From NCBI GenBank assembly GCA_016861205.1, contig BOKX01000001.1, positions 200,539 through 264,538 of the forward strand: 64,000 nucleotides of DNA, written 5' to 3'. Each line of letters starts with the position of its first letter. Positions within the stretch are counted from its first letter, which is position 1. The position numbers were made by a program, and so were the translations under genes. Below the pieces are notes generated by a model. That model worked only from the letters and a program-made list of their open reading frames with translations. It was not told the DNA's origin and made no database searches. This document shows positions 1 through 64,000 of this stretch, one piece after another. Source of the DNA: Patescibacteria group bacterium (GTDB lineage Bacteria > Patescibacteriota > Microgenomatia > UBA1400 > PJMF01).

Positions 1-432
1 CTGGCTAGCCACGAATGGTTTTAAAGATGCAATTTTGTCCGTAGAGATACAAGCCAAATGTTCACCGAGCAAATACACGTCGGGATAGTTGGTATCCATA
101 GTTTCGGCCGCGAACCCCAAGTTTGCCGCTTTATTCAGTTGAGCGTCGTAACTACCTTGGGTCCAGATTAAAATTTCGTCACCGAGCTGTGTGAGATTTT
201 GGAGTGCAGTTTCAACATCAGGATAGGCAAAGGAAGTGCTTTCTAGATTACTCAGCACTGTTTCCACGAGCGTTTCTTTTGGAACGGGCAACTGGCATAG
301 ATTCTCCAATCTAGCGAGTGCATATTGGAGAAAGTCGATGGGGGCAATATCTTTTTGGATGCGTTGTAAGTCGGCATACCAAGACATGAGTGCTTGAGTT
401 TGACATTCGAGTTCGGCTGGCTTGAGAACCAT
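1..432 (-). CDS. hypothetical protein, partial (C-terminus runs off the window edge)
   Basis: Minus-strand frame is open from the ATG at 432-430 down to base 1 with no stop (144 codons seen). AAAGGA lies 4 nt upstream of the ATG. It is co-directional with apbE just upstream. The overlapping 69-aa ORF 252-461 in another frame is probably spurious. Confidence 0.45.
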   Translation of the reverse strand, partial: MVLKPAELECQTQALMSWYADLQRIQKDIAPIDFLQYALARLENLCQLPVPKETLVETVLSNLESTSFAYPDVETALQNLTQLGDEILIWTQGSYDAQLNKAANLGFAAETMDTNYPDVYLLGEHLACISTDKIASLKPFVASQ

Positions 433-531
433 ATGTCCTTTCTGTTCAGTTGAACAGTCATGACTATAGGGTATTCGTGCCAGACAAGCTTGACGTAGGG
501 CTGACTGTCAGCCTGACATCTAATCAGATGA

Positions 532-1401
532 CTAAAACAGCTCCCCGGTCCAGTTCGGGCTGACGTTGAGTTGATTCTCTGATGATATGACCAAGTACTG
601 GGCTGAAAACTGTTGGGCGGCAGTTGTGTAGATGGCAGCTGAACAAAGGGTCAAAACAGAGGTCATGCAATCTGCCAAACAAGCACTTGGGGCAACGGCC
701 GCTGCCCAGGCGACGCGTTGAACGGGTTGCTGGTGTGCCACATCTACCAAATGGTGCCAGCTTCCCCAGCGGCGTTTGAAAACATCTGAGACCGCCAGGC
801 CTTGGTTTTGTAACTCGACCACCCCAATCGCTCGATCAGCCTCACCTGGCCATTCAAGGGCAACTCGCCAGGCTGAGCCGTCGCGTTTGTGGGTGGCCAT
901 CATGTCTCCGCCCCCATCGACAAGGAATGATTCGAACCCGGCTGTCCTCAACTGTTGAGCCAACTGATCAATCCAAAACCCTTTGCCGGTGCCGCCCAAA
1001 TCTAAGACCACTGGACCATCGATGGTCAACGTCTGGCCTTCAATGCTCCAGACTGGCAGTGAAAATGGTTCAGTCTCGTTCTGAGGTTTAAAGCTATACG
1101 TTGGGTCGTAGCCAGCCTTTTCCAGTAAACGACCGATGGCTGGATCAAATTTACCGCCTGTTAAACTGCGGAGTTGGTCGGCTTGGGTTAACAACTCCGC
1201 TAGCATGGGTGACACCTGGTATGTGCCAGCAGTTGCCCCACGAAACTGGGAAACCTCACTGTCAGCTATAAAGCGCGAGAACTGATGGTCAAACTCTCGA
1301 CTAGTCTCGTGCAATTGGGTCCAAAGCGATTGGGGAACTTGGTCATGATCGATAGCTATCGACCACCCGGTCCCCATACTTTCAAACCGATATGTTTGCA
1401 T
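532..1401 (-). CDS. apbE: FAD:protein FMN transferase (ApbE family)
   Basis: 289 aa. The ApbE-type motif LDLGGTGKGFWID and overall ApbE-like composition are present. ATG at 1401. Confidence 0.75.
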   Translation of the reverse strand: MQTYRFESMGTGWSIAIDHDQVPQSLWTQLHETSREFDHQFSRFIADSEVSQFRGATAGTYQVSPMLAELLTQADQLRSLTGGKFDPAIGRLLEKAGYDPTYSFKPQNETEPFSLPVWSIEGQTLTIDGPVVLDLGGTGKGFWIDQLAQQLRTAGFESFLVDGGGDMMATHKRDGSAWRVALEWPGEADRAIGVVELQNQGLAVSDVFKRRWGSWHHLVDVAHQQPVQRVAWAAAVAPSACLADCMTSVLTLCSAAIYTTAAQQFSAQYLVISSENQLNVSPNWTGELF

Positions 1402-1410
1402 GGATAGTGA

Positions 1411-1836
1411 TTATAACTGTGCTTTGAGTTGGTCGAGTGACTGGTTAAACGCCGCCGTGGTCAGCGATGAGCCACCGACTTTGTCGATTTGGGACAGTTC
1501 ACTTAACTTCTTGCCTTTGAGGACGGTTGGTAGTTCACCGGCAAAACTTTGTTGGCGAATTAATGACGTGGGATTGGTGGCCAAAGTTTCCGTTTTGGCA
1601 TCGGTAATCACCCCTGTGCTATCAACCACGAGAGTGAAACCAACCTCGTCACTGCCACCAGGGTTGGTGTAACTGGTTTTGACAGAGAGTTCTTTGGTGG
1701 TAGGAGCGACTTGTGATTGTTCTTGGGTAGTTTTTTCTGACGTATCTTTGGACAAATTGGGTGGAAGCTGACAGGCTGCGAGGAAAAGCGCACAGGCAAA
1801 AATAGTAGCGATTGGGGTGAGGTTTTTGAACTGCAT
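1411..1836 (-). CDS. putative lipoprotein, hypothetical
   Basis: Signal peptide with a lipobox-like LAAC (MQFKNLTPIATIFACALFLAAC). GAAAGG sits 6 nt upstream of the internal ATG at 1836. The track start at 1854 is 6 codons further up. Confidence 0.55.
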   Translation of the reverse strand: MQFKNLTPIATIFACALFLAACQLPPNLSKDTSEKTTQEQSQVAPTTKELSVKTSYTNPGGSDEVGFTLVVDSTGVITDAKTETLATNPTSLIRQQSFAGELPTVLKGKKLSELSQIDKVGGSSLTTAAFNQSLDQLKAQL

Positions 1837-1944
1837 GTGACCTTTCTGCAACATAAAACGTGCCTAGTAGCGCACGTTCCAACAAGTATGTAATAAAAAT
1901 AACAATTGAAACTGAAAAAGAGCTGGAGTGGGTGGTGCGATACA

Positions 1945-2502
1945 ATGGGGACTGTGAGCACAACAGTGATACCCTCCAAAGTTACCCTAGTCATGGTCAG
2001 TAGTGCTGATGGGCACATCACGAAGCACGATGATGGCCGCGTCTATCTCTGGGCCTCACCTGAGGATCAAGCCCATTTTGTGGCACTCAAGGACCGGGCT
2101 GACGTGATTATTATGGGTAGTCGGACGTATTTGGCCGCGGCTGACGTGATACAGTTGCAGCCCAGCACTCTTCGAGTTGTCATGACTCAGCGGCCGGCTG
2201 AGTGGCAGGCAAAAATGGTCCCAGGGCAGCTCGAGTTTAGTGACGAAACACCAAGTGAGTTGTTACGCCGGCTGACCGAGGCTGGGTACACCCAAATTCT
2301 CTTAGTGGGAGGGAGTGTTTTGAACTCTGCTTTTTTAGCAGCCGGATTAGTCGACGACCTTTACCTGACAGTTGAACCTAAAGTCTTTGGTACGGGGAAA
2401 CATCTCGCAAGTCTGCCTCACCAGGTGCAGCTTGAGTTGCTGGAGACACAGCAGCTCAATGACCAGGGGACCCTCGTTTTGCACTACCGAGTTTTGAGAT
2501 AA
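1945..2502 (+). CDS. dihydrofolate reductase family protein (RibD C-terminal domain type)
   Basis: VTLVMVSSADGHI...LLVGGS pattern typical of the RibD_C/DHFR-like family. The track start at 1906 is TTG. ATG at 1945 is preceded by GGTGG. Confidence 0.65.
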   Translation: MGTVSTTVIPSKVTLVMVSSADGHITKHDDGRVYLWASPEDQAHFVALKDRADVIIMGSRTYLAAADVIQLQPSTLRVVMTQRPAEWQAKMVPGQLEFSDETPSELLRRLTEAGYTQILLVGGSVLNSAFLAAGLVDDLYLTVEPKVFGTGKHLASLPHQVQLELLETQQLNDQGTLVLHYRVLR

Positions 2503-3575
2503 TTGGTGAGCCGAGTTGGGATAATGTTCTTTTGGCTAGTCCTGATCCAGGGCAAATCCGCTAAGCCAACTTTCCCAACATACAGTAATTGAGCATCCCC
2601 ACCTGTGTCGAGAAATTGTTTAACTTCTTGTAAGCCTTCATAATACATAGCTTCTTTAGCGAAACAACCTGGCTGGCTGCTATCACTGTACCCACGTTTG
2701 AGTCGAAATGTTCGTTGGAAAGCAAGATCAGGAGATAGGCCAGCCGCTACCATATATTCAAAAACATCGATGAACGAAGCTTCTCTTGCTAAATGTCCAG
2801 CAAGATACTTGATGGCATGATGTTTGCGTGCCTGAGAGCCATTGTCAGCACAGTAATCTCCCAAAAACGAGGCCAGGCCTTCTTCGGTTTTTATATAAAG
2901 TGGCAGGGCTTTGGTCAGTAACATAGCGCTTTGTTGAGCAGCATTCACAGCTCTCAAGACATGACCATCAATTTCGTGAGCTAAAGTTGTATCGAGACTG
3001 CTAAAGACAAATTGTGGGTGATTTCCGATCCAGACTGTTTTATTGGTGCTTTTGACTCTGATGTAGAAATCACTCGATGTAGAAACGGCTATCTGCCAGT
3101 CGTTTATGTTGTAACGTAGCAGGTACTCCTGAATTTTTTGTATGAGCTCCATGGGCTGATATGTTTCTGATTCAGTGTCGCTCACTGGTAGTTGCGCATC
3201 CTGTTTGGCATGTTCAAGCATTATCGGCGAAAAGTGACAGTTAAAGAGTTGTTCAGAAATATGGCCAAACTCAGATTGACCGCGGTAGAGTAATAACTCT
3301 AAATAAGTCCGAACTTCAAAGTGTTTTCGAGAAACAAGCCAGGTTTCAAGGTTACTTATTTCTGGGATGTCCAGGCTGGTAACAATCCGAAGCTGCTCCG
3401 TCAATTTTTGCGTGGGTACTTCTTCATACTTGAAGACAGGATTCTGTGTTGGTTTGGCTAAAAAATCTCGACGTACCTCATCGAGATTGCTGGGGGTGAG
3501 TAGTTCTGTGATGGCTAGGTCTTGGCGAATTTTAGTTAATTGTTCGAGAACTTGGAACGGTAAGGTATTTGCCAT
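2484..3575 (-). CDS. DUF1704 / QEGLA-motif family protein
   Basis: 363 aa with HEIDGH and a TEEGLA motif, resembling the flavohemoglobin expression-modulating QEGLA family. ATG at 3575. Confidence 0.5.
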   Translation of the reverse strand: MANTLPFQVLEQLTKIRQDLAITELLTPSNLDEVRRDFLAKPTQNPVFKYEEVPTQKLTEQLRIVTSLDIPEISNLETWLVSRKHFEVRTYLELLLYRGQSEFGHISEQLFNCHFSPIMLEHAKQDAQLPVSDTESETYQPMELIQKIQEYLLRYNINDWQIAVSTSSDFYIRVKSTNKTVWIGNHPQFVFSSLDTTLAHEIDGHVLRAVNAAQQSAMLLTKALPLYIKTEEGLASFLGDYCADNGSQARKHHAIKYLAGHLAREASFIDVFEYMVAAGLSPDLAFQRTFRLKRGYSDSSQPGCFAKEAMYYEGLQEVKQFLDTGGDAQLLYVGKVGLADLPWIRTSQKNIIPTRLTNYLKTR

Positions 3576-3650
3576 GTCATGGCATTATAGCAATCTTTCG
3601 AGTTAACTTTGGCTTGGCAAAACCACATAATTCCGGCATACTAATTTTCA

Positions 3651-4355
3651 ATGCCAAGTTCACACCAACGCTGGTGGATCATTATCGGAGTAATCATAGC
3701 TGCTGTGGCTTTGGCGTTTCAGTCATTTCGATCACAATCACCGGTGATCGCTGATCATATACCTCAAGTTCCTATTGATCCTTTGGCTTTGACTGGAGAG
3801 TTTGACCCAACCCAGTTGGCGGGCACTTTTTTAGGTCATCAAGTATGGTCTCCTCCGGAGTCCAGCTATACGCATCCTCCTACCCAAGTGTTGGGTGAAA
3901 GTGACACACCAAAGCGGATTGAGGTCGACCTGAGTTCACAAAAGCTCTACGCCTACGAAGGTGATCAGAAGGTTTATGAATTTTTGGTTTCAACTGGCAA
4001 ATGGGGCCGCACACCGACCGGTACTTTCAAGATCTGGGGCAAGTTTCGAGCCACCAAAATGGAAGGTGGCAGCAAAGAGCGAAATACCTATTATTACTTG
4101 CCCAACGTGCCCTATGTGATGTTTTTTAGTAACGATGAGATTGCTGCTTCTCGTGGATTCAGCATCCACGGTACCTACTGGCACAGTAACTTTGGGACTC
4201 CGATGAGTCATGGGTGTGTGAACATGAAGACCGAAGAAGCCGAACAACTCTACTACTGGGCAAACCCAGATGTGGGTGACAAACGCTCGATCCGAGCCAC
4301 TGAGGAAAATCCAGGCACAGAGGTGATTATCTACGGGACTGCTCCCAGCACGTAA
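3651..4355 (+). CDS. L,D-transpeptidase (YkuD domain), membrane anchored
   Basis: N-terminal TM segment. Catalytic-domain hallmarks are present: LYAYEG, TPTGTFKI, the catalytic SHGCVN. Confidence 0.8.
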   Translation: MPSSHQRWWIIIGVIIAAVALAFQSFRSQSPVIADHIPQVPIDPLALTGEFDPTQLAGTFLGHQVWSPPESSYTHPPTQVLGESDTPKRIEVDLSSQKLYAYEGDQKVYEFLVSTGKWGRTPTGTFKIWGKFRATKMEGGSKERNTYYYLPNVPYVMFFSNDEIAASRGFSIHGTYWHSNFGTPMSHGCVNMKTEEAEQLYYWANPDVGDKRSIRATEENPGTEVIIYGTAPST

Positions 4356-4362
4356 GTGGATG

Positions 4363-5169
4363 CTACTCGAGCGGGTGGCCGGCGATTATTTTCTGTAGTT
4401 GAGCATGAAGTGCTGGAGCGCCAGCACAGATAGTGAAGTTGCGATTAGCTTTGGTCAGAGGCTGTGAGTAATCGATAGGTTGACCCCAGAAATCAGTGAC
4501 CACGCCACCGGCTGCTTCGATGATAGGCTGGATAGCCACATTATCCCAAATCTTGGTGGTTTGGTTGAGGAAGGCTCCGTACTTGCCGTCTGCTACATGG
4601 GCCATATCATAGGCACTATTAGTGCTGCGCAAGTTGCGAATCTGGAGAATGATCTCGCCAAGCAACTTAGCCTCTTGTTGGGTACGGCTTGGTTCCTCTT
4701 GGTGACCATCGACGCCATAGGCCACGAGGGTTTTGGGCAAATCAGCTTGCTGAGTGACACGAATTGGCTGCCCGTTGCAGGTAGCGGCTTGGCCTTGCTC
4801 AGCCAGGTATAGTTCATTAAAACTAGGTAAGCTAACACCGCCAGCAATGGGCTTAGCCCCGTCGAGTAGTCCGATCATAACACCGTAGGTGGGCAAGCCG
4901 GCCGCAAAGTTACTGGTGCCATCAATTGGGTCAACTACCCAAGTCAGCTGGTGTCCGTGGTCAATCACTCCAGCCTCTTCGTCAATAATGTTGTGTTCGG
5001 GGTAATGCTGGGTAATTTGATCGATGATAAAGCGACCAACTTCCAGGTCTGCAGCGGTCAGAACTTGATTATTATCACCGGGTTTTGGACTAGCTATGAC
5101 ATGGCCAAAATGCTCAAGTGCAATTTCATTTGCTTGGGTCAGAGTTTGAGAGATGAAGTCGAGGTACAT
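4363..5169 (-). CDS. inositol monophosphatase family protein
   Basis: WVVDPIDGTSNF motif of IMPase/SuhB-like Mg-dependent phosphatases. 268 aa. Confidence 0.8.
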   Translation of the reverse strand: MYLDFISQTLTQANEIALEHFGHVIASPKPGDNNQVLTAADLEVGRFIIDQITQHYPEHNIIDEEAGVIDHGHQLTWVVDPIDGTSNFAAGLPTYGVMIGLLDGAKPIAGGVSLPSFNELYLAEQGQAATCNGQPIRVTQQADLPKTLVAYGVDGHQEEPSRTQQEAKLLGEIILQIRNLRSTNSAYDMAHVADGKYGAFLNQTTKIWDNVAIQPIIEAAGGVVTDFWGQPIDYSQPLTKANRNFTICAGAPALHAQLQKIIAGHPLE

Positions 5170-5206
5170 GGAGCTATTCTAGCAAGCTCTGCTATGTTGT
5201 GTGTTG

Positions 5207-6049
5207 CTAATTTGAAAGACGAATCAAGACTGCGCCTATTGTGGCTAGCGCCACCGCGACCACTTTCCGTTTTAGGTCACCACTTTCTTTAAGATACAGA
5301 TGCTCTCCTAATAACAACACAATCAAAAAAGCCTCAATAATTACTAGCACTCGACTGGCTTCCCCAACAGACAAAGCACGATTCATGGCCAAGTTGGCTA
5401 GGCCACCGAAAAAGGTAGCCAGCAAAACTATACGGCCTTGTTGCTGAGCCATGGTGGTAACACGCTGGAGGGCATTTGGCATACCTACCAAGTTGATAGC
5501 AGCTGGAATCGCAAAAATAAAAAATGTTAAAGTGTCTGAGCCAAAGCCAGCGAACAAAAACTTATACAATCCAATTACCACCGCATATAAAACAGTAGCA
5601 GCCAGTGTTAGCAAAACACCTTGCCTTGAGTCAATTTTGGTTGACCGAAAATAAATAACAACGCCCGCAGCTATGGTCAACAGTGTGCCGAGAACTTTCC
5701 AGAGTGTTAGTGACTCACCAAGCCAGATTACACCAATAATCAGTATCCATAGTAAGCGAAACTTTGTAACTGAGCCTTGAATTGATGCTTCTAGGATATT
5801 GGTGGCTCGAAAGTTGAGATAGTTTTGAATGACAATTAAGACACAGACTAGTCCTAAAAGAACCCAGTGAATTGGTTGTGAACTGAGCTGCGGCCGCGTG
5901 ACCATGAATGGTAGCGCAGTTAAGGCGCCAACTGCACTAAAATAAAACGAAAAAGCCCAGGCATCTTGATTGCCTTTGAGAGTTGCTCGGGTTAACAAAC
6001 CTTGTAGTGTGTAAAGTCCACCAGCCAAAAGCGCTAAAAATAACCACAT
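5207..6049 (-). CDS. EamA/DMT-family transporter
   Basis: 280 aa with about 10 hydrophobic segments and duplicated EamA-like halves. Confidence 0.65.
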   Translation of the reverse strand: MWLFLALLAGGLYTLQGLLTRATLKGNQDAWAFSFYFSAVGALTALPFMVTRPQLSSQPIHWVLLGLVCVLIVIQNYLNFRATNILEASIQGSVTKFRLLWILIIGVIWLGESLTLWKVLGTLLTIAAGVVIYFRSTKIDSRQGVLLTLAATVLYAVVIGLYKFLFAGFGSDTLTFFIFAIPAAINLVGMPNALQRVTTMAQQQGRIVLLATFFGGLANLAMNRALSVGEASRVLVIIEAFLIVLLLGEHLYLKESGDLKRKVVAVALATIGAVLIRLSN

Positions 6050-6682
6050 TTAGTCTTTCTTAGCTAGAATCACTACCCAGTCTTGGTCACGAGAAATCAT
6101 GTTTCTGGCTTGACCATTGAAGTCATACGCCTCGGTGATCCGGAAACCTGCATCACGGACGAGCAATTGCAGTTCATCAAGCGTGAAGAACGTGAAGTAA
6201 CGAGTCAACTTTTGGTCAAATGGGACGGGTTGGGTGCCTTCTCCTTCGCCAGCTTTGGTTTGAATAAAGAGTTTGCCGCCTGGTTTGAGAATGTTTGCAA
6301 AAGACTTCAGGACGTGCGGAATGTCGGCTCGGTCTAAGTGCAGCAGTGCTGCCTTACACCACACACCATCGAACGTGTCTGATGGGAAATCAATGTTAGT
6401 TAGGCTCATGACTTGCGTCGGCACTTCGGGGTGTAGACGCTGAGCTTCAGCCAGTAAACCTTCCGACAAATCAATGCCAAGTGCTCGGTACCCTTTGCTG
6501 ATCATATAGGCAGCGTCACGGGCTGAGCCGCAGCCCGCATCAAGAATGTACCCGCCAGCCGGGACACCTTTGAGAAAGGCATCCAGTTCAGTGGTGTCTA
6601 GCTTCCGCTCAAAGTGCTGCACAAACTGAGCCGCATGCTGGTTGTAGACATCGTTGGTGGAGGCAAACTTATCGGTGTTCAT
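6050..6682 (-). CDS. class I SAM-dependent methyltransferase
   Basis: Motif I LDAGCGSARDA and a methyltransferase-type fold pattern. Adjacent to the preceding gene. Confidence 0.75.
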   Translation of the reverse strand: MNTDKFASTNDVYNQHAAQFVQHFERKLDTTELDAFLKGVPAGGYILDAGCGSARDAAYMISKGYRALGIDLSEGLLAEAQRLHPEVPTQVMSLTNIDFPSDTFDGVWCKAALLHLDRADIPHVLKSFANILKPGGKLFIQTKAGEGEGTQPVPFDQKLTRYFTFFTLDELQLLVRDAGFRITEAYDFNGQARNMISRDQDWVVILAKKD

Positions 6683-7206
6683 AGTTGGGTGGGAACCATC
6701 ACTCGCTCTGTTTTGAGTGTGGTCAAGTCAAGAAGCACAAAACTACTTTCCTCGTCGGCTGCTTGTGGTAACCATTTATCTTTGGTAACAGTGTTGCCTG
6801 GATTGATGAAGAGTGACGAACCGTGCGGTACAACGCGATATTGATGGTCATGTCCACCGATGCAGACATCAAACTCGCCGCCTTTGGCGACCGACTCACT
6901 CATACTAGAGTAGTGATTCATGAACAGTTTTTTGCCTTCCAGCTCGAGACGCATTTCATGCAGATGACAGGTCAAGTTCTTTGCTTCAGCCGATCGGCGA
7001 ATGGCGATAGCCTGTTCCCCATCATTGTTGCCAAACACGAAGTGGAGGTGGCCCTGGTAGTGGTCGCGAAAGCGGAAGAGAATCCCTGGGTTAATCATGT
7101 CCCCTGCGTGAAGGGCAACCTCAATATGATGCTCGTTGAGGTACTCGATGATCCAGACTATAGCCGGCGTGTTGTCGTGGGTGTCTGAGAGGATGGCGAT
7201 GGTCAT
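6679..7206 (-). CDS. metallophosphoesterase (YfcE/MJ0936 family)
   Basis: ILSDTHDN...GD...GNND...GGHDH metal-binding motifs. Start overlaps the downstream gene's stop by 4 nt. Confidence 0.75.
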   Translation of the reverse strand: MTIAILSDTHDNTPAIVWIIEYLNEHHIEVALHAGDMINPGILFRFRDHYQGHLHFVFGNNDGEQAIAIRRSAEAKNLTCHLHEMRLELEGKKLFMNHYSSMSESVAKGGEFDVCIGGHDHQYRVVPHGSSLFINPGNTVTKDKWLPQAADEESSFVLLDLTTLKTERVMVPTQL

Positions 7207-7589
7207 GAAGTGGCTTTCTTGTACGCAACTACACTCATTTCAATACTAGCACCAAGGGGCAATGCTTTGACACAGATCGCTTCGCGGACCGGAAAAGGTT
7301 CGCTGAAGTATGTCACATAGTGTTTATTTATTGTTGGCAGTATGGAGATGTCGGTGACATAGAGTGTCACTTTGACGACATCAGATAAGGTCGCCCCTGC
7401 AGCTTCAAGCACAGTTTGAATATTGAGCATAACCTGGCTGAGTTTTTCTTCTGGTGTGCCGTCAATAACCTTGCCATCTGGCGTCATGTGGATAAAACCA
7501 GCTGTGTAGATGAAGTCCCCTACCACAATTGCTTGCGACAGGAGCCCTGGAGCACTTTGGGCGTTGGGGGTTTTGATTTCTTGTTTCAT
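7203..7589 (-). CDS. ridA: RidA family enamine/imine deaminase (YjgF/TdcF)
   Basis: 128 aa, typical RidA length and sequence pattern (TAGFIHMTPDGK...VKVTLYV). Confidence 0.75.
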   Translation of the reverse strand: MKQEIKTPNAQSAPGLLSQAIVVGDFIYTAGFIHMTPDGKVIDGTPEEKLSQVMLNIQTVLEAAGATLSDVVKVTLYVTDISILPTINKHYVTYFSEPFPVREAICVKALPLGASIEMSVVAYKKATS

Positions 7590-7604
7590 ACGGATCTCAT
7601 TATT

Positions 7605-10600
7605 TCAATTTGTTGAACTTATTACAGCATCAATTTTATGCATCAGTTCCTCTGTACGTTTTAAAACAGCAATCATAATTTGGTAGTGGGCCAGATCATT
7701 AGCATCTAGTTTTTCACCTTTACGATCCTTCAACCATCTCTGTGCTGGCTGATAGCCACCGATAAACATTTTCCATGCGATGTGGCTCACATTGCCAAAG
7801 TACTGCTCATCATTGATCCAAACTCGCTGTGTTGCTGGTTCAAACTCATATTTAGCTACAGTGTTGTCACCAGTGATGGGATAGGTAGTTTCAATGGTAA
7901 GCTGGTTCGTTGCTTCGAGTAGATGTAATTTGCGTAATTGAGTGCCTAGTTCGACGATTTGCCAAAATTGATTGGCTGATTTTGGCCATGGCACACGAGG
8001 AAAGTCGGTTTTCAGAAAAGGTGCAAACTTGGCTCGGTAGGAAGGTGAATGGAGGTAACCGTAAACATAGTCAAGCACTTCCTCCGCGGTAGTGTTTTTG
8101 CCAGCGATGTTTGATAGTTTAGTCCAGATATTGGGATCAAGATTGGCTTGTTTGGTGCCATCAGGATAGTAAATATATAACGGCGCAACGGGTGCCCCGT
8201 TCCCAACCCGCGTGGCCATGTAACCAAACTCGGTAACATGTCTGGTTACTTGCACGTCATTCCAGGCATATGAACCTGTTACTGTACGAGAAAAACCAAT
8301 GCCAATATTGTCTCCTGCTAAGAATTGAGACATAACTTTGTGTCGAGGTCGCCAAATCAGGTTACCATCAAAGTAGGTGTAGCGGAGATCAAACGGTCTA
8401 TAAAGTATGGGAACAATTTTCTGTTGATCAAACTCTATTTTTGCTTTGTTAGTGTTTATCCACTGACCATAATTTTTACCTAGGCCAAACTGTGTTTTTA
8501 GCTCTTCAGCTGAAATTTGCTGGTTTAAAAAGTTTGTAATGTTGGAAGTCAGTTCTGATTTATGTTTTGCAATAGCGAATGTATCACCCATTGTGACGAT
8601 GCCAGTGGTGTTCAATGGAAAGAGCTCTGCCAAGTTAATTCCTGTAGTGTAGTCACTTTTGCCAGCAACTTCAGGCAACCAAGTTTCGACTTCAGGTTTT
8701 AATTCTTCCCAGGCCACATCAGTTAATGACGCTGTATTGAGGAATGCGAGCTTTTCTTTTCTCAGACCAAACTGATTGGCTTTGTAAACGGTGGCTAACT
8801 TCTTTTTGGGTTTACTATTTTGACGTTTCACCCCGATTAAAATAGAGACCCCAGTTTTAATATCAAAGACGTTTTCATCCTTGCTACCATCAGGCGCCGT
8901 TTCCTTTTTGTTACTATTGCCGTGCAAATCAAGGACATAGATTTCATCGAATGTGTTTCGCAAGTGCCATCGCATACCCCTGAAAGTTACATTATCGATG
9001 TATCCATGCGCGGTAATCATGGCTACGATACCATTGCCATTTTTTTCAATCATTGTTTCGGCGAATCGAATAAACTTCACATAGTCATCATTTAGCCAGT
9101 GTTTGCGTTCTTGTAATTTTTGATGACCACCGGGCTCTACACGGTATGCGTCACTTTCTGTGTAGAACATATTTTGCGATACACCTGAGTATGGTGGGTT
9201 TCCAATAACTACCATAACAGGGACCTCACTTTTGATGCGGGAAGCTTGTCGGCTTTCTTCAGCAATACTGTCGAGCAAGCCAAACAAAGCTTGCTGGGGT
9301 GCGTAATCAACGGGTTTTTCTAAAGTGTTTGTTAAATAGATTCCCAGGCGACCAGGAAAATCTTTGACTCCTGTTTGTCGTAGAGTTAAACCAAGCTTTA
9401 AATGAGCAATGGTATATGAAGCCATCATTAACTCAAAGCCGTGAAGTCGTGGCAGCAATTCTGTGGCGGCATAGGTGGGCCATAAACCTTCTTGACCGGC
9501 AAATTGCTGATGAATATGCTGGACGACTTCATTCAAAAAAGTGCCAGTGCCGGTGGCCACGTCCAAAACTTGAACGGTGTGGTACTCCTTGTTGCCTTTG
9601 ACAATTTTACCTTTGGCGTTTTGAAGATCGGCTCGAATACTCCGTTTGGAGGAATCGGCTAGACCCTTGTTCAGCCCGAATTCTGTTTTGAGCAACTCGT
9701 CAACAGCACGCACAATAAACTTCACCACTGGCTGAGGTGTGTAAAACACACCCATTTCTACTTTTTTAGCCGCGTCATACTCGCTCAAAAAATCTTCATA
9801 AAAATGAATAATCGGATCTTTTTCATCAAAATTTTCTGTTTGACTTTTTGAGTAGTAACTACTGATGAGTGCATTCACATCTGCGTGCGAGAAAACGTCA
9901 CACAACTCTGTCACAATAACATCTAGGCGAGGTGGGAAGTTGGCCCCCGCAATATGATCGAAGAAATGTCGCAAGAATGGATTGCTGGGAGGAACCAGGT
10001 CGCGCGCTTCTTGGCGAGTGAAACTCTCAAGGGTGCTGTCTTGATAGCGGGCTGCAAACAATCCATAAACTAATGTTTGCGCGTACATGTCAGCGAAGTG
10101 TGGTATATCAAGCTCAGCTACTAGGTGATCCTGGATGACTTGTTTGAGTTTGTAGAGTGAGGCATTTTTTTCATTTGGTTGAGCAAGAAAGGCTATGACG
10201 TTTTCTCTGATACGTTGTGCTTTGCCACCCATGATTTTGGCGAGATGTTTACCTGATTTGATAGGTTCTTTTTGCGAAAATACGAAGTCTGTTAGAGTTC
10301 GGGCTAACCGCTCACCTTGCTCAGGGTGAGGCTGAACGGTTTGTGTGCCGTGATGGTAGGTTCCAAGACTGATGCTTTCATCGTACGGGTGACCATTTCT
10401 GAAAAGATAGAATGTTAAGTAATCAGTGATGACCAGATTGGTATAACCAAAATAGCGCGTCGCTTGATCGGACTTCGCAATTTTTTCGAGATCAACACCG
10501 ACTTTTTTAACTTCAATATAGAGCAGGGGAATTTTATTCCGAGAGATAACGAAATCGGGTTTGTTGCCATCAATACTGCGTTGATCATGTTGTACGAGGT

Positions 10601-10751
10601 AACCATCTTCCCGTTTAAAAACCGACTCGAGCCATTGTTGAAACGGTGTCCGATAGGACATCTCCGAGCTATTTTCATCCTCAATATACCTGGCAAGGCT
10701 TTGCAGATAGTGGGCAGTTGCCTCAGCGATTTGGGTGAATTGATTGATCAT
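7605..10751 (-). CDS. Type IIG (MmeI-like) restriction-modification enzyme: fused PD-(D/E)XK endonuclease + N6-adenine methyltransferase + specificity domain
   Basis: 1048 aa. N-terminal PDFVI...YIEVKK nuclease motif. MTase motif I VLDVATGTGTFL and motif IV GNPPY. Visibly AT-richer than flanking genes. Confidence 0.8.
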   Translation of the reverse strand: MINQFTQIAEATAHYLQSLARYIEDENSSEMSYRTPFQQWLESVFKREDGYLVQHDQRSIDGNKPDFVISRNKIPLLYIEVKKVGVDLEKIAKSDQATRYFGYTNLVITDYLTFYLFRNGHPYDESISLGTYHHGTQTVQPHPEQGERLARTLTDFVFSQKEPIKSGKHLAKIMGGKAQRIRENVIAFLAQPNEKNASLYKLKQVIQDHLVAELDIPHFADMYAQTLVYGLFAARYQDSTLESFTRQEARDLVPPSNPFLRHFFDHIAGANFPPRLDVIVTELCDVFSHADVNALISSYYSKSQTENFDEKDPIIHFYEDFLSEYDAAKKVEMGVFYTPQPVVKFIVRAVDELLKTEFGLNKGLADSSKRSIRADLQNAKGKIVKGNKEYHTVQVLDVATGTGTFLNEVVQHIHQQFAGQEGLWPTYAATELLPRLHGFELMMASYTIAHLKLGLTLRQTGVKDFPGRLGIYLTNTLEKPVDYAPQQALFGLLDSIAEESRQASRIKSEVPVMVVIGNPPYSGVSQNMFYTESDAYRVEPGGHQKLQERKHWLNDDYVKFIRFAETMIEKNGNGIVAMITAHGYIDNVTFRGMRWHLRNTFDEIYVLDLHGNSNKKETAPDGSKDENVFDIKTGVSILIGVKRQNSKPKKKLATVYKANQFGLRKEKLAFLNTASLTDVAWEELKPEVETWLPEVAGKSDYTTGINLAELFPLNTTGIVTMGDTFAIAKHKSELTSNITNFLNQQISAEELKTQFGLGKNYGQWINTNKAKIEFDQQKIVPILYRPFDLRYTYFDGNLIWRPRHKVMSQFLAGDNIGIGFSRTVTGSYAWNDVQVTRHVTEFGYMATRVGNGAPVAPLYIYYPDGTKQANLDPNIWTKLSNIAGKNTTAEEVLDYVYGYLHSPSYRAKFAPFLKTDFPRVPWPKSANQFWQIVELGTQLRKLHLLEATNQLTIETTYPITGDNTVAKYEFEPATQRVWINDEQYFGNVSHIAWKMFIGGYQPAQRWLKDRKGEKLDANDLAHYQIMIAVLKRTEELMHKIDAVISSTN

Positions 10752-10764
10752 GTTCTATGGCGGG

Positions 10765-10792
10765 ATTATACGCTTTCACTTCTGGGTAGCAA
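10765..10792 (-). promoter_or_regulatory. candidate sigma70-type promoter for the RM gene (TTGCTA-N16-TATAAT on minus strand)
   Basis: Minus-strand TATAAT at 10770-10765 lies 14 nt upstream of the ATG. TTGCTA is at 10792-10787. Confidence 0.35.
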
Positions 10793-10795
10793 AAC

Positions 10796-11185
10796 CTACT
10801 TAATCCTGTTCAGCACGCCTTTATTTTTAACAATGTTTTTGTAGTCCCATTGAATCTCGGCAGCTTTTTTGAGCCAGCGACGGAGGTCAGCGGCTACGAT
10901 TTGACTCACATCGGTGTAGCGTTTCTGGGCGGCTTTAAAACTACCTTCCGCCTCTAAACCAGGTTCATCAAAAGACTGCCCGCTCCAAAACAGCAGTTGC
11001 ACATCTTTTTTGAGTTTGGCGTAACCAGCGACCGGATTACCATCCAAAAACCAAACCGGATGCCGATGCCAGATTTTACTTTCAGCTTTGGGTAGTGCTT
11101 CGTCGATGATCTGGCTGAGCTGTTCACAAATTTCTCGATCGGGGTTGTTAAGGGCTTCGTTATATTTGCGAATATCTGGGTGCAT
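10796..11185 (-). CDS. DUF1801 (YdhG-like) domain protein
   Basis: 129 aa. N-terminal pattern resembling the DUF1801 family. Confidence 0.5.
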   Translation of the reverse strand: MHPDIRKYNEALNNPDREICEQLSQIIDEALPKAESKIWHRHPVWFLDGNPVAGYAKLKKDVQLLFWSGQSFDEPGLEAEGSFKAAQKRYTDVSQIVAADLRRWLKKAAEIQWDYKNIVKNKGVLNRIK

Positions 11186-11213
11186 AGATGTTTCCTTTTT
11201 GGCCTGATCAAAC

Positions 11214-11450
11214 TCAGTCTCTCAATAATAATACCAGGTCTGATGCTTTGTCTTTAATAGCCGCGATAGTATCGGTCACACCCAGATTGTAGAAGTGATT
11301 GCCAATGGTGGTCGCCAAAAAGTCTAAAAACAGATCCGCTTGGAGATCACTCAACTCCATCTCCAGTTCGTCCAAAAAATAGGCTTGAAGGGCCAATCGA
11401 ATTTCGGCACGACGGTCTTTGGGTAGTGGCAAAGGGGTTGGCTTTTTCAT
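11214..11450 (-). CDS. DUF2164-like small protein
   Basis: Start taken at the ATG 11450, whose ATG overlaps the TGA stop of the upstream pip gene (ATGA coupling). The track start at 11480 is upstream. Confidence 0.45.
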   Translation of the reverse strand: MKKPTPLPLPKDRRAEIRLALQAYFLDELEMELSDLQADLFLDFLATTIGNHFYNLGVTDTIAAIKDKASDLVLLLRD

Positions 11451-12415
11451 GACGAGCGTGTTTCTCGATCCAAGAACCAACCAAAGGCTAGTTTGCGAGC
11501 GATTTCACCTTCGGCGGTAAACTTATGATTACTCGATGGCAAAATGATGGTGTCAACATGTTCCAGCTGTTTTTGAAGTGTCCAGGCATTATCTACTGGG
11601 CACAACACGTCGTAGCGACCATGGACAATAACTGTCGGGATGTGTTTGATTTTGTTTAGGTCGGTGACCAGTTGATTTGGTTTCAGAAAAAAGTGGTTCG
11701 ACTCATAGTGGAGCCAAATTTTAGCGTCGTTGATGTCACTCTCCTCCACTTCGTCTGGCGATACAAAGTGAATATCTTCTTGCGCAGTCATTAAGTTGTT
11801 TTCCCAGCTACCAATGCCAGCCACAATTTGCTTGGCAGTATCGAGATCTGCGGTCTCCAAAGCTTGCAGCAGTGTTCGTGCAGCTTCGGCTGGATTGGTG
11901 GCGTGTGTGTTCAAAAAGGTGGTGCGACGTTCGAAACTGTCAGGGAAAAGTTTCACCACGCCGTCATTACCTGTGAAAGACCAAGCGATATCTTCCGGTC
12001 GGGCTAAGAAAACGGCACTGAGCAGTAGGCCACGGACTCGGTTGGGGTGAGCTTCTGCATATGCCAGTGCTAGAGTTGATCCCCAGCTACCACCGGCCAC
12101 AAACCAGGTTTCAAGCTGCAGGTGAGCTCGCAAGCGCTCCATATCTGCTATCAAGTCTTGAGTAGTGTTGGCAGCTAGTTGCGCGGTGGGCTGGCTTTGA
12201 CCACAGCCACGTTGATCAAAAGTGATGACTTGATACTTGTCTAAGTTGTAGCCACTAGCTTGTTTAGGCTTGGAGCGTGACCCAGGTCCGCCGTGCAAAA
12301 CAACAATAGCTGGCCCTTTAGGATTGCCATACCGCGAAAAGAAAACGCGATGGTCATCATTTTCTGCCAAGGAGTCAGTCTGAAAAGCTTGGGGAGTCGT
12401 AGTCATGGAAAGCAT
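11447..12415 (-). CDS. pip: proline iminopeptidase (prolyl aminopeptidase, alpha/beta hydrolase S33)
   Basis: HGGPGS oxyanion motif and GGSWGSTLALAYA nucleophile elbow. 322 aa. Confidence 0.85.
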   Translation of the reverse strand: MLSMTTTPQAFQTDSLAENDDHRVFFSRYGNPKGPAIVVLHGGPGSRSKPKQASGYNLDKYQVITFDQRGCGQSQPTAQLAANTTQDLIADMERLRAHLQLETWFVAGGSWGSTLALAYAEAHPNRVRGLLLSAVFLARPEDIAWSFTGNDGVVKLFPDSFERRTTFLNTHATNPAEAARTLLQALETADLDTAKQIVAGIGSWENNLMTAQEDIHFVSPDEVEESDINDAKIWLHYESNHFFLKPNQLVTDLNKIKHIPTVIVHGRYDVLCPVDNAWTLQKQLEHVDTIILPSSNHKFTAEGEIARKLAFGWFLDRETRSS

Positions 12416-12531
12416 GTAGTTATTGTATCAGCCAGTTGGCTGGTATTTTTGATGTAATTTTAATTACAAAACTGTTCTCAAAAGTCACTCTTATGCTTGA
12501 CGTTTCCAACCATTCGATCTAACGTTAAAGT

Positions 12532-13713
12532 ATGTCTAAAAAATCTACAGCCCCTGCCTTGGCCCCATTTTTATCAGTCCTGGCCTTAGGTTTATTACTA
12601 CTCGTCTTAGGCGGCGTTTTCAAGCGAAATGAACTTCGTTCGTGGTTGCGTCGTAGTGACGAGGCGAAACAAGCTAAAGTCTACCCTGAGCCCCAGGCTC
12701 GAACATATGCCCAGGCAATTCAACTGCCTCAACCCAGCACTACCAAGGGTATGCCTTTGGAAAAAGCCATCCAAGAACGACGCAGTCGCCGTGATTTTTC
12801 TGATAAACCAGTCACCATGGCCGAACTGAGTCAGTTGCTGTGGTCAGCCCAAGGCATTACTGATCCGGAGACTGGTCACCGTGCGGCCCCTTCGGCTCGA
12901 GGTGCCTATCCATTCACAGTTTTTGTAGTTGTTAGAAACGTATCTGGTTTGGAGCCAGGTTTGTATGAGTACTTGCCGAAAACACAGAGTTTAGGGAGTT
13001 TAATGCTGGCTGACGCCGGCCAAAAGTTAAGTGGCGCTGGTGTCCAACCAGGCGCCCAACAGGCTCCAGTTGTGTTTGTGCTGAGCGCAGCGTATGGCAA
13101 GGCACAAAAAACGCTCGGTGAGTCAGCTGTCAGTTCAAGTTTGTTGGAAGCCGGGCACATCGGTCAAAACATGTATCTCCAAACCGAGAGCTTGCGAATG
13201 TCGATGGTGGTGATGGCTGGTTTTGACGCCGCCAAAGTTGGTTCTGCACTGTCACTCGATCCAGCTGAGACAGTCGTCTACTTGATGCCGTTTGGTCACA
13301 CAGGCGTGGCTCAACCTGAGGCTGCAACAGTCAAAGGGGCCACCACCGAGGCTCTGCCCCACTTTACTGCCGAAGAGCTATCTCGCTACGACGGCAAAGA
13401 AGGCCGATCTGCGTATTACGCTTTCGAGGGTAAAGTCTATGACGTCACCAAGAGTGCTTTGTGGAAAGGTGGCCTTCACTACACCGTGCAGGCTGGCCAA
13501 GATTTAACTGGTAAACTGGAAGGCGCTCCACACGGTACTGAAGTTTTTGCTGGTTTTCCAGTGGTAGGCACCTATGGTGACCAACCAACACCAACTCCAG
13601 CGGCAGTAACTGCTGAAGGTTCAGAGGTTTCCCCCTACGTGGTCGCCGGTGCCGTGGGAGCCGTGGTAGTGGTGGGTGGAGCTGGTTTAATGCTTCTCAA
13701 ACGGCGAAAGTAG
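12532..13713 (+). CDS. membrane protein: SagB-type nitroreductase-fold dehydrogenase domain fused to cytochrome b5-like heme-binding domain, C-terminal TM anchor
   Basis: N-terminal TM segment. APSARGAYPFTVFVVVRNVSGLEPGLYEY is the SagB/ThcOx signature. FTAEELSRYDGKEGRSAYYAFEGKVYDVT...HG is cyt-b5-like. PT linker, then a hydrophobic tail ending KRRK. Confidence 0.65.
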   Translation: MSKKSTAPALAPFLSVLALGLLLLVLGGVFKRNELRSWLRRSDEAKQAKVYPEPQARTYAQAIQLPQPSTTKGMPLEKAIQERRSRRDFSDKPVTMAELSQLLWSAQGITDPETGHRAAPSARGAYPFTVFVVVRNVSGLEPGLYEYLPKTQSLGSLMLADAGQKLSGAGVQPGAQQAPVVFVLSAAYGKAQKTLGESAVSSSLLEAGHIGQNMYLQTESLRMSMVVMAGFDAAKVGSALSLDPAETVVYLMPFGHTGVAQPEAATVKGATTEALPHFTAEELSRYDGKEGRSAYYAFEGKVYDVTKSALWKGGLHYTVQAGQDLTGKLEGAPHGTEVFAGFPVVGTYGDQPTPTPAAVTAEGSEVSPYVVAGAVGAVVVVGGAGLMLLKRRK

Positions 13714-13734
13714 CCGAGCTAAGTGTGTCTAGCC

Positions 13735-14565
13735 TCACAGCTGATAGTCTGAGCGGTTTTGGATTTCCTCGTGGATACGAGTGAGCATCTCTTGATAGCT
13801 GCAGGTGGGTAGGCCAAGTGCCTTTAATTCGTGCTCGTCACACTCTTGCAGTGGTAGTGTCAGTCCTTTATCAACTGGTTTCACCGTTACTCCGAATGGG
13901 GCCAAGATATCTTTAGCTGTCGAGTACTGTGTCTGTACTGATGGAGAAGTTACATGGATAGTTTGATTAAAAAGATTTTTTTTGATTGCCACGTCTATAA
14001 CTGCAGATACATGCCCTACGTAGGTGGGCTGAAATTGCCAAGACGTATCAAACTCACCGACCGTGTTCGTGTCTAAGCATTTGAGCACCCGATTGAATGG
14101 TCGATCGTTCTCCGTGTTTGGACTCAAGCCCAAGATGAGTGATGGGCGTATGATGAGATACCCGGCAGTAGTTTTTTTAACACTTTCTTCTGACTGCACT
14201 TTCAACTGGCCGTAAATGTCACCCGGTGTGATAGCGGCAAATGACGATATAAAGATGACTTTGGCGCCAACTGTGTTGGCTGCGGCCACGATATGGTTAG
14301 TGGCTTGCTGGTTGAGTGCTTGATAGCCTTGTGGATCATTGGCAGCTGGTCGTGGACTGGCATGATTAGCCGGATGGATCACGATATCAGGCTGATACTG
14401 CTCAAAAACTTCTCGGACTTGGTGTGCATCAGTAATGTCGAGCTGAATAAAATCGGCACAGAGTTGGCTTTTGTGATACGTGCCAATGACCTCAAACTTT
14501 TTTCTCAAATCCAAAAACAGCCGAGCCCCAAGATAACCATTAGCGCCGATGAGGAGGATTTTCAT
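13735..14565 (-). CDS. NAD(P)-dependent epimerase/dehydratase family protein (RmlD-like reductase)
   Basis: N-terminal Rossmann MKILLIGANGYLG. 276 aa. Confidence 0.65.
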   Translation of the reverse strand: MKILLIGANGYLGARLFLDLRKKFEVIGTYHKSQLCADFIQLDITDAHQVREVFEQYQPDIVIHPANHASPRPAANDPQGYQALNQQATNHIVAAANTVGAKVIFISSFAAITPGDIYGQLKVQSEESVKKTTAGYLIIRPSLILGLSPNTENDRPFNRVLKCLDTNTVGEFDTSWQFQPTYVGHVSAVIDVAIKKNLFNQTIHVTSPSVQTQYSTAKDILAPFGVTVKPVDKGLTLPLQECDEHELKALGLPTCSYQEMLTRIHEEIQNRSDYQL

Positions 14566-14821
14566 AGTGAATTGTTAGTGTACCTTGAGCAAAAATCTGA
14601 CTTGGCTCAATTTCTTTATCAAGTAGATGTTGAATTACTGCGCCAGCTACAGCTGAAAGCAAGATTTTAGCAGTTAGTGATAGATTGGTCATCTTTTCAA
14701 TATCAACTGCTGCCAGAGAATCAAGACGGAAGGTTTTGCCAGTTAGTTCTGCAAATTGCTCGGCAGCGACCCAAGAGATGGTGCCCGTTTCTGAGCCAAT
14801 GAGGTAGGTAATTTTTGTCAT
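14540..14821 (-). CDS. hypothetical small protein
   Basis: The track start at 14833 is GTG. The ATG at 14821 gives MTKITYLIGSETGT (flavodoxin-like N-terminus). Overlaps the downstream gene start by 26 nt. Confidence 0.35.
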   Translation of the reverse strand: MTKITYLIGSETGTISWVAAEQFAELTGKTFRLDSLAAVDIEKMTNLSLTAKILLSAVAGAVIQHLLDKEIEPSQIFAQGTLTIHYENPPHRR

Positions 14822-14884
14822 AACTTGATGCACTGATTCTGGACTCTTTATTTATTTTCTTTCCCTTCCAGTATAATCAAATCA

Positions 14885-15520
14885 ATGACAAACGTAAAAC
14901 ACGTGTACTTTGATGTGGGTGGAGTTTTGCTGCTCGATTACTCAGGCACCAATAAGTGGATTGAGATGAAGCGCGATCTAGGGGTGACTGAAGCTCAAGA
15001 CGCTGTTTTTGATCAAGTTTGGAAAAAGTATCGCCAAAGAATTTGTGTCGACTGTGATGTCGATACCATTATTCGTGATTTTGAAGCAGTTCTCGATCGA
15101 AAATTGGACAACTACTCCATGCTTGAAGATTTTGTAAATCGATTTGAGTTGAACCCTTCGATTTGGCCTGTAGCGAACGCGGCCAAAGAGAAATACGCAG
15201 TTGGTTTGCTGACCAATATGTATCCACGAATGTTGAGTTCAATTACGGCCAAGAAACTGATACCTGATCTGGACTGGAATGTTGTTGTGGACTCAAGTGT
15301 CGTTGGACACCAAAAGCCCGATCCGGGGATTTTTGAAGCTGCCGAGAAACAAGCCGCTGTAGAGCCTGAGGCAATTTTCTTCATCGATAATAGTCCTGAA
15401 CATGTGAAAGCAGCTCAAGCACGAGGTTGGCAGGCGGTTCACTACAACCCACAGCTTCATGAGGTTTCAAATCAAGAAATCATCGACCTATTGGGGTTAG
15501 ATGTTGAGAACACAGGCTGA
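14885..15520 (+). CDS. HAD-superfamily hydrolase (subfamily IA-like)
   Basis: Motif I VYFDVGGVLL plus downstream HAD motifs. TATAAT at 14872-14877 is only 7 nt before the ATG, so the transcript may be leaderless. Confidence 0.7.
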   Translation: MTNVKHVYFDVGGVLLLDYSGTNKWIEMKRDLGVTEAQDAVFDQVWKKYRQRICVDCDVDTIIRDFEAVLDRKLDNYSMLEDFVNRFELNPSIWPVANAAKEKYAVGLLTNMYPRMLSSITAKKLIPDLDWNVVVDSSVVGHQKPDPGIFEAAEKQAAVEPEAIFFIDNSPEHVKAAQARGWQAVHYNPQLHEVSNQEIIDLLGLDVENTG

Positions 15521-15584
15521 TTACCTTGTGACTTGATTAACGTCGCGCGTTTACCGCTGGCATGGTCGCAAGGTCAAGGTCTGC

Positions 15585-15617
15585 TCTCCCCGCGAGTGTC
15601 TAGAATCTGCGGGGAGA
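15585..15617. terminator. GC-rich hairpin between convergent genes (9-bp stem TCTCCCCGC/GCGGGGAGA, 15-nt loop), no U-tract
   Basis: Read directly from the sequence. Lies between the 3' ends of the 14885-15520 (+) and 15628-15981 (-) genes. Confidence 0.35.
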
Positions 15618-15627
15618 ACAACATACC

Positions 15628-15981
15628 TTAGATTCCGTGCCAATGGCTATCAGCAATGTCAGGCTTACTTGCTGCTAAAGCTTGATAGAGACTGTACAAA
15701 TCTGCTGGTGTCCACTGCATCAGTTGTTCTTTGCTCAGTGGTAACGGTTGTGTTTGAGCTTGGATATACACCAAAATTTTAAGCACATACTCGTCCATTA
15801 GCTGCTCTCGTCGTTCCTTGCGACGTTGATTCCCACTTATGTCATCCCAAGCAACATGTGACGTGGCTAGCTGAGCTAGCGCGCCATACAGTTGTTCGAT
15901 GGAATCGCTGAGAGGATCTCTGATAGCATAAGCCTTAACAGTTACTGATGCGTCACCTATATTTTTTGCAATTTCATTCAT
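15628..15981 (-). CDS. hypothetical protein
   Basis: ATG at 15981 has a strong SD (AAAGGAGGTG) 7 nt upstream. The track start at 15990 is GTG. Confidence 0.5.
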   Translation of the reverse strand: MNEIAKNIGDASVTVKAYAIRDPLSDSIEQLYGALAQLATSHVAWDDISGNQRRKERREQLMDEYVLKILVYIQAQTQPLPLSKEQLMQWTPADLYSLYQALAASKPDIADSHWHGI

Positions 15982-16043
15982 ATTTTTCACCTCCTTTCTC
16001 TTGATGCAACTTTACTAATCCCGCGGGCACATATTAAAAAGCA

Positions 16044-16068
16044 CAAAAAAACCTCCGTGAGGAGGTTT
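16044..16068 (-). terminator. rho-independent terminator (AAACCUCC-GUGA-GGAGGUUU followed by U7 on minus strand)
   Basis: Perfect 8-bp stem with a tetraloop and a T-run on the minus strand, downstream of the 16225-17085 gene. Confidence 0.6.
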
Positions 16069-16224
16069 GGTACGTGATACTGTTAGTGATTACTTTCTAC
16101 AACCGCACAACCTCCTTAGAGTGTAAGAAGGTAAAAAAAGCGGTACTAGCAGCCGAATAGATTGATTTCACGGGTACAAGAATACCACTAATATTGTTAT
16201 GGGTCAAATTTATTGCTCGTCTGG

Positions 16225-17085
16225 CTAGAGAAACAACACCAACAGTCCCGCCGTGACTCCAACGACCCCAATCATTTTTTTAACCGTTAGCTCATCTTTA
16301 AAAAAGTACGCAGACATTAAAGTTAACAGAGAGATTGAGGCGGCGTTGGCTGCGTTTACGAAGCCGACATTTGGTGCCAAGTTAAACCCGACTTGCATAA
16401 AGTAATTAAAACCGGCGCCAAAAACACCGATGAAAACTAAGGTGATGAGCTGGTCTTTGGACAGATTTTTCCAGTTCACTTTTTTGTACACTACTTCGCC
16501 AAAAATAAGCACAGTTGTGACCATCATTGACAGAATTAATCTTGAAAGGATGGGTACACCAACGTTCAGAAGATACTTTGAACTTAACGCCAAAAATCCC
16601 CAGCAAAAAAAGGCGCCCATGGTGTACGGCAACCACAGGGTGTTTGAGGTAGTTTGGTGTTTGGCTTTGTCGATGGTAATCAAGGCTGAAAAGGCGATGA
16701 TTAAACCGATAGCTACGACTGACTGCATAGTTAACGGAGCTGAAAATAGAAAAATCGAGGCAACACTTGTGAACACGACATAGCTTTTGGAAATAATCAG
16801 GCTGTAGCCAGGGTTGGGCGCAAACGCAATGCCTTTTAACGAAAATGAATTGCCCAGATAACTAAAGAAGACGCCCTGAATAATGATGAGAAAGTACTGC
16901 AACGGGGTTAGTGAAAAATTGGTGGGTGTTTTGATCGTCAGCGCTAAGTACACAATCACTGGGATGAGAAACATGGCCAGATTGTTGAGTTGCTGGGGCG
17001 TTTGCAGCTGATTGCTTTTTCGGACACCAAGGTACAGAGCAACTGAACCAAGAAACATGAGCAAGCTAGCGATGATCCAGTTCAT
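16225..17085 (-). CDS. EamA-like/DMT superfamily membrane transporter
   Basis: About 10 TM segments. Start taken at the first ATG (17085, MNWII); the track start at 17157 is TTG. AT-rich gene. Confidence 0.55.
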   Translation of the reverse strand: MNWIIASLLMFLGSVALYLGVRKSNQLQTPQQLNNLAMFLIPVIVYLALTIKTPTNFSLTPLQYFLIIIQGVFFSYLGNSFSLKGIAFAPNPGYSLIISKSYVVFTSVASIFLFSAPLTMQSVVAIGLIIAFSALITIDKAKHQTTSNTLWLPYTMGAFFCWGFLALSSKYLLNVGVPILSRLILSMMVTTVLIFGEVVYKKVNWKNLSKDQLITLVFIGVFGAGFNYFMQVGFNLAPNVGFVNAANAASISLLTLMSAYFFKDELTVKKMIGVVGVTAGLLVLFL

Positions 17086-17161
17086 AGTGTAAGCGTATTT
17101 TAGCAGTCCTCGATGATGCGATGTAGGTCTGGTTGATTGAGTTGCGAGCTTCGGCAATCAA

Positions 17162-17830
17162 TCAGTTGTGTTTAACAATTGCATCGCCTTGCAGTAGTGG
17201 CACAAAATCAAATGTATCTAATTCTAAACAAAGATGGAAATCTTGTTCAGGAAATTCATGATTATTCGGATCCAAAAATCTCTCTGCCCCAGGGTGGTTT
17301 TTCATGTAGTCAATAATGTCATGAAGCGACTTTGGTTGCTTATTAGTAAGCAACGCAATGAGGTGGTCAGCAAATAAATCATCTTCAGACCCTTCACCGT
17401 CCATTGCAACTATGGAGATAGGCTGAGTTTTTTTGTTAGAGAGATACTTAAAAATGGCAGAGCTCGTAGTAAAACTGCCGAAAATAATCTCACTTGCCTT
17501 TGATGCGTTAACTATTCCTTGTGTACCCATTGAACTTCTGTGAATAACTATTTTATTTAAGATATTACTTGCATGGCTAATTTCATAAGGTGAGTTTCCA
17601 TAATCGAAGCCATCAATCTTGTAGCCATGTTTTTCTCCAACCAATAAGGAATTAGGATTTCCTTTTTTGTAGCCAAAAGCTTGTTCTTTCGTAGCGACAG
17701 GGATTATTTTGCTTGCACCTTTGTCCAATAAATACGCTGAAACAGTAGCAGCTCTAAAAATATCAATGATGACCGTAATACCTTGAGATTTCTTTGCACC
17801 TTCAACGCCAAATAATTTTTGGATATCCAT
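17162..17830 (-). CDS. 2-phosphosulfolactate phosphatase (ComB) family protein
   Basis: VIIDIFRAATVSAYLL resembles the ComB-family N-terminal motif. 222 aa. AT-rich. Confidence 0.55.
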   Translation of the reverse strand: MDIQKLFGVEGAKKSQGITVIIDIFRAATVSAYLLDKGASKIIPVATKEQAFGYKKGNPNSLLVGEKHGYKIDGFDYGNSPYEISHASNILNKIVIHRSSMGTQGIVNASKASEIIFGSFTTSSAIFKYLSNKKTQPISIVAMDGEGSEDDLFADHLIALLTNKQPKSLHDIIDYMKNHPGAERFLDPNNHEFPEQDFHLCLELDTFDFVPLLQGDAIVKHN

Positions 17831-17937
17831 AGTGTTATTCTAACAAGTTTCTTTAGGGGAATGTCGCGTAACTCTTGGTTGGGGCACCAAGTTTTTGCTT
17901 AAAAGGTGGGTCGATGGTTGGACGAAGTTCGAACTTT

Positions 17938-18531
17938 TTATTCTACATCTGCAGTTTTGACTTCACCCGCACGCTCATAGTAAGCAATGATGACGCCACT
18001 AGGTGAAATAAGTGACTTAAAGAGTTTGAAGGCAGCCGGTATAGTACCTTGGTCAAACAATCGTTTTCCTGTGCCAAGAGTTATAGGAAATATCTTTAGC
18101 CAAAATTCATCTACCAAATCATGTTTCATTAGTGTCTGAAGAAGATCTATACTTCCGTACACTTGTAAGTCTGGACCATCTGATTTCTTTAGCTCTTTCA
18201 ACTCCTCAACATCTCTAAGCACAACGGTGTTTTCCCATGTAGGGTTCTTTACTGTTTTAGATACTACATATTTGGTAATTTTGTTTACTTGTGGCCATGG
18301 TGCTGTGTGTTCCGGCCAATAGCCTGCAAAAATATCGTATGTTCTACGTCCGAGCAATAATGCAGACGTCTTCCCCATTTGGATTTCCATTTCTTTTCCA
18401 CTAGTTTCGTCAAAGTAAGGACTCATCCAGCCACCATATTTGAAACCTTCAGCTGTATCCTCTTTGGATCCACCAGGAGCCTGCATTACTCCATCCATTG
18501 TTATAAACTCTACAGCAATTATTTTTCTCAT
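17938..18531 (-). CDS. dihydrofolate reductase family protein (RibD_C-like), paralog of 1945-2502
   Basis: VEFITMDGVMQAPGG...LLLGRRTYD pattern of the RibD_C/YwjB-like family. AT-rich. Confidence 0.65.
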   Translation of the reverse strand: MRKIIAVEFITMDGVMQAPGGSKEDTAEGFKYGGWMSPYFDETSGKEMEIQMGKTSALLLGRRTYDIFAGYWPEHTAPWPQVNKITKYVVSKTVKNPTWENTVVLRDVEELKELKKSDGPDLQVYGSIDLLQTLMKHDLVDEFWLKIFPITLGTGKRLFDQGTIPAAFKLFKSLISPSGVIIAYYERAGEVKTADVE

Positions 18532-18645
18532 ACGAAAGATTGTAGCAGAATTAATATATAAATATGGAAATAACTATAGTTATTTTATTGAAATCGGGTT
18601 TAAACTTCCGGTCAGGGTATGAAATTTCCAGAGGAAAAACGTATG

Positions 18646-18720
18646 GGTGCCCAACGAGACTCGAACCCGCGACCTCCGCTTTCACAGAGCGGCGCTCTAA
18701 CCAACTGAGCTATGGGCACC
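18646..18720 (-). tRNA. tRNA-His (anticodon GTG)
   Basis: Cloverleaf read by eye: an extra 5' G-1 paired with C73, D-arm TAGCTCAGTTGGTTAGAGC, anticodon loop CTGTGAA, T-arm GGTTCGAGTC. CCA is not encoded. Confidence 0.85.
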
Positions 18721-18809
18721 ATGTACTGACACGCAGTGACAGGCACATATTATATCAGGCATGGCGGCGTTGAGCATAGTCGAGATTAGGTTGTGAAGCG
18801 AGTCGCAAT

Positions 18810-19415
18810 CTACCGCTTGAATGCAACTGTCACCTGGCGTCCCAGTTCCGCCACTTCCCAACCGGCTGCAGCCCAGACCGCTTGATTTAGTGGTGGCGCG
18901 GGGGCAATAACCACAAGAGCTGGTTGTGAAGTCACTTTCGCGAGTAGCGGGGCTAGCGTATCGACTTTCAAGATCTCAGGTCGTTGAGGATCAGCTGGGT
19001 CCATCAATAAATACTCCACGCCCAGAAGTGTAACCAATCTGAAGCGATGTCTCATCTCAGGTTGCTGGGCGTGTTCAGCTAAGTAAGCAAAGACTGGGGC
19101 CTGGATGGTCTCCAGTTCTGGATGGGCAGCACTGAATGTTGGGTTGATCTGTTTATCAAGAAAAACATGCTGTGATTGTGGGCTGAGGCGATTTGCCCAG
19201 TCCTGTTCAGCTACGCCATCACCACAACATAAAGCCAGATAGTCGCCCGGTTGCTCAAAGAGTGTTTCGAGATGGTGAGTAGTCAAAAATTCAGCTACCT
19301 CTTGCCATCGCTCTGCCTGGGCAGAGCTGCTGACCTGGCGACGCTTGTCAAAATTAGGAAAGACAGTCTCATCAAGGGTGGAACGTGAAGATAGTTTGGA
19401 ATGCACTTCAACCAT
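18810..19415 (-). CDS. hypothetical protein
   Basis: 232-codon open frame. The first ATG is at 19415; the track start is TTG. It lies only 25 nt from the divergent start of the next gene, so the start is uncertain. Confidence 0.35.
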   Translation of the reverse strand: MVEVHSKLSSRSTLDETVFPNFDKRRQVSSSAQAERWQEVAEFLTTHHLETLFEQPGDYLALCCGDGVAEQDWANRLSPQSQHVFLDKQINPTFSAAHPELETIQAPVFAYLAEHAQQPEMRHRFRLVTLLGVEYLLMDPADPQRPEILKVDTLAPLLAKVTSQPALVVIAPAPPLNQAVWAAAGWEVAELGRQVTVAFKR

Positions 19416-19440
19416 AGACCTATGGTACACTGAAAAGCAT

Positions 19441-21429
19441 ATGCGTGGATCGAGACTTTTTGTATCAAGTGTTCTGGCGTTGGTGATGGTCGCCCTAACT
19501 ACTGTCAAAGCTCAGGCAGCCAGCTACTATGTGGACTCGAGTGCTGGTAATGACAGCAATAGCTGTCAGCAAGCCCAAAACCAAGCCACGCCCCGCCGAA
19601 CTGTGAACGGAGTTAACGGTTGTGGTCTCACGGCCGGTGATACGGTTTATTTCAGAGGCACTTTTGATCAAACACTGACACCAAACGCTAGCGGCCAAGT
19701 TTTATTGGCCACCACCAACATCGCTCGGGTAAGTGGCTCAGTAGTTGAGTTCAACTCTGCCCCACCTGCTACCTCAGCTACCAGCGACTTTGTGTATGTG
19801 TATGGCAGTCGCAAAGGTAACAGCGGCGCATTTAAGGTGATCTCGAGTAGCGGCAATCAGGTCACTGTGGATACCAGCAATTTACCAGGTGGAGCATTTG
19901 TGACAGAGACGGCCACCGAGCCAGGCGATTTGCAAGCCGCTGTGGTGCGGCCGCTTCACTTCACTGCCTGGGACAAAAATAACCCGCCAACCTGGAATCT
20001 CAATTCAGCCATGTACTACGGTTTTAATCGACCAGCTGTCATGTTGAGTTACTTGCGGTCAATGTCCGGAGCGAACAATGAGGTCTGGGGAGCAGTCTAT
20101 CTCGACGGTGGTAACAGCGGCAGCAACGACTACTTTGTGATGGATCACGTTGAGATTCAGAACGCTGCGACAGCCGTCGGTTTGTCTAACAACGATTTCC
20201 AAGCCAACTACGGTATTTTGCAACACAACCACTTCCACAATGTCGGTTACAACGGTGGTGTTTCGGACGAAATTATTTATTGGGGTAACTTTTTGCAAAA
20301 CCAAAAACACCATGATTTTGTTCAGATGATGTACAACCGTATTGGGCCCCAAAAGCGCTTCAATGTGAGTAACACTTCTGGAGCTCAAGCTGTCGGTGAT
20401 GGTATCGAGATCAAAGCCAGCTCGCACAATCCGACTGTGTGGGGCAACATTATCACCGGTATTCACCTCACAACTGGGTGTGATGACTCACCCATCAGAT
20501 CAGCTGGTTCAAATGGCTTCATCGCCAATAACTACATCAGTGACGTGTATCCCCAGCCAGAAAACATTCCTGGTTGTGGTATCTCGATTGTCGAAGGCGC
20601 AGCCGGCGCCCAAGGTACCATTGTTGCTAACAATGTGATCGCCAATGTCAAAAGTGTTGGTATCCGAGTTTTTAACACCAGTAACGTTCAGATCTTGAAT
20701 AACACGATTTACAACATTCGTTCTATTCAAGGTTGCTGTGCAGAGGAATCAGCCGGTATTCAAGTTCATACCTATGGTGCAGCAGCCACGAATGTGGTGG
20801 TGCGCAACAACATTGTCCACACGGCACCAGTGGGCATTGGTCGTTATCCTTGGGACTTGAATGGCTCGTTTAGCATGAGTTTGGGCAACAACATTGTGTT
20901 TAATGCTGGTACGCCTTGGGGTGTTGGTGCTACCCAAACCAGTACCGATCGGGTAGCTGATCCTGGCTTGGTCAATCCAGCCGGTGGTAACTTCAGCTTG
21001 AGCGCCAACTCAACTGCCATCGGCGCTGGAGCCGATTTATCAAGTGTCTTCACTGTTGATAATCACAATGCTGCCAACCCAACTCAACAAACAGCTGTGC
21101 CCGTGACTCGTAGTGGTAGTTGGGAGATTGGTGCATATGATGCAGGCGGCACAGGTGGAGGTGTTACTCCAGTTCCGTCACCTTCAGTAGTGCCAGTGAC
21201 ACCTACACCCTCACCAAGTGTGCAGCCAACTCCCAGTCCCAGCGCTGAGTGTCTGGCAGCTGACTTGAATCGTGACGGGGTGGTGAATACGGCTGACAGA
21301 ACCTTACTAATAGCGGACTTTTTCAAGCGTTTGCCAAGCCTAGCAGCAGCCGATATTAACGCAGATGGTATTGTGGATGTGACCGACTATGGACTGTTAG
21401 TGCGCGTTTTTGGGCAAAGCTGTCAGTAG
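19441..21429 (+). CDS. secreted right-handed beta-helix (pectin-lyase-fold) protein with Pro/Thr/Ser linker and C-terminal dockerin
   Basis: Signal peptide MRGSRLFVSSVLALVMVALTTVKAQA. Repetitive N-x-x-(I/V) beta-helix rungs. PT-rich linker. Duplicated Ca-binding dockerin segments DLNRDGVVNTADRTLL and DINADGIVDVTDYGLL. Confidence 0.75.
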   Translation: MRGSRLFVSSVLALVMVALTTVKAQAASYYVDSSAGNDSNSCQQAQNQATPRRTVNGVNGCGLTAGDTVYFRGTFDQTLTPNASGQVLLATTNIARVSGSVVEFNSAPPATSATSDFVYVYGSRKGNSGAFKVISSSGNQVTVDTSNLPGGAFVTETATEPGDLQAAVVRPLHFTAWDKNNPPTWNLNSAMYYGFNRPAVMLSYLRSMSGANNEVWGAVYLDGGNSGSNDYFVMDHVEIQNAATAVGLSNNDFQANYGILQHNHFHNVGYNGGVSDEIIYWGNFLQNQKHHDFVQMMYNRIGPQKRFNVSNTSGAQAVGDGIEIKASSHNPTVWGNIITGIHLTTGCDDSPIRSAGSNGFIANNYISDVYPQPENIPGCGISIVEGAAGAQGTIVANNVIANVKSVGIRVFNTSNVQILNNTIYNIRSIQGCCAEESAGIQVHTYGAAATNVVVRNNIVHTAPVGIGRYPWDLNGSFSMSLGNNIVFNAGTPWGVGATQTSTDRVADPGLVNPAGGNFSLSANSTAIGAGADLSSVFTVDNHNAANPTQQTAVPVTRSGSWEIGAYDAGGTGGGVTPVPSPSVVPVTPTPSPSVQPTPSPSAECLAADLNRDGVVNTADRTLLIADFFKRLPSLAAADINADGIVDVTDYGLLVRVFGQSCQ

Positions 21430-21439
21430 GTGCTGAGGT

Positions 21440-22927
21440 ATGACTACACATCGTCTTACTCATCGTTGGTTCGTGTTCTTGGGTATTCTCCTCACGGCAG
21501 TTGCTTTCCGTCTCTACAAAATTACCAGTGAACCACTGGACTGGCATGCCTTCCGGCAAGCTGACACCGCGTCTGTGACGCGTGAGTATGTGAAGCACGG
21601 AATTAATTGGTTGGTACCTCATTATCAAGATTTAGCTAATATTCAATCAGGTCTCGACAATCTCGAGGGCTATCGGATGGTCGAGTTCCCGCTCGTCAAC
21701 GCGCTGGTGGCATGGATCGTGATGAACACGGGCTGGTCGCTGGTGGTTACCAGCCGGATAGTATCGGTCATTTTTTCGCTGGGAACCCTGATCTGTTTGT
21801 ATTTACTGGTGGAAAAGCTATCTGGCAAAACGATAGCTCGTTTAACGGCTCTCGTGTATGCGGTACTGCCGTATGCGGTTTTTTACTCGCGAGCTATTCT
21901 GCCTGAACCAGCCATGCTCTTCTTCTCTACCCTGTCCCTATGGGCATTTCTGAACTGGCTACAGCTCAAAGCAAACGGTCGCTGGCTGTGGTATCTGGTG
22001 AGTTTTATGGCCTTGTTGATCGGTTTGCTGCTCAAGCCAAACGTAGCATTTCTAGTACCAATTTATGCTGGGTTAATCGCGTATCACGAATGGCCACTCA
22101 AAGATCGCTCACTGGGTGGATTGTTGCGGAAAGCCAGTTACTACATGCTAACGGTTGGTGCTGGTATGGTAGTGGCGATGGGAACATTAGTTTGGTGGCG
22201 AAAGTGGATTGAACAGTATCCTTCTGGCATCCCGGCTCTTGACTGGTTGTTTAATGGTAACGGCATTCGTTTCCGACCTGCCTGGTTCCGGTGGCTGGGT
22301 TGGGAGCGATTGACGAAGCTCATCTCTGGCTATTTTGGGGTGCTGGTGTTGCCGTTTAACTTTCTTGATCATCATAAAGATCTTTGGGTCTATAGTACTT
22401 GGTGGCTCGGCATCGCTGTTTACTTGTCTGTAATCGCCACTGGCAACGTTCAACATGACTACTATCAAGTTTTGGCTGTACCCATTATCTGTATCTCGTT
22501 GGCACGTGGCAGCGTAGCACTGTACCACTGGCTAAGAGCTAAAGTTGGCATCAGGCCGGCCTTTGGGTTGGTGGCTGGACTCCTGGTTTTGGGTTGGTGG
22601 TTCGCTTGGCAGGCGGTTAAAGGTTACTACTCGATTAATCATCCCGAGTACATCATGGCGGGACAGGCAGTAGATCGGTTGACACCACCAGACGCATTGG
22701 TTATTGCCCCGGCCTTTGGGGACACCCAATTTTTATTCCAGACCAACCGCCGTGGTTGGCCAATTGGCTTTGAGATCGAAGACAAAATTGCGAAAGGTGC
22801 GCAGTTTTACATCACCACCAGTGATGATGATGAAGCCCGACGTTTGTCCAAGGAATACACGGTGGTTGAGAAAACGGAAACGTATTTGTTAATTGATCTG
22901 CGGCAAAAACAATCTCAGCCCAAATAA
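21440..22927 (+). CDS. GT39/GT83-type (ArnT/PMT-like) lipid-carrier-dependent glycosyltransferase
   Basis: 495 aa polytopic membrane protein with the N-terminal motif region typical of ArnT/PMT (YKITSEPLDWHAFRQADTA...). GAGG right before the ATG. Confidence 0.7.
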   Translation: MTTHRLTHRWFVFLGILLTAVAFRLYKITSEPLDWHAFRQADTASVTREYVKHGINWLVPHYQDLANIQSGLDNLEGYRMVEFPLVNALVAWIVMNTGWSLVVTSRIVSVIFSLGTLICLYLLVEKLSGKTIARLTALVYAVLPYAVFYSRAILPEPAMLFFSTLSLWAFLNWLQLKANGRWLWYLVSFMALLIGLLLKPNVAFLVPIYAGLIAYHEWPLKDRSLGGLLRKASYYMLTVGAGMVVAMGTLVWWRKWIEQYPSGIPALDWLFNGNGIRFRPAWFRWLGWERLTKLISGYFGVLVLPFNFLDHHKDLWVYSTWWLGIAVYLSVIATGNVQHDYYQVLAVPIICISLARGSVALYHWLRAKVGIRPAFGLVAGLLVLGWWFAWQAVKGYYSINHPEYIMAGQAVDRLTPPDALVIAPAFGDTQFLFQTNRRGWPIGFEIEDKIAKGAQFYITTSDDDEARRLSKEYTVVEKTETYLLIDLRQKQSQPK

Positions 22928-22935
22928 CACCCAAG

Positions 22936-23009
22936 TGTGCCCGGCGGGACTCGAACCCACGACCTACTGCTTAGAAGGCAGTTGCTCTATCCAGCTGAGC
23001 TACAGGCAC
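22936..23009 (-). tRNA. tRNA-Arg (anticodon TCT)
   Basis: Acceptor GTGCCTG/CGGGCAC, D-arm TAGCTCAGCTGGATAGAGC, anticodon loop CTTCTAA, T-arm GGTTCGAGTCC. Confidence 0.85.
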
Positions 23010-23119
23010 ATGTTTTACAAACTGACGGTATTATAGTCGATCAAGTCCTACCGTGACAGGTGGTGGTATAATACTCGACATACATACTTATTACACACTT
23101 AATGTGAGATAAGCCGATT

Positions 23120-25096
23120 ATGGCCAGTAAAGCCGAGATCATTTCCTACCTGAAACAAATTACGAATGAACGAAGTCCTCAGGGGCAAAAATCAGCAGAG
23201 CAGTTACTTGACATGCTGTGCCCGCGCGAGTTTAAAGCGGTCGTTGAATTACAGGCACGAGCCTTAGGTAATCAACAATTTCTGGTCAAGAATTTTCCCG
23301 ACACCACCAAGCCTTTACCAGACAGAATCTATGTGCCGGCGGGCGAGGTCGACAGCCAAGATTTTTTGGGTGCATATACTTACTCGATTCTCTTGTACCG
23401 CCTTGGTTTAATGCAGCTCACCCAGCAAGTCCAAAAAGTAGCCGAAAGTTTTGATCCTGGTTTGAGTCGATCAATTAAACAGATTTACATATATTGGTTG
23501 GGTTTATGGGATGATGCTTTTCCGCGGGCTCCACTTTGGGTCAGTGAAACGCAACCCCTCACTGTTCTCCATCCTGAACTACCACCCGAGGTTAAAACAT
23601 TTTTGCAGAAACAAGGTATCCGACCTGAAAGTGACTCGCTCGTTAGTTCTTTATGGCGTCTTACTAATCGAAAAGCAGTTGTCACAGCCAAAAACTTGCC
23701 TGATTTCACAGCTTTTTTTAAGTACTTCTTGCAAGAGACTAACCGACGACCGAATCCTCACCAAGATGAGCGCCAATCGATCGGTTATCCGATGTTGTTA
23801 GCCTATCGTCAACTTGAGAACGCAATTCCCTCTTACGTTCAGGCTGGTATTAGACCGCAAATCGAGCAGTTGGCTGAGTTGCTCGGCAGTTTTCCACGAG
23901 AGTTAGTTCGAAAATTAGCTACTCAAGCTAGTGATCTGATCTGGGACGAGCTTGATGCTTTCAAATTACTTGATCAAGTTTTGACCGATGCCGATAGTTT
24001 GCCAGCCTTTGCTGCTGTCAAAGCACTTGACGAAAGTATACAAGGCAAGCAAAGTGACTTTACGGTTTTTGATCTGTACGCCAACCTGCGACATTTAGTG
24101 AGTGAAACTGATTCTCAAGAATTGTTTGAGTGGTACTCGGCTAACTTAGACCTTATTTATCAAGTACTCCAAGACAAACGAAACTTGTGGATAACAACGG
24201 CAGCCACCTGGAATGAAGTAGCCGGAAACCAGTTCTGGGGCGACTCTGCCCCTGAGCTTAACTGGGAGAAAGTGCGGTCACAGGCGCAGCGAATCCGAGA
24301 ACTCCAAAAACGACAAGTGACGCGCATTATTTTTGGCTCAAAACTGCTCTCTGATGAAAACTTTGGTTTTCAGACTGGTACTATTTTTGCCAGACTCGAT
24401 TTTGACTGGAAACAAGACCGAGCCAATTGTCAGTTGTTCGTCTTCGATGAAGGTGAAGCTGGTGATCAATTAACTGACCGAGCACTGGCGGTGTTAGATT
24501 TTGTTATTGAAATAAAATCCGGACAGGTGACGTGGCGGGTAGTAGATCCTGAGAACGTTTCTCAACGGTCAGCGTACAACATTAGTCAGTTTATTTCGGC
24601 AGGGTTGTCACTTGAGTTGGTTAAGCTAGAGGAAGATGAGTCCAGATTACGTGAGGCAATTCGTTTGTTACTGCAAAGTTTGCCAGAAAATTCTGCTAAT
24701 ACTCGGCCATATCTAGGTCGCAGACGGAAAAAAACGACCGATGCGGAAGAACCAACTACTGAAATTACGCCAACTTCTCGACCAAAGTCTATTGTCGTAG
24801 ATGGTGAGTTGGCCGATTTGATTGTCGGTACTTTTGATCATTCGTTGCCAGTCGAAATTCAGGCCAAGTTGGACCGTTATCATCTCGCTGCTGAACAAGG
24901 CCATAACGTAGCTGATGGAAAACTACTAACTCAGACTAACTACTACGCGCACTTCATGCCACCGAATGGTGGCCGGGTGTGGCAGGTATCACTCAACATC
25001 CGTGGGGCCGAGTACCGAGTTCTTGCGGAAGTTAATCCCAATGATGAGTCACAGGCGATCGCCTACGCGATAGTGCCTCGTAACCAAATGGGCTAA
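23120..25096 (+). CDS. large hypothetical protein with C-terminal RelE/ParE-like domain
   Basis: 658 aa with no recognisable N-terminal domain. A basic linker (GRRRKK...) precedes the last ~90 aa. That C-terminal stretch (MPPNGGRVWQVSLNIRGAEYRVLAEVNPNDESQAIAYAIVPRNQ) aligns in pattern with RelE (MPDCYKIKLRSSGYRLVYQVIDEKVVVFVISVGKRE). TGgTATAAT extended -10 upstream. Confidence 0.55.
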   Translation: MASKAEIISYLKQITNERSPQGQKSAEQLLDMLCPREFKAVVELQARALGNQQFLVKNFPDTTKPLPDRIYVPAGEVDSQDFLGAYTYSILLYRLGLMQLTQQVQKVAESFDPGLSRSIKQIYIYWLGLWDDAFPRAPLWVSETQPLTVLHPELPPEVKTFLQKQGIRPESDSLVSSLWRLTNRKAVVTAKNLPDFTAFFKYFLQETNRRPNPHQDERQSIGYPMLLAYRQLENAIPSYVQAGIRPQIEQLAELLGSFPRELVRKLATQASDLIWDELDAFKLLDQVLTDADSLPAFAAVKALDESIQGKQSDFTVFDLYANLRHLVSETDSQELFEWYSANLDLIYQVLQDKRNLWITTAATWNEVAGNQFWGDSAPELNWEKVRSQAQRIRELQKRQVTRIIFGSKLLSDENFGFQTGTIFARLDFDWKQDRANCQLFVFDEGEAGDQLTDRALAVLDFVIEIKSGQVTWRVVDPENVSQRSAYNISQFISAGLSLELVKLEEDESRLREAIRLLLQSLPENSANTRPYLGRRRKKTTDAEEPTTEITPTSRPKSIVVDGELADLIVGTFDHSLPVEIQAKLDRYHLAAEQGHNVADGKLLTQTNYYAHFMPPNGGRVWQVSLNIRGAEYRVLAEVNPNDESQAIAYAIVPRNQMG

Positions 25097-25106
25097 CTGA
25101 TGATGC

Positions 25107-25574
25107 TTACGCGGGTTTGAGCGAACTCTGATTCACTTGCTCGAGCAATTTGCCTGTGGCTTTTTGCCAGTTTTCGATTTCACTTTTTGAGAGTGGAGCA
25201 AATAGATTATTTTCGAGTTCAAAAATAATTTTGAAAGCTGCTTGAATTAAAGTTTTACCTTGTTCTGTCAGGCTAATCTGATTCGCACGTCGGTTAGCTG
25301 GATTCTCAATCCGATTGATGAGGTGTTTATGCTCAAGGGTTTCAATTAACCGACTAATGGCGGCTTGTGTGAGTTGCAAATGATCGGCCAACTCACGCTG
25401 AGTAATAGATTGACACAGCTCAAGGAAGACTAAGACTTTGAACTGAGCATACGTGACTTGGCACTCATGTTGTAGGACCAGGTCAGCGTGTTTAATTAAG
25501 CGGGCGGCCAGTTGCACTAAACTAGCTGCTTTGAGCTCAAACAGCCGACAGTTATTACTAGGTATTTTTGACAT
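25107..25574 (-). CDS. MarR-family transcriptional regulator
   Basis: Winged-HTH region QRELADHLQLTQAAISRLIETLEHKHLINR...RRANQISLTEQG. Start taken at ATG 25574 (155 aa). The other ATGs at 25592 and 25607 and the TTG at 25634 are alternatives. Confidence 0.7.
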   Translation of the reverse strand: MSKIPSNNCRLFELKAASLVQLAARLIKHADLVLQHECQVTYAQFKVLVFLELCQSITQRELADHLQLTQAAISRLIETLEHKHLINRIENPANRRANQISLTEQGKTLIQAAFKIIFELENNLFAPLSKSEIENWQKATGKLLEQVNQSSLKPA

Positions 25575-25593
25575 CAAAGTGTATTTTAACATA

Positions 25594-25622
25594 TTGACAA
25601 TTAACATGTTAAGTATTATGAT
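25594..25622 (+). promoter_or_regulatory. near-consensus sigma70 promoter TTGACA-N17-TATGAT for the efflux operon, with embedded 12-bp palindrome TTAACATGTTAA (putative MarR operator)
   Basis: TTGACA at 25594-25599 and TATGAT at 25617-25622. The perfect palindrome at 25601-25612 sits in the spacer, between the divergent marR and efflux genes. Confidence 0.5.
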
Positions 25623-25667
25623 GCACTGTCTCAAAAAAGACTATCAAAAAGCATCAATTTACATCTT

Positions 25668-27146
25668 ATGAAACCCACTTTTTCTACCTTACGACGCCCA
25701 AATTTGAAGCCTATGGTTGTTGGTTGGCGGCGGTTGACTGCCCGAGCTACTGCCTTCATTCAAATCCGACCATTTAGTAGTTTTCTCGGTTTACTGGCCG
25801 TGATGGTTGCTCTGGTGGTAATTGGCAACTGGTTGCGAAAGCCGCCAGCGCAGCCGACAGCTGCTGAGCCAGAGCCAAAACCAGTTAGTACGTACACTTT
25901 GGGTGGTAACCCTACCGTTAGTGTGCAAGCTAAGGTCGACAAATCTGGTGTTATCACTGTGGTCGCCCAAACTGCTGGAATTGTGAATAAACTAAATGTG
26001 ACTGAAGGTCAAAGTGTTTACAAAGGTCAGCGTTTAGTGAGTTTAGCCAGCAACTATCAAGGTGCCAACGCTGCCAGTTTAACTCGCCAACTGAGTCAAC
26101 GCAGTTACCAACACACCCTTGATACCTACGACACTCAAAAGGCCCTCATTCAACAACAGCGAGAGCTAGCTGACAAAAATGAAGTTCAAGCCAAAGAACT
26201 CCGCGCCATCGGTCGTGAAGCCGAATCTGACACTCGAACGCTCATTGATTTGAATAACGAAATCGTTTCTTACCTTGATCAGCAACTGGCAAGTTATGAA
26301 GCTTCAAATGTGAATGGCAGTAACGATGCGGTCATCAACGACCTCAAAGGAGCCAAAGCGCAAGTTTTAGGTGGCTTAAGCGGGTTAAAGGCTAGCCTTA
26401 ACGCCAGCGAGTATACCAACAGCGAAGATGAAGAAATTGCTGGTATTACTGGTTTAGTGAGAGCCACTACCCACAAACAACTCGATCTGCAAGAGAAAGC
26501 CCTCGACCTAAGTCGTGATGTGGCATTGCTAAACGTCCGTTTAGCCCAAGTTGGTGAATCATTAATGTACCCTGCTGCACCGAGTGCCGCAGTGGTTGAA
26601 CGAGTTCATGTTAGCGTCGGCCAAGCAGTTAGCCCTGGTATGCCAATCGCTACCCTGACTGCTAAACAAGGCACAGTTAACTTAGAAGCTTTAGTAGCTG
26701 CTCCAATCGCCAAACAAGTTTCGCTTTTAACACCTAGTGTCTTGCTCATCGATGGTCAACAACTGAAAGTGACACCTCGGTATGTGAGTACAGAGCCAAC
26801 GAATGGCAGTCTGTACTCAGTGTTGTTTACACTATCTGATGAGTTGGCTGCTCAAGTCCACGACGGAGAGTTGGTCAGCTTGACACTAACCTTGGGTGCC
26901 CGAGCTAATCAAGATGCCTACATTCCACTTGATGCTGTTTACTACAGCCAAAGTGGGGCTTATGTGTTCATCGCTGATACAGCTCAAACCCCGGCTCGCG
27001 CTAAAGTTCAGAAAGTGACTTTAGGTCATGTGTATGGACCAATGGTCGAAGTTATTGATGGTTTGCCAGCTCAAGTAATGGTGATTTTAGATCGCAATGT
27101 GGTTGATACTGATCCAGTGCAACCAGCCGGTGAAATTGCTCAGTAA
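25668..27146 (+). CDS. efflux membrane fusion protein (HlyD/RND periplasmic adaptor family)
   Basis: N-terminal TM, a long coiled-coil region, and a biotin-lipoyl-like segment (VVAQTAGIVNKLNVTEGQSVYKGQRLVSLAS). Confidence 0.7.
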   Translation: MKPTFSTLRRPNLKPMVVGWRRLTARATAFIQIRPFSSFLGLLAVMVALVVIGNWLRKPPAQPTAAEPEPKPVSTYTLGGNPTVSVQAKVDKSGVITVVAQTAGIVNKLNVTEGQSVYKGQRLVSLASNYQGANAASLTRQLSQRSYQHTLDTYDTQKALIQQQRELADKNEVQAKELRAIGREAESDTRTLIDLNNEIVSYLDQQLASYEASNVNGSNDAVINDLKGAKAQVLGGLSGLKASLNASEYTNSEDEEIAGITGLVRATTHKQLDLQEKALDLSRDVALLNVRLAQVGESLMYPAAPSAAVVERVHVSVGQAVSPGMPIATLTAKQGTVNLEALVAAPIAKQVSLLTPSVLLIDGQQLKVTPRYVSTEPTNGSLYSVLFTLSDELAAQVHDGELVSLTLTLGARANQDAYIPLDAVYYSQSGAYVFIADTAQTPARAKVQKVTLGHVYGPMVEVIDGLPAQVMVILDRNVVDTDPVQPAGEIAQ

Positions 27147-27173
27147 TGAGTGAGAAGTTAGGCAACACACAAC

Positions 27174-30100
27174 ATGCCACGCAGTTCAAAAACTACCAAG
27201 CCAGCTCAATCAACTCAAAGTAGTGATCAATCCTACATGAGTCGGTTAAAGTTCGACCCCAAGTTACTTGGTGGTTGGATTTCACAGTATCTGAACAATA
27301 TTCGGATTGTGGTTTTGTTGGTCCTGACCATCTTACTGATGGGCACAGTTAGTTACTTCAGTTTGCCGAAACGTCTCAATCCAGAAGTTGAAATTCCGAT
27401 CGTCAACGTGGTGACTATTTTGCCAGGTGCTTCGCCAGAAGACGTTGAGTCATTGGTGACAGTTCCTATCGAGAACAAACTGCGAAGTGTCGAAGGACTC
27501 GACACCATGACCTCTGTTTCTAATCCAAACGTGTCGGTCATTACCATGCAGTTTACTTCCAACATCAAGCCAGATAAGGCTAAGGATGATGCGCAAGCTT
27601 TGGTTGATGCAGTGACTGATTTGCCTGAGGATGCCCAAGCGCCACAGGTTAGTGCCCTCGACTTTGAAGACCAACCAGTTTGGACATTTGCCGTGACTAG
27701 TTCTGGAGATATACCAACTTTAATGAATTTTGCCCATCACTTGGAAGATCGGTTAGAAAACTTGTCCAAAGTTGACCGAGTTGAAACAGCTGGTTTAGAG
27801 CAGGATCAGGTTTTGGTCGAAGTTAGTCCTGAGAAACTACAGCAATATGGTCTGAATCCGCTCACCTTGGCCCAGGCAGTTCAAAAAGGAACAGGTTCAT
27901 ATCCTGCTGGTTCAATTACGACCACTACCAATAGTTTTGCAGTCACTATTAATCCTAGTTTAACCTCGCTTGAGGATTTGCGTCGCTTGCAACTTAATGT
28001 AGATGGTCAGGTGGTTAGCCTCGGTGAACTCGCAACAATTACTCGTCGTCCACCAAGTAACCAAGCAGTGGCCTTGTTGGGTAAACCACAAGCTGAGGCT
28101 CGCCGAACAGTGACTTTTTATGTGTACAAAACCAGTGCAGTCAGTATCGATGAAGCTGGCAAACAGATTGAAGAGTCTGTTCACGAAGCGCTGACTGAGC
28201 GTCCAGGTCTATTTGAAGTGACGACGATCTCAAATACAAGCGAAGAAATTGCAGATCAATTTGCCGACTTGCTGGTTGAGTTTCGATCCACGATCATCTT
28301 AGTGTTCGCCTGTTTACTGCTATTCTTGGGTTTCCGCCAAGCTTTGATTTCATCACTGACTGTGCCACTTACCTTTTTGAGTGCCTTTATCTTCATGAAC
28401 ATTATTGGCATGTCGATTAACTTTTTGTCTTTGTTTGCTTTCTTGTTGGCGTTAGGTCTGTTGGTCGATGACACAATCGTTGTGGTATCGGCCATGACTG
28501 CGTACTACAAATCTGGCAAGTTTAATCCGTTGGAGACTGGTTTGATGGTCTGGCGAGATACGATCGTGCCAATTTGGTCAACGACGATCACAACAATTTG
28601 GTCCTTCGTACCTTTGTTGTTAAGTACTGGCATTATTGGTGAGTTCATCAAGCCTATCCCAGTGGTGGTGACAGTGACCATGATTTCATCGACGGCTATT
28701 GCTGTGTTTGTAACATTGCCAATCATGATTATCTTGTTGAAACCGAAACTGGCTCATCGTGTGGTGGTGTTGCTGAAAGTGGTTGGAATTTTAGCTGTTG
28801 TAGCTGGTTTGTTTGCAGTGGCCAAAGGTAACCCGCTGTTACCACTTATCATTGGTTTGTTTGGGTTTTGGCTGATTGTGGTTAAGCTGGTTGGTAAACA
28901 AGTTGCGGATCGAGTAGCGAAGTTCTTCTCACAAGCCCGCTTCAAAAAAATTGGTCAAACTTTGCACAAGTATGCGAATCACGGTTTGATTGATGTCGAA
29001 GGCTTTGCCAACGGTTACTACAACGTTATAACTCGTGTTTTAGAGAAACGAAGCAGCCGTCTAAAAGTGATTTTCGCAATTGTCATTTATGCCATCGTCG
29101 CATTTGCGTTACTGCCACTTGGTTTAGTGAAGAATGAGTTCTTTCCCAAATCTGACCAAACTACTGTTTACGTGAACTTAGAGTTACCGGCTGGTACTCG
29201 GCTTGAACACAGTTACGAAGTGGCTGAACGATTTTTGCCTCAGTTGCAAAACATTGAACACACTGAGTTTGTAGTGGCAGAGGTTGGCAAAAGTTTTGAC
29301 AGCAATGGCAGCCGAAGCAATACGGATAACTCAGTTCTGTTCTCGCTACATTTGCCCGCTGAAGATGAGCGGCCAGTTAGCTCTATCAACATTGCCCAGC
29401 ACATCCGTGATACGTTCACAACTTTTGAAGGGGGAAAAGTTTCGGTACTTGAATTGAGTGGTGGTCCGCCAGCAGGTGCTGACGTGCAGATTAAATTGTT
29501 GGGTGATGATCTGGGCAAACTGGATGGTTATGCCAATCAAATTATGGATCATCTTGAACAGCAACCTGGTTTAACCAACGTCGACAAAAGTATTAAAACC
29601 GGCACCACCCAGCTCGTCTTTGTTCCAAATCAGAGTCAATTGGCTGAAGCTGGTTTGAGTGCTGATCAGCTTGGTTTGTGGTTGCGAACGTATGCAAGTG
29701 GTTTCACGCTCGACTCAGTAACCTGGCTGGGAAATGGAACAGATAAATCTGATGTCGTGTTCAAGTTAACAACTGATCCAGACGCGAACGGTTTATCCAG
29801 TTTGTCGATAACCTCAATGTCAGGTCGTAGTTACCCATTAAGTTCACTCGGTCACTGGGAGTTGCGGCCAAACCCAACTCAGATTACGCGCGAAAATGGC
29901 AAACGAACCATCTCGGTTTCAGCTAGTAGTGTGGCGGGTTACTCAATCAGCGAGCAGAACGCGGAACTACTTGAGTACACTAAGAGCCTCAACTTACCAG
30001 ATGGGTATGAGTGGGCCACCGGTGGTGTAAATGACGAAAACCAGAAGTCAGTCAACTCAATCTTGCAGGCCATGGTGGTCGCAGCAATTTTGATTTTGGT

Positions 30101-30536
30101 GACGATGGTCATTCAGTTCGGTTCATTCAGGCAAGCTTTCATCGTGCTGTTGGTGATTCCGTTGGCTGTTTCCAGTGTTTTCTTTATTTTTGGTCTGACC
30201 GGAACGCCATTGTCATTCCCTGCTTTGATTGGTGTATTGTCATTGTTTGGAGTGGTCGTGACCAACTCAATGTTTATTGTCGACAAAATCAACTTGAATC
30301 AGCGTGAAGGCATGAACCTGAAAGCTGCAATTGCTGACGCTGGTGCTAGCCGGTTAGAGCCAATTATTTTGACTAAACTGTGTACAGTGCTTGGCCTTTT
30401 GCCAATTACGATTGCTGACCCATTGTGGCGCGGTCTCGGTGGAGCAATCATCTCCGGTTTACTGCTGTCGAGTACGATTATGTTGCTCTTCATTCCAGTG
30501 GTGTACTACGAGTTTTTCAAAAACGAAGCACGATAA
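27174..30536 (+). CDS. RND-superfamily efflux transporter permease (AcrB-like)
   Basis: 1120 aa. Two 6-TM bundles separated by large hydrophilic loops, typical RND topology. Immediately downstream of the adaptor gene. Confidence 0.8.
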   Translation: MPRSSKTTKPAQSTQSSDQSYMSRLKFDPKLLGGWISQYLNNIRIVVLLVLTILLMGTVSYFSLPKRLNPEVEIPIVNVVTILPGASPEDVESLVTVPIENKLRSVEGLDTMTSVSNPNVSVITMQFTSNIKPDKAKDDAQALVDAVTDLPEDAQAPQVSALDFEDQPVWTFAVTSSGDIPTLMNFAHHLEDRLENLSKVDRVETAGLEQDQVLVEVSPEKLQQYGLNPLTLAQAVQKGTGSYPAGSITTTTNSFAVTINPSLTSLEDLRRLQLNVDGQVVSLGELATITRRPPSNQAVALLGKPQAEARRTVTFYVYKTSAVSIDEAGKQIEESVHEALTERPGLFEVTTISNTSEEIADQFADLLVEFRSTIILVFACLLLFLGFRQALISSLTVPLTFLSAFIFMNIIGMSINFLSLFAFLLALGLLVDDTIVVVSAMTAYYKSGKFNPLETGLMVWRDTIVPIWSTTITTIWSFVPLLLSTGIIGEFIKPIPVVVTVTMISSTAIAVFVTLPIMIILLKPKLAHRVVVLLKVVGILAVVAGLFAVAKGNPLLPLIIGLFGFWLIVVKLVGKQVADRVAKFFSQARFKKIGQTLHKYANHGLIDVEGFANGYYNVITRVLEKRSSRLKVIFAIVIYAIVAFALLPLGLVKNEFFPKSDQTTVYVNLELPAGTRLEHSYEVAERFLPQLQNIEHTEFVVAEVGKSFDSNGSRSNTDNSVLFSLHLPAEDERPVSSINIAQHIRDTFTTFEGGKVSVLELSGGPPAGADVQIKLLGDDLGKLDGYANQIMDHLEQQPGLTNVDKSIKTGTTQLVFVPNQSQLAEAGLSADQLGLWLRTYASGFTLDSVTWLGNGTDKSDVVFKLTTDPDANGLSSLSITSMSGRSYPLSSLGHWELRPNPTQITRENGKRTISVSASSVAGYSISEQNAELLEYTKSLNLPDGYEWATGGVNDENQKSVNSILQAMVVAAILILVTMVIQFGSFRQAFIVLLVIPLAVSSVFFIFGLTGTPLSFPALIGVLSLFGVVVTNSMFIVDKINLNQREGMNLKAAIADAGASRLEPIILTKLCTVLGLLPITIADPLWRGLGGAIISGLLLSSTIMLLFIPVVYYEFFKNEAR

Positions 30537-30609
30537 CAACTTCGATTGACATTGGTATAGTGATAGATATTGACAGCCTGGTGCATAGTAATCATAGTTA
30601 TTAGCAACT

Positions 30610-31833
30610 ATGAAAAAATACTTGCTGCCCCTGTTTTTCTTTTTAGTTAGCTTGCTTACCCTTGTTGTACCCAAACCGGTACTAGCTGCCGAAAACATTC
30701 ACATTGACAGTGCTGAGTGGTTAGACTCGGAAGTAATTCGCTTCCACTACTCCGCAAACACTTATGCTCCTGGTGGGATTTCAGTGGTTTTCACTACGAG
30801 TGATGGTAGTCGAACGTATCATGCAGGAGCACAAGATTATCCGACCAGCGCTACCACAGGCTATGTGGATCTTGATTCAAACGGCGATATCAACACCCTG
30901 TACTGGGGTGCTGACGCTGGTTACACCCGCTACTACGCTTTAGCTGGCTGGGGTGACAACGACAATATGTCAAATACAGTAAGGTTGCCAGCATACGTGG
31001 CGCCGCCGGAAATTTCTATCTCTGCCAGTCCGAGCGCAGGTACCCATGAGATTGGAGATGCTTTCTCAGTTGATGTCAGAATCCAGAGTCAAGATGGAGC
31101 CTTCAACGCTGCTCGGGCGAACCTAGCCATATCTTCAAACTTGACGTTACTCAATATTGTGACACCTCAATCAGGTGCTTGTAACCTACAGTACACCGAT
31201 TCACCTACTGTAAGCTCACCGTCATTTGCAGGTGCCATTTATGGGGGTTCATCAACAGACTGTACAGCTTTTACCTTAGTTCTTGAGGCAAATGAGGTCG
31301 GTACAGGTACTGTTACTTTGAGTAACGGTTCCATCAAGTCATACACGGATAACAGTGAGATCTTGACAGGAGTGGTTAACGGCAGCTTTAGTTTGGTGGC
31401 TGCCACACCAGAGCCAACACCACCTGTAGTTGATTTCAGTATCACTAATCAACTCAAGACATACTTGGAAAGCTTCACTTTGTCAGGTATGAAGTTTGAG
31501 TACGTGACAGCTATTAGCGTGGATGGTTCCAGCACCGCTTCAGCCTACCCAACTAGTACTTCATGGACACATCCTGTCTCCTTAGCCATTGGCCCCAATG
31601 AATTCACAGTGGCCGCCAGTGTGGGCAGTACCGAGTCAAGTTCGCAACAAGTGACTGTGACGCGGCACACTCTTGGAGACATTAACGGTGATGGTGAAGT
31701 CGATCTGATCGATGCTTCTCTCTTCGCTGTTGACTGGGACAAGACTTCCAACTTAACCTATCTTCTGTCGGATATGAATAACGACGGAAACGTTAACTTG
31801 ACTGACTTGTCAATCTTGGCTAAGTTACAGTAA
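30610..31833 (+). CDS. secreted protein with cohesin-like beta-sandwich domain and C-terminal dockerin
   Basis: Signal peptide MKKYLLPLFFFLVSLLTLVVPKPVLA. Central domain with a cohesin-like pattern (G..FSVDVRIQS...FNAA...PSFAG.IYGGSSTDC..FTLVLEA...G.VTL). Dockerin repeats DINGDGEVDLIDASLF and DMNNDGNVNLTDLSIL. Confidence 0.6.
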   Translation: MKKYLLPLFFFLVSLLTLVVPKPVLAAENIHIDSAEWLDSEVIRFHYSANTYAPGGISVVFTTSDGSRTYHAGAQDYPTSATTGYVDLDSNGDINTLYWGADAGYTRYYALAGWGDNDNMSNTVRLPAYVAPPEISISASPSAGTHEIGDAFSVDVRIQSQDGAFNAARANLAISSNLTLLNIVTPQSGACNLQYTDSPTVSSPSFAGAIYGGSSTDCTAFTLVLEANEVGTGTVTLSNGSIKSYTDNSEILTGVVNGSFSLVAATPEPTPPVVDFSITNQLKTYLESFTLSGMKFEYVTAISVDGSSTASAYPTSTSWTHPVSLAIGPNEFTVAASVGSTESSSQQVTVTRHTLGDINGDGEVDLIDASLFAVDWDKTSNLTYLLSDMNNDGNVNLTDLSILAKLQ

Positions 31834-31861
31834 GTGCTGAATCTGCCCTAGATTGAGTCAC

Positions 31862-32785
31862 ATGCGAAAAGTGTTGATCGCGATCGTTATTCTGAGTAGC
31901 TTGATACTTCTCTGCCCCAGCTCTGCGTATGCAGCTGGGGCAGTTATGCAACTTGATCCTCACTCTGGCGACTATGGGACTGAGTTTACCACTCAGCTCA
32001 GAGTGGTTGGCCAAGGGGTTAGTTTCAATGCAGCTGCCGCCACAGTCGTTGTCTCCCCAACCTTACGAATCAAAGAGGTAATCTACGGCGATTGCAACTT
32101 TTCATTTCTCAAAACACCCACCACGAACAACCCATCATTTTCTGGGGTGATCCTGTCCGGGTCGGAAGACAGTTGCAGTGTTTACACACTGCGTTTGGTT
32201 CCGATTAAAAAAGGCAGTGCTGCTATTACGGTCACAGACGCTTCAGTAAAGCAGTTTGGCGATGCTGCAGAGATTCTCCAGTCGGTTAAGAATGCTGAGT
32301 TCACGCTGACTGGTGAAGTTGTTTTCGATGTGCAGCCGGCAGCCAGTGCAGATGCCGATACTTACACAACAGTTGTTAACGTGATTCACGATGCTCAGAC
32401 CCCGGCCTCGGACGTTAAAGTAACCCTTGTGGCAGTCACCAATGCTGGGACTGTTTCGCAGCAGTCTGCTACCACGAATCAGTTGGGGCAAGTCACATTT
32501 AACAATTTATCGGCTGGTCTTTATCAAATCCAAGTTTGGAATCAAGAACAAGAACTGGCGCAAGTGTTAGTTACGATCGGTGGTGACACCTCGCAGTTCA
32601 TGTTTACTATCGACCTGAGCCAGCAAACGACAAACCCATTGCTCAAACCGTCCACTGATCCGACAGATATTGAGCCTCAAACAAAATGGTCTTGGTGGAG
32701 GTATGCCGTTGTCGCAGCCGTTGCAGGGATGCTGGCCACAGCCGCAACCACAGTCCTGATGTTCCACTTCAAACGAACACGATAG
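31862..32785 (+). CDS. secreted cohesin-like domain protein with transthyretin/CarboxypepD_reg-like domain and C-terminal membrane tail
   Basis: ATG at 31862 gives the signal peptide MRKVLIAIVILSSLILLCPSSAYA; the track start is TTG. The N-terminal domain is a clear paralog of the cohesin-like domain of the upstream gene (FNAAAATVVVSP...NPSFSGVILSGSEDSCSVYTLRLVP...GSAAITV). The C-terminus is WWRYAVVAAVAGMLATAATTVLMFHFKRTR. Confidence 0.55.
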   Translation: MRKVLIAIVILSSLILLCPSSAYAAGAVMQLDPHSGDYGTEFTTQLRVVGQGVSFNAAAATVVVSPTLRIKEVIYGDCNFSFLKTPTTNNPSFSGVILSGSEDSCSVYTLRLVPIKKGSAAITVTDASVKQFGDAAEILQSVKNAEFTLTGEVVFDVQPAASADADTYTTVVNVIHDAQTPASDVKVTLVAVTNAGTVSQQSATTNQLGQVTFNNLSAGLYQIQVWNQEQELAQVLVTIGGDTSQFMFTIDLSQQTTNPLLKPSTDPTDIEPQTKWSWWRYAVVAAVAGMLATAATTVLMFHFKRTR

Positions 32786-32799
32786 ACAACCAACGAGAA

Positions 32800-33075
32800 T
32801 TAAGCGTTCTTGGCTTTAGCAGCTCTGGCTTTAGCTTTGACCTGTTTACTAACTTCTTTGACAGCCACTTTTGCCACTTTTTTGCTTTTGCGAACCACTT
32901 TTTTAGTGGTGGGGCTTTTCTCGATTTTTTTGGCTAGTTTTTTAGTGCGCGTGGTGACTTTCTGCAGTTCCTGTTCCGCTTGTTGGCGGTTTTTCTTATC
33001 ACTCAGGAACACGGCAGCGGCCCCAGCGGCAGCCCCGATTAACAGGGTGAAGAGTCCGTTACCTTTTTTGGCCAT
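32800..33075 (-). CDS. YtxH-like small membrane-anchored Lys-rich protein
   Basis: N-terminal GLFTLLIGAAAGAAAVFL followed by a lysine-rich helical tail. GGGGAG RBS. Confidence 0.5.
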   Translation of the reverse strand: MAKKGNGLFTLLIGAAAGAAAVFLSDKKNRQQAEQELQKVTTRTKKLAKKIEKSPTTKKVVRKSKKVAKVAVKEVSKQVKAKARAAKAKNA

Positions 33076-33122
33076 ATTGCTCCCCGTCCCGCCAAAGGCG
33101 GGCTTACAACGAGTACTAATTA

Positions 33123-34526
33123 CTATGGTACATCAATTACTGATAAGGTGTTAGTAATGCCTGGTTGTCTAACGAATTTGCCGCGAACTAATAAGATATG
33201 TTCACCGCTGGCAGTGATACCAGCTTTCAGACACATCTCCATTAATGATTCTTCAGTAAGCTCATCTCCTGGATGTTCAACCAAGTATGGAGCTACCCCA
33301 AACACTAGGCTCAATCGGCGATAGACGGCCACGTCAGGGGTCAATGCGTGTATTGGAATATGTGGCCGAAAACGAGCCAACAGCAGTGCTGTGCTGCCTG
33401 TCTCAGTCAAACAGATGATGCGATCAATCGGAAAGTTACTACTCTCCAGTAACTCAATTGCGGATTGGGTAACGGCAGTTTGGCTGGTGGACGTTGGTAA
33501 TGGGTCGAGATGAACATTTGTGTGCTGTTCGTTGAACTCGGCAATACGTGTCTGAACGCTGACAGCCTTCACTGGATACTTACCAACCGTAGTTTCGTCA
33601 GACAACATCACCGCATCTGTGCCATCGTAGATAGCATGAGCCACGTCACTGACTTCAGCTCGGGTGGGCCGAGGATTAGTGACCATCGACTTCAACATTT
33701 CGGTAGCGGTGATTACCGGCTTGGCTGCTAATCGGCATTTAGCAATGATGGTTTTTTGCCAATACGTTAGTTCTTGGAAAGCCACTTCCACACCCAAGTC
33801 ACCCCGAGCGACCATCACAGCATCTGCGGCATGGATGATTTGATCTAAGTTATCAACAGCTTGCTGGTTCTCAATTTTGGCAACAATGTGAGCTGTGAAG
33901 TGACGTTTTTCTAGTTCGCCACGGAGGTGTGAAATATCATCCTGGTTACGCACAAATGACAAACCGACGAAATCAATGAGTTCAGGTCGAATACCATCCA
34001 AGTACGCAAAGTCGCGCTCAGTCAATGAAGGCATGTTGGGAGTAACGCCAGGAGTGTTCATAGTTTTACGATGATTGACTGTACAAGCGAACAAGGCTCT
34101 GGCTTTGAGTTCGTGTTCTCCGTGTTCAACAACTTCGAACTCACAGGCACCATCACCAACAATAATTGTGCTACCGACGGCGAGCGCCTCAATAGCAGAT
34201 GGGGGAACGATGATTGATTTCGGTTGAGTTGGGTTTTTGTCAGAGGTGAAGGTTGCCACCTCATCCATGCCTAACTCAAAACTTTTTTCTTCAAGCAAGT
34301 TAATGCGAATCTCAGGACCCTGTAGGTCGAGTAAAATTCCGACAGGCTTCTGCATTTCCTCTGCAATTTTTCGGACTCTCTGGACACGTTCATTGTGCCA
34401 GTCAGGTTCAGAGTGTTTGGTGTTAAACCGTGCCACATTCATGCCAGCAGTGATTAGCTGACGGATAGTATCTTCGGATTCAGTAGCGGGGCCGATGGTG
34501 GCCACAATTTTGGTTAATTTTGACAT
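33123..34526 (-). CDS. pyk: pyruvate kinase
   Basis: MSKLTKIVATIGPATESEDTIRQL...GILLDLQGPEIRI and the rest of the Pyk barrel/C-domain. Start taken at the internal ATG 34526; the track start is 68 codons upstream and its leader is not Pyk-like. Confidence 0.9.
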   Translation of the reverse strand: MSKLTKIVATIGPATESEDTIRQLITAGMNVARFNTKHSEPDWHNERVQRVRKIAEEMQKPVGILLDLQGPEIRINLLEEKSFELGMDEVATFTSDKNPTQPKSIIVPPSAIEALAVGSTIIVGDGACEFEVVEHGEHELKARALFACTVNHRKTMNTPGVTPNMPSLTERDFAYLDGIRPELIDFVGLSFVRNQDDISHLRGELEKRHFTAHIVAKIENQQAVDNLDQIIHAADAVMVARGDLGVEVAFQELTYWQKTIIAKCRLAAKPVITATEMLKSMVTNPRPTRAEVSDVAHAIYDGTDAVMLSDETTVGKYPVKAVSVQTRIAEFNEQHTNVHLDPLPTSTSQTAVTQSAIELLESSNFPIDRIICLTETGSTALLLARFRPHIPIHALTPDVAVYRRLSLVFGVAPYLVEHPGDELTEESLMEMCLKAGITASGEHILLVRGKFVRQPGITNTLSVIDVP

Positions 34527-34658
34527 ACACGGTAATCTAGAACCAACTGATTGTTGTTGATTCTGGTTATTATCCTCCAGATTGAGAGGCACTGACAAGA
34601 GGCAAGTGACAAAGCTATTCAAAATATGGTATACACAACACGGCATGAGAAAGGTGAT

Positions 34659-35186
34659 ATGAACGATACTCAATCCCAGTCCCCTACTACTAGCGATGAT
34701 TTGGCCCAAGATGCGTTGAATCAAGCTCAACAGGTTCCACCCGCGAGCGTCACTGATGAGTTAGCTGCTTCTGATGAAGTTGCGGAAACACTGTCATCGT
34801 TACAGAACATCATTGAGCGAAGCGCCACCGAGTTGCAGCAGATCAACGAAGATCTTAAGCAGTATCGCGAAAGTTTACGTAACATTTTTGAGAACGACTC
34901 TGAGCTGAGTACAGCTCAGGAGCAAGCACAACAAGCTACCACTCAGGTCAAAGAGCGTAAAGCCAAGTTACAAGGTGATGCCCAAGTTACCCAAATTAAA
35001 GTCAACATCGGCGAACTGAATGAACGCAAAAAAGAAGTCGAAGAATCGCTGAGCAACTACTTGGTTAACTACTACCAATTGACTCACTCAACCAGTTTTG
35101 ACACCAGTGATGGTGATCAATGGGAGTTTGCCATCAAGGCCAAAGTTAAACCCAGAAAAGTCAGCAAAGACGATAGCTCGTCATAA
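34659..35186 (+). CDS. hypothetical acidic coiled-coil protein
   Basis: ATG at 34659 is directly preceded by GAGAAAGGTGAT. Gln/Glu-rich heptad-like sequence. Confidence 0.4.
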   Translation: MNDTQSQSPTTSDDLAQDALNQAQQVPPASVTDELAASDEVAETLSSLQNIIERSATELQQINEDLKQYRESLRNIFENDSELSTAQEQAQQATTQVKERKAKLQGDAQVTQIKVNIGELNERKKEVEESLSNYLVNYYQLTHSTSFDTSDGDQWEFAIKAKVKPRKVSKDDSSS

Positions 35187-35233
35187 AACTGAGTGGTAGC
35201 TTGTAGCGAAAGAATGTTACGGGCGAACCAGTT

Positions 35234-36523
35234 TTAACTCAACTCAGATTCGATCCGGAGTAGCTGATTATATTTGGCAACTCGCTCACTGCGGGCTAGG
35301 GCACCCATTTTGACAAATTCAGCGCTCAAGCCGACTGCAATATCAGCGATTGAGGTATCCTCAGTTTCACCACTGCGGTGGGAAACAATGACTTTCCAAC
35401 CAGCCTGACGACTTAGATACACGGCCTGTAACGACTCACTCAAGGTGCCAATTTGGTTGATTTTCATTAGCAGGGCACTACAGGTTTGGAGTTGTTTGGC
35501 ACGTTCGATGCGCTCAGGGTTGGTAACAAGATGATCGTCACCCACCAACATGACCTTCGAGCTGAGTGTCTTGTACAAATGTTGCCAACCTGCCCAGTCA
35601 TCTTCAGCTAGGCCATCTTCTAGCGAGACAATTGGATACTGGCTGATCCAGTTCTGCCAGAACTGAATCATTTGTTCGGTGCTCAAAACTTGATTTGATG
35701 TGGTCAGATGATATTGACCATCCTTGTACAGTTCTGAGGTGGCTGGGTCAAGTGCGATGCCAATCTCCTTGCCTGCTTGGTAGCCGGCTTTATCGATGGC
35801 AGTCAGAATGAGTTCTATAGCTTCTTGATCGGATCGGACGGCTGGTGCGAAACCACCTTCGTCACCAAGAAGCGTGGAAAAGCCACGTTGTTTCAGCAAC
35901 GCTTTGAGTTGATGGTAGATTGCTACCCCTTGTTCGAGTTTTTCAGCAAAACTGGGTGCCGAGAGAGGCACCACCATAAACTCTTGAAATGAGGTGCTTT
36001 GCCAGTTTGTGTGTGCTCCACCGTTGAGAATATTGAACATTGGCGTTGGTAAAGGGTACTCAGTTTGGGGCAACTGAATATTTTCTTGGTGGCGTGACAC
36101 GATTTGTTGGTACAGTAAATGGATGTACTTGTAGTACGGCCAGTGACGACTGCTGGCGGCTGCGCGCGAAAGCGCGAGTGAAACACTCAGTGTTGCATTG
36201 GCTCCAAGTTGACTGAGATTGGGAGTTCCGTCCCGCATGACAACCTCGCTATCACAGCTTAGTTGGTCGTACGGGTCGTTGTTTCTTAGTGCGGGAGCGA
36301 TGACTTCTTGAATGTGTCTGACTGCCGACAACACGCCTTTACCTTGAAAGTGATGAGTGTCGCCATCACGCAGTTCCAGGGCTTCATGCGTACCAGTACT
36401 GGCTCCACTGGGCACACTTGCTCGGCCCATGGCTCCGTCGCTGAGCCACACTTCAGCTTCCACGGTAGGATTACCGCGGGAGTCTAAAATTTGGCGCGCC
36501 AAAATTCGCTCAATCGTGACCAT
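35234..36523 (-). CDS. eno: enolase (phosphopyruvate hydratase)
   Basis: MVTIERILARQILDSRGNPTVEAEV N-terminus and enolase signatures throughout. Start at ATG 36523. Confidence 0.92.
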   Translation of the reverse strand: MVTIERILARQILDSRGNPTVEAEVWLSDGAMGRASVPSGASTGTHEALELRDGDTHHFQGKGVLSAVRHIQEVIAPALRNNDPYDQLSCDSEVVMRDGTPNLSQLGANATLSVSLALSRAAASSRHWPYYKYIHLLYQQIVSRHQENIQLPQTEYPLPTPMFNILNGGAHTNWQSTSFQEFMVVPLSAPSFAEKLEQGVAIYHQLKALLKQRGFSTLLGDEGGFAPAVRSDQEAIELILTAIDKAGYQAGKEIGIALDPATSELYKDGQYHLTTSNQVLSTEQMIQFWQNWISQYPIVSLEDGLAEDDWAGWQHLYKTLSSKVMLVGDDHLVTNPERIERAKQLQTCSALLMKINQIGTLSESLQAVYLSRQAGWKVIVSHRSGETEDTSIADIAVGLSAEFVKMGALARSERVAKYNQLLRIESELS

Positions 36524-36574
36524 ACCATCACGATAGCACATTTCGGAAACCTATGACCAGGTGGACTTGAAACC

Positions 36575-36826
36575 TTAACCGTTCAATCGCTCTTGAATAC
36601 GGGTCAGAACCTGAGGAGACACATTTTTCATGTGTTTCAAGGCTCGCGCGCGTTTCTTGAGGCGTCGACTTTCAGTCAAGCGAATAGCTTTGACTCGAGA
36701 AGGTTTTTGGTAGTAACGACGGTCTTTAACTTTTTGAACGATGTCAGTGGCAATAGTGACTTTCTTAAATTTCTTAATTAAGTCGCCGGTTGTATCGTTG
36801 CCCTGAGCTTTAATAATAATTGGCAA
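36575..36826 (-). CDS. rpsU: 30S ribosomal protein S21
   Basis: MPIIIKAQGND...RFKK...YQKPSRVKAIRL...KKRARALK basic pattern of S21. TTG start with GGAGGTGA about 9 nt upstream. Confidence 0.65.
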   Translation of the reverse strand: MPIIIKAQGNDTTGDLIKKFKKVTIATDIVQKVKDRRYYQKPSRVKAIRLTESRRLKKRARALKHMKNVSPQVLTRIQERLNG

Positions 36827-36877
36827 AAAACATCACCTCCTCTGAGGGAAGTATTATACCTCAAGGAGCACAGTTTG

Positions 36878-37255
36878 TCAGCCGTGGTGAATGAAATCGT
36901 TGGTTTCTTGGTCAATGGTCGCAGTTTTTGCGGTTTTAGACCAGCCTCCCATCAGGTGCACATGGACATGATGGACTTGTTGGACCTGTTTGCCAACATT
37001 GAGCAAAATCTTGTAGTTGTCCGCGATGCCAATTTCTTTGGCGACTCGACGGACAGTCTGGAGTAGCTTTGTGTGGAACTCAGTGTCTTGCAGATTAACT
37101 TGTTCCAGGGTTTCATATGGGTGTTTTGGAATAACTAACACATGGACTGGCGCAGCGGGATGGATGTCATTGATGGCAATAAAATCATCGTCCTCGTAAC
37201 GAATAGTTGAAGGTAGCTCTCGATTGATGATTTTGGTAAAGAGTGAGTCGCTCAT
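36878..37255 (-). CDS. HIT (histidine triad) family nucleotide hydrolase
   Basis: HVHVHLMGG histidine-triad motif. 125 aa. Confidence 0.8.
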   Translation of the reverse strand: MSDSLFTKIINRELPSTIRYEDDDFIAINDIHPAAPVHVLVIPKHPYETLEQVNLQDTEFHTKLLQTVRRVAKEIGIADNYKILLNVGKQVQQVHHVHVHLMGGWSKTAKTATIDQETNDFIHHG

Positions 37256-38121
37256 AAATTTTCTTTCACAATACTCACAATTTGGGCCAAACTCAGGGGG
37301 GTTGGTACTTGATTGCGGTGTTTGCGAGAGCCATTAATCAGCATCTTCCCGCTTGGATGATAATACCAACTACCTTGGGTGTCAGCCTTTCTGACCGCTT
37401 CAGCGACCTTGTCGAGGTTAAAATCAGCGTCTGGTCTGACTTTGATTCGGGCGTTACCAAGTTTAGGATCTTTCCGAATTACCAGCACGACACCTTGTTT
37501 TTGAGCCAGCTTGATAATGTCGTCATTGCTGGTCTCAGCCGCTAAACCTTGTCCAGCTGGCAGCTCAAACCGCTCGGCACTTTCGAGTAGTATTTGCAAG
37601 GCTGTGAAGTGTTGCGTTAGATTGGCGTAGGCCGCATCGAGACACTTTAAACCAAATGCTAATTGTGAGTCGTCATCATGCGGGTCAGTGAACTCAATGC
37701 CCCTGATGAGTTCATGAATCATGAACCCATACCTGGGATTGTCAGCCTCCGGCCAAAACACTTCTCCGAGGTGATCTATCTCAGTTGTAAATCGGGCGAT
37801 CTCAGCCAAGGCTTGATCATCAACCAAATCAGGATGAACTTTGCAGACGTGCTGCCAGACCAACAGGGTAGCACTAAGCATCTGTTGTCCGCGGTCAGGT
37901 TGGTGGTGATCAAACTCACCCAAGCCCGTATCGACGTGGGTTACTTGGTGCAATTGGCAGTCATGAGCTTCAGCTTCTTCGAGTGATAAAGTTTCACCTG
38001 GGTTTACAAACAAGACTTTGGCATCGGCAAAGTGCTGAGAGTCAAAACGCTTCAAGACCCAGACTGCGCCGACGGCATCGAGGTCAGGAGCGTGGTGGGT
38101 AACTATCAAGTGTCGAGCCAT
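37252..38121 (-). CDS. DHH-family phosphoesterase (NrnA-like)
   Basis: N-terminal THHAPDLDAVGA and the GEFDHH motif. 289 aa. Stop overlaps the HIT start (ATGA). Confidence 0.6.
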   Translation of the reverse strand: MARHLIVTHHAPDLDAVGAVWVLKRFDSQHFADAKVLFVNPGETLSLEEAEAHDCQLHQVTHVDTGLGEFDHHQPDRGQQMLSATLLVWQHVCKVHPDLVDDQALAEIARFTTEIDHLGEVFWPEADNPRYGFMIHELIRGIEFTDPHDDDSQLAFGLKCLDAAYANLTQHFTALQILLESAERFELPAGQGLAAETSNDDIIKLAQKQGVVLVIRKDPKLGNARIKVRPDADFNLDKVAEAVRKADTQGSWYYHPSGKMLINGSRKHRNQVPTPLSLAQIVSIVKENL

Positions 38122-38414
38122 GGATAGCCCGAAGTATATCAGATTTGATGGGGTAAAGCTTGGTGCAAGCTATGCGGAGTTAAATAACAGTATGGTTGAG
38201 GAGCTGTTCCCTTGAGGCCCGATAGCTAAAAAAGGTACCCACCGCAACAGCCTTAGAACCGGAAGATTCTGGAATGTTGCAGTGGGCTCCTCACCGGATA
38301 TGACAGTACTATATGAAATGAAGCAGAAAAAACCCAGAGGCAAAAAGACTTGATGAAGAGCGATATAGCAAAATCACCAGATTAACGTAATTATTGTTAT
38401 AAGATGTCATAATT

Positions 38415-38765
38415 CTAGCGTTTTCTGCGCAAATAGCTCAAACTAGATCTGAAGAGCCACGTGCATAGCCACCAGCACATTTTGAATGGTAGCGTTATGA
38501 GTTGCCATACCAACGGCACTGGATCCTCTTCACCTCTAACCCAGACAGAGATAACCAACCATCGTTTTTGTGTAGCCAAGTACGTAGCCACTACCTGGAT
38601 CTGCCGGTCTCGAAGCTCACGGATGTACTTAACTGTATCTGTTTTATCAGTTGGCACAGTTGTATCTGGATGGGTTAAAACACTAAGAACTTGGTCTTTT
38701 GACACGGATCTGAGTGCCATCCGCTCCAGCGCGTGTTTGGTGAAGATCGGCGAACGATCGGACAT
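38415..38765 (-). CDS. DUF4258-like (RelE/ParE-superfamily toxin-like) protein with hydrophobic C-terminal tail
   Basis: FTKHALERMALRSVSKDQVLSVLTHPDT matches the DUF4258 pattern. The C-terminal 25 aa are hydrophobic and Trp-rich. Starts 2 nt after the proS stop. Confidence 0.45.
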   Translation of the reverse strand: MSDRSPIFTKHALERMALRSVSKDQVLSVLTHPDTTVPTDKTDTVKYIRELRDRQIQVVATYLATQKRWLVISVWVRGEEDPVPLVWQLITLPFKMCWWLCTWLFRSSLSYLRRKR

Positions 38766-38766
38766 A

Positions 38767-40467
38767 CTATGTTTGGATGCGAGCTATTGCCGCACTTACC
38801 TCGAGTAACTCTGTGGCGGTTTCAGCCCGATTTTTCCACTCAACTTTATCACCAGTTTTCATCGACACAACGAGCCGAACTGGAATGCCAATCAAATCAG
38901 CATCGGTAAACTTAACTCCTGGAGAAACATCTCGATCATCCCATAGCACCTCGATACCCGCCGCTTGTAGCTGGTCATACGTTTGTTGGGCGGCAGCCTC
39001 AGCACCCTTGAGTGACACTAAGTGCACGGCAAAAGGGGCAACCTGTGACGGCCAGATAATGCCGCGCTCATCGTGGTATTTTTCTACGAGCACACCCATT
39101 ACCCGAGTTGTTCCAATTCCGTAACAGCCCATGTAGACTGGTTGCTCTTGGCCCTGTTCGTCAGTAAAGGTGTAGCCGAAAGCTTTTGTGAACTTAGTGT
39201 TCAGCGGGAAAATATTACCGACTTCAGCAGCCCGAAAAACTTCGTACACCTCGCCCGTTTCAGGATAGGCATCGCCTTCTTTGGCAGTTTTGAAGTCATA
39301 AAACTGCTCCGGCATCGGTAGATCACGGCCAAAGTTGACGTTGATGCTGTGATAATTAGTCCGGTTGGCACCACACTCAAAGTTGATGCGATTTTGAGTT
39401 GATTCGTCAAAGAAAACTTTAACTTCGGAGGGCAGGTTGAGTACACCAGCATAGCCAACTTCTGCGCCCGTGACTCGTTTGACTGTTTCGGCACTAGCCA
39501 ACTGCAGACTGGTGGTGCCGACCACTTTTTTCAGTTTTTCTTCATTGATGTCATACCCACCCCGAACGGCTGCAGCGATGACATTCCCCTCAGCAGTTTC
39601 GAACAGAATCGTTTTGGTGGTTTTCTCGACAGGAATCTTTAAGTACTCAGCTAATGCCTCGACTCCGATGATGCCGGTACCCTCAACTTCTTCCATTTCA
39701 CGAGGTTCTTGGGTATCGGTTAAACGTGGTGCTTGGCTAGGAGCAACCTCTTTGTTGAAAACAATGTTGGCTGAGTGAGCCGCGAATAAAATATCTTCCC
39801 CAGTTTCACAACGCGTTTGGAACTCGTGCGAGTAGTCCTTCGTGAAGTCGCCACCAGAAGCTAAGGCCATGACAGTATCAGCGCCAAGGCCAAGTCGCTC
39901 AAAAACCCTGGTGTAGGCGACTTTGGCTTGCTCATAATAGGCTTTCAGATCGGTTTCGCTGGTGTGGAAGCTGTAGAGATCCTTCATTCGGAACTCACGG
40001 CCTCTAAGCAAGCCGGATTTGGCTCGAGCCTCATTACGGAACTTAGCTTGGATTTGATAAAACGCGAACGGAAAGTCCTTGTAACTGGTGTTAAAACGCT
40101 GAGCGATTGGAGTGATCAGTTCTTCTTGTGTAGAGTTGAGGACATACTCGTTATTACTTTTCAGCTGGGAGGCTTGGTTGGCACCGACAGTTTTCATAAG
40201 CACGTCGACTGTTTCGAGCCGGCCAGTTATCTCCCACAGTGATTTTGGGGCCAGTGATGACATGACCAGTTCAACGCCAATTTTATCCATTTCGTCGCGA
40301 ACAATAGCCTCGATCTTGTTGAGGACTCTCAAGCCAAGTGGCAAGAACGAATACGCGCCAGCCATGGTTTGGTCAATAAAACCGGCTTTCGTCAGCAGCG
40401 TGGCATTAATTGACTCGAAGTCTTTACCACTTTTGTTGGTCTTGGTATGTAGTTGTGAGTACTTCAT
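38767..40467 (-). CDS. proS: prolyl-tRNA synthetase
   Basis: 566 aa. Class II aaRS motifs and the bacterial ProRS N-terminus pattern (LLTKAGFIDQ..GAYSFLPLGLRVLNKIE.IVR.EM). Confidence 0.9.
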   Translation of the reverse strand: MKYSQLHTKTNKSGKDFESINATLLTKAGFIDQTMAGAYSFLPLGLRVLNKIEAIVRDEMDKIGVELVMSSLAPKSLWEITGRLETVDVLMKTVGANQASQLKSNNEYVLNSTQEELITPIAQRFNTSYKDFPFAFYQIQAKFRNEARAKSGLLRGREFRMKDLYSFHTSETDLKAYYEQAKVAYTRVFERLGLGADTVMALASGGDFTKDYSHEFQTRCETGEDILFAAHSANIVFNKEVAPSQAPRLTDTQEPREMEEVEGTGIIGVEALAEYLKIPVEKTTKTILFETAEGNVIAAAVRGGYDINEEKLKKVVGTTSLQLASAETVKRVTGAEVGYAGVLNLPSEVKVFFDESTQNRINFECGANRTNYHSINVNFGRDLPMPEQFYDFKTAKEGDAYPETGEVYEVFRAAEVGNIFPLNTKFTKAFGYTFTDEQGQEQPVYMGCYGIGTTRVMGVLVEKYHDERGIIWPSQVAPFAVHLVSLKGAEAAAQQTYDQLQAAGIEVLWDDRDVSPGVKFTDADLIGIPVRLVVSMKTGDKVEWKNRAETATELLEVSAAIARIQT

Positions 40468-40725
40468 AAACTCCTTTGTACTAAAAAACCGTCTTCACCA
40501 TCACTCAAAATAGTGAGCGCTGGCAAAGACGGTGAAGACCGTGGTACCACTTTGCTTTACTTGCCTCATTACTGAGGCAAATCTTGTGAACTGAGTTAAC
40601 CCAGCTCTGACTCCAAGTTTGTGGTGAGTCTCCCCTGGCTTTGTGTTGAACTTCCTTCAACCTGAGCAGCCACTGCTTCGGAGGTGGGGCCTCCTCAAAC
40701 GCAGACTAACTGAGTGATTATAACA
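40468..40725 (-). promoter_or_regulatory. T-box riboswitch leader of proS (extended -10 promoter, T-box sequence, terminator/antiterminator)
   Basis: Minus strand reads TGtTATAAT at 40725-40717. The conserved T-box AAAGUGGUACCACGG (consensus GGUGGUACCGCG) is at ~40556-40536. It overlaps the 5' arm of a terminator GUCUUCACC...GGUGAAGAC + U6 ending ~40484. Confidence 0.7.
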
Positions 40726-40752
40726 AACAGAGTGATTTGCCAACAGGGTGGT

Positions 40753-41658
40753 TTAGCCAGGTCGAAGCCAGCTGTTGAGTTCCTCGGCAAACAGAGGTGA
40801 AACATCAAGCACTTTCACTTTGCCCAGATCAGTCGGTTGAGGAATCGAGTTGGTTACCACAACGCTATCGACAGCAGGGTGGTTTAATTTCTCAAAAGCT
40901 GAGGTTACTAATGGTCCGTGGGTGGCGAAAAAGTGGACACTTTTGGCACCTTGTTGTTTGAGAACTTCGGCCGCATTGACGACCGTACTGCCGGTGTTGA
41001 TGATGTCGTCACAAATAATGACATCTTTGCCGGCCACGTTGCCTTGGACTCCCATGTTGGTGATCTCAAATGTTTGTAGGTCACGATACTTATCAATTTT
41101 GACCAGTTCGACGCCCAGTTTTTCAGCAAAAACTTTAGCCCGTTTCAGGCCCCCAAAGTCAGGACTGGCCACCACCACATTACTCAAGTCCAAGTTTTGA
41201 CGAGCATGTTCGGCAAATAGTTCACTGGCTGTCAGGTGGTGAACGGGAATCGAGAAGAAGCCAGGAGTGCTGGTGTTGTGTAAGTCGAGTAAGAAGGCTC
41301 GTTTAATATATGCGTGTGAGATAAGGTTGGCGACTACTTTGGCAGCAATTGGTTCACCTGGTCGGAACTCTTTGTCTTGCAGCGAGTAACCAAACCAAGG
41401 AATGACAGCATTGATGTGTCGTACACCCATTCGCTCCAAAGCATCGGCGATCAGTAAAAACTCCATGATGTGTTCATCAGGTGGATTCGAGAAACTTTGG
41501 ACGAGAATGACGTTTTCACCTTTCAAGGTGTCGTCAATCCAGATGCGCTTTTCCCCATTTGGAAAGTGGCTAATTTCGACTTTAGCTAGCGGCAACGACA
41601 GTTGTTGAGCCAAACTTTGAGCGAGAGCATTTTGAGAGGATCCGGACAGAACTTTCAT
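40753..41658 (-). CDS. prs: ribose-phosphate pyrophosphokinase (PRPP synthetase)
   Basis: PRPP-binding loop DVIICDDIINTGSTVV and the Prs N-terminal domain pattern. Confidence 0.9.
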   Translation of the reverse strand: MKVLSGSSQNALAQSLAQQLSLPLAKVEISHFPNGEKRIWIDDTLKGENVILVQSFSNPPDEHIMEFLLIADALERMGVRHINAVIPWFGYSLQDKEFRPGEPIAAKVVANLISHAYIKRAFLLDLHNTSTPGFFSIPVHHLTASELFAEHARQNLDLSNVVVASPDFGGLKRAKVFAEKLGVELVKIDKYRDLQTFEITNMGVQGNVAGKDVIICDDIINTGSTVVNAAEVLKQQGAKSVHFFATHGPLVTSAFEKLNHPAVDSVVVTNSIPQPTDLGKVKVLDVSPLFAEELNSWLRPG

Positions 41659-41695
41659 AGGTGTATCCTACAACACCTGGGCAAGTCCGTATAGA

Positions 41696-44629
41696 TCAGC
41701 CACCTGTGCGGGCTTGATGCTCTGGCGCATTAATCAGTCCGCACTTCTTGTACTTCAAGCCGCTCCCGCAAGGACAGGGATCATTGCGACCAATCTTGGC
41801 ATAGGCTGAGCCGGGTGTGGCTTTTTTGGTAGCTTTGGCACCAGCCAGGGCTGACGCTAAGTCTTGAGCAGAGCCTTTGGTTTTGGCGCTGCCAGTTGCA
41901 GTGGACGCTGGCTCAGGTAGGCTGGCGTCGGCGACTTCTTTATCCAGAGACTCAAACACCTCATCTTTGATTTCTTGTGCTTTGGTTAAGTCAATTTTGA
42001 CTGGTTGCGGGGTGTGCAGGTGAACCCGGAAAATGCGATTGGCGATTGTTGACTCGATCGAAGCAATCAACTGCTCGAACATGTTAAAAGCTTCTTTTTT
42101 GTACTCAGACAAAACAGTATTTTTGTCACCTCTGAGCCAAATGCCATCTCGCAAACTTTCCATTTCATCTAGGTGGTCCATCCACTTTTCATCGATAGCA
42201 CCCAGTGTCACCATTCTCTCCAAGGTTCGCAAGTTATCACTGCCGAGAACTGTCTCACGTTGATCGTAGGTTTTATGAGTAATCTCCATCAGTTTCTCAA
42301 CGATACTTTCCGTGTTTGTCATGGTGCTGATGCTGGCCACCAACTCTTTTTGGGAAGCGTCATCAAACGGCACAATTTTGACAAACTCTTTGACGATGGC
42401 TTCAAACTCCTCAGCGGTAAAGTGTTGGGGAGCGCGCAGGCTGACGGCTGAGTTGATTTCATCTTCGATATACTCGAAAATCAACTCTTTGAGTGAGGTG
42501 TCTTGCGATTGCTCGAGCAAGCGGCGGCGGCGCTTGTAGATGATTTCGCGCTGCTTGTTCATGACGTCGTCAAACTCGACCAGTCGTTTTCGTTGATCAA
42601 AGAAGAAACCTTCCACTTTGACTTGGGCTGACTCGATCGATTTGCCGACCATGCCATGTTCAATAGGAATGGTATCGTCAATCTTGAGGAAGTCCATCAG
42701 TTTTGAGATCTGTTCCCCGCCAAAGATGCGCATGATGTCGTCTTCAAGTGAGATGAAGAACTGTGACGAGCCAGGGTCACCTTGGCGACCCGAGCGACCA
42801 CGAAGCTGATTGTCGATGCGTCGTGACTCATGACGCTCGGTGCCGATAATGTGCAGACCACCGACATCGACTACCTCTTGATGAGCGGTTTGCCACTTGG
42901 TCAGTGCTGTGGAGTACTCTTTAAGTTTGTAGAGCCGAGGGTTAACAGACGGTGGTAATTCGAGTTCTTTGGCCAGGGCTTTGTCGGTCGCTGACAACTC
43001 GGCGGCGGCTTTGGCTCGTCGATAGTCTTTCAACTCTGGCTTTGCACCACCCAGCACGATGTCGACACCACGGCCAGCGATATTGGTGGCCACTGTGATG
43101 GCATCGCGCTTGCCAGCATCAGCAATGATGAAAGCTTCTTGTTCGTGATTTTTGGCGTTCAACACTTGATGGGTGATGTGTTTGCGATGCAGCAAGTCAG
43201 AGATGATCTGGTTGTGTTCGATGGAACGGGTACCGATCAAGATTGGCCGGCCAGTTTCGTGGACGGCTTCGATTTCCTTAACAATGGCGCTGTACTTGGC
43301 TGCGGTGGTTTTGTACACCACATCAGTGCGGTCTTCACGAACCACAGGCACATTGGTCGGGATGGGCAAAACGTTCATCGAGTAAATCTTCAAAAACTCT
43401 TCAGCCTCGGTCATGGCGGTTCCGGTCATGCCGGCCAGTTTGGTGTAGAGACGGAAGTAGTTCTGAAGCGAGATGGTCGCCAAAGTTCGGGACTCTTGTT
43501 GAATGGGCACGCCCTCTTTGGCCTCGATCGATTGATGTAGGCCATCGGAGTAGCGGCGGCCGAACATCAAGCGGCCAGTGTGCTCGTCGACGATCACCAC
43601 TTGGTTATCGCGCACGATGTATTCCTTGTCGCGTAGATAGAGGGTCTTGGCTTTCAGGGCTGACTCGACGTGATGAATAGTATCAAAACTCTCTTCATAC
43701 AGATTCGTAACACCCAGTTTTTGTTCGATACGTTTGACACCTAGATCGGTTAAGGTGACCGAGCGAGCTTTTTCATCGAGCTTGTAGTCAACATCTTTGA
43801 CCAGACTTTGCACCATTTTGGCGTAGTCGTAGTATTTCTTGGTTGGTTCTGTATCGGGTGCGGAAATGATCAATGGGGTCCGGGCTTCGTCAATTAAGAT
43901 CGAGTCAGCTTCGTCAACGATGGCAAAGTAATGGCCAGCCTCCGGTCTTTGTACCATCTGGTCGATGGTCTGGACCATGTTGTCACGCAAGTAGTCAAAA
44001 CCAAACTCATTGTTGGTGCCGTAAGTAATATCTGCTTGGTAGGCTTGCTGACGAGTGATGATCTCAAAGTGCTCGAGCCGTTCATCGCCGCGGTCTTCAC
44101 TATCGATATCGGGGTTGTAGAGTTTGGCCTGATCATGAATGATTACGGCGGATCGTAATCCTAAGAAGTGATATACCGGACCCATCCAGCCAACGCCAAT
44201 CTCGGCCAAGTAGTCGTTGGAGGTAACCAAGTGCACACCCTTGCCGAGCAAGGCGTTCAAGTACAGTGGGGCTGTGACGGTTAAGGTTTTACCTTCACCA
44301 GTTTTTTGTTCTGTGACGTTGCGATGGTGGAGCGCAATGCCGGCCAGCAACTGGACGTCAAAATGACGCATGCCGAGGACACGGCGCGAAACTTCGCGGA
44401 CAGTTGCAAACGCTTCAGGTAGCAGTTCGTTGAGAATGTCTTGATCAGTTCGGCCAGCAGCTTGGGCTTCAGCAATCTGTTTCTTAAACTTCGCGGTCTG
44501 AGCCGCCAGTTTGCTGTCACTGAGTTTTTGGAGATCAGTTTCAAAGGCATTAATCTGAGTAACGACCTTTTGATACGTGTTCAGGCTTTTTTGGGTTTCG
44601 TCGAAAATGCGACTCAAGAGCTTCAACAT
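41696..44629 (-). CDS. secA: preprotein translocase ATPase SecA
   Basis: MLKLLSRIFD N-terminus. DEAD-like motor motifs (FAIVDEADSILIDEARTPLIIS). C-terminal zinc finger CPCGSGLKYKKCG. Start at ATG 44629; the track start is TTG. Confidence 0.93.
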   Translation of the reverse strand: MLKLLSRIFDETQKSLNTYQKVVTQINAFETDLQKLSDSKLAAQTAKFKKQIAEAQAAGRTDQDILNELLPEAFATVREVSRRVLGMRHFDVQLLAGIALHHRNVTEQKTGEGKTLTVTAPLYLNALLGKGVHLVTSNDYLAEIGVGWMGPVYHFLGLRSAVIIHDQAKLYNPDIDSEDRGDERLEHFEIITRQQAYQADITYGTNNEFGFDYLRDNMVQTIDQMVQRPEAGHYFAIVDEADSILIDEARTPLIISAPDTEPTKKYYDYAKMVQSLVKDVDYKLDEKARSVTLTDLGVKRIEQKLGVTNLYEESFDTIHHVESALKAKTLYLRDKEYIVRDNQVVIVDEHTGRLMFGRRYSDGLHQSIEAKEGVPIQQESRTLATISLQNYFRLYTKLAGMTGTAMTEAEEFLKIYSMNVLPIPTNVPVVREDRTDVVYKTTAAKYSAIVKEIEAVHETGRPILIGTRSIEHNQIISDLLHRKHITHQVLNAKNHEQEAFIIADAGKRDAITVATNIAGRGVDIVLGGAKPELKDYRRAKAAAELSATDKALAKELELPPSVNPRLYKLKEYSTALTKWQTAHQEVVDVGGLHIIGTERHESRRIDNQLRGRSGRQGDPGSSQFFISLEDDIMRIFGGEQISKLMDFLKIDDTIPIEHGMVGKSIESAQVKVEGFFFDQRKRLVEFDDVMNKQREIIYKRRRRLLEQSQDTSLKELIFEYIEDEINSAVSLRAPQHFTAEEFEAIVKEFVKIVPFDDASQKELVASISTMTNTESIVEKLMEITHKTYDQRETVLGSDNLRTLERMVTLGAIDEKWMDHLDEMESLRDGIWLRGDKNTVLSEYKKEAFNMFEQLIASIESTIANRIFRVHLHTPQPVKIDLTKAQEIKDEVFESLDKEVADASLPEPASTATGSAKTKGSAQDLASALAGAKATKKATPGSAYAKIGRNDPCPCGSGLKYKKCGLINAPEHQARTGG

Positions 44630-44712
44630 AAGGGCTTGATTATGGCAAACATTGGCCAAAATATCGAGTAGGAGTGTTGGTTAAACCGTGCCCTAGTATA
44701 TAATACTCGCCC

Positions 44713-45579
44713 ATGTCGGAAATAGCACGAAGCACCTGGCAAAATATTGACTACACGTCGTTTCATGAGGCGTATGTCCAGTTCCTGGAAGTGTATCAGC
44801 AACAGCAACCGACGGAACTTTATGCCACATTGGTTGATAAAGTTAAGCTTTTTGGCGTTGCGTTTTTGCTTGAGTCAATCGCTGCCTTTGAACCAGAGCT
44901 GATAAGACTTGAACGACTTCTGGAAGATACCTACGACAACTACACTCAGACTAAAAGCAAACTCACCTCGTACCACCGCTATGGTCGAGGCAAACGGGCA
45001 GCAAACTATGGGGGTGATGACGTGATGGGTGTTATGGCTGGGCTCACCACCCTTTTTCCCCATCAAGAGTGGCGAAGCATCGCTACTACCATTGGCCACG
45101 GTTATCCCCGTCTTTGGCGGTGGTTTGCGCCTGACAGCCTGGTGGTGGCTTTCGACATCAATCCTATGCAACATTTGAACTGGAGTTTGCAGCTAGGCAC
45201 ATCAGAAGGGGCTAACCGAGGGGCAGTCGTTGATGCTGGGGTCACTAATTGGTTTACAGCTTTTCTCGAGACCAACCAACCTGAAATTGTTTATATGTCG
45301 AACATTATTCACTTTTTATGCATGGATGGCCAACAGGTCAACAGTATTGCCGAGAGCTTGATGGCGGCCCAACCTGACATCGTCGTTTGTACCTATCCTG
45401 GCGAAACTACTCATGAGGAACAATTTCTGCAGCAAATACAGGCCCTTTACCAAGTCCGAACTATCTCTACACGGGTCAGGAGCGGTGCTCGCGATAACTG
45501 GGTGTTGGTTAAACCAGAGTTCTTAGAACGAGCGCAGCAAAAACATGCGCCACAAGTAAAACAGCGGCAGGGCAGCTAA
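44713..45579 (+). CDS. hypothetical protein
   Basis: 288 aa with no recognisable motifs. TATAAT at 44699-44704 is 8 nt before the ATG, so the transcript may be leaderless. Confidence 0.45.
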   Translation: MSEIARSTWQNIDYTSFHEAYVQFLEVYQQQQPTELYATLVDKVKLFGVAFLLESIAAFEPELIRLERLLEDTYDNYTQTKSKLTSYHRYGRGKRAANYGGDDVMGVMAGLTTLFPHQEWRSIATTIGHGYPRLWRWFAPDSLVVAFDINPMQHLNWSLQLGTSEGANRGAVVDAGVTNWFTAFLETNQPEIVYMSNIIHFLCMDGQQVNSIAESLMAAQPDIVVCTYPGETTHEEQFLQQIQALYQVRTISTRVRSGARDNWVLVKPEFLERAQQKHAPQVKQRQGS

Positions 45580-45837
45580 CGCCGCATTTAAACTCGTCAA
45601 CTCGACCCACCGTTTTTGACCGGCAGCCTTGAGTGACGATGCAAAAAAGCTAGCTAGTGCCAACAAGGCCCATAAAGTCAGGATGTACTGTTGCAGTCGC
45701 CAGGCAGTGTCCCCGCCCACTCCAACTAACCAGTCGGGATTGAAGGTCAAAATGACCAGCGTCACGTAAAATGGCGCCGTGCTAATCAGTGACCAGACCT
45801 GCCACTTTAGTCGAGACGATGAGCGCGAGTACCTCAC
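45523..45837 (-). CDS. hypothetical small membrane protein
   Basis: 104 aa with three hydrophobic segments. Overlaps the serS stop by 4 nt. Could be spurious. Confidence 0.3.
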   Translation of the reverse strand: MRYSRSSSRLKWQVWSLISTAPFYVTLVILTFNPDWLVGVGGDTAWRLQQYILTLWALLALASFFASSLKAAGQKRWVELTSLNAALAALPLFYLWRMFLLRSF

Positions 45838-47105
45838 CCTTTAGTTATAGCACGTTTTCCCATAAATGGTTGCAATACCTCGGGAATGAGAATCGAGCCA
45901 TCGGCTTGTTGATAGTTTTCAATGATCGCAGCTAGCAGCCGTGGCGAGGCAGCCATGGTGTTATTGAGCGTGTAGACGTACTTCAAACCACCATCTTTAC
46001 TCTGGTAACGAATGTTAAGCCGTCGAGCTTGGAAGTCATTGAAGTAACTTGCTGAGTGGGTTTCCCGATACTTGCGCTGGGATGGGAACCAGGTCTCAAT
46101 ATCGTATTTTTTGCGCTGCCCCGCACCCATGTCACCGGTACACATGGTTAGGACTTGATATGACAAGCCCAGGTTGGTCAGCAGTTTCTCAGCGTAACCG
46201 ACCATTTTTTCATGCCACCGACGGGTTTCTTCTTCGTCGGCGATGGTGTACACCACTTGTTCAACTTTCGTGAACTGGTGAACGCGGATGATACCTTGGG
46301 TGTCTTTGCCGTATGAGCCAACTTCACGACGGAAACACGGTGAGATGCCCACCATCTTTATAGGTAGGTCTTTCTCAGTCAAGGTTTCGCCCTGGTGAAA
46401 AGCAGTCAGTGCCACTTCGGCTGTTCCGGCTAAAATTTGGTCGTCCTGGGTTTTGTAGTGATCTTCTTGGCCCCAAGGGAAGTACCCTGTGCCCCACATC
46501 GCTTCTGGCTTGACCAAAATGGGAGCGGTCATGGCGGTAAAGCCCTCATCGACGAGGAGCCGCATGGCGTAGTTTAACAAGGCTTGTTCCAATAGCACGG
46601 CGTCATTTTTGAGGAAGTAGGATCGAAAACCACCGATCTCAGTTGCACGCTTGGTGTCGAGCAGGTTTAAATCTTCCATCAACTCTTGATGCGACTTTGG
46701 CTCAAACCCAAACTGTGGCAGCTCTCCGACGGTGCGGGCGACCACGTTACCTGATTCATCGGGGCCAACAGGCACGTCGGCGGCTGGTGGGTTTGCGACT
46801 TGGGCCATCAGGTCTCGCCACTCGGCTTCAACGCGCTTGAGTTCTGGTTCGACGTTTTGCAGATCGGCTTTGAGTTGTCGGCCGCGTTCGATCTGTTCTG
46901 GGGTGGGGCGTTGGTCAGCTGAGGTTTTGATGGCAGTCACGTTTTCGTTAATGTTGCGGCGAATGATCTCAACTTGAGTGATGAGCGCTCGACGTTCTTC
47001 GTCTTTAGCCAGCACCACATCAACGATCTCAGGGTTGAGTTGTTTGTTGCTAATTGCCACTTTGAGCTCATCAGCGTGCTCGCGAATGTAGTTGATATCT
47101 AACAT
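45834..47105 (-). CDS. serS: seryl-tRNA synthetase
   Basis: N-terminal coiled coil and class II motifs. ATG at 47105 has GGAGG 5 nt upstream. The track start is 23 codons further up. Confidence 0.9.
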   Translation of the reverse strand: MLDINYIREHADELKVAISNKQLNPEIVDVVLAKDEERRALITQVEIIRRNINENVTAIKTSADQRPTPEQIERGRQLKADLQNVEPELKRVEAEWRDLMAQVANPPAADVPVGPDESGNVVARTVGELPQFGFEPKSHQELMEDLNLLDTKRATEIGGFRSYFLKNDAVLLEQALLNYAMRLLVDEGFTAMTAPILVKPEAMWGTGYFPWGQEDHYKTQDDQILAGTAEVALTAFHQGETLTEKDLPIKMVGISPCFRREVGSYGKDTQGIIRVHQFTKVEQVVYTIADEEETRRWHEKMVGYAEKLLTNLGLSYQVLTMCTGDMGAGQRKKYDIETWFPSQRKYRETHSASYFNDFQARRLNIRYQSKDGGLKYVYTLNNTMAASPRLLAAIIENYQQADGSILIPEVLQPFMGKRAITKG

Positions 47106-47350
47106 GTGACCTCCTTGCCCCGCCAATGGTGGCGGCTCTGAGTAACTAATGGACTCGAAGTGGCTCACAGTCACAAAAAAACCACGCCAAGTCGTCCTGA
47201 TAAGGACGCTTTACAGCGTGGTGCCACCTTACTTACTGCTCGTTCCTGCGATTACGGGCTTACCCGGGCGGGATTTCCCCCGCCAGCGCGATGTTTCCAT
47301 CTGGACGAGTGCTAGTCGTCTGAGGCGCTGTTAAGTATGAGAGAATTATA
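47106..47350 (-). promoter_or_regulatory. T-box riboswitch leader of serS
   Basis: Minus strand: TATAAT at 47350-47345. T-box AAGGUGGCACCACGC is at ~47230-47214. It overlaps a terminator CCACGC...GCGUGG followed by U7 (+ strand A-run 47175-47181). Confidence 0.7.
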
Positions 47351-47402
47351 CTACTTTTTATTGGTAACTCACAAGGTCAGTAGATTTTGAGAAAGTGTGC
47401 GT

Positions 47403-47777
47403 ATGTCGAATGAACACAGTCACGAAGCCAGAGTCCGTAATGCCGTCGCCGATCTCCTCAGCGGCGACTTGCCTGAAATGTCTGAGATTGGGGCAGAGAT
47501 CATCACAGTTGCCAAGGCTATGTTTACTTTTTTTAAGATTATCGACTCCCTGCCGCCTGAAGCCACTAATCAGGAAAAAAGACTCACTTTAATGCGTGAA
47601 CTCAATAACTTGCTGATGGTCTTGAGAACGACGACGACTTTTTCTGGTGCCACCGGTATTCACCTGGCCAGTGGGCACGTTTTTACTGAGGACGGAACAT
47701 TTGTTGAGGGGCAAAGTTTTAAAGGCCGAGCGGTCAGCATGGCTGAAATTGCGGATTTCCTGCGTGCTGGGCATTAG
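47403..47777 (+). CDS. hypothetical protein
   Basis: 125-codon ORF from ATG 47403 (the track start is GTG 47397). No motifs. Confidence 0.35.
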   Translation: MSNEHSHEARVRNAVADLLSGDLPEMSEIGAEIITVAKAMFTFFKIIDSLPPEATNQEKRLTLMRELNNLLMVLRTTTTFSGATGIHLASGHVFTEDGTFVEGQSFKGRAVSMAEIADFLRAGH

Positions 47778-47989
47778 TTGAGACTAATAACGGGCTTTGG
47801 CTTCGAGGAGTGAGGCCATGGTCAGGTATTCTGACCTCTGGACAGCAAAGAGTCAAGGAGACCAGCTGCCGCCACCAGACTTCCAGCCACTGGGGAGAGC
47901 AAGAGTAATAACAAGCCACCCAAAATCAAAGTGGCATCCAAATCTAATCGATCCAAATGGTGATCAGATTCTTGATGGTGCGGCATACC

Positions 47990-50089
47990 TTACTCTCCTT
48001 TTTGGTTAAATACTGTAATCAAGAAGGCTATGTGGTCTTCAAGTGGTTTACCAATCAGTTCCGCACCTCGAGTAATATCTTCGCGACTTACGTTGGCTGC
48101 AAAAGATTTATCTTTGAGCTTTTTCTTGACGGACTTGATCTCCATGCCGACAAAACCGTCAGGTCGCATCAGCGACACTGCGTGTAAGAAACCAGACAGT
48201 TCGTCACAAGCAAAGAGGTAGCGCTCGAAAAGTGTCTCCGGTTCTCGCCCTGTTCGCTCAGGAGCGTGGGCGGCAATGGCATTTCGCAACTCAATTGGGT
48301 ACTCACTGAGCCACTCACCAATAGCTTTGTTGGGGTGTTCATCTGGAAAAGCTTCCCAGTCTACATCGTGGAGCAAGCCGGCTTGGTACCAGAGCTCGGT
48401 AGCCTCGCCGAGTTCACGAGCATAGGCTTCCATGGCTTGGGCCACCATCTGCATATGGTGTTTGAGTGCTGGATTTTGGACGTGTTGGTCAAGCAAAGAC
48501 TCAGCTTGTGCTCGTGGTGGTAGTGACTGAGCTGGACCAGTCGATACGACTGGAGCTACTGCAGCGGTTTTTTTAGCAGCCACTGGTTCTTTCAAGCCAT
48601 AAATCTCTTTGGTCGTTGAGTCTAGCTTGTGCTTGAGTTGTGGGAACAGTGTCCCCTCGCGAGCAGTCACGTTTTCCAGGAACCAGAACAACCGTTCGCT
48701 GTGCGCATAGCCTGAGGTCGGTGGCATACCAAACTCCAGCATCTCGACAAAGTCGATGTCGAGCATCTGTGCCTCGTCATCACCCTGATCGCGGGCGGCC
48801 TGTTGGTCTTGGAACCGAGCCAGCTGATCGAGTGGATCATTTAGCTCTGAGTAGCCGTTGCCCAGTTCACTGCCAGCAATGATGATGTGGAACCGTTGGG
48901 TCAGCTCAGGATTGTCGAGTTTTGATTTGGCTAACGGTGACATGAACTTGGGTTCATTGACCAAGAAAGCCGGGCCCGAGATAGTTTTGCGGATGGTTTT
49001 CCAGAGATTATCGATCAAGCGTTGGCGGTTAACTAGGCCATCGAGCTTGATGCCGAGTTCCCTGACTTTTGCCATCATAGTTTCATCGCTGTCGGTGAAG
49101 ATATCGATGCCGAGCTTCTCTTTGATGATGTCGGGGTAACTAATCTCGACCCATTCTTGGCTGAGATCAAACGTATGCTCACCTTTGGTGAAAGTAGTGC
49201 GACCATAGACTTTTTGGGCGATGGTGCGGACCATGTCTGAAACCAAGCGCATATTATCTCGATAGTCGGCGTACGCCCAGTACCACTCGATCTGGTAGTA
49301 CTCTGGTAGGTGTTCATCACTCAAGCCTTCGTTGCGGAAGTTGGGGCCGATAGTGAAAACCTTTTCAAATCCACCACCGATCAATCGCTTCTGGTACAGC
49401 TCAGTCGAGATTCGTAAAAAGAAGTCCTGATCAAGCGCGTTCATGTGGGTGACGAATGGTCGAGCATCAGCGCCACCAGTCACGTGCTCCAAAACGGGAG
49501 TTTCAACCTCAATAAAGCCGTGTTCGGCCATGAAGTCACGATTGGCTTTCCAGAAAGCGGCTTTGCGCTCAAACATTTGCCGGCGCTCTGGGTTGATGAG
49601 AAGGTCAACGTAGCGACGACGGAATACAATCTCGGGATCTTTGAGACCTTCCCAAGAGTCAGGGAGTGGTCGCAGCGTTTTGGTGAGCAAGCGAATAGTT
49701 TTCAGCAAAAGTGAGATTTCACCGCGTTGTGTCTTGGTTACCTCACCTGTCGCCTCGACGATGTCGCCAGCATCGAGTAAATTGAGGTGTTCAAAACCGA
49801 GGGTTTGCTTCGAGACGTCTGTCGTTTCTAAGGTGTTATCACGAATATATAGCTGAATTTTACCCGATGTATCAACTAAGTCAGCGAACATAAGATGACC
49901 ATGATCACGCAAAGTCATTAACCGACCCGTCAATGTCACAGTCTGATTCTCAAGATTTGAAAACTCCTTGACTACAGTTTGGCACAGGTGGGTTCGATGA
50001 CTCTCCGCTGGAAAAGGGTCAATGCCCATCTCACGCAGTTTGTTTAGCTTTTCCAAGCGTTGCTGTCGCATTTCGGTCAAACGTGACAT
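47990..50089 (-). CDS. lysS: lysyl-tRNA synthetase (class II) fused to C-terminal HD-domain (YqeK-like phosphohydrolase)
   Basis: N-terminal OB fold plus class II catalytic core (~485 aa, ending ...REGTLFPQLK). Then an Ala/Pro linker and an HD domain (KHHMQMV...AGLLHDVDWEAF...). 699 aa total. Confidence 0.85.
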   Translation of the reverse strand: MSRLTEMRQQRLEKLNKLREMGIDPFPAESHRTHLCQTVVKEFSNLENQTVTLTGRLMTLRDHGHLMFADLVDTSGKIQLYIRDNTLETTDVSKQTLGFEHLNLLDAGDIVEATGEVTKTQRGEISLLLKTIRLLTKTLRPLPDSWEGLKDPEIVFRRRYVDLLINPERRQMFERKAAFWKANRDFMAEHGFIEVETPVLEHVTGGADARPFVTHMNALDQDFFLRISTELYQKRLIGGGFEKVFTIGPNFRNEGLSDEHLPEYYQIEWYWAYADYRDNMRLVSDMVRTIAQKVYGRTTFTKGEHTFDLSQEWVEISYPDIIKEKLGIDIFTDSDETMMAKVRELGIKLDGLVNRQRLIDNLWKTIRKTISGPAFLVNEPKFMSPLAKSKLDNPELTQRFHIIIAGSELGNGYSELNDPLDQLARFQDQQAARDQGDDEAQMLDIDFVEMLEFGMPPTSGYAHSERLFWFLENVTAREGTLFPQLKHKLDSTTKEIYGLKEPVAAKKTAAVAPVVSTGPAQSLPPRAQAESLLDQHVQNPALKHHMQMVAQAMEAYARELGEATELWYQAGLLHDVDWEAFPDEHPNKAIGEWLSEYPIELRNAIAAHAPERTGREPETLFERYLFACDELSGFLHAVSLMRPDGFVGMEIKSVKKKLKDKSFAANVSREDITRGAELIGKPLEDHIAFLITVFNQKGE

Positions 50090-50105
50090 AGCCGTAGGTT
50101 ACTCC

Positions 50106-51110
50106 TCAAGTATTAAATCCATGTAAAAACGCCACCACATTGGTGCCGAGTTTGTCAGTATTATACCCGCCTTCTTGCACAATCACACTTGGCAACTCAA
50201 GGCTGGCGATCTGGTGGGCCATGTGAGTAAAGTACTCAGTCGACAGTTGGAAGCCGCCGATGGGATCAGAGACATGGGTGTCCGCCCCAAAGCTCACCAC
50301 TAAGTAGTCAGGTCGGAACTCGGCAATTCGATCCAAAGCGCTAGTCAGAACTTGATCGTATTGTTGATCAGTTGTGCCTTCCCCTAGGCAGAAATTGAGG
50401 TTAAAACCAGTGCCGCGTCCAGCCCCTACTTCCGTTTCGGCTCCGGAAAAATAAGGGAACTTCCAGTTTGGATCAGCATGGATCGAGACTGTGAGCACGT
50501 CTGGTCGGGTATAAAAAATATGTTGCGTTCCATTCCCGTGGTGAAAGTCGACATCAAGGGTAGCTACTCGTCCAAACTGGCTCAAATGTTGGGCAGCAAC
50601 GGCACAGTTATTCAGGTAGCAGTACCCACCGGCTTTGCCAGGTTCAGCGTGATGGCCCGGTGGTCTGCCCAGACTATAAACTACTTGCTGCTGACCTTGT
50701 CTAACTAACTCTGCGGCTTCCCAGGCACATCTGGCTGAGTCAATTGCTGCCGAATACGTGTTCCGGTCAATGGGGGTGAACATATCAAAACAAAACTGGC
50801 CAGCTAAGGCAAAGCGATTGGTTGTTAACTGATTAGCTTGAAATGGCCAAACTGATGGGTAGACTACTTCCCCATCTGGCAGACTTTGGCTATCGGCTAA
50901 GTATCGCAAGTAGTCCGCCTCGTGGATCTGGCCTAGCCACTGGGCAGGTGGCTGAGCGGTCACCGGATTTACCGTCCAGTCAGTGGTGGCAAGAGCGGTC
51001 AAAATTCGATCCAGTCGAGCGGGGACTTCTTGGTGATCTGTGGCTTGGCCACTGGCGAACTCCAATCGGGGCTGATGTTGCTGGTGATGATTAGCAAAAA
51101 TGACATGCAT
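50106..51110 (-). CDS. histone deacetylase-family protein (AcuC/acetylpolyamine amidohydrolase-like)
   Basis: PPGHHA, DVDFHHGNGTQ and GGYN motifs of the arginase/deacetylase fold. Confidence 0.8.
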   Translation of the reverse strand: MHVIFANHHQQHQPRLEFASGQATDHQEVPARLDRILTALATTDWTVNPVTAQPPAQWLGQIHEADYLRYLADSQSLPDGEVVYPSVWPFQANQLTTNRFALAGQFCFDMFTPIDRNTYSAAIDSARCAWEAAELVRQGQQQVVYSLGRPPGHHAEPGKAGGYCYLNNCAVAAQHLSQFGRVATLDVDFHHGNGTQHIFYTRPDVLTVSIHADPNWKFPYFSGAETEVGAGRGTGFNLNFCLGEGTTDQQYDQVLTSALDRIAEFRPDYLVVSFGADTHVSDPIGGFQLSTEYFTHMAHQIASLELPSVIVQEGGYNTDKLGTNVVAFLHGFNT

Positions 51111-51133
51111 AACTACTTTTCCTCAGGCTAAGT

Positions 51134-52321
51134 TTATGATTGATACCGGCTCAAGATGTACTCCATTGCGGCTTGATGATAATGGTTGGTTACCGAGTCC
51201 ATGGGTAAGATACCCATGATAAAACTACGCAACCAGGCTGTCCGATCGTCAAAGATATGCGCGAAGTAAGGCTGCAAAGCTGGCGGCAGATCAGCTAACT
51301 GTAAGTCGTTAGGAGCTTGCCCATCTTCGACAGCCACGTTGTCAAACAAAACTTGAATTGGTTCGCTGATTGGTTGGGTGGTTTCGGACAAAATAGGAAT
51401 GATCATGCCTGCATGTCTAGCGGCGATGTCAGAACGGGAGCGAACGTTGAGCTCAGCGTTAATGAGTGGCAACTGGCCAGTTTGATGGTACGTATCACGC
51501 AGGATTTGGGCTTGGAGTCCGATTAAAGCTGAGGTACACAGTCCGTGACCTTGGTACGACTGAGGCGCTGCTTCACTTGGCAGTTCAGGTTGCATTCTGG
51601 TGGTCGTGCTGTACTCGGTTGTTTCAACAATGGTAACTTGGTCATTAAGTTGCAGAGCTTCGCCCATGCAAGCAGCAACCAGCTGGTCATTGCGGGTATC
51701 CACGACACCAGAGAACCAGATCTGACTTTGTTCAAAGTTGGCGATGAAGCGAGCTACCCCTTCTGGACTCCACTCAAATACGTGCCACAGCTCGGCTAAG
51801 GCTGACACATCTTGTGATCGAGGTCGGTCAATTAGTTGAAAATGAGCTGGTAATCGTGAAAGTCTTTCGAGTGGGGTTCGACTCGATCCATTTGGTGACT
51901 GCCAATAGGCAGCCAGCTCAGGCCATTCTGGCAGCCGAGTCGGATGGACGTTGCGACCGAACATCACTAAGTAATCACTAGACTCTGGATGTATCAAGTT
52001 GAGTGGAATGACAACTTCAAGTGATAAGTGATGACTGCTGAGCAGCTCGGCTAATGTCTGATTGGTTTCTTGTGTCATGGTTTGGACGACTGCTTCTGAG
52101 CAGACACAACGAAGCACTGATCGGCGTCGACCACGCTGGTCAGCTTCGGCTTGAAAGTTAGTCAAGATTTGGATGAGCTGATCTGGCTCAGTAAAACGCT
52201 CTGCCAAGTTGGCATAGGCTCGATGGTAGCTGCGGTCCCAATCAAAGCCGAGTGAACCAGTGCTGGTGACCTCTGGTACTACTTGAACGTTTGTAATAGG
52301 TTGTTCGGGCAGGTTTGTCAT
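51134..52321 (-). CDS. hypothetical protein with possible GNAT-like acetyltransferase region
   Basis: 395 aa. A central segment ending YQGHGLCTSALIGL resembles GNAT motif A (Q/R-x-x-G-x-G/A). Otherwise unrecognised. Confidence 0.45.
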   Translation of the reverse strand: MTNLPEQPITNVQVVPEVTSTGSLGFDWDRSYHRAYANLAERFTEPDQLIQILTNFQAEADQRGRRRSVLRCVCSEAVVQTMTQETNQTLAELLSSHHLSLEVVIPLNLIHPESSDYLVMFGRNVHPTRLPEWPELAAYWQSPNGSSRTPLERLSRLPAHFQLIDRPRSQDVSALAELWHVFEWSPEGVARFIANFEQSQIWFSGVVDTRNDQLVAACMGEALQLNDQVTIVETTEYSTTTRMQPELPSEAAPQSYQGHGLCTSALIGLQAQILRDTYHQTGQLPLINAELNVRSRSDIAARHAGMIIPILSETTQPISEPIQVLFDNVAVEDGQAPNDLQLADLPPALQPYFAHIFDDRTAWLRSFIMGILPMDSVTNHYHQAAMEYILSRYQS

Positions 52322-52449
52322 GGTTTCTTTCTAGTACTCAATAAAATTACTGCACAAGGCGGTACTTTACTTGAGTAGAGTCGATTTGTTAAATTTTTAC
52401 TTTTTTTATACATATTTAAACAATTTGTTATACATGTTACAATATTGTG

Positions 52450-53094
52450 ATGCTGAAAATTATTGACGCAGTTCGATCTGTGGTGTCTGAAGATGAAGTG
52501 GCTTCTGAAGCGTTGCGCCAGGGTCTCCTGAATCTCAGCGCCTATGCGAGCCAGATTTTACCTCAGGTCGAGAACCTAACGTGGAAATCTGTCAAGAAAC
52601 CTACTATCGTAGTCGCTTTGTCGCGGCTCGCGGCTGAATTTCATAGTGCACCAAGTTTGTTGTGTCCGCTCAAGTTGGATGACTTACATGTGAAGTCACC
52701 TTTGACTGTGTACAGTTTTGAAAAGACGATGGCTAACATTACTCATTTGCGCCAGCTCTACAAACAGCTCAATAACACGCCAAACCAGTTTGTGGCAGCC
52801 ACCCAAGGTTCTCGAGAAATCACCTTGATTGTGCCGGCCGAGTTTGAAGGCCAAGTCGCGGCCTTTTTCTCGGATAAACCCAAAGCTGTGTTTTCAAACT
52901 CGGTCGGAATTTCAGTGAGTTTTTCTGACCAGTATTTATCGGTCCCAAATGTGATTTACACCATCTTGGGAACTTTAGCCGTGCATCGAGTTAATGTGAT
53001 AGAAGTAGTTTCAACATACACCGAGCTGAGCGTGATTATCGCGCAATCTGACTTAGAGCTGGCGACCCGTGCCTTACGGAAATTTTTGCGGTAG
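52450..53094 (+). CDS. hypothetical protein with ACT-like C-terminal region
   Basis: ATG at 52450; the track start is GTG 52447. C-terminal VIYTILGTLAVHRVNVIEVVSTYTELSVIIA resembles ACT regulatory folds. Confidence 0.4.
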   Translation: MLKIIDAVRSVVSEDEVASEALRQGLLNLSAYASQILPQVENLTWKSVKKPTIVVALSRLAAEFHSAPSLLCPLKLDDLHVKSPLTVYSFEKTMANITHLRQLYKQLNNTPNQFVAATQGSREITLIVPAEFEGQVAAFFSDKPKAVFSNSVGISVSFSDQYLSVPNVIYTILGTLAVHRVNVIEVVSTYTELSVIIAQSDLELATRALRKFLR

Positions 53095-53109
53095 TGTATA
53101 CTCTACCCT

Positions 53110-53574
53110 GTGCCTGTAGTTCATATCATTTACGCATCGACCTCTGGCAACGTGGAGATCGTCGTTGAAACAGTTGCCAAATACTTACGTGAAGCTCAGC
53201 TGGAAGTTGAGCTCCATCGGGCTGAGCAGACAGGTTTAGAAGTCATTACCAACAATGACACCTTTATCCTCGCTACTTCAACTTGGGAACATGGCCAGCT
53301 CAATCCTTTCTTTGAAAAGCTATACAAAGAGTTGAAGACCCAAAATCTCCAGGGAAAACGGGCTACATTTGTGGGCTGTGGTGACACTCGTTACGAACCA
53401 ATTCTGTTTAACCAAGGTATTAAAATCATTCATAAAGCTTGGTTGGCACAACAAGGTGAGGAGTTTCACAGACAGCTGCTCATCAATGGTGAGCCGTATC
53501 ATGTGCTCGATACCCGGGTAGCTGAGTGGGCACAAAACCTAGCAGAGTTATTGAAAGCAGAATCACATGCCTAA
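53110..53574 (+). CDS. flavodoxin (short-chain)
   Basis: GTG start. IIYASTSGNVE matches the flavodoxin FMN-phosphate loop signature. 154 aa. Its 3' end overlaps the korA start. Confidence 0.7.
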   Translation: MPVVHIIYASTSGNVEIVVETVAKYLREAQLEVELHRAEQTGLEVITNNDTFILATSTWEHGQLNPFFEKLYKELKTQNLQGKRATFVGCGDTRYEPILFNQGIKIIHKAWLAQQGEEFHRQLLINGEPYHVLDTRVAEWAQNLAELLKAESHA

Positions 53575-55324
53575 CACTCCTCTTCATCGCTATGTGGTCA
53601 AAGTGGCTGGTGAGTCAGGCCAAGGTGTTAACTCTGTTGGTGAAATTTTAGCCAAGTCTCTGAAGGAAACCGGCTATCAGGTGTTTGGGTATCGTGAGTA
53701 TCCATCGCTTATTAAAGGTGGTTACTCGTGTTACCAAATTGATGTTAGTGACCAACCAATGCAGTCATCTTCTGCCGAGTGTGACTTGCTGATGTGTCTG
53801 AGTCGTGTATCAGTGCACGCCTACCTCAAAACCCTGCGGCCTGGAGGTCAGTTGGTACATACGTTGAAGGCTTTGCAGTTTAGCCCAGAGGAAGAACAGT
53901 GGATTAATGAGCGACAGCTCAAAATTGAGTTTGTCGATGCAGTCCAAATAGCTGAAGATCAGGGTGGTAAGTGGATCATGGCCAACACGGTGGTGATCGG
54001 CATCTTGCTTAAGATGTTGGGTTTGTCAGAGAGCTTGGTGGTCAGAATTCTAGAGGCCGAGTTTGCTCACAAGCCAGATATGTTGGCGGTGAACAAGCAG
54101 TGTTTAACTGCTGGTTTGAATTATCAACCGAATACCTTGGTGCCTCCGCAACTTGCTTTTACCAAACTACCCGAGATCGACAATTACTACCTAATGACTG
54201 GTAATCACGCGATTGCTTTGGGTGCAATTTCGGCTGGTGTCCGAGCCTACTATGCGTATCCCATGACACCATCCAGTTCGATTTTGACCTATTTGGCTGA
54301 GTGGCAACACGAGACTGGCATGTTGGTTAAACAGGTTGAAGATGAAATTTCGGTAGCGCAAATGACCATCGGTAGTATGTTCATGGGTACCCGAGCCTTG
54401 TGTGGTACCGCTGGTGGTGGTTTTGATCTCATGACCGAGTCATTGTCGATGGCTGGGATGACCGAAACTCCTTGGGTGTGTGTAATTGGGCAACGCCCCG
54501 GTCCAGCGACTGGTTTGCCAACCTGGACTAGTACTGGTGACTTGAACCTGGCTGTTTTTGGTGGTCATGGTGAGTATGCGCGTTGTGTGGTTGCTGCCAG
54601 CGATCTAGAGTCGGCTTACCGACTTGTCGGTGAGGCGTTTAATATTGCTGAGAAATACCAGACAGCAGTCCTGATTCTGACTGAGAAACAGATTGCGGAG
54701 TCACTGTTCTTGACGAAAGGTTTCCCACAACCAGCCCCTATTGAGCGTTATTTAGTGCCAGATTCAGAGTTAAGTCAGCTTCAAGCGAATCAACGCTATG
54801 AGATTACTGAATCAGGTATTTCCAAACGTTGGGTGCCGGGTCAGTCGCCGGTGGTGTTTGATGCCAATGGTGATGAGCACCTTCCCGATGGTTCACTGAC
54901 CGAAGAAAGTGCTACCTCTGCAGCTATGTACGACAAGCGGATGCGTAAGCAAGCAACCATGTTAGCAGAGTTGCCTGAGCCGCAGTACTTTGGACCAGAG
55001 CAACCAGAATGGGTGATTGTAACTTGGGGTAGTGTCAAGAATGCAGCGATCGATGCGCTGGAATTGCTTAAGACGAGCAAGCCTGAACTAAAAGTGGGAG
55101 TGCTTCACTATGAGTATGTGTACCCAGTTAGAACTGAACAGCTGCTCAAGCTACAGAGCCAAGTTGGCGACAACCTCATTTTGATGGAAAATAACTACAC
55201 AGGGCAACTGGGTGGGTTGATTTCACAAGCCACTGGTTTGCAGTTCAAGCATCGTCTACTGAAGTATGATGGCCGACCGTTCTTTGTGGAGGATGTGTTG
55301 AACTACCTCGAGGAGACCTGCTAA
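53567..55324 (+). CDS. korA: 2-oxoacid:ferredoxin oxidoreductase subunit alpha (KorA-type fused gamma/alpha)
   Basis: 585 aa with the KorA/PorA domain pattern (GESGQGV...; GNHAIALGAISAG...). Confidence 0.8.
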   Translation: MPNTPLHRYVVKVAGESGQGVNSVGEILAKSLKETGYQVFGYREYPSLIKGGYSCYQIDVSDQPMQSSSAECDLLMCLSRVSVHAYLKTLRPGGQLVHTLKALQFSPEEEQWINERQLKIEFVDAVQIAEDQGGKWIMANTVVIGILLKMLGLSESLVVRILEAEFAHKPDMLAVNKQCLTAGLNYQPNTLVPPQLAFTKLPEIDNYYLMTGNHAIALGAISAGVRAYYAYPMTPSSSILTYLAEWQHETGMLVKQVEDEISVAQMTIGSMFMGTRALCGTAGGGFDLMTESLSMAGMTETPWVCVIGQRPGPATGLPTWTSTGDLNLAVFGGHGEYARCVVAASDLESAYRLVGEAFNIAEKYQTAVLILTEKQIAESLFLTKGFPQPAPIERYLVPDSELSQLQANQRYEITESGISKRWVPGQSPVVFDANGDEHLPDGSLTEESATSAAMYDKRMRKQATMLAELPEPQYFGPEQPEWVIVTWGSVKNAAIDALELLKTSKPELKVGVLHYEYVYPVRTEQLLKLQSQVGDNLILMENNYTGQLGGLISQATGLQFKHRLLKYDGRPFFVEDVLNYLEETC

Positions 55325-56208
55325 TGTCAGAAAATTGTTCTTGTTCCTTCCATGATTACTACTCAGATAACATTTACACTTGGTGTACCAACTGTGGTAA
55401 CTATGGCATTCACGCGGCTGTGAAACGGGCGTTAGTTGCCGAGTGTTGTGAGCCGAAAGATACCTTGTTGTGTTTTGATATCGGTTGTAATGGGAATGGC
55501 TCAGATAAAATTGGTGGCTATCGCTATCACGGCTTGCATGGTCGAGTGATTCCGGTGGCCGTGGGAGCGGCTATTGCTAACCGTCGGGTCAAAGTTTTGG
55601 CCTTTGGTGGTGATGGTGGCACCTTAGGTGAAGGCATCAATCACCTCATTCATGCTGTGCGTGGCAACTACAACATGACCTTTATTTTGCACAACAACTT
55701 GAACTACGGTTTGACCCAGGGTCAGGCATCGCCGACCACTAAATTGGAGATGAAGATGAACTCATCACCTGATGGTGTGTCTTCTACTCCTCTCCATCCA
55801 GCTCGGATGATTTTGAGTTTGAACCCAACTTTTGTGGCCAGAACATTTTCTGGTGATATTAACCACATGACTGAAGTGATTCGCCGTGGGGTGCGTCACC
55901 AAGGATTTTCATTCATCGAAATCTACCAAAACTGTCCCACGTACAACAAAGCCACACCCCATCAATGGTATCAAGATCGGATCTATGATGTGTCGACGCT
56001 ACCAGATTACAATGCGCGCGACTTGAATCGTGCGCGTGAAGTAGCTGAAGATTTGGAAAACAAAATTGCCGTTGGTGTTCTGTATGAAAATCCTGATGAA
56101 CCAGAGTTTTTGAAGCGCGTTGCTAACCGCCAGAATGCAACTACAGAACTGGTTGACGAAGTGAAGCCAGGCTCAATTGAGAGTATTCTCAACAGATTTA
56201 ACCAGTAA
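55324..56208 (+). CDS. korB: 2-oxoacid:ferredoxin oxidoreductase subunit beta (TPP-binding)
   Basis: TPP motif region LAFGGDGGTLGEG...N. Start overlaps the korA stop (TAATG). Confidence 0.85.
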   Translation: MSENCSCSFHDYYSDNIYTWCTNCGNYGIHAAVKRALVAECCEPKDTLLCFDIGCNGNGSDKIGGYRYHGLHGRVIPVAVGAAIANRRVKVLAFGGDGGTLGEGINHLIHAVRGNYNMTFILHNNLNYGLTQGQASPTTKLEMKMNSSPDGVSSTPLHPARMILSLNPTFVARTFSGDINHMTEVIRRGVRHQGFSFIEIYQNCPTYNKATPHQWYQDRIYDVSTLPDYNARDLNRAREVAEDLENKIAVGVLYENPDEPEFLKRVANRQNATTELVDEVKPGSIESILNRFNQ

Positions 56209-56317
56209 CAACACTGCCTCAACAACTGAAGTAGTGGGCCTTTTGGTGTTGGGCTGTTAAAACAACCAGCGTCGTCGCCACACTCATACCTGCTCATCCA
56301 AGTTGCTAGGGAAAAAG

Positions 56318-56800
56318 TTAGCCAACGTCTTCGATTAAGTAGATCACGTTGCCAGCTGGAGCTTTAACAGTGACTTCGTCACCTTTTTTATGGCCAACTA
56401 AGGCTTTACCTAAAGGTGAAACAGCCGAAATTTTGCCTTCTGCTGGGTCAGCCTCGAACTCACCCACGATGTTAATAACGCGGCGAGTACTCTTTTTGCC
56501 TTTGACTGTGATGGTGACCTTTGAGCCAATACCAACCACGGTGTGGCTTTTGGTGTGTTTAACCACTTCAGCTCTCTTGAGAATTTCTTCAATTTCAGCA
56601 ATGCGAGCTTCAATAAGCGCCTGATCATCTCGAGCACTGTGGTACTCAGCGTTTTCAGATAAGTCACCATGTTCACGGGCTTTAGCCACCCGGGCGACTG
56701 CTTCAGGCAGTTTGACGTCCAACAGTAAAGACAACTCGGCTTTGAGTTCGTCGAGGCCCTCTTGAGTCAGCTGGACTGGTTTCGGGTTAGCGTCAGTCAT
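56318..56800 (-). CDS. greA: transcription elongation factor GreA
   Basis: N-terminal coiled coil and C-terminal FKBP-like domain pattern. 160 aa. Confidence 0.9.
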   Translation of the reverse strand: MTDANPKPVQLTQEGLDELKAELSLLLDVKLPEAVARVAKAREHGDLSENAEYHSARDDQALIEARIAEIEEILKRAEVVKHTKSHTVVGIGSKVTITVKGKKSTRRVINIVGEFEADPAEGKISAVSPLGKALVGHKKGDEVTVKAPAGNVIYLIEDVG

Positions 56801-56882
56801 ATTCGACTAGTATAGAGAGTTTTTTATTATGAGCAAGCGGAGTTTTCTCGAGGAAAACGACTTATAACGTTAGTGCTCGGGA

Positions 56883-57302
56883 CTAGATGCCGGCTTTGCG
56901 ACTGCGCTCAGCCACCTTGATTTCCAGCAGGGCTCGGCGTAACTCGGCTTCCGCTCTAAGCAGTTCTTCACGGTCACGACTGGTAACCAAGACCTGTTCG
57001 GCCTCAGTCACGGCAGCTTGAGCTTTTTGAACGCTAATATCTCGGTCTGCTACTGCGGTGTCAACAATAACCATAACTGTGTTATCAGGGCCAACGTCCA
57101 AGAAGCCCTTCGAGACTACAAAACTGTGGTCTTTGCCATCAACCTTGTAACGAAGTTCTCCTGTCTGCAATGGCGAGAATAATGGCACGTGGTGTGGCAA
57201 AATGGTAACTTCCCCAGCTTGGGTGGGAGCCGTAACAGCCTCTACCGCTGCGTTGAGTAGTTCCTTATCTTGCGACACAATCGTCAAGGTTAGTTTAGCC
57301 AT
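56883..57302 (-). CDS. atpC: F1 ATP synthase epsilon subunit
   Basis: 139 aa. Beta-sandwich N-domain pattern. Last gene of the atp operon. Confidence 0.85.
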   Translation of the reverse strand: MAKLTLTIVSQDKELLNAAVEAVTAPTQAGEVTILPHHVPLFSPLQTGELRYKVDGKDHSFVVSKGFLDVGPDNTVMVIVDTAVADRDISVQKAQAAVTEAEQVLVTSRDREELLRAEAELRRALLEIKVAERSRKAGI

Positions 57303-57322
57303 AAGTAGTTCCGTGCTTTTAA

Positions 57323-58735
<1,413 letters not shown>

Positions 58736-59605
58736 TTATTTGATAGTCAGAGCAGCCGTGGTGATGTCCAACAACTCATTGGTGATCGAGGCTTGCCGTG
58801 ATTTATTAAAGAGTAGTTTCAACTCACTGACCAGGTCTTTTGCGTTTTCGCTGGCGTTTTTCATCGAGACCATTCGAGCACTGTGCTCACTAGCCTTTGC
58901 CTCCAAAAAAGACTGATAAATAGTATTTTCTAGGTAGTATGGTAGTAGCTGTGACAGAATTTCTTGTGGTGAGGGCTCAAACAGATACTCGCTTTTGATT
59001 TCCGGCACTACCATGGTATCGTCTCGATACGACAGGTCTTGGGTCAATGGCAACAAGGGCATGACACGGACTTTTTGTGATAAGGTGTTGATAAAGTCCA
59101 TGTAAATAATAGTAACTGATTTAAAAGATTGATCTAGGAATCCATTCATGACCAAAGTGCTAATTGGTAGCACATCACTGTTGGTAAGTTTATCTGGCAA
59201 ACTAGTGAACTGGGCGTGCACATTGAGTCCAAACAGTTTGCTAAAAGTGATAGCTTTTTTACCCACCGCGACTACGGCTGGATTGCTGAGCGTTCGGTAC
59301 TCATGAACTAATGACTTAAAAAGGAGCGTGTTCAAGCTACCGCAGAGACCTTTGTCAGTAGCGATGACGAGCAAAATATCTAAGCCAGACTCGTGTTGAG
59401 ACAACAGAGGGTGGAGTGAAGGATCGGTAAATTGTCCTAACTTACTGAGTGACCGATGCAAGGCGCGTGAGTATGGCCGGGTAGCCACTGCTTGGTCTTG
59501 GGAGCGACGCATTTTGCTCGCCGCGACCATCTCCATAGCCTTGGTGATCTTGGAGATGTTTTGTGATGCACTGATCCGGCGTTTAATTTGTCGAGTATTA
59601 GCCAT
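58736..59605 (-). CDS. atpG: F1 ATP synthase gamma subunit
   Basis: 289 aa. Gamma N- and C-terminal helices. Confidence 0.9.
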
Positions 59606-61121
59606 TTTGTTGCCACTCGGGATGAATATTGTTGAAACTGGTAATGGCGGCTTTCAAAGCTTCTGCAGTCTCGTCAGTAATCTTTAAATCTTTCACAATC
59701 GAACTGAGCAATTCTGGATAAGCTGAGTGAATGTACTCGAGGTAACCGCGCTCCCAATCTTGGATAGCATCAACTCGAATTGCATCAAGATATCCATTTA
59801 CTGCTGCGTAGATGACCACCACTTGATCTTCGACCTTGAGTGGCGTGTCCCAACCTTGTTTGAGGATCGAACTGACTCGGGTTCCTCGGTCGAGCTGGGT
59901 CTTTGTTTTGTCATCTAAGTCTGAACTAAACTGGGCAAAAGCTTGTAGCTCACGGTACTGTGCCAAGTCAAGTTTCATGGTACCGGCCACCTGCTTCATG
60001 GCTTTGATTTGGGCTGATGAACCGACACGTGACACAGATAAACCGACGTTGATAGCAGGCTTTACACCAGCGTTGAACAAGTCAGTTTCAAGGTAGATCT
60101 GGCCGTCTGTAATAGAGATGACGTTTGTAGGCACGAAGGCTGACACGTCATTGGCCTGGGTTTCGATGATAGGCAGCGCGGTAATCGAGCCACCACCATA
60201 CTTAGCGTTTAAGCGGCAGGCGCGCTCCAACAAGCGAGAGTGCAAGTAGAAAACGTCGCCAGGATAAGCTTCACGACCTGAAGGTCGACGCAGCAAGAGT
60301 GAAATTTCACGATATGCCTGAGCATGCTTGGTCAAGTCATCGTAAATGATCAGGACGTCTTTACCCTGCTCCAAGAAGTACTCGGCAGCAGCTAAACCGG
60401 CATATGGGGCCAAGAATTGTTGAGCGGCTGGCTCAGCAGCGGTGGCGGCCACAATGATGGTGTAGTCCATTGCTCCTCGATCGGCGAGGATTTGTTTAGT
60501 CTGAGCCAAAGTGGAGCCTTTTTGACCGATGCTGACATAGACACAGATCATGTTTTGGTCAGCTTGGTTCAGAATTGTACCCAACGCGATGGCGGTTTTA
60601 CCAGTAGCCCGGTCACCGATGATCAACTCACGTTGACCACGGCCAATTGGGATCATGGCATCGATAGCTTTAATACCAGTTTGCAAAGGCACGGTGACAG
60701 ATTGACGAGTCATGACACCTGGAGCAATACGCTCCAAGAGCATTTGCTTTTCGACTGGAAACTGAGGTTTGCCGTCAACTGGTTGACCTAAAGCATTGAT
60801 GGTTCGACCGAGAATCTCGTCGCCGACGCCAATGGAGAGAATGGTGCCAGTTCGTTTGACAACTGAGCCGGCTGAGAGGTGTCGAGTGTCACCCAACAGT
60901 ACCACGCCAACTTGGTTTTTTTCCAGGTTGAGGGCCAAACCGAACTGGTTGTTGCCAACGTCAATTAACTCACCAGCTTGCACATCATCTAAACCACGTA
61001 CTTGGGCGATGCCATCGCCAAAAGCAAAAATTTCGCCCACTGAACTAACAGTAGAAGACACTTCGGCTTTGGCCACCAGATCGGCCAGGGTTTGAGACAT
61101 AGTTGCAGATGATTTAGGCAT
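59598..61121 (-). CDS. atpA: F1 ATP synthase alpha subunit
   Basis: P-loop GDRATGKT and the alpha-specific pattern. 507 aa. Confidence 0.95.
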
Positions 61122-61140
61122 GCGACTCTTTCTGATCAGA

Positions 61141-61365
61141 TTACCACTCGGCTAACAACTGCTGTTTCACACTGTTGAGTTTGTGCTGCAGGCTACCATC
61201 GTATTCTCGAGAGCCGACGCGGACTTTTAAGCCGCCGATCAACTCTGGATCGACCACAGCGGTCACCTCAATCTTGCCCAATTTTTTGGTTAATTGAGCC
61301 GCGAGTGAATCGAGCTGCTTGGCGCTTAACTCAATAGCAGTAGTGATTGTGACAGGTGTTGACAT
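61141..61365 (-). CDS. atpH: ATP synthase delta (OSCP) subunit, unusually short (C-terminal domain only)
   Basis: 74 aa. [25 protein letters not shown] matches the delta C-terminal domain. An in-frame stop lies 3 codons upstream of the ATG, so no N-terminal domain can be encoded in this frame. Confidence 0.6.
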
Positions 61366-61374
61366 ACAGTTTGT

Positions 61375-61860
61375 TTATAAAGCTTTCAAAATAGTATTCA
61401 TCTCTTGATCGATGAGCTTGCTGTGAGCTTTGCTGTCCAGTTTCTCACCTAAAACCTTTGCTGAAGTGGCGATGACAGCATCGGTGAACTGAGCTTTCAA
61501 CTCTTTCACCATTTCTTTCTTTTCATTTTGCCACTCTGCTTGCAGTTTAGTGAGCTGGGCCTTGCCGTGCTCTTGCGTTTTTTGAATCAACTCTTGGCTG
61601 CGAACGTCAGCGTCTTTTTTAGCCTCATCCAAGATGGCGGCTGCGGCTTTTTCTGCGTCACGTTTGCTTTGCTTTTTGAGTGTCTCAATCGCATCCTTCT
61701 CTTCTATAACTGCTTGCGCAGCTTTTTGAGCCTCAGCGATTTTGTTAGAGCGCTCATCCAAAATTTTCTGGACGGGCTTGAACAGCAAGTACGTCAAAGC
61801 TCCAACTACCACCGAGAAGTTGACGATTTGGAACAAAATTTGGGGAAGTTGAATTTCCAT
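61375..61860 (-). CDS. atpF: Fo ATP synthase b subunit
   Basis: Single N-terminal TM then a long charged helix. 161 aa. Confidence 0.8.
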   Translation of the reverse strand: MEIQLPQILFQIVNFSVVVGALTYLLFKPVQKILDERSNKIAEAQKAAQAVIEEKDAIETLKKQSKRDAEKAAAAILDEAKKDADVRSQELIQKTQEHGKAQLTKLQAEWQNEKKEMVKELKAQFTDAVIATSAKVLGEKLDSKAHSKLIDQEMNTILKAL

Positions 61861-61882
61861 AGATACTTTGACCTTTCCTCAC

Positions 61883-62098
61883 TTAAACAAACTTCAAGAT
61901 CAAGGCTACCACTAATGAGTAGATAGCGATGGCTTCCGCAAAAGCGGCGCCCAAGATCATGTTAGTCTGAACTTTACTAGCTGCCTCTGGGTTGCGACCA
62001 ATCGCTTCCAAAGCCTTGCCCACCAATAAACCGATGGCTAAAGCTGGAGCAATACCGCCGACACCCATAACGAAGGCGACTGCAAAATCATTTGTCAT
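61883..62098 (-). CDS. atpE: Fo ATP synthase c subunit
   Basis: 71-aa hairpin proteolipid. The ion-binding carboxylate is in helix 2 (AFAEAIAIY). Confidence 0.85.
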   Translation of the reverse strand: MTNDFAVAFVMGVGGIAPALAIGLLVGKALEAIGRNPEAASKVQTNMILGAAFAEAIAIYSLVVALILKFV

Positions 62099-62116
62099 AA
62101 TTCCTCCTATTACTTT

Positions 62117-63103
62117 CTAATGATCATCATGGCCAATTGTAGCCATGTTAAAAAATACTACTGAAAGCATTGAGAATACGAGGGCTTGAATGACGCCCAC
62201 TACCACTTCCAGACCATAGAAAGGCATTGGCACCACCAGGGGCACCAAGAAGGTGATGACTGCGAGCAGCACTTCACCGGCAAAAATGTTTCCGAACAAC
62301 CGGAAAGCGAACGAAATAATTTTGGCGAACTCCAAGATGAGCTCCAAGATACCTACAAAGAAGCCGATTGGGCTACTGAAGTTGAAGAACTTGCCAAAGT
62401 AGCTGAGTTTTAAGTACATAACGCCAAAGACTTGGGTCATAAACACTGATACAAACGCCAACGCAATAGTGGTGTTCAAGTCAGCGGTCCCAGCTCGGAA
62501 GTAAGGTACAAACTTCGCTTCAGCGTGTTCTGCTTCTGCAGTGGTTGCCTCTTCGTGAACTTCCCCAGCTTCAACTTGCAGATCAATGGGACCTCCCACA
62601 ACCTCTTCTTCACCTGCTGGAGTGTGGGCTGGATCAACAACTTCTACAGCTGGTGCCGTGGTAGTTTCGCTAGCAGCTTCAGTTGAAGCTTGAGCAACTG
62701 TCCCTGGCAAAGTGACTTGGCTTGGTGATAGTTGGGCATGCTCTTCACCCTCTGGTTTCTCAAGATAGCCAATAGTTCCAACACCCGGTACCAAACCGAG
62801 CCAGTTGTTCATCATAATGAACAAAAAGAATGAAGCCACAAAAGGCAAAAAATGACGGGTTCGTTTTTCCGAACCCGTAACACCGTGAACTAAGCTGATG
62901 AGACCTTCCATCATCCATTCTGCAAAATTTTGCAGACCGGATGGACGGTTAGTTTGTTTAAGGCTAAAACGGACTGCGAAGGCAAAGGTGATTAAGAGGG
63001 CGCTGACTACTAAGCTAGTCAACATTGAGTTTGAAACGGTAAAGTTGCCAAAATGAGCAACTGGTTCTGCTGAGATTGAGATGTGGAGCCCGCCGGCTGA
63101 CAT
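62117..63103 (-). CDS. atpB: Fo ATP synthase a subunit (with ~90-aa acidic insertion)
   Basis: 328 aa. The C-terminal helices carry the conserved R (…FRLFGNIFAGEVLL…). An Ala/Glu/Thr-rich hydrophilic insert lies between the N-terminal helices. Confidence 0.8.
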   Translation of the reverse strand: MSAGGLHISISAEPVAHFGNFTVSNSMLTSLVVSALLITFAFAVRFSLKQTNRPSGLQNFAEWMMEGLISLVHGVTGSEKRTRHFLPFVASFFLFIMMNNWLGLVPGVGTIGYLEKPEGEEHAQLSPSQVTLPGTVAQASTEAASETTTAPAVEVVDPAHTPAGEEEVVGGPIDLQVEAGEVHEEATTAEAEHAEAKFVPYFRAGTADLNTTIALAFVSVFMTQVFGVMYLKLSYFGKFFNFSSPIGFFVGILELILEFAKIISFAFRLFGNIFAGEVLLAVITFLVPLVVPMPFYGLEVVVGVIQALVFSMLSVVFFNMATIGHDDH

Positions 63104-63192
63104 ATGTTAACTCTTCTAGGTTACAAAGCCTAAAAACCCTTCAGTGGCTTCTTCCGCGAAGTATGAAGGGGTGTAACATCTGTTACGTTTGG

Positions 63193-63220
63193 ATTATAAC
63201 GCGTCTAAAACTAAGAACAA
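63193..63220 (-). promoter_or_regulatory. candidate promoter of the atp operon (TTGTTC-N16-TATAAT on minus strand)
   Basis: Minus-strand TATAAT at 63198-63193 and TTGTTC at 63220-63215. Confidence 0.3.
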
Positions 63221-63258
63221 TACTCAATTTTACGCATCTTTGATGCATTGAGTTAGTA

Positions 63259-63999
63259 TTACTTAGCCAATACGATGATCGCTTTGTACTCGCCTTTGGG
63301 GTCTTCAGTACTAATAGTATTCTGGAAGGTCAAATCGAGTTCTGTGGCTTTCTCTAGCTCAGCGATGGCCGCAGCATCCTCAGTTTTCATCAGAACGTAC
63401 GTGCCTGGCTCATACTCACCTTTGGCATTGCCTGCAGAAACTTTCTTAAAGCCGTCTGTTTCTAGAGCTTTCTTCGTTTTGCCAGCATACCCAGCAATAG
63501 TAGTGGCATTCACAACCAAAATTTGATCACTGGCTTTATTGAGTTGTGCAGCCGGACTAGCAGTTGCAACTGGAGAAGGTGTTGGTTGTGCACTGGAGAC
63601 TGGGGACGGTGATGGTGAAGTAGCTGGTTTTGACATGAAGCCACCGCCAGCAAACTTCAAAAAGCCGAGGCCAATGCCCACGCCAACGACGACAGTAGCC
63701 ACAAACACAGCCAGTGTTAACAGTACCATTTTAAAGAACGAACTCCCGCCGGCCTTGTTTTTAATGACTGGTTTGATGGGCGTAACTGGTGCCGCTGGAG
63801 TTGCGGTTGGCATAGCAGGTTTTTTCTCTGATTCAGAAGTGTCATCTGATTCAGGTTCATGTGAGCTACTTGGTTCTGAGGATGTCTTGGCATCAGCCAT
63901 GCTACTATCATCGGTTTCAATACGATCGGTTTTTGAAGCCTCGTCGTCTAGTGACTCCACCTGGCTTGCTATTTCTGTTGTAGCTGTCTCAGATTTCAC
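63259..63999 (-). CDS. LytR_C-domain membrane protein (possibly N-terminally truncated by window end)
   Basis: Acidic N-terminal region, one TM (MVLLTLAVFVATVVVGVGIGL), a Pro/Ser linker, and a C-terminal LytR_C-like domain (ILVVNATTIAGYAGKTKKALETDGF). The first codon at 63999 is GTG, and the frame may continue past 64000. Confidence 0.5.
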   Translation of the reverse strand: MKSETATTEIASQVESLDDEASKTDRIETDDSSMADAKTSSEPSSSHEPESDDTSESEKKPAMPTATPAAPVTPIKPVIKNKAGGSSFFKMVLLTLAVFVATVVVGVGIGLGFLKFAGGGFMSKPATSPSPSPVSSAQPTPSPVATASPAAQLNKASDQILVVNATTIAGYAGKTKKALETDGFKKVSAGNAKGEYEPGTYVLMKTEDAAAIAELEKATELDLTFQNTISTEDPKGEYKAIIVLAK

Positions 64000-64000
64000 A

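Follow-up and report, generated by a model that had tools for sequence, protein, structure and literature searches.

Adjacent genes for a dockerin-bearing beta-helix protein and a GT-C glycosyltransferase in a candidate phyla radiation bacterium

Organization of the locus

The window analysed here, a 64,000-nucleotide stretch of a Patescibacteria genome, carries two neighbouring genes that encode a right-handed beta-helix protein with a C-terminal dockerin, predicted to be exported, and a polytopic glycosyltransferase (Table 1). An earlier note on this DNA had described a secreted, 662-aa beta-helix protein with a Pro/Thr/Ser linker and a canonical dockerin, followed after 10 nt by a lipid-carrier-dependent glycosyltransferase. 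Both descriptions were borne out, the first by Pfam, AlphaFold2 and the sequences of the dockerin loops, the second by the Pfam PMT_2 and PMT profiles and a GT-C structural model. No terminator was found in the 10-nt spacer, so the two genes are probably read on one transcript and hence co-regulated to some extent. Such a spacing is ordinary in so compact a genome: short gaps between genes are usual in the window, where 13 of the 29 pairs of same-strand neighbours are separated by 30 nt or less.

Table 1. Features of the locus and of the cohesin-like region downstream (positions in the window).
Feature	Position	Strand	Description and basis
tRNA-His(GTG)	18645..18719	-	Bounds the three-gene block upstream
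Beta-helix/linker/dockerin gene	19441-21429	+	662 aa; ORF check, coordinates unchanged
Sec-type signal peptide	19441..19518	+	Residues 1-26; read from sequence
Right-handed parallel beta-helix	19519..21144	+	Residues 27-568 (~540 aa), predicted catalytic module; Pfam, AlphaFold2, Foldseek
Disordered linker	21145..21246	+	Residues 569-602, Gly-rich then Pro/Thr/Ser-rich; sequence, AlphaFold2
Dockerin module	21247..21426	+	Residues 603-662, two Ca-binding loops, conserved Cys either side; Pfam, sequence
Spacer between the two genes	21430..21439	+	10 nt, GTGCTGAGGT
GT-C gene	21440-22927	+	495 aa; ORF check, coordinates unchanged
GT-C fold glycosyltransferase	21440..22927	+	PMT_2 superfamily, predicted polyprenyl-phosphate-sugar-dependent, with small C-terminal alpha/beta extracytoplasmic domain; Pfam, AlphaFold2, Foldseek
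tRNA-Arg(TCT)	22935..23009	-	Convergent; 8 nt past the GT stop codon
Adaptor-like protein, secreted	30610..31833	+	Cohesin-like module 31006-31398, C-terminal dockerin 31672-31824; Pfam, profile search
Scaffold-like protein, membrane-anchored	31862..32785	+	Signal peptide, cohesin-like module 31934-32317, prealbumin/CarboxypepD_reg-like domain, C-terminal TM anchor 32687-32770; Pfam, sequence, profiles

An exported beta-helix protein with a linker and a dockerin

The signal peptide (MRGSRLFVSSVLALVMVALTTVKAQA) ends in VKAQA ahead of ASYYVD. AlphaFold2 places an N-terminal helix at residues 3-19, and hydrophobic leaders align across all close orthologs; the public gene call (P0121, 647 aa) starts 15 codons later and would cut into this leader. 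Judging from the leader, the protein is exported via Sec. The module that follows matched Pfam Beta_helix (E 9e-9, 35.6 bits; cut-off 25.9). In the AlphaFold2 model (mean pLDDT 84.7, mostly above 90 in the helix module), beta-strands run from residue 28 to about 520, residues 569-598 of the linker are disordered with pLDDT below 50, and the C-terminal module is helical.

The right-handed beta-helix that the earlier note had read from the sequence was thus recovered in the model, and Foldseek matched it to GH136 lacto-N-biosidases, phage tailspike depolymerases, PL6 lyases and the epimerases AlgG and AlgE4, as well as to the adhesin PfbA, with TM scores no higher than 0.49. The fold is shared with beta-helix CAZymes at large (GH136, phage tailspike depolymerases, PL6/PL9 and AlgG/AlgE C5-epimerases; Foldseek probability 1.0), but TM scores to these were just 0.2-0.49 and identities 8-15%, no family-specific catalytic motif was recognised in comparison with the known enzymes, and neither catalytic residues nor a substrate could be derived from the best matches (TM 0.41-0.49). 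By sequence, the only PDB match was 9rx2, an unnamed "parallel beta-helix repeat protein" (E 0.003). We found 75 homologs; an alignment of 35 of them, taken from loci labelled Patescibacteria, Chloroflexota and archaea, has about 80 invariant columns, including many Asp, Glu, His, Lys and Cys residues inside the helix (GDGIEIK, GCDD and GCGIS). We infer that the module is catalytic and that the protein, a member of an uncharacterised, apparently glycan-active family, most likely serves as a hydrolase, lyase or modifying enzyme of polysaccharides.

Past its Gly run, the linker (GGTGGGVTPVPSPSVVPVTPTPSPSVQPTPSPSA) is 74% Pro/Thr/Ser, and a PS indel alters its length in the close strain L019. The dockerin matched Pfam Dockerin_1 (E 1.1e-6, 29.2 bits; cut-off 22.9) and, weakly, NCBIfam dockerin_GC. 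It is built as a type I-like dockerin, from duplicated segments that each consist of an EF-hand-like loop (D-x-N/D-x-D-G-x-x-N/D-x-x-D) and then a helix: the canonical 12-residue calcium loops are DLNRDGVVNTAD (608-619) and DINADGIVDVTD (638-649), and AlphaFold2 places the helices at residues 617-627 and 647-655. The flanking Cys pair is kept in the four closest orthologs. The same succession of enzyme module, PT linker and C-terminal two-loop dockerin is seen in cellulosomal and non-cellulosomal dockerin enzymes. Linker and dockerin are retained in the closest orthologs (P0122, P0123 and P0124), and versions that carry them form a small minority of the beta-helix family; the flexible linker and the calcium-binding dockerin were probably gained in this lineage.

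A GT-C glycosyltransferase

The downstream protein matched Pfam PMT_2 (PF13231; E 3.5e-10, 40.8 bits, cut-off 26.1) and PMT (PF02366; E 2e-7, 31.3 bits, cut-off 22.7), both over just the TM helices at residues 86-234 and both with profiles that take in ArnT-like proteins too and thus do not discriminate between PMT and ArnT. Its AlphaFold2 model (pLDDT 91.3, pTM 0.91) shows a GT-C fold: the protein combines a multi-TM bundle with acidic residues in loop 1 and a likeness to solved GT-C enzymes, which accounted for all 29 PDB matches obtained with Foldseek at E of 0.001 or below (TM about 0.5-0.61). STT3 (E 1.7e-9), ArnT (1.9e-8) and ALG12 (5.7e-8) scored best among the enzymes compared; Pmt4 (4.3e-4) and Pmt1 (1.4e-2) ranked 29th and 34th, after STT3, ArnT, ALG12/9, PglB and AftA. 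A sequence profile of the glycosyltransferase matched yeast Pmt1 in the PDB with E 0.14. The family is large, with more than 1,700 homologs, mostly from Patescibacteria by their source names, and well conserved over many genomes (mean column identity 55%).

A DE motif in the first extracytoplasmic loop has been stated for all GT39 proteins (PMC11727336). We searched loop 1 (residues 25-85) for a DE dipeptide and found none, the C-terminal domain containing the sole DE of the protein (residue 464); the acidic residues of loop 1 that are invariant in the family are D34 (LDW) and D42 (ADT). Actinobacterial GT39 enzymes (M. tuberculosis Rv1002c, C. glutamicum Cg_1014 and Cellulomonas fimi Celf_3080) resemble our protein in being polytopic GT-C proteins that are about 500 aa long and have no MIR domain; however, our protein, although above threshold for PMT and PMT_2, has no loop-1 DE, and its family usually lies in a polysaccharide cluster. 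The earlier assignment to GT39 (PMT/ArnT-like) therefore stands in part: the GT-C fold with PMT profiles and the structural likeness to ArnT agree with it, whereas the missing DE motif and the ranking of STT3, ArnT and ALG12 above Pmt4 and Pmt1 leave the GT39/PMT label itself weak. On the predicted fold, its description as a lipid-carrier-dependent GT-C enzyme is correct.

ArnT (GT83; undecaprenyl-phosphate-L-Ara4N:lipid A transferase) is one of the closest matches by structure (5f15/5ezm, E about 2e-8, TM 0.60/0.57). It has the same TM bundle and small C-terminal extracytoplasmic alpha/beta domain, and some orthologs of our protein are called "ArnT-like" at JGI. The likeness is structural only: there was no PDB sequence match, and the arn operon neighbours (ArnC, ArnD and others) are absent from the window and from 83 related loci. 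A clear ArnT ortholog, which the earlier note had named as part of an outcome contrary to its own reading, was thus rejected. Candidate phyla radiation bacteria are not known to have lipid A, so the acceptor of ArnT is not expected here. The only NCBIfam match was to WsfD, a GT-C hexose transferase of S-layer glycan (slg) clusters, and fell far under the cut-off (22 against 80 bits, E 5.7e-5).

Conservation of the pair and usual genomic contexts

The gene pair is kept only among strains with proteins at least 90% identical, that is, within the window's own lineage. Strains L001 and L002 carry it at 100% identity; in L019 the beta-helix protein is 99% and the glycosyltransferase 93% identical, with the 10-nt spacer unchanged. 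The clusters at 90% identity or more contain one further beta-helix and one further glycosyltransferase member, the longest contig being 36.8 kb for either. None of the three orthologs nearest to the beta-helix protein, P0122 (68%), P0123 (62%) and P0124 (60%), has a GT-C neighbour. Profile searches detected the glycosyltransferase family in none of the beta-helix loci retrieved from beyond the lineage of the window, and neither the beta-helix family nor a dockerin in any of 83 glycosyltransferase loci (684 kb). Taking ~95 loci outside this species, the two families never occurred together. In GCA_025993785.1 the two orthologs are on separate contigs (8 and 39), and the glycosyltransferase ortholog P0002 shares a genome with the linker- and dockerin-bearing P0123, unlinked. 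Adjacency across divergent genomes was therefore not found, and co-occurrence in relatives, to which the earlier note had looked, gave no conservation of the pairing outside its own lineage, a result that the note itself had listed as counting against its reading.

Each family has a usual home of its own. The glycosyltransferase family lies within a conserved surface-glycan cluster in 70 of the 83 candidate phyla radiation loci, with genes for RuvA, RuvB, a hexapeptide acetyltransferase, GT2, a Wzy_C-like protein, GT-C, GT4, GT2, GT4 and GT4 on one strand. Most of its relatives adjoin a Wzy_C/O-antigen-ligase-like protein together with GT2 and GT4 enzymes, as in WsfD-type/Wzy_C side-chain systems, a context that we take to resemble slg or O-antigen-type clusters; the window has no such cluster. 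Indeed, none of the cluster neighbours was found in the window, nor was any other glycan-biosynthesis gene near the pair. The beta-helix family lies in glycan clusters at all six Anaerolineae/Chloroflexota loci (GT4, GFO/IDH/MocA oxidoreductase, polysaccharide deacetylase, GT2, beta-helix, GT4, acetyltransferase), and its candidate phyla radiation versions are outside this context, with a dockerin gained.

Probably two functional genes without a specific link

The explanation that we favour, with a probability of about 0.68 for the whole of it, is that both genes are functional and, though neighbours and probably co-transcribed, have no specific link to each other; their adjacency would be ordinary and of recent origin in a compact genome, and gives no evidence of a relation between substrate and enzyme. 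The GT-C enzyme would move a sugar from a polyprenyl-phosphate carrier at the outer face of the membrane. Since the usual home of its family across the candidate phyla radiation is a surface-glycan/exopolysaccharide cluster, its acceptor is most likely a cell-envelope glycan or a lipid-linked precursor.

Both proteins might instead act on one extracytoplasmic glycan, which the GT-C enzyme would extend or decorate and the beta-helix protein would trim, epimerise or release (compare AlgG/AlgL, PelA and PslG), the pair being the remnant of a compacted cluster. The separate occurrence of each family among GT2, GT4 and hexapeptide-acetyltransferase genes would fit, as would the Foldseek matches to alginate epimerases and polysaccharide lyases. 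We nevertheless consider this rather unlikely, given that the families are never found together outside this species and that the pair has no other glycan-biosynthesis gene near it; moreover, cluster exit and dockerin gain in the candidate phyla radiation fit an outward degradative or adhesive role better.

The earlier note had proposed that the neighbours may be a substrate and its enzyme. On such a reading, the GT-C protein would O-glycosylate Ser/Thr of the linker as the beta-helix protein leaves the Sec translocon, shielding it from proteases, either as a dedicated partner or as a general O-glycosyltransferase. Probable co-transcription, a disordered linker rich in Pro/Thr/Ser and PMT and PMT_2 matches above threshold all favour this reading, and there is a precedent, in that actinobacterial GT39 enzymes have as clients the PT-rich linkers of secreted glycoside hydrolases, the linkers of Cellulomonas GH6 cellulases being heavily O-mannosylated by them (PMC11727336). 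The unlinked P0002 in the genome of P0123 would also leave room for a general role that does not depend on adjacency; none of the findings points to such a role in particular. However, the pairing is confined to near-identical strains (0/83 glycosyltransferase loci, and absent from the closest orthologs), and the polysaccharide-type cluster of the glycosyltransferase family has its own Wzy_C/O-antigen-ligase-like protein; a widespread and highly conserved enzyme family is, moreover, set against few linker- and dockerin-bearing beta-helix versions. With an unconserved pairing and a polysaccharide-cluster context, adjacency does not support an enzyme/substrate relation. As the protein also lacks the loop-1 DE motif stated for all GT39 enzymes (PMC11727336) and resembles STT3, ArnT and ALG12 more than Pmt4 and Pmt1 (profile match to Pmt1 at E 0.14), we regard O-glycosylation of the linker as unlikely. 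The earlier interpretation as a whole is partly supported.

Cohesin-like proteins in the same window

Under the explanation of two functional genes without a specific link, the beta-helix enzyme would most likely be tethered at the cell surface, with its dockerin bound to the divergent cohesin-like modules that the adaptor and anchor proteins encoded at 30.6-32.8 kb carry, and the tethered enzyme could act on an extracellular glycan, possibly of a host or prey. Pfam recognised a dockerin (Dockerin_1 on the adaptor-like protein, E 5.9e-8) and the prealbumin-like domain in these proteins. The cohesin-like domain is common to both genes (34% identity, E 3e-21). Of the two proteins in the window, one also bears a dockerin and the other a TM anchor, a scaffold-type context. 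Pfam Cohesin matched no protein of the window even at E up to 10, and only weakly 2 of 19 members of the domain family (E 0.047). With a deeper profile (A6), the top three PDB matches were cohesins of Ruminococcus flavefaciens scaffoldins (5m2o and 5aoz among them); they were weak, covering nearly the whole domain at E 0.0033 and 0.005 and its N-terminal part only at E 0.047. Smaller profiles found nothing. The family has 559 representatives, and Dockerin_1 was also present on 45 of the 64 members scanned. The proteins that the earlier note had called cohesins are plausibly divergent ones: the deep-profile matches, weak as they are, consistently point that way, whereas Pfam Cohesin gives no match.

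That the beta-helix is instead a non-catalytic adhesin, and its dockerin a mere calcium-binding stabiliser without a cohesin partner, is very improbable: PfbA among the Foldseek matches, a beta-helix without assigned catalytic residues and a window without a Pfam cohesin would fit, but the ~80 invariant columns over 35 homologs argue for an active site, the family occurs in Chloroflexota biosynthetic clusters, and at a distance of 9 kb there is a conserved pair of genes with cohesin-like modules, a domain family most of which co-occurs with dockerins.

The arrangement follows the logic of R. flavefaciens ScaA/ScaB, with an adaptor (cohesin-like module and dockerin) and an anchor (cohesin-like module and membrane anchor), and it is the ScaB cohesins that A6 matches. 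Unlike classical cohesins, the domain here is about 125 aa long, contains a pair of conserved Cys residues and the motif GDCNFSF...NPSF, and goes unrecognised by Pfam Cohesin on single sequences. It also differs from scaffoldins, each protein having just one cohesin-like module and the anchor being a C-terminal TM helix with no SLH domain or sortase signal, and the organism, a candidate phyla radiation bacterium with a 1.15-Mb genome, is no fibre degrader. A putative cohesin-dockerin-like surface display system of this kind is a modestly interesting side story. The two-gene arrangement of adaptor and anchor is conserved in three further loci (L104, L105 and L106), and orthologs of the adaptor-like protein show synteny in L104 and L106.

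Architecture and fold of the beta-helix protein

The first gene of the pair encodes a protein of 662 aa, and its coordinates were confirmed. The protein starts with a typical Sec leader, MRGSRLFVSSVLALVMVALTTVKAQA, directly before ASYYVD, and two Pfam models, Beta_helix (E 9e-9) and Dockerin_1 (E 1.1e-6), match it beyond their curated cut-offs. Public gene calls start 15 codons downstream (database protein P0121, 647 aa); we prefer the longer reading because a hydrophobic leader precedes the conserved mature YYVDS start in all orthologs. An AlphaFold2 model, obtained with 35 homologs as input (mean pLDDT 84.7), showed an N-terminal helix and then a long beta-strand stack that begins at residue 28 and reaches about residue 520; residues 569-598 are disordered and constitute the linker (GGTGGGVTPVPSPSVVPVTPTPSPSVQPTPSPSA), and the C-terminal module is helical, with two canonical calcium loops, DLNRDGVVNTAD and DINADGIVDVTD. 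Leader, domain matches, model and loops bear out the architecture described in the earlier note, a secreted beta-helix followed by a PT/S linker and a dockerin: the protein is exported, its linker is flexible and its dockerin is canonical. Two cysteines (AEC...SCQ) flank the dockerin; the four closest orthologs keep them, and both ends of the module may therefore be linked by a disulfide clasp. The NCBIfam model of GC-type dockerins (dockerin_GC) matches this dockerin weakly, far under its cut-off, and was not used for membership.

The fold had been taken for a carbohydrate-active or adhesin-like one, and comparison of the modelled strand stack with known structures by Foldseek agreed. Matches included GH136 lacto-N-biosidases (E 4e-9, TM 0.41-0.49), phage tailspike depolymerases, PL6 and PL9 lyases, AlgG and AlgE4 epimerases and one adhesin. 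Sequence searches reached only an unnamed beta-helix protein, 9rx2 (E 0.003). We therefore regard the family as uncharacterised and glycan-active; hydrolase, lyase and epimerase activities cannot be told apart here.

Features of the window, with positions in the window
Feature	Position	Strand	Remarks
MATCAP-family (tyrosine carboxypeptidase-like) protein	2484-3575	-	
Type ISP restriction-modification enzyme	7605-10751	-	1048 aa; N6_Mtase and Type_ISP_C (E 1.9e-77)
ORF, 201 aa	18810-19415	-	no Pfam or NCBIfam match
Gene 1, beta-helix/linker/dockerin protein	19441-21429	+	ORF, 662 aa
Cysteine-flanked dockerin of gene 1	21247-21426		
Gene 2, GT-C glycosyltransferase	21440-22927	+	ORF, 495 aa; Pfam PMT_2 and PMT
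tRNA-His, tRNA-Arg			bounds of gene block; opposite strand to genes 1 and 2
ORF, 658 aa	23120-25096	+	no Pfam or NCBIfam match
MarR regulator, HlyD-type membrane-fusion protein, AcrB-type RND transporter	25107-30536		transporter 1120 aa
Dockerin-bearing cohesin-like protein	30610-31833		Pfam dockerin
Anchored cohesin-like protein	31853-32785		Pfam prealbumin-like domain; C-terminal TM helix, then KRTR
Class II Asp/Lys/Asn-type aminoacyl-tRNA synthetase	47990-50089	-	699 aa

We found 75 homologs of the beta-helix protein, with about 80 invariant columns among the 35 aligned; D320, K325 and D349 are among the invariant residues. Scanning contigs with this alignment gave only 9 loci because back-translated patterns are narrow; exact-protein look-ups added others. 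Members occur in loci labelled Anaerolineae or Chloroflexota, on two DPANN-type archaeal contigs and in Patescibacteria-type relatives. In all six Chloroflexota loci (L011-L015 and L017) the gene lies in the order GT4, GFO/IDH/MocA, polysaccharide deacetylase, GT2, beta-helix gene, GT4, hexapeptide-type acetyltransferase. The C-terminus varies from nothing to a TM helix or a linker with dockerin, the last form being a minority that includes the closest relatives of the window protein. An uncharacterised enzyme family is thus common to Chloroflexota, in polysaccharide clusters, to the candidate phyla radiation, with dockerins, and to DPANN archaea. The two archaeal loci (L016 and L018) belong to an Aenigmatarchaeota chromosome and another archaeal MAG, and the distribution suggests transfer among co-occurring small-celled lineages.

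The glycosyltransferase is a GT-C enzyme whose family usually lies in a surface-glycan cluster

The downstream gene had been assigned to a lipid-carrier-dependent glycosyltransferase of the GT39 (PMT) or ArnT type. The broader part of this assignment stands: besides the PMT_2 and PMT matches, a model (pLDDT 91.3, pTM 0.91) showed the GT-C fold, a TM bundle with a small C-terminal alpha/beta domain. The narrower part was not upheld. The best Foldseek matches were STT3 (1.7e-9) and ArnT (1.9e-8, with TM 0.61/0.57 for ArnT), and ALG12, ALG9, AglB, PglB, AftA and DPY19 also outranked Pmt4 (4.3e-4) and Pmt1 (1.4e-2). The profile of the family matched yeast Pmt1 at E 0.14 only. A DE motif in loop 1 is reported to be conserved in all GT39 enzymes and required for activity (PMC11727336); it was not found in loop 1 of the window enzyme, where the invariant acidic residues are D34 (LDW) and D42 (ADT). 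We therefore class the enzyme with the GT-C transferases of the PMT_2 superfamily; it is neither a demonstrable GT39 member nor an ArnT ortholog. Searches of PDB chains with the single protein or small profiles gave nothing useful, and the NCBIfam WsfD model scored far under its cut-off and was not used for membership.

Homologs of the transferase carry the source names Patescibacteria, Woesebacteria and Pacebacteria. In 70 of the 83 fetched loci the gene lies on one strand in the order RuvA, RuvB, hexapeptide acetyltransferase, GT2, a polytopic Wzy_C/O-antigen-ligase-like protein, GT-C, GT4, GT2, GT4, GT4 (for example L025, 66-11185, and 69 others alike), the first GT4 resembling PEP-CTERM/XrtA exopolysaccharide transferases. 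This context is a surface-glycan assembly cluster, so the most likely acceptor of the enzyme is a glycan or lipid-linked glycan. We propose that members of this family, which is conserved throughout candidate phyla radiation genomes, be read as parts of such a cluster and not as "GT39 protein mannosyltransferase" or "ArnT". Neither the cluster nor a polyprenyl-phosphate sugar synthase was found in the window by BLAST against the neighbours of the 83 loci and by Pfam on most large ORFs; the window's lineage has dispersed the cluster. The NCBIfam IctB model, tried for the Wzy_C-like neighbour, scored far under its cut-off and was not used for membership. This gene order is kept widely among candidate phyla radiation genomes, so that the cluster has a fixed position directly 3' of the Holliday-junction helicase genes.

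The gene pair is restricted to the same strain and close relatives

According to the earlier note, the two genes may encode a substrate and its enzyme, the transferase O-glycosylating the linker. We found the pair on two contigs of the same strain (L001 and L002) and in one close relative, L019, with the spacer unchanged (beta-helix protein 99%, transferase 93% identical). Clusters at >=90% identity contained one further member for each protein, the longest contig being 36.8 kb in each case; these members probably share one contig. The closest other orthologs of the beta-helix protein, P0122 (68%), P0123 (62%) and P0124 (60%), all have a PT-rich linker and a cysteine-bracketed dockerin, and no GT-C gene was present near any of the three. 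Assembly GCA_025993785.1 has the beta-helix ortholog and the transferase ortholog P0002 (66%) on separate contigs, 8 and 39 respectively, and P0002 is followed by NAGPA and acyltransferase genes; around the close transferase orthologs P0006 and P0007 (64-65%) the neighbours differ again. The transferase profile detected no member in the beta-helix loci fetched outside the window's own lineage, and the beta-helix profile and two dockerin seeds gave no match in the 83 transferase loci (684 kb).

The proposed pairing does not survive this comparison, a check that the earlier note itself had named. On this evidence the genes became neighbours accidentally, at the level of one species and in a compact genome, and their value as an enzyme/substrate pair is therefore lost: these are familiar kinds of protein, side by side by chance. 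Had the pairing held, it would have been a rare case of an enzyme and its substrate recognisable from the genome in bacterial protein O-glycosylation outside Actinobacteria. That the two enzymes act on one shared glycan would agree with the parallel cluster contexts of their families, but we consider it unlikely because transferase and beta-helix genes never co-occur in about 95 loci outside this species. The same complete lack of co-occurrence makes glycosylation of the linker by the transferase improbable, despite an actinobacterial precedent and the likely co-transcription of both genes.

The 10-nt spacer (GTGCTGAGGT) contains no terminator. Such spacing is the rule in the window and carries little functional information, because 13 of the 29 same-strand neighbour pairs are separated by <=30 nt. 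Scans for promoters and terminators gave no excess over shuffled expectation. Co-transcription would reflect recent juxtaposition only.

Mismatches between the window and L019 are unevenly spread: per 200 nt, mostly 0-6 (up to 14) over the beta-helix gene, 28-52 in the middle of the transferase gene (21500-22300) and 7-14 beyond. This looks like a recombined (mosaic) transferase allele or strong diversification of the central TM region.

A divergent cohesin-like family with a conserved putative adaptor and anchor

The dockerin had been expected to recruit the protein to cohesins at 30.6-32.8 kb. Pfam Cohesin is silent on both proteins encoded there, even at E <=10. They share a domain of about 125 aa (34% identity, E 3e-21) with the hallmarks GDCNFSF...NPSF and two conserved cysteines, which an exhaustive profile search found in 559 representative proteins. 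Dockerin_1 accompanied it in 45 of 64 members scanned; others had GH16, GH44, CBM96 or beta-helix modules. The three best PDB matches of a 19-member profile of the domain were Ruminococcus flavefaciens scaffoldin cohesins: 5m2o (E 0.0033) and 5aoz (E 0.005), aligned over almost the entire domain, and 5m2s (E 0.047), over the N-terminal part only. Single proteins and small profiles gave nothing useful against the PDB; only the 19-member profile reached cohesins, and Pfam Cohesin matched two of its 19 members weakly (E 0.047). The gene order, a cohesin-like protein with dockerin and Ig-like region followed by one with prealbumin-like domain and TM helix, is kept on three other contigs (window, 30610-32785; among the others, L104, 4630-6927, and L106, 1828-4659). 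Profile matches and gene order thus lend moderate support to cohesin-like domains, and this part of the earlier claim is probably right in that form. A PMT_2 gene adjoins the module in L104; we take this as chance because it is unrelated to the window transferase beyond the fold (E 0.39).

Non-cellulosomal cohesin/dockerin modules have long been known, and systems of adaptor and anchoring scaffoldins follow the same logic as the dockerin-bearing and TM-anchored proteins seen here. The tight link of the family to dockerins, together with a dockerin-bearing enzyme, suggests a possible route of enzyme assembly on the surface of small-genome bacteria; the divergent family and its conserved pair of genes are of modest interest as a by-product of this analysis. 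Dockerins in Patescibacteria were noted before, and for a cultivated Patescibacterium dockerin-domain envelope proteins are reported to be essential (PMC10633639); their binding partners are therefore worth finding.

We favour a reading in which the dockerin of the beta-helix protein would bind the cohesin-like modules and so display the enzyme on the cell surface, where it may act on an extracellular glycan; the transferase would decorate or extend an envelope glycan. More tentatively, we propose, with a probability of roughly 0.25, a minimal two-tier cohesin-dockerin display in the candidate phyla radiation, in which an anchor would hold an adaptor and the adaptor enzymes such as the beta-helix glycanase, through a divergent cohesin family missed by current domain libraries. 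If this two-tier display is correct, an ultra-small episymbiont would present glycan-degrading enzymes towards a host surface. In its boldest version, the neighbouring GT-C would also O-glycosylate the PT linkers of the displayed proteins.

Other genes of the window

Window proteins were found on a 1,149,156-bp NCBI contig, and the window represents a compact candidate phyla radiation chromosome. The remaining genes are housekeeping (SecA, aminoacyl-tRNA synthetases, ATP synthase, enolase, pyruvate kinase and POR) or encode a pump (MarR/HlyD/AcrB) and a restriction enzyme of Type ISP, the latter a single polypeptide. A genomic island between both tRNAs was considered and set aside, the GC content being unremarkable and an integrase absent. 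Public assemblies annotate the 201-aa ORF as a gene; it points away from the beta-helix gene, the two start codons being only about 25 nt apart, and its LALCCGDGV stretch resembles a SAM-binding motif. The 658-aa ORF lies directly past tRNA-Arg. The cohesin-like genes directly follow the pump genes. As this bacterium is believed to have no outer membrane, an RND pump of tripartite style would not be expected in it; we saw no gene for an outer-membrane factor in the window. MATCAP proteins are unusual in bacteria. In L006 (1-2949), a trio of 7TM_transglut, ATP-grasp and MATCAP genes also lies at a distance of a few kb to the beta-helix ortholog, probably by coincidence. The class II aminoacyl-tRNA synthetase has an added C-terminal HD phosphohydrolase domain.

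What the first reader, a model, noticed from the sequence alone, without database searches (positions are those of the whole stretch)
30610..32785. Tandem cohesin-like proteins: one with a dockerin, one with a membrane tail (putative mini-scaffold for surface display)
Two adjacent secreted proteins share a clearly paralogous ~130-aa beta-sandwich domain. Its pattern resembles cohesins: G..F.V.V...G...FNAA..........PSF.G.I..GS...C...TL.L.....G....T..N.S. The first protein ends in a textbook duplicated dockerin (DINGDGEVDLIDASLF / DMNNDGNVNLTDLSIL). The second ends in a hydrophobic segment plus basic tail. That is the architecture of a scaffoldin/anchoring-protein pair, so together with the dockerin enzyme at 19441-21429 the window encodes all three parts of a cohesin-dockerin display system. 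The host is a small genome that otherwise shows only housekeeping genes.
Basis: partly seen in the sequence, partly recalled or inferred. Interest (0 to 1): 0.7.

Follow-up and report, generated by a model that had tools for sequence, protein, structure and literature searches.

The report
Two-gene cohesin–dockerin surface-display cassette
Two neighbouring genes of a tiny-genome (CPR/Patescibacteria) bacterium encode a membrane-anchored "socket" protein and a secreted protein carrying both a socket and a "plug". This pair recurs across the group and probably clips varied enzymes and binding modules onto the cell surface.

Summary
Proteins A (30610-31833) and B (31853-32785) share a ~130-aa domain (34% identity, E=3e-21). 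Pfam's Cohesin model misses it, but an AlphaFold model (pLDDT 96) matches solved cohesins only: the top 41 Foldseek hits, best the Archaeoglobus fulgidus non-cellulosomal cohesin 2xdh. A ends in a genuine type I dockerin. B ends in a TM helix plus basic tail, with no sortase motif.

New here: the pair is a conserved cassette. In 8 of 8 loci examined, an A-type gene is followed directly by a B-type gene, while the flanking genes differ, so the adjacent RND pump is coincidental. An exhaustive search finds 960 cluster representatives at E≤1e-10, with A- and B-types about 1:1 among the top 150. A-type proteins carry very different N-terminal payloads (lectins, GH16, GH44, lipases, β-propellers) on an invariant cohesin–Ig–dockerin tail.

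Most likely A docks by its dockerin onto B's cohesin, as shown experimentally for the adjacent A. fulgidus ORF2375/2376 genes. What fills A's own cohesin is open: another A-type protein (a chain) or the β-helix dockerin protein at 19441-21429. It is not a cellulosome. I rate it a new variant of a known kind.

The parts
30570..30598 (+). Promoter-like site (TTGACA-17 nt-CATAGT, 10 of 12 matches) in the 73-bp gap between the RND pump gene and gene A
   Evidence: Consensus scan; sequence. This is a consensus match only, not proof of a promoter.
30610..31833 (+). Gene A (407 aa): signal peptide, payload module, cohesin, Ig-like module, dockerin. A-type member of the family.
   Evidence: ORF; identical public protein P0010; more than 120 homolog clusters.
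30610..30687 (+). A signal peptide (aa 1-26, MKKYLLPLFFFLVSLLTLVVPKPVLA|AE)
   Evidence: Read from the sequence. All A-type homologs examined have hydrophobic N-termini.
30688..30984 (+). A N-terminal payload module (aa 27-125), fold and function unknown
   Evidence: No Pfam or PDB match. Shared only with the closest relative P0011 at 68% identity. This region is the variable part across the family.
31009..31395 (+). A cohesin module (aa ~134-262)
   Evidence: AF2 model of aa 125-270: pLDDT 96.3, pTM 0.88. Foldseek: top 41 PDB hits are all cohesins, best 2xdh at E=1.7e-8. Profile against PDB: top 3 hits are R. flavefaciens ScaB cohesins.
31432..31665 (+). A Ig/Fn3-like beta-sandwich (aa ~275-352) running directly into the dockerin
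31672..31824 (+). A type I dockerin (aa 355-405), with two Ca-binding loops and two helices
   Evidence: Pfam Dockerin_1 at 33.2 bits against a 22.9 cut-off. Family profile against PDB: 2y3n_B dockerin at E=2.2e-6. Helices at model residues 104-112 and 135-144. Nearly invariant across the family.
31853..32785 (+). Gene B (310 aa from the TTG, 307 aa from the ATG at 31862): signal peptide, cohesin, prealbumin-like stalk, TM anchor. B-type member of the family.
   Evidence: ORF; P0001; family alignment A2.
31853..31933 (+). B signal peptide (cleavage predicted after AYA, aa 27 in TTG numbering)
   Evidence: Read from the sequence. Conserved in the B-type homologs.
31937..32317 (+). B cohesin module (aa ~29-155)
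   Evidence: 34% identity to A's cohesin, E=3e-21. Family cohesin profile hit at E=2.8e-45.
32354..32602 (+). B second beta-domain (aa ~168-250), prealbumin/CarboxypepD_reg-like, probably a stalk
   Evidence: Pfam CarboxypepD_reg (1.7e-5), SdrD_B and SpaA, all below the curated cut-offs for the window protein. The same family is on record for several homologs.
32624..32647 (+). Conserved Q..NPLLK motif (aa 258-265) between stalk and TM helix, function unknown
   Evidence: Q258, N261, P262 and L263 are invariant in the 10-sequence B alignment.
32693..32782 (+). B C-terminal TM helix (aa ~281-304) plus basic tail HFKRTR
   Evidence: Read from the sequence. A TM helix plus basic tail is present in all 7 B-type neighbours examined and in 55 or more of the top 150 representatives. 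No conserved LPXTG-type motif.
19441..21429 (+). Candidate client: secreted right-handed beta-helix protein with a Pro/Thr/Ser linker and a Cys-flanked C-terminal dockerin (aa ~604-662, DNA 21250-21426). Its membership of the system is unproven.
   Evidence: Pfam Beta_helix 9e-9 and Dockerin_1 29.2 bits. Translation with signal peptide. Only 33% identical to A's dockerin.

Best explanation
Genes A and B form a conserved two-gene, non-cellulosomal cohesin-dockerin cassette of CPR/Patescibacteria (Microgenomates-type) bacteria. Its job is to clip proteins non-covalently onto the cell surface.

Steps shown from sequence and models:
- Both proteins have Sec-type signal peptides.
- B is a type I membrane protein. 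Its C-terminal TM helix and basic tail hold it in the cytoplasmic membrane. A prealbumin-like stalk and an N-terminal cohesin project outward.
- A is secreted. It consists of a variable N-terminal payload, a cohesin of the same subfamily, an Ig-like spacer and a Ca-type dockerin.

Inferred steps:
- A's dockerin binds B's cohesin, which tethers A and its payload to the cell.
- A's own cohesin then offers a further docking site, either for another A-type protein or for a protein with a different dockerin, such as the beta-helix protein at 19441-21429.
- Across the family the payload is swapped (lectins, GH16, GH44, lipases, beta-propellers) while the cohesin-Ig-dockerin tail stays constant. The cassette therefore looks like a general surface-display adaptor, plausibly used for host or substrate attachment and nutrient harvesting by these host-dependent, small-genome bacteria.
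For: - Cohesin fold: AF2 pLDDT 96.3. The top 41 Foldseek PDB hits are all cohesins, best 2xdh at E=1.7e-8 and TM about 0.7. The family profile's best PDB sequence hits are ScaB cohesins. There is a transitive sequence link through the tandem second copies, which pass Pfam Cohesin's threshold.
- Dockerin: above Pfam's cut-off; family profile hits solved dockerins; two helices in the model.
- Anchor: a TM helix plus basic tail is conserved in every B-type protein examined.
- Functional coupling: the A-type gene is followed directly by a B-type gene on the same strand in the window, L001, L010, L011/L012, L013, L014, L015 and L016, with unrelated flanking genes. A- and B-types are about 1:1 among the top 150 representatives.
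- The dockerin is nearly invariant across the family, as expected for one conserved partner.
- Precedent: the dockerin of A. fulgidus ORF2375 (aa 432-506) binds the N-terminal cohesin (aa 29-162) of the adjacent ORF2376 (PMC9705933). That cohesin family is the best structural match here.
- Payload diversity.
Against: - No binding was tested, and no complex could be modelled with the tools available.
- Neither window cohesin reaches Pfam's Cohesin model directly.
- Which cohesin (A's, B's or both) takes A's dockerin is unknown.
- The window payload (aa 27-125) has no recognisable function, so what is displayed here is unknown.
- There is no expression or localisation evidence.
- A B protein of ~300 aa may be too short to reach through a wall or S-layer on its own.
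Confidence: 0.65

Rival explanations
1. Daisy-chain variant. Every A-type protein carries both a cohesin and the family's invariant dockerin. A-type proteins could therefore polymerise head-to-tail (the dockerin of one into the cohesin of the next) from a B base, building a non-covalent surface fibre decorated with payloads.
For:
- A- and B-type cohesins share their most conserved residues: the FNAA.A motif on strand 3, SF.G on strand 6, a Cys pair and G107.
- L016 has three A-type genes in a row before a single B gene.
- From my own recollection, not verified here: the abstract of Voronov-Goldman et al. 2011 reports that the single A. fulgidus dockerin binds both cohesins.
Against: - A- and B-type cohesins also have subfamily-specific signatures, which could mean different ligands.
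- Most loci have only one A-type gene.
- No binding or oligomerisation data exist.
Confidence: 0.3
2. Two-tier scaffold. A is an adaptor whose dockerin binds B, and A's cohesin specifically receives the divergent dockerin of the beta-helix enzyme (19441-21429). This would parallel type II and type I pairs in Clostridium thermocellum.
For: - The window holds two cohesin subtypes and two clearly different dockerins at 33% identity.
- The beta-helix protein is secreted and has a Pro/Thr-rich linker like the A family.
Against: - No dockerin protein of another type lies within 10 kb of the cassette in the seven other loci, so this partnership is not conserved in cis.
- A carries its own payload, unlike a pure adaptor.
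- The interaction is untested.
Confidence: 0.25
3. The cohesin-fold modules are not dockerin receptors. They act as structural or glycan-binding adhesin domains, or A's cohesin merely caps its own dockerin within the same molecule.
For: - The cohesin fold is a common beta-sandwich. A fibrillar-adhesin CLIPPER domain also appears among the weaker Foldseek hits (rank 42).
- 26 of 55 family members touch Pfam BatD weakly.
- Only a short Pro/Thr linker separates A's cohesin from the Ig-dockerin unit.
Against: - The top 41 structural matches are genuine cohesins.
- Strict co-occurrence of an invariant dockerin with these modules, in one protein and in the neighbouring gene, is hard to explain without an interaction.
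Confidence: 0.1
4. A and B are accessory or outer components of the RND efflux pump encoded immediately upstream (MFP 25668-27146, RND 27174-30536).
For: Same strand, with only a 73-bp gap after the RND gene.
Against: - None of the seven other loci has an RND or MFP gene next to the cassette.
- A promoter-like site lies in the gap.
Confidence: 0.02

Closest known systems
Archaeoglobus fulgidus non-cellulosomal cohesin-dockerin pair (ORF2375/ORF2376; cohesin structure 2xdh)
   Same: - Two adjacent genes. One ends in a dockerin (aa 432-506); the neighbour starts with a signal sequence followed by a cohesin (aa 29-162). B's cohesin is at aa ~29-155.
- The interaction has been verified experimentally and used for surface display (PMC9705933).
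- 2xdh is the best structural match to the window's cohesin.
- The organism is not cellulolytic.
   Different: - Archaeal and hyperthermophilic, against a bacterial CPR organism.
- Sequence identity to 2xdh is only about 20%.
- A and B cohesins carry a near-invariant Cys pair and the FNAA/PSFAG motifs.
- Here the pair is a large, widespread family with swapped payloads and a TM-anchored partner.
- Orthology with the archaeal genes was not tested.
Clostridial and ruminococcal cellulosomes (scaffoldin plus anchoring scaffoldin plus dockerin enzymes)
   Same: - Same two module types and the same assembly logic: a dockerin plugs into a cohesin, and one cohesin protein is fixed to the cell.
- Pro/Thr-rich linkers.
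- Some family members carry glycoside hydrolases (GH16, GH44).
   Different: - No multi-cohesin scaffoldin: one cohesin per protein, rarely two.
- No CBM3.
- Anchoring is by a TM helix, not SLH repeats or sortase.
- Cargo proteins carry a cohesin as well as a dockerin.
- The host is a ~1.15-Mb CPR genome.
Type II/III X-module-dockerin (X-Doc) dyads of scaffoldins
   Same: A beta-sandwich module abuts the dockerin with no linker, and the two are modelled as one confident unit (pTM 0.78).
Dockerin/cohesin proteins of ANME archaea and other non-cellulolytic microbes (Peer et al. 2009; Chadwick et al. 2022, PMC9012536)
   Same: Cohesin and dockerin modules occur outside cellulose degradation, are fused to varied functional domains, and are proposed to organise the cell surface or cell-cell contacts.
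   Different: ANME proteins include a dockerin with up to five cohesins, and clients such as substrate-binding proteins. No conserved two-gene cassette with a TM-anchored single cohesin is described there.
Essential dockerin-domain envelope protein SEML1_0315 of the Saccharibacterium Southlakia epibionticum (Wang et al. 2023, PMC10633639)
   Same: A CPR cell-envelope protein with a dockerin domain, with genetic evidence that it matters for the epibiotic lifestyle.
   Different: It is a 927-aa Ig-repeat protein. Its neighbours are a tRNA gene and an opposite-strand hydrolase, with no B-like gene. It is not a member of this cassette as far as can be told.

Membership tests
Cohesin module (fold level) | Nine-stranded beta-sandwich that superposes on solved cohesins better than on other beta-sandwiches | tested here: met
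   AF2 model pLDDT 96.3. Foldseek PDB ranks 1-41 are all cohesins, E 1.7e-8 to 4e-5, TM 0.5-0.74.
Cohesin module (Pfam PF00963) | Direct match of the window proteins to the Pfam Cohesin HMM at or above the gathering score | tested here: not met
   No Cohesin hit for A or B even at E<=1.
Cohesin module (Pfam PF00963) | Sequence homology to accepted cohesins through intermediates | tested here: met
   A's domain matches the second cohesin copy of P0114 at E=1.1e-7 and of P0081 at E=1.3e-9. P0114 copy 2 scores 34.4 bits against a cut-off of 24.1 on Pfam Cohesin, covering model positions 9-137 of 139. The family profile's top PDB hits are cohesins at E=3e-3.
Cohesin module (function) | Binds a dockerin tightly in a Ca2+-dependent way | not testable with these tools
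   No complex prediction or biochemistry was available. The function is inferred from gene pairing and the A. fulgidus precedent.
Type I dockerin (Pfam PF00404) | HMM match above the gathering score | tested here: met
   A: 33.2 bits against 22.9. Beta-helix protein: 29.2 bits against 22.9.
Type I dockerin (Pfam PF00404) | Duplicated segment, each with a D-x-[ND]-x-D-G-x(5)-D calcium loop followed by a helix | tested here: met
   Loops DINGDGEVDLID and DMNNDGNVNLTD. Helices follow each loop in the model. The two repeats resemble each other, which in type I dockerins allows binding in either of two orientations; that reading is an inference.
Cellulosome | Primary scaffoldin with multiple cohesins and a cellulose-binding module | tested here: not met
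   One cohesin each in A and B and no CBM. 59 of 64 A-type representatives have a single cohesin.
Cellulosome | Cell anchoring through SLH repeats or sortase (LPXTG) | tested here: not met
   No SLH hit. No conserved LPXTG-like motif; the anchor is a plain TM helix plus basic tail.
Cellulosome | A set of dockerin-bearing plant-cell-wall enzymes in the genome | tested here: inconclusive
   The window has one dockerin-bearing beta-helix protein. Relatives carry GH16 and GH44. The rest of the 1.15-Mb genome could not be scanned.
X-module-dockerin dyad (type II/III) | The module before the dockerin matches solved X-modules or X-Doc structures | tested here: not met
A. fulgidus-type adjacent cohesin/dockerin gene pair | Adjacent genes, one with a C-terminal dockerin and the other with an N-terminal cohesin after a signal sequence | tested here: met
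   Window genes A and B. A. fulgidus module boundaries from PMC9705933.
A. fulgidus-type adjacent cohesin/dockerin gene pair | Orthology (common descent) with AF2375/AF2376 | not tested
   Only a structural similarity to 2xdh at 20% identity. The archaeal sequences were not compared directly.
Sortase-anchored surface protein | Conserved LPXTG-type motif directly before the C-terminal hydrophobic segment | tested here: not met
   The window's 'EPQTK' is not conserved. Only a Pro before the TM helix and an upstream NPLLK motif are conserved.
RND efflux system accessory proteins | Conserved genetic linkage to RND and MFP genes | tested here: not met
   RND and MFP genes are adjacent only in the window and its identical copy L009. 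They are absent from L001, L010, L011, L013, L014, L015 and L016.

The most novel reading that the evidence does not exclude
The cassette is a self-extending, non-covalent surface polymer system that is widespread in the Candidate Phyla Radiation. A membrane-anchored cohesin (B) would nucleate head-to-tail chains of A-type proteins. Each A-type protein adds its payload (lectin, hydrolase, lipase or propeller) and offers a fresh cohesin for the next. This would be a pilus-like or modular fibre built entirely from cohesin-dockerin contacts, used by ultra-small bacteria to reach, hold and digest their hosts or substrates.
Probability: 0.25. Interest if true: 0.8.

Novelty: new variant of a known kind. 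Interest (0 to 1): 0.6.

Why it matters
Cohesin-dockerin pairs are among the strongest known non-covalent protein contacts, and they are well understood only in cellulosomes. What they do in non-cellulolytic microbes has been an open question since the A. fulgidus modules were noticed in 1999.

This work identifies a compact unit that can be tested: two genes, one anchor and one docking cargo. It is conserved across many CPR/Patescibacteria lineages (960 cluster representatives at E≤1e-10). Its cohesin subfamily is one that standard domain annotation misses, so public annotations label these proteins only as "dockerin-containing" or "hypothetical".

CPR bacteria have very small genomes and are thought to depend on other cells. 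How they organise their surface and attach to hosts is largely unknown, and a dockerin-domain envelope protein is essential in the one genetically tractable Saccharibacterium. If the cassette works as proposed, it would explain how these organisms display interchangeable enzymes and adhesins. It would also supply new orthogonal cohesin-dockerin pairs for protein engineering.

Tried and rejected
- **Direct Pfam and PDB sequence searches of A and B for cohesin.** Nothing found. This was resolved only with a family profile and structure prediction.
- **Sortase signal in B.** The window's 'EPQTK'-TM-basic tail looked like one, but the motif is not conserved in homologs. NCBIfam gave no sorting-domain hit.
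- **RND pump accessory role.** Rejected because the linkage is not conserved.
- **Alignment-based scan of reference genomes.** It failed because no stretch was conserved enough. The single-protein scan found only one true relative, L001; the other seven loci match the dockerin alone. The window's own genome is not in that collection, so a genome-wide dockerin census was not possible.
- **B family looked rare.** The word-indexed search found only 9 hits. The exhaustive search corrected this.
- **Link to the essential Southlakia dockerin protein.** Its size, domains and neighbours do not fit the cassette.
- **Peer et al. 2009 (PMC3035643).** Not held in the library.
- **The N-terminal payload of A.** No match anywhere, and only one close homolog.
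- **Cluster look-up for organism names.** It returned none. Taxonomy was taken from the names of SecA relatives instead.
Full report
**Observation**

BLASTP aligns A 141-262 with B 36-152 at 34% identity, E=3e-21. A's C-terminus matches Pfam Dockerin_1 above the curated threshold (33.2 bits against 22.9), and both calcium loops are intact. B ends in a hydrophobic helix followed by HFKRTR. The protein at 19441-21429 has a signal peptide, a right-handed beta-helix, a Pro/Thr/Ser linker and a Cys-flanked dockerin. A six-frame scan of the whole window finds exactly two cohesin-type modules and two dockerins.

**Is the shared domain a cohesin?**

Direct searches say no. Neither protein hits Pfam Cohesin even at E<=1, and single-sequence searches of the PDB find no cohesin.

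I built a 55-sequence alignment of the domain from homologs (A1). Its profile's three best PDB hits are Ruminococcus flavefaciens ScaB cohesins, at a marginal E of about 3e-3.

AlphaFold2 on this alignment gave a very confident all-beta model: pLDDT 96.3, pTM 0.88. In Foldseek against the PDB, ranks 1 to 41 are all cohesins of types I, II and III and non-cellulosomal ones. The best is the Archaeoglobus fulgidus non-cellulosomal cohesin 2xdh, at E=1.7e-8 and TM about 0.7.

A sequence bridge also exists. Some family members carry a second, tandem cohesin copy. A's domain matches these copies at E=1e-9 to 1e-5, and one of them passes Pfam Cohesin's gathering score over nearly the whole model (34.4 bits against 24.1).

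So this is a divergent cohesin subfamily that standard annotation misses. Its hallmarks are an FNAA(Q)A motif on strand 3, PSF(A)G on strand 6 and a near-invariant Cys pair, which may form a disulfide (an inference).

**Rest of the anatomy**

*Protein A:*
- Signal peptide, aa 1-26.
- A ~100-aa module with no match anywhere, shared only with its closest relative.
- Cohesin, aa ~134-262.
- A short Pro/Thr linker.
- A beta-sandwich, aa ~275-352, running straight into the dockerin, aa 355-405.

*Protein B:*
- Signal peptide.
- Cohesin, aa ~29-155.
- A prealbumin/CarboxypepD_reg-like domain (the same family is on record for homologs).
- An invariant Q..NPLLK motif.
- A short linker ending in Pro.
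- TM helix and basic tail.

The window's 'EPQTK' before the helix is not conserved, so there is no sortase signal. B is a plain C-terminally anchored membrane protein.

**The pair is a conserved cassette**

A has more than 120 homolog clusters. The named ones are 'dockerin type I domain-containing protein [Patescibacteria group bacterium]' and Candidatus Levybacteria.

In every locus I could examine, an A-type gene is followed directly, on the same strand, by a gene encoding signal peptide, B-type cohesin, C-terminal TM helix and basic tail. The loci are the window, L001, L010, L011/L012, L013, L014, L015 and L016.

The flanking genes are unrelated from locus to locus: an RND pump here; glycosyltransferase/EPS-type genes in L013 and L016; cell-division genes in L015; IS elements in L011. 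The upstream MFP/RND genes are therefore coincidental neighbours, and a promoter-like site lies in the 73-bp gap before A.

An exhaustive profile search of 1.84 billion cluster representatives found 4,545 hits at E<=1e-3, 960 at <=1e-10 and 181 at <=1e-30. Among the best 150 there are 64 A-type proteins, 55 strict B-type proteins and about a dozen more B-types with longer cytoplasmic tails. That is roughly 1:1.

**A is cargo as much as scaffold**

The cohesin-Ig-dockerin tail is conserved end to end in 112 of 118 homologs, and the dockerin is almost invariant. The region ahead of the cohesin varies from 1 to 1,038 residues.

A Pfam census of 80 A-type proteins found ConA-like lectins, sortilin-type, Kelch, RCC1 and PQQ propellers, LCAT/PGAP1 lipases, beta-helices, GH16, GH44 and CBM96. 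Many payloads have no match. L016 has three A-type genes in a row, one fused to a 700-aa lipase-like module, followed by a single B gene.

This differs from a cellulosome, where cargo carries only a dockerin and scaffoldins carry the cohesins.

**Mechanism**

The best-supported reading is that B is the membrane-fixed socket and A plugs into it by its dockerin, displaying A's payload on the cell surface. This rests on four points:
- the module identities;
- the strict gene pairing and the roughly 1:1 ratio;
- the invariant dockerin;
- a direct precedent.

The precedent is A. fulgidus, where the dockerin at the C-terminus of ORF2375 (aa 432-506) binds the N-terminal cohesin (aa 29-162) of the adjacent ORF2376. 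That interaction is strong enough to be used for engineered surface display (PMC9705933).

What occupies A's own cohesin is open. One option is another A-type protein, giving a daisy chain. The residues shared between A- and B-type cohesins and the presence of several A paralogs per B in L016 favour this. The other option is a different dockerin, such as that of the beta-helix protein. That dockerin is only 33% identical to A's and has no counterpart near the cassette in other loci. No binding could be tested here.

**Organism and literature**

SecA from the window is 70-76% identical to proteins named Patescibacteria, Woesebacteria and Pacebacteria. The genes lie on a 1.149-Mb contig. This is a Microgenomates-type CPR bacterium. 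The rest of the window is mostly housekeeping: SecA, tRNA synthetases, ATP synthase, glycolysis and POR.

Non-cellulosomal cohesins and dockerins are known to be widespread (Peer et al. 2009, cited in PMC9012536). Full-text searches found no description of a cohesin-dockerin cassette in CPR bacteria. The essential dockerin-domain protein of Southlakia epibionticum (PMC10633639) is a different kind of protein and has no B-like neighbour.

**Verdict**

This is not a cellulosome. It is a new variant of the cohesin-dockerin theme: a widespread two-gene CPR display cassette built on an unannotated cohesin subfamily. Interest is moderate to high because binding is untested, but it can be tested directly.

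Noticed in passing
window 25107-30536: A divergent MarR regulator (25107-25634, - strand), an HlyD-type membrane-fusion protein (25668-27146) and a 1120-aa AcrB/RND transporter (27174-30536) sit directly upstream of the cassette. A tripartite-type RND pump is notable in a small CPR genome, which is usually thought to lack an outer membrane. The linkage to the cassette is not conserved.
   Followed up: partly
window 21440-22927; L013 1039-3726; L016 12381-14942 and 20414-21410: A PMT_2-type (protein mannosyltransferase-like) glycosyltransferase lies right after the beta-helix dockerin gene. PMT_2/GT2 genes also flank the cassette in L013 and L016. This may mean that the Pro/Thr-rich linkers of these surface proteins are O-glycosylated, as cellulosomal linkers are.
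   Followed up: no
P0081, P0094, P0099, P0105, P0114, P0121 (homologs, not in the window): Some A-type proteins carry two tandem cohesins. The first is of the FNAA/Cys-pair subfamily. The second is of the classical type that Pfam recognises, lacks the Cys pair, and may accept a different dockerin.
   Followed up: partly
L016 4192-12356: A groundwater contig has three A-type genes in a row (405 aa; 1005 aa with an LCAT/PGAP1 lipase-like module; 469 aa), followed by a single B-type anchor gene.
   Followed up: partly
window 32624-32647 (B aa 258-265): An invariant Q..NPLLK motif lies between the stalk domain and the TM helix in all B-type proteins aligned. Its function is unknown. It sits too far from the helix (12-15 residues) to look like a classical sorting signal.
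   Followed up: partly
window 7605-10751 (- strand): A 1048-aa Type ISP restriction-modification enzyme (N6_Mtase plus the Type_ISP_C specificity domain).
   Followed up: no
window 47990-50089 (- strand): A class II (Asp/Lys/Asn-type) tRNA synthetase with an extra C-terminal HD phosphohydrolase domain, which is an unusual fusion.
   Followed up: no
window 12532-13713 (+ strand): A nitroreductase fused to a cytochrome b5-like haem-binding domain.
   Followed up: no
window 23120-25096 (+) and 32800-33075 (-): A 658-aa ORF with no Pfam or NCBIfam match lies between the beta-helix/PMT genes and the pump. A 91-aa ORF with a hydrophobic N-terminus and a Lys-rich tail lies just after gene B on the opposite strand. 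Both are also called as genes in public data.
   Followed up: no
L001 (CAZDOJ010000001.1) and P0240: Record titles for close relatives read 'uncultured Gammaproteobacteria bacterium' (a 1.32-Mb contig) and 'Vitreimonas sp.' (a 1.41-Mb contig). Gene content and SecA similarity indicate that these are CPR genomes and probably mislabelled.
   Followed up: partly
window 18646-18719 and 22936-23009 (- strand): Two tRNA genes are the only Rfam matches in the window.
   Followed up: no
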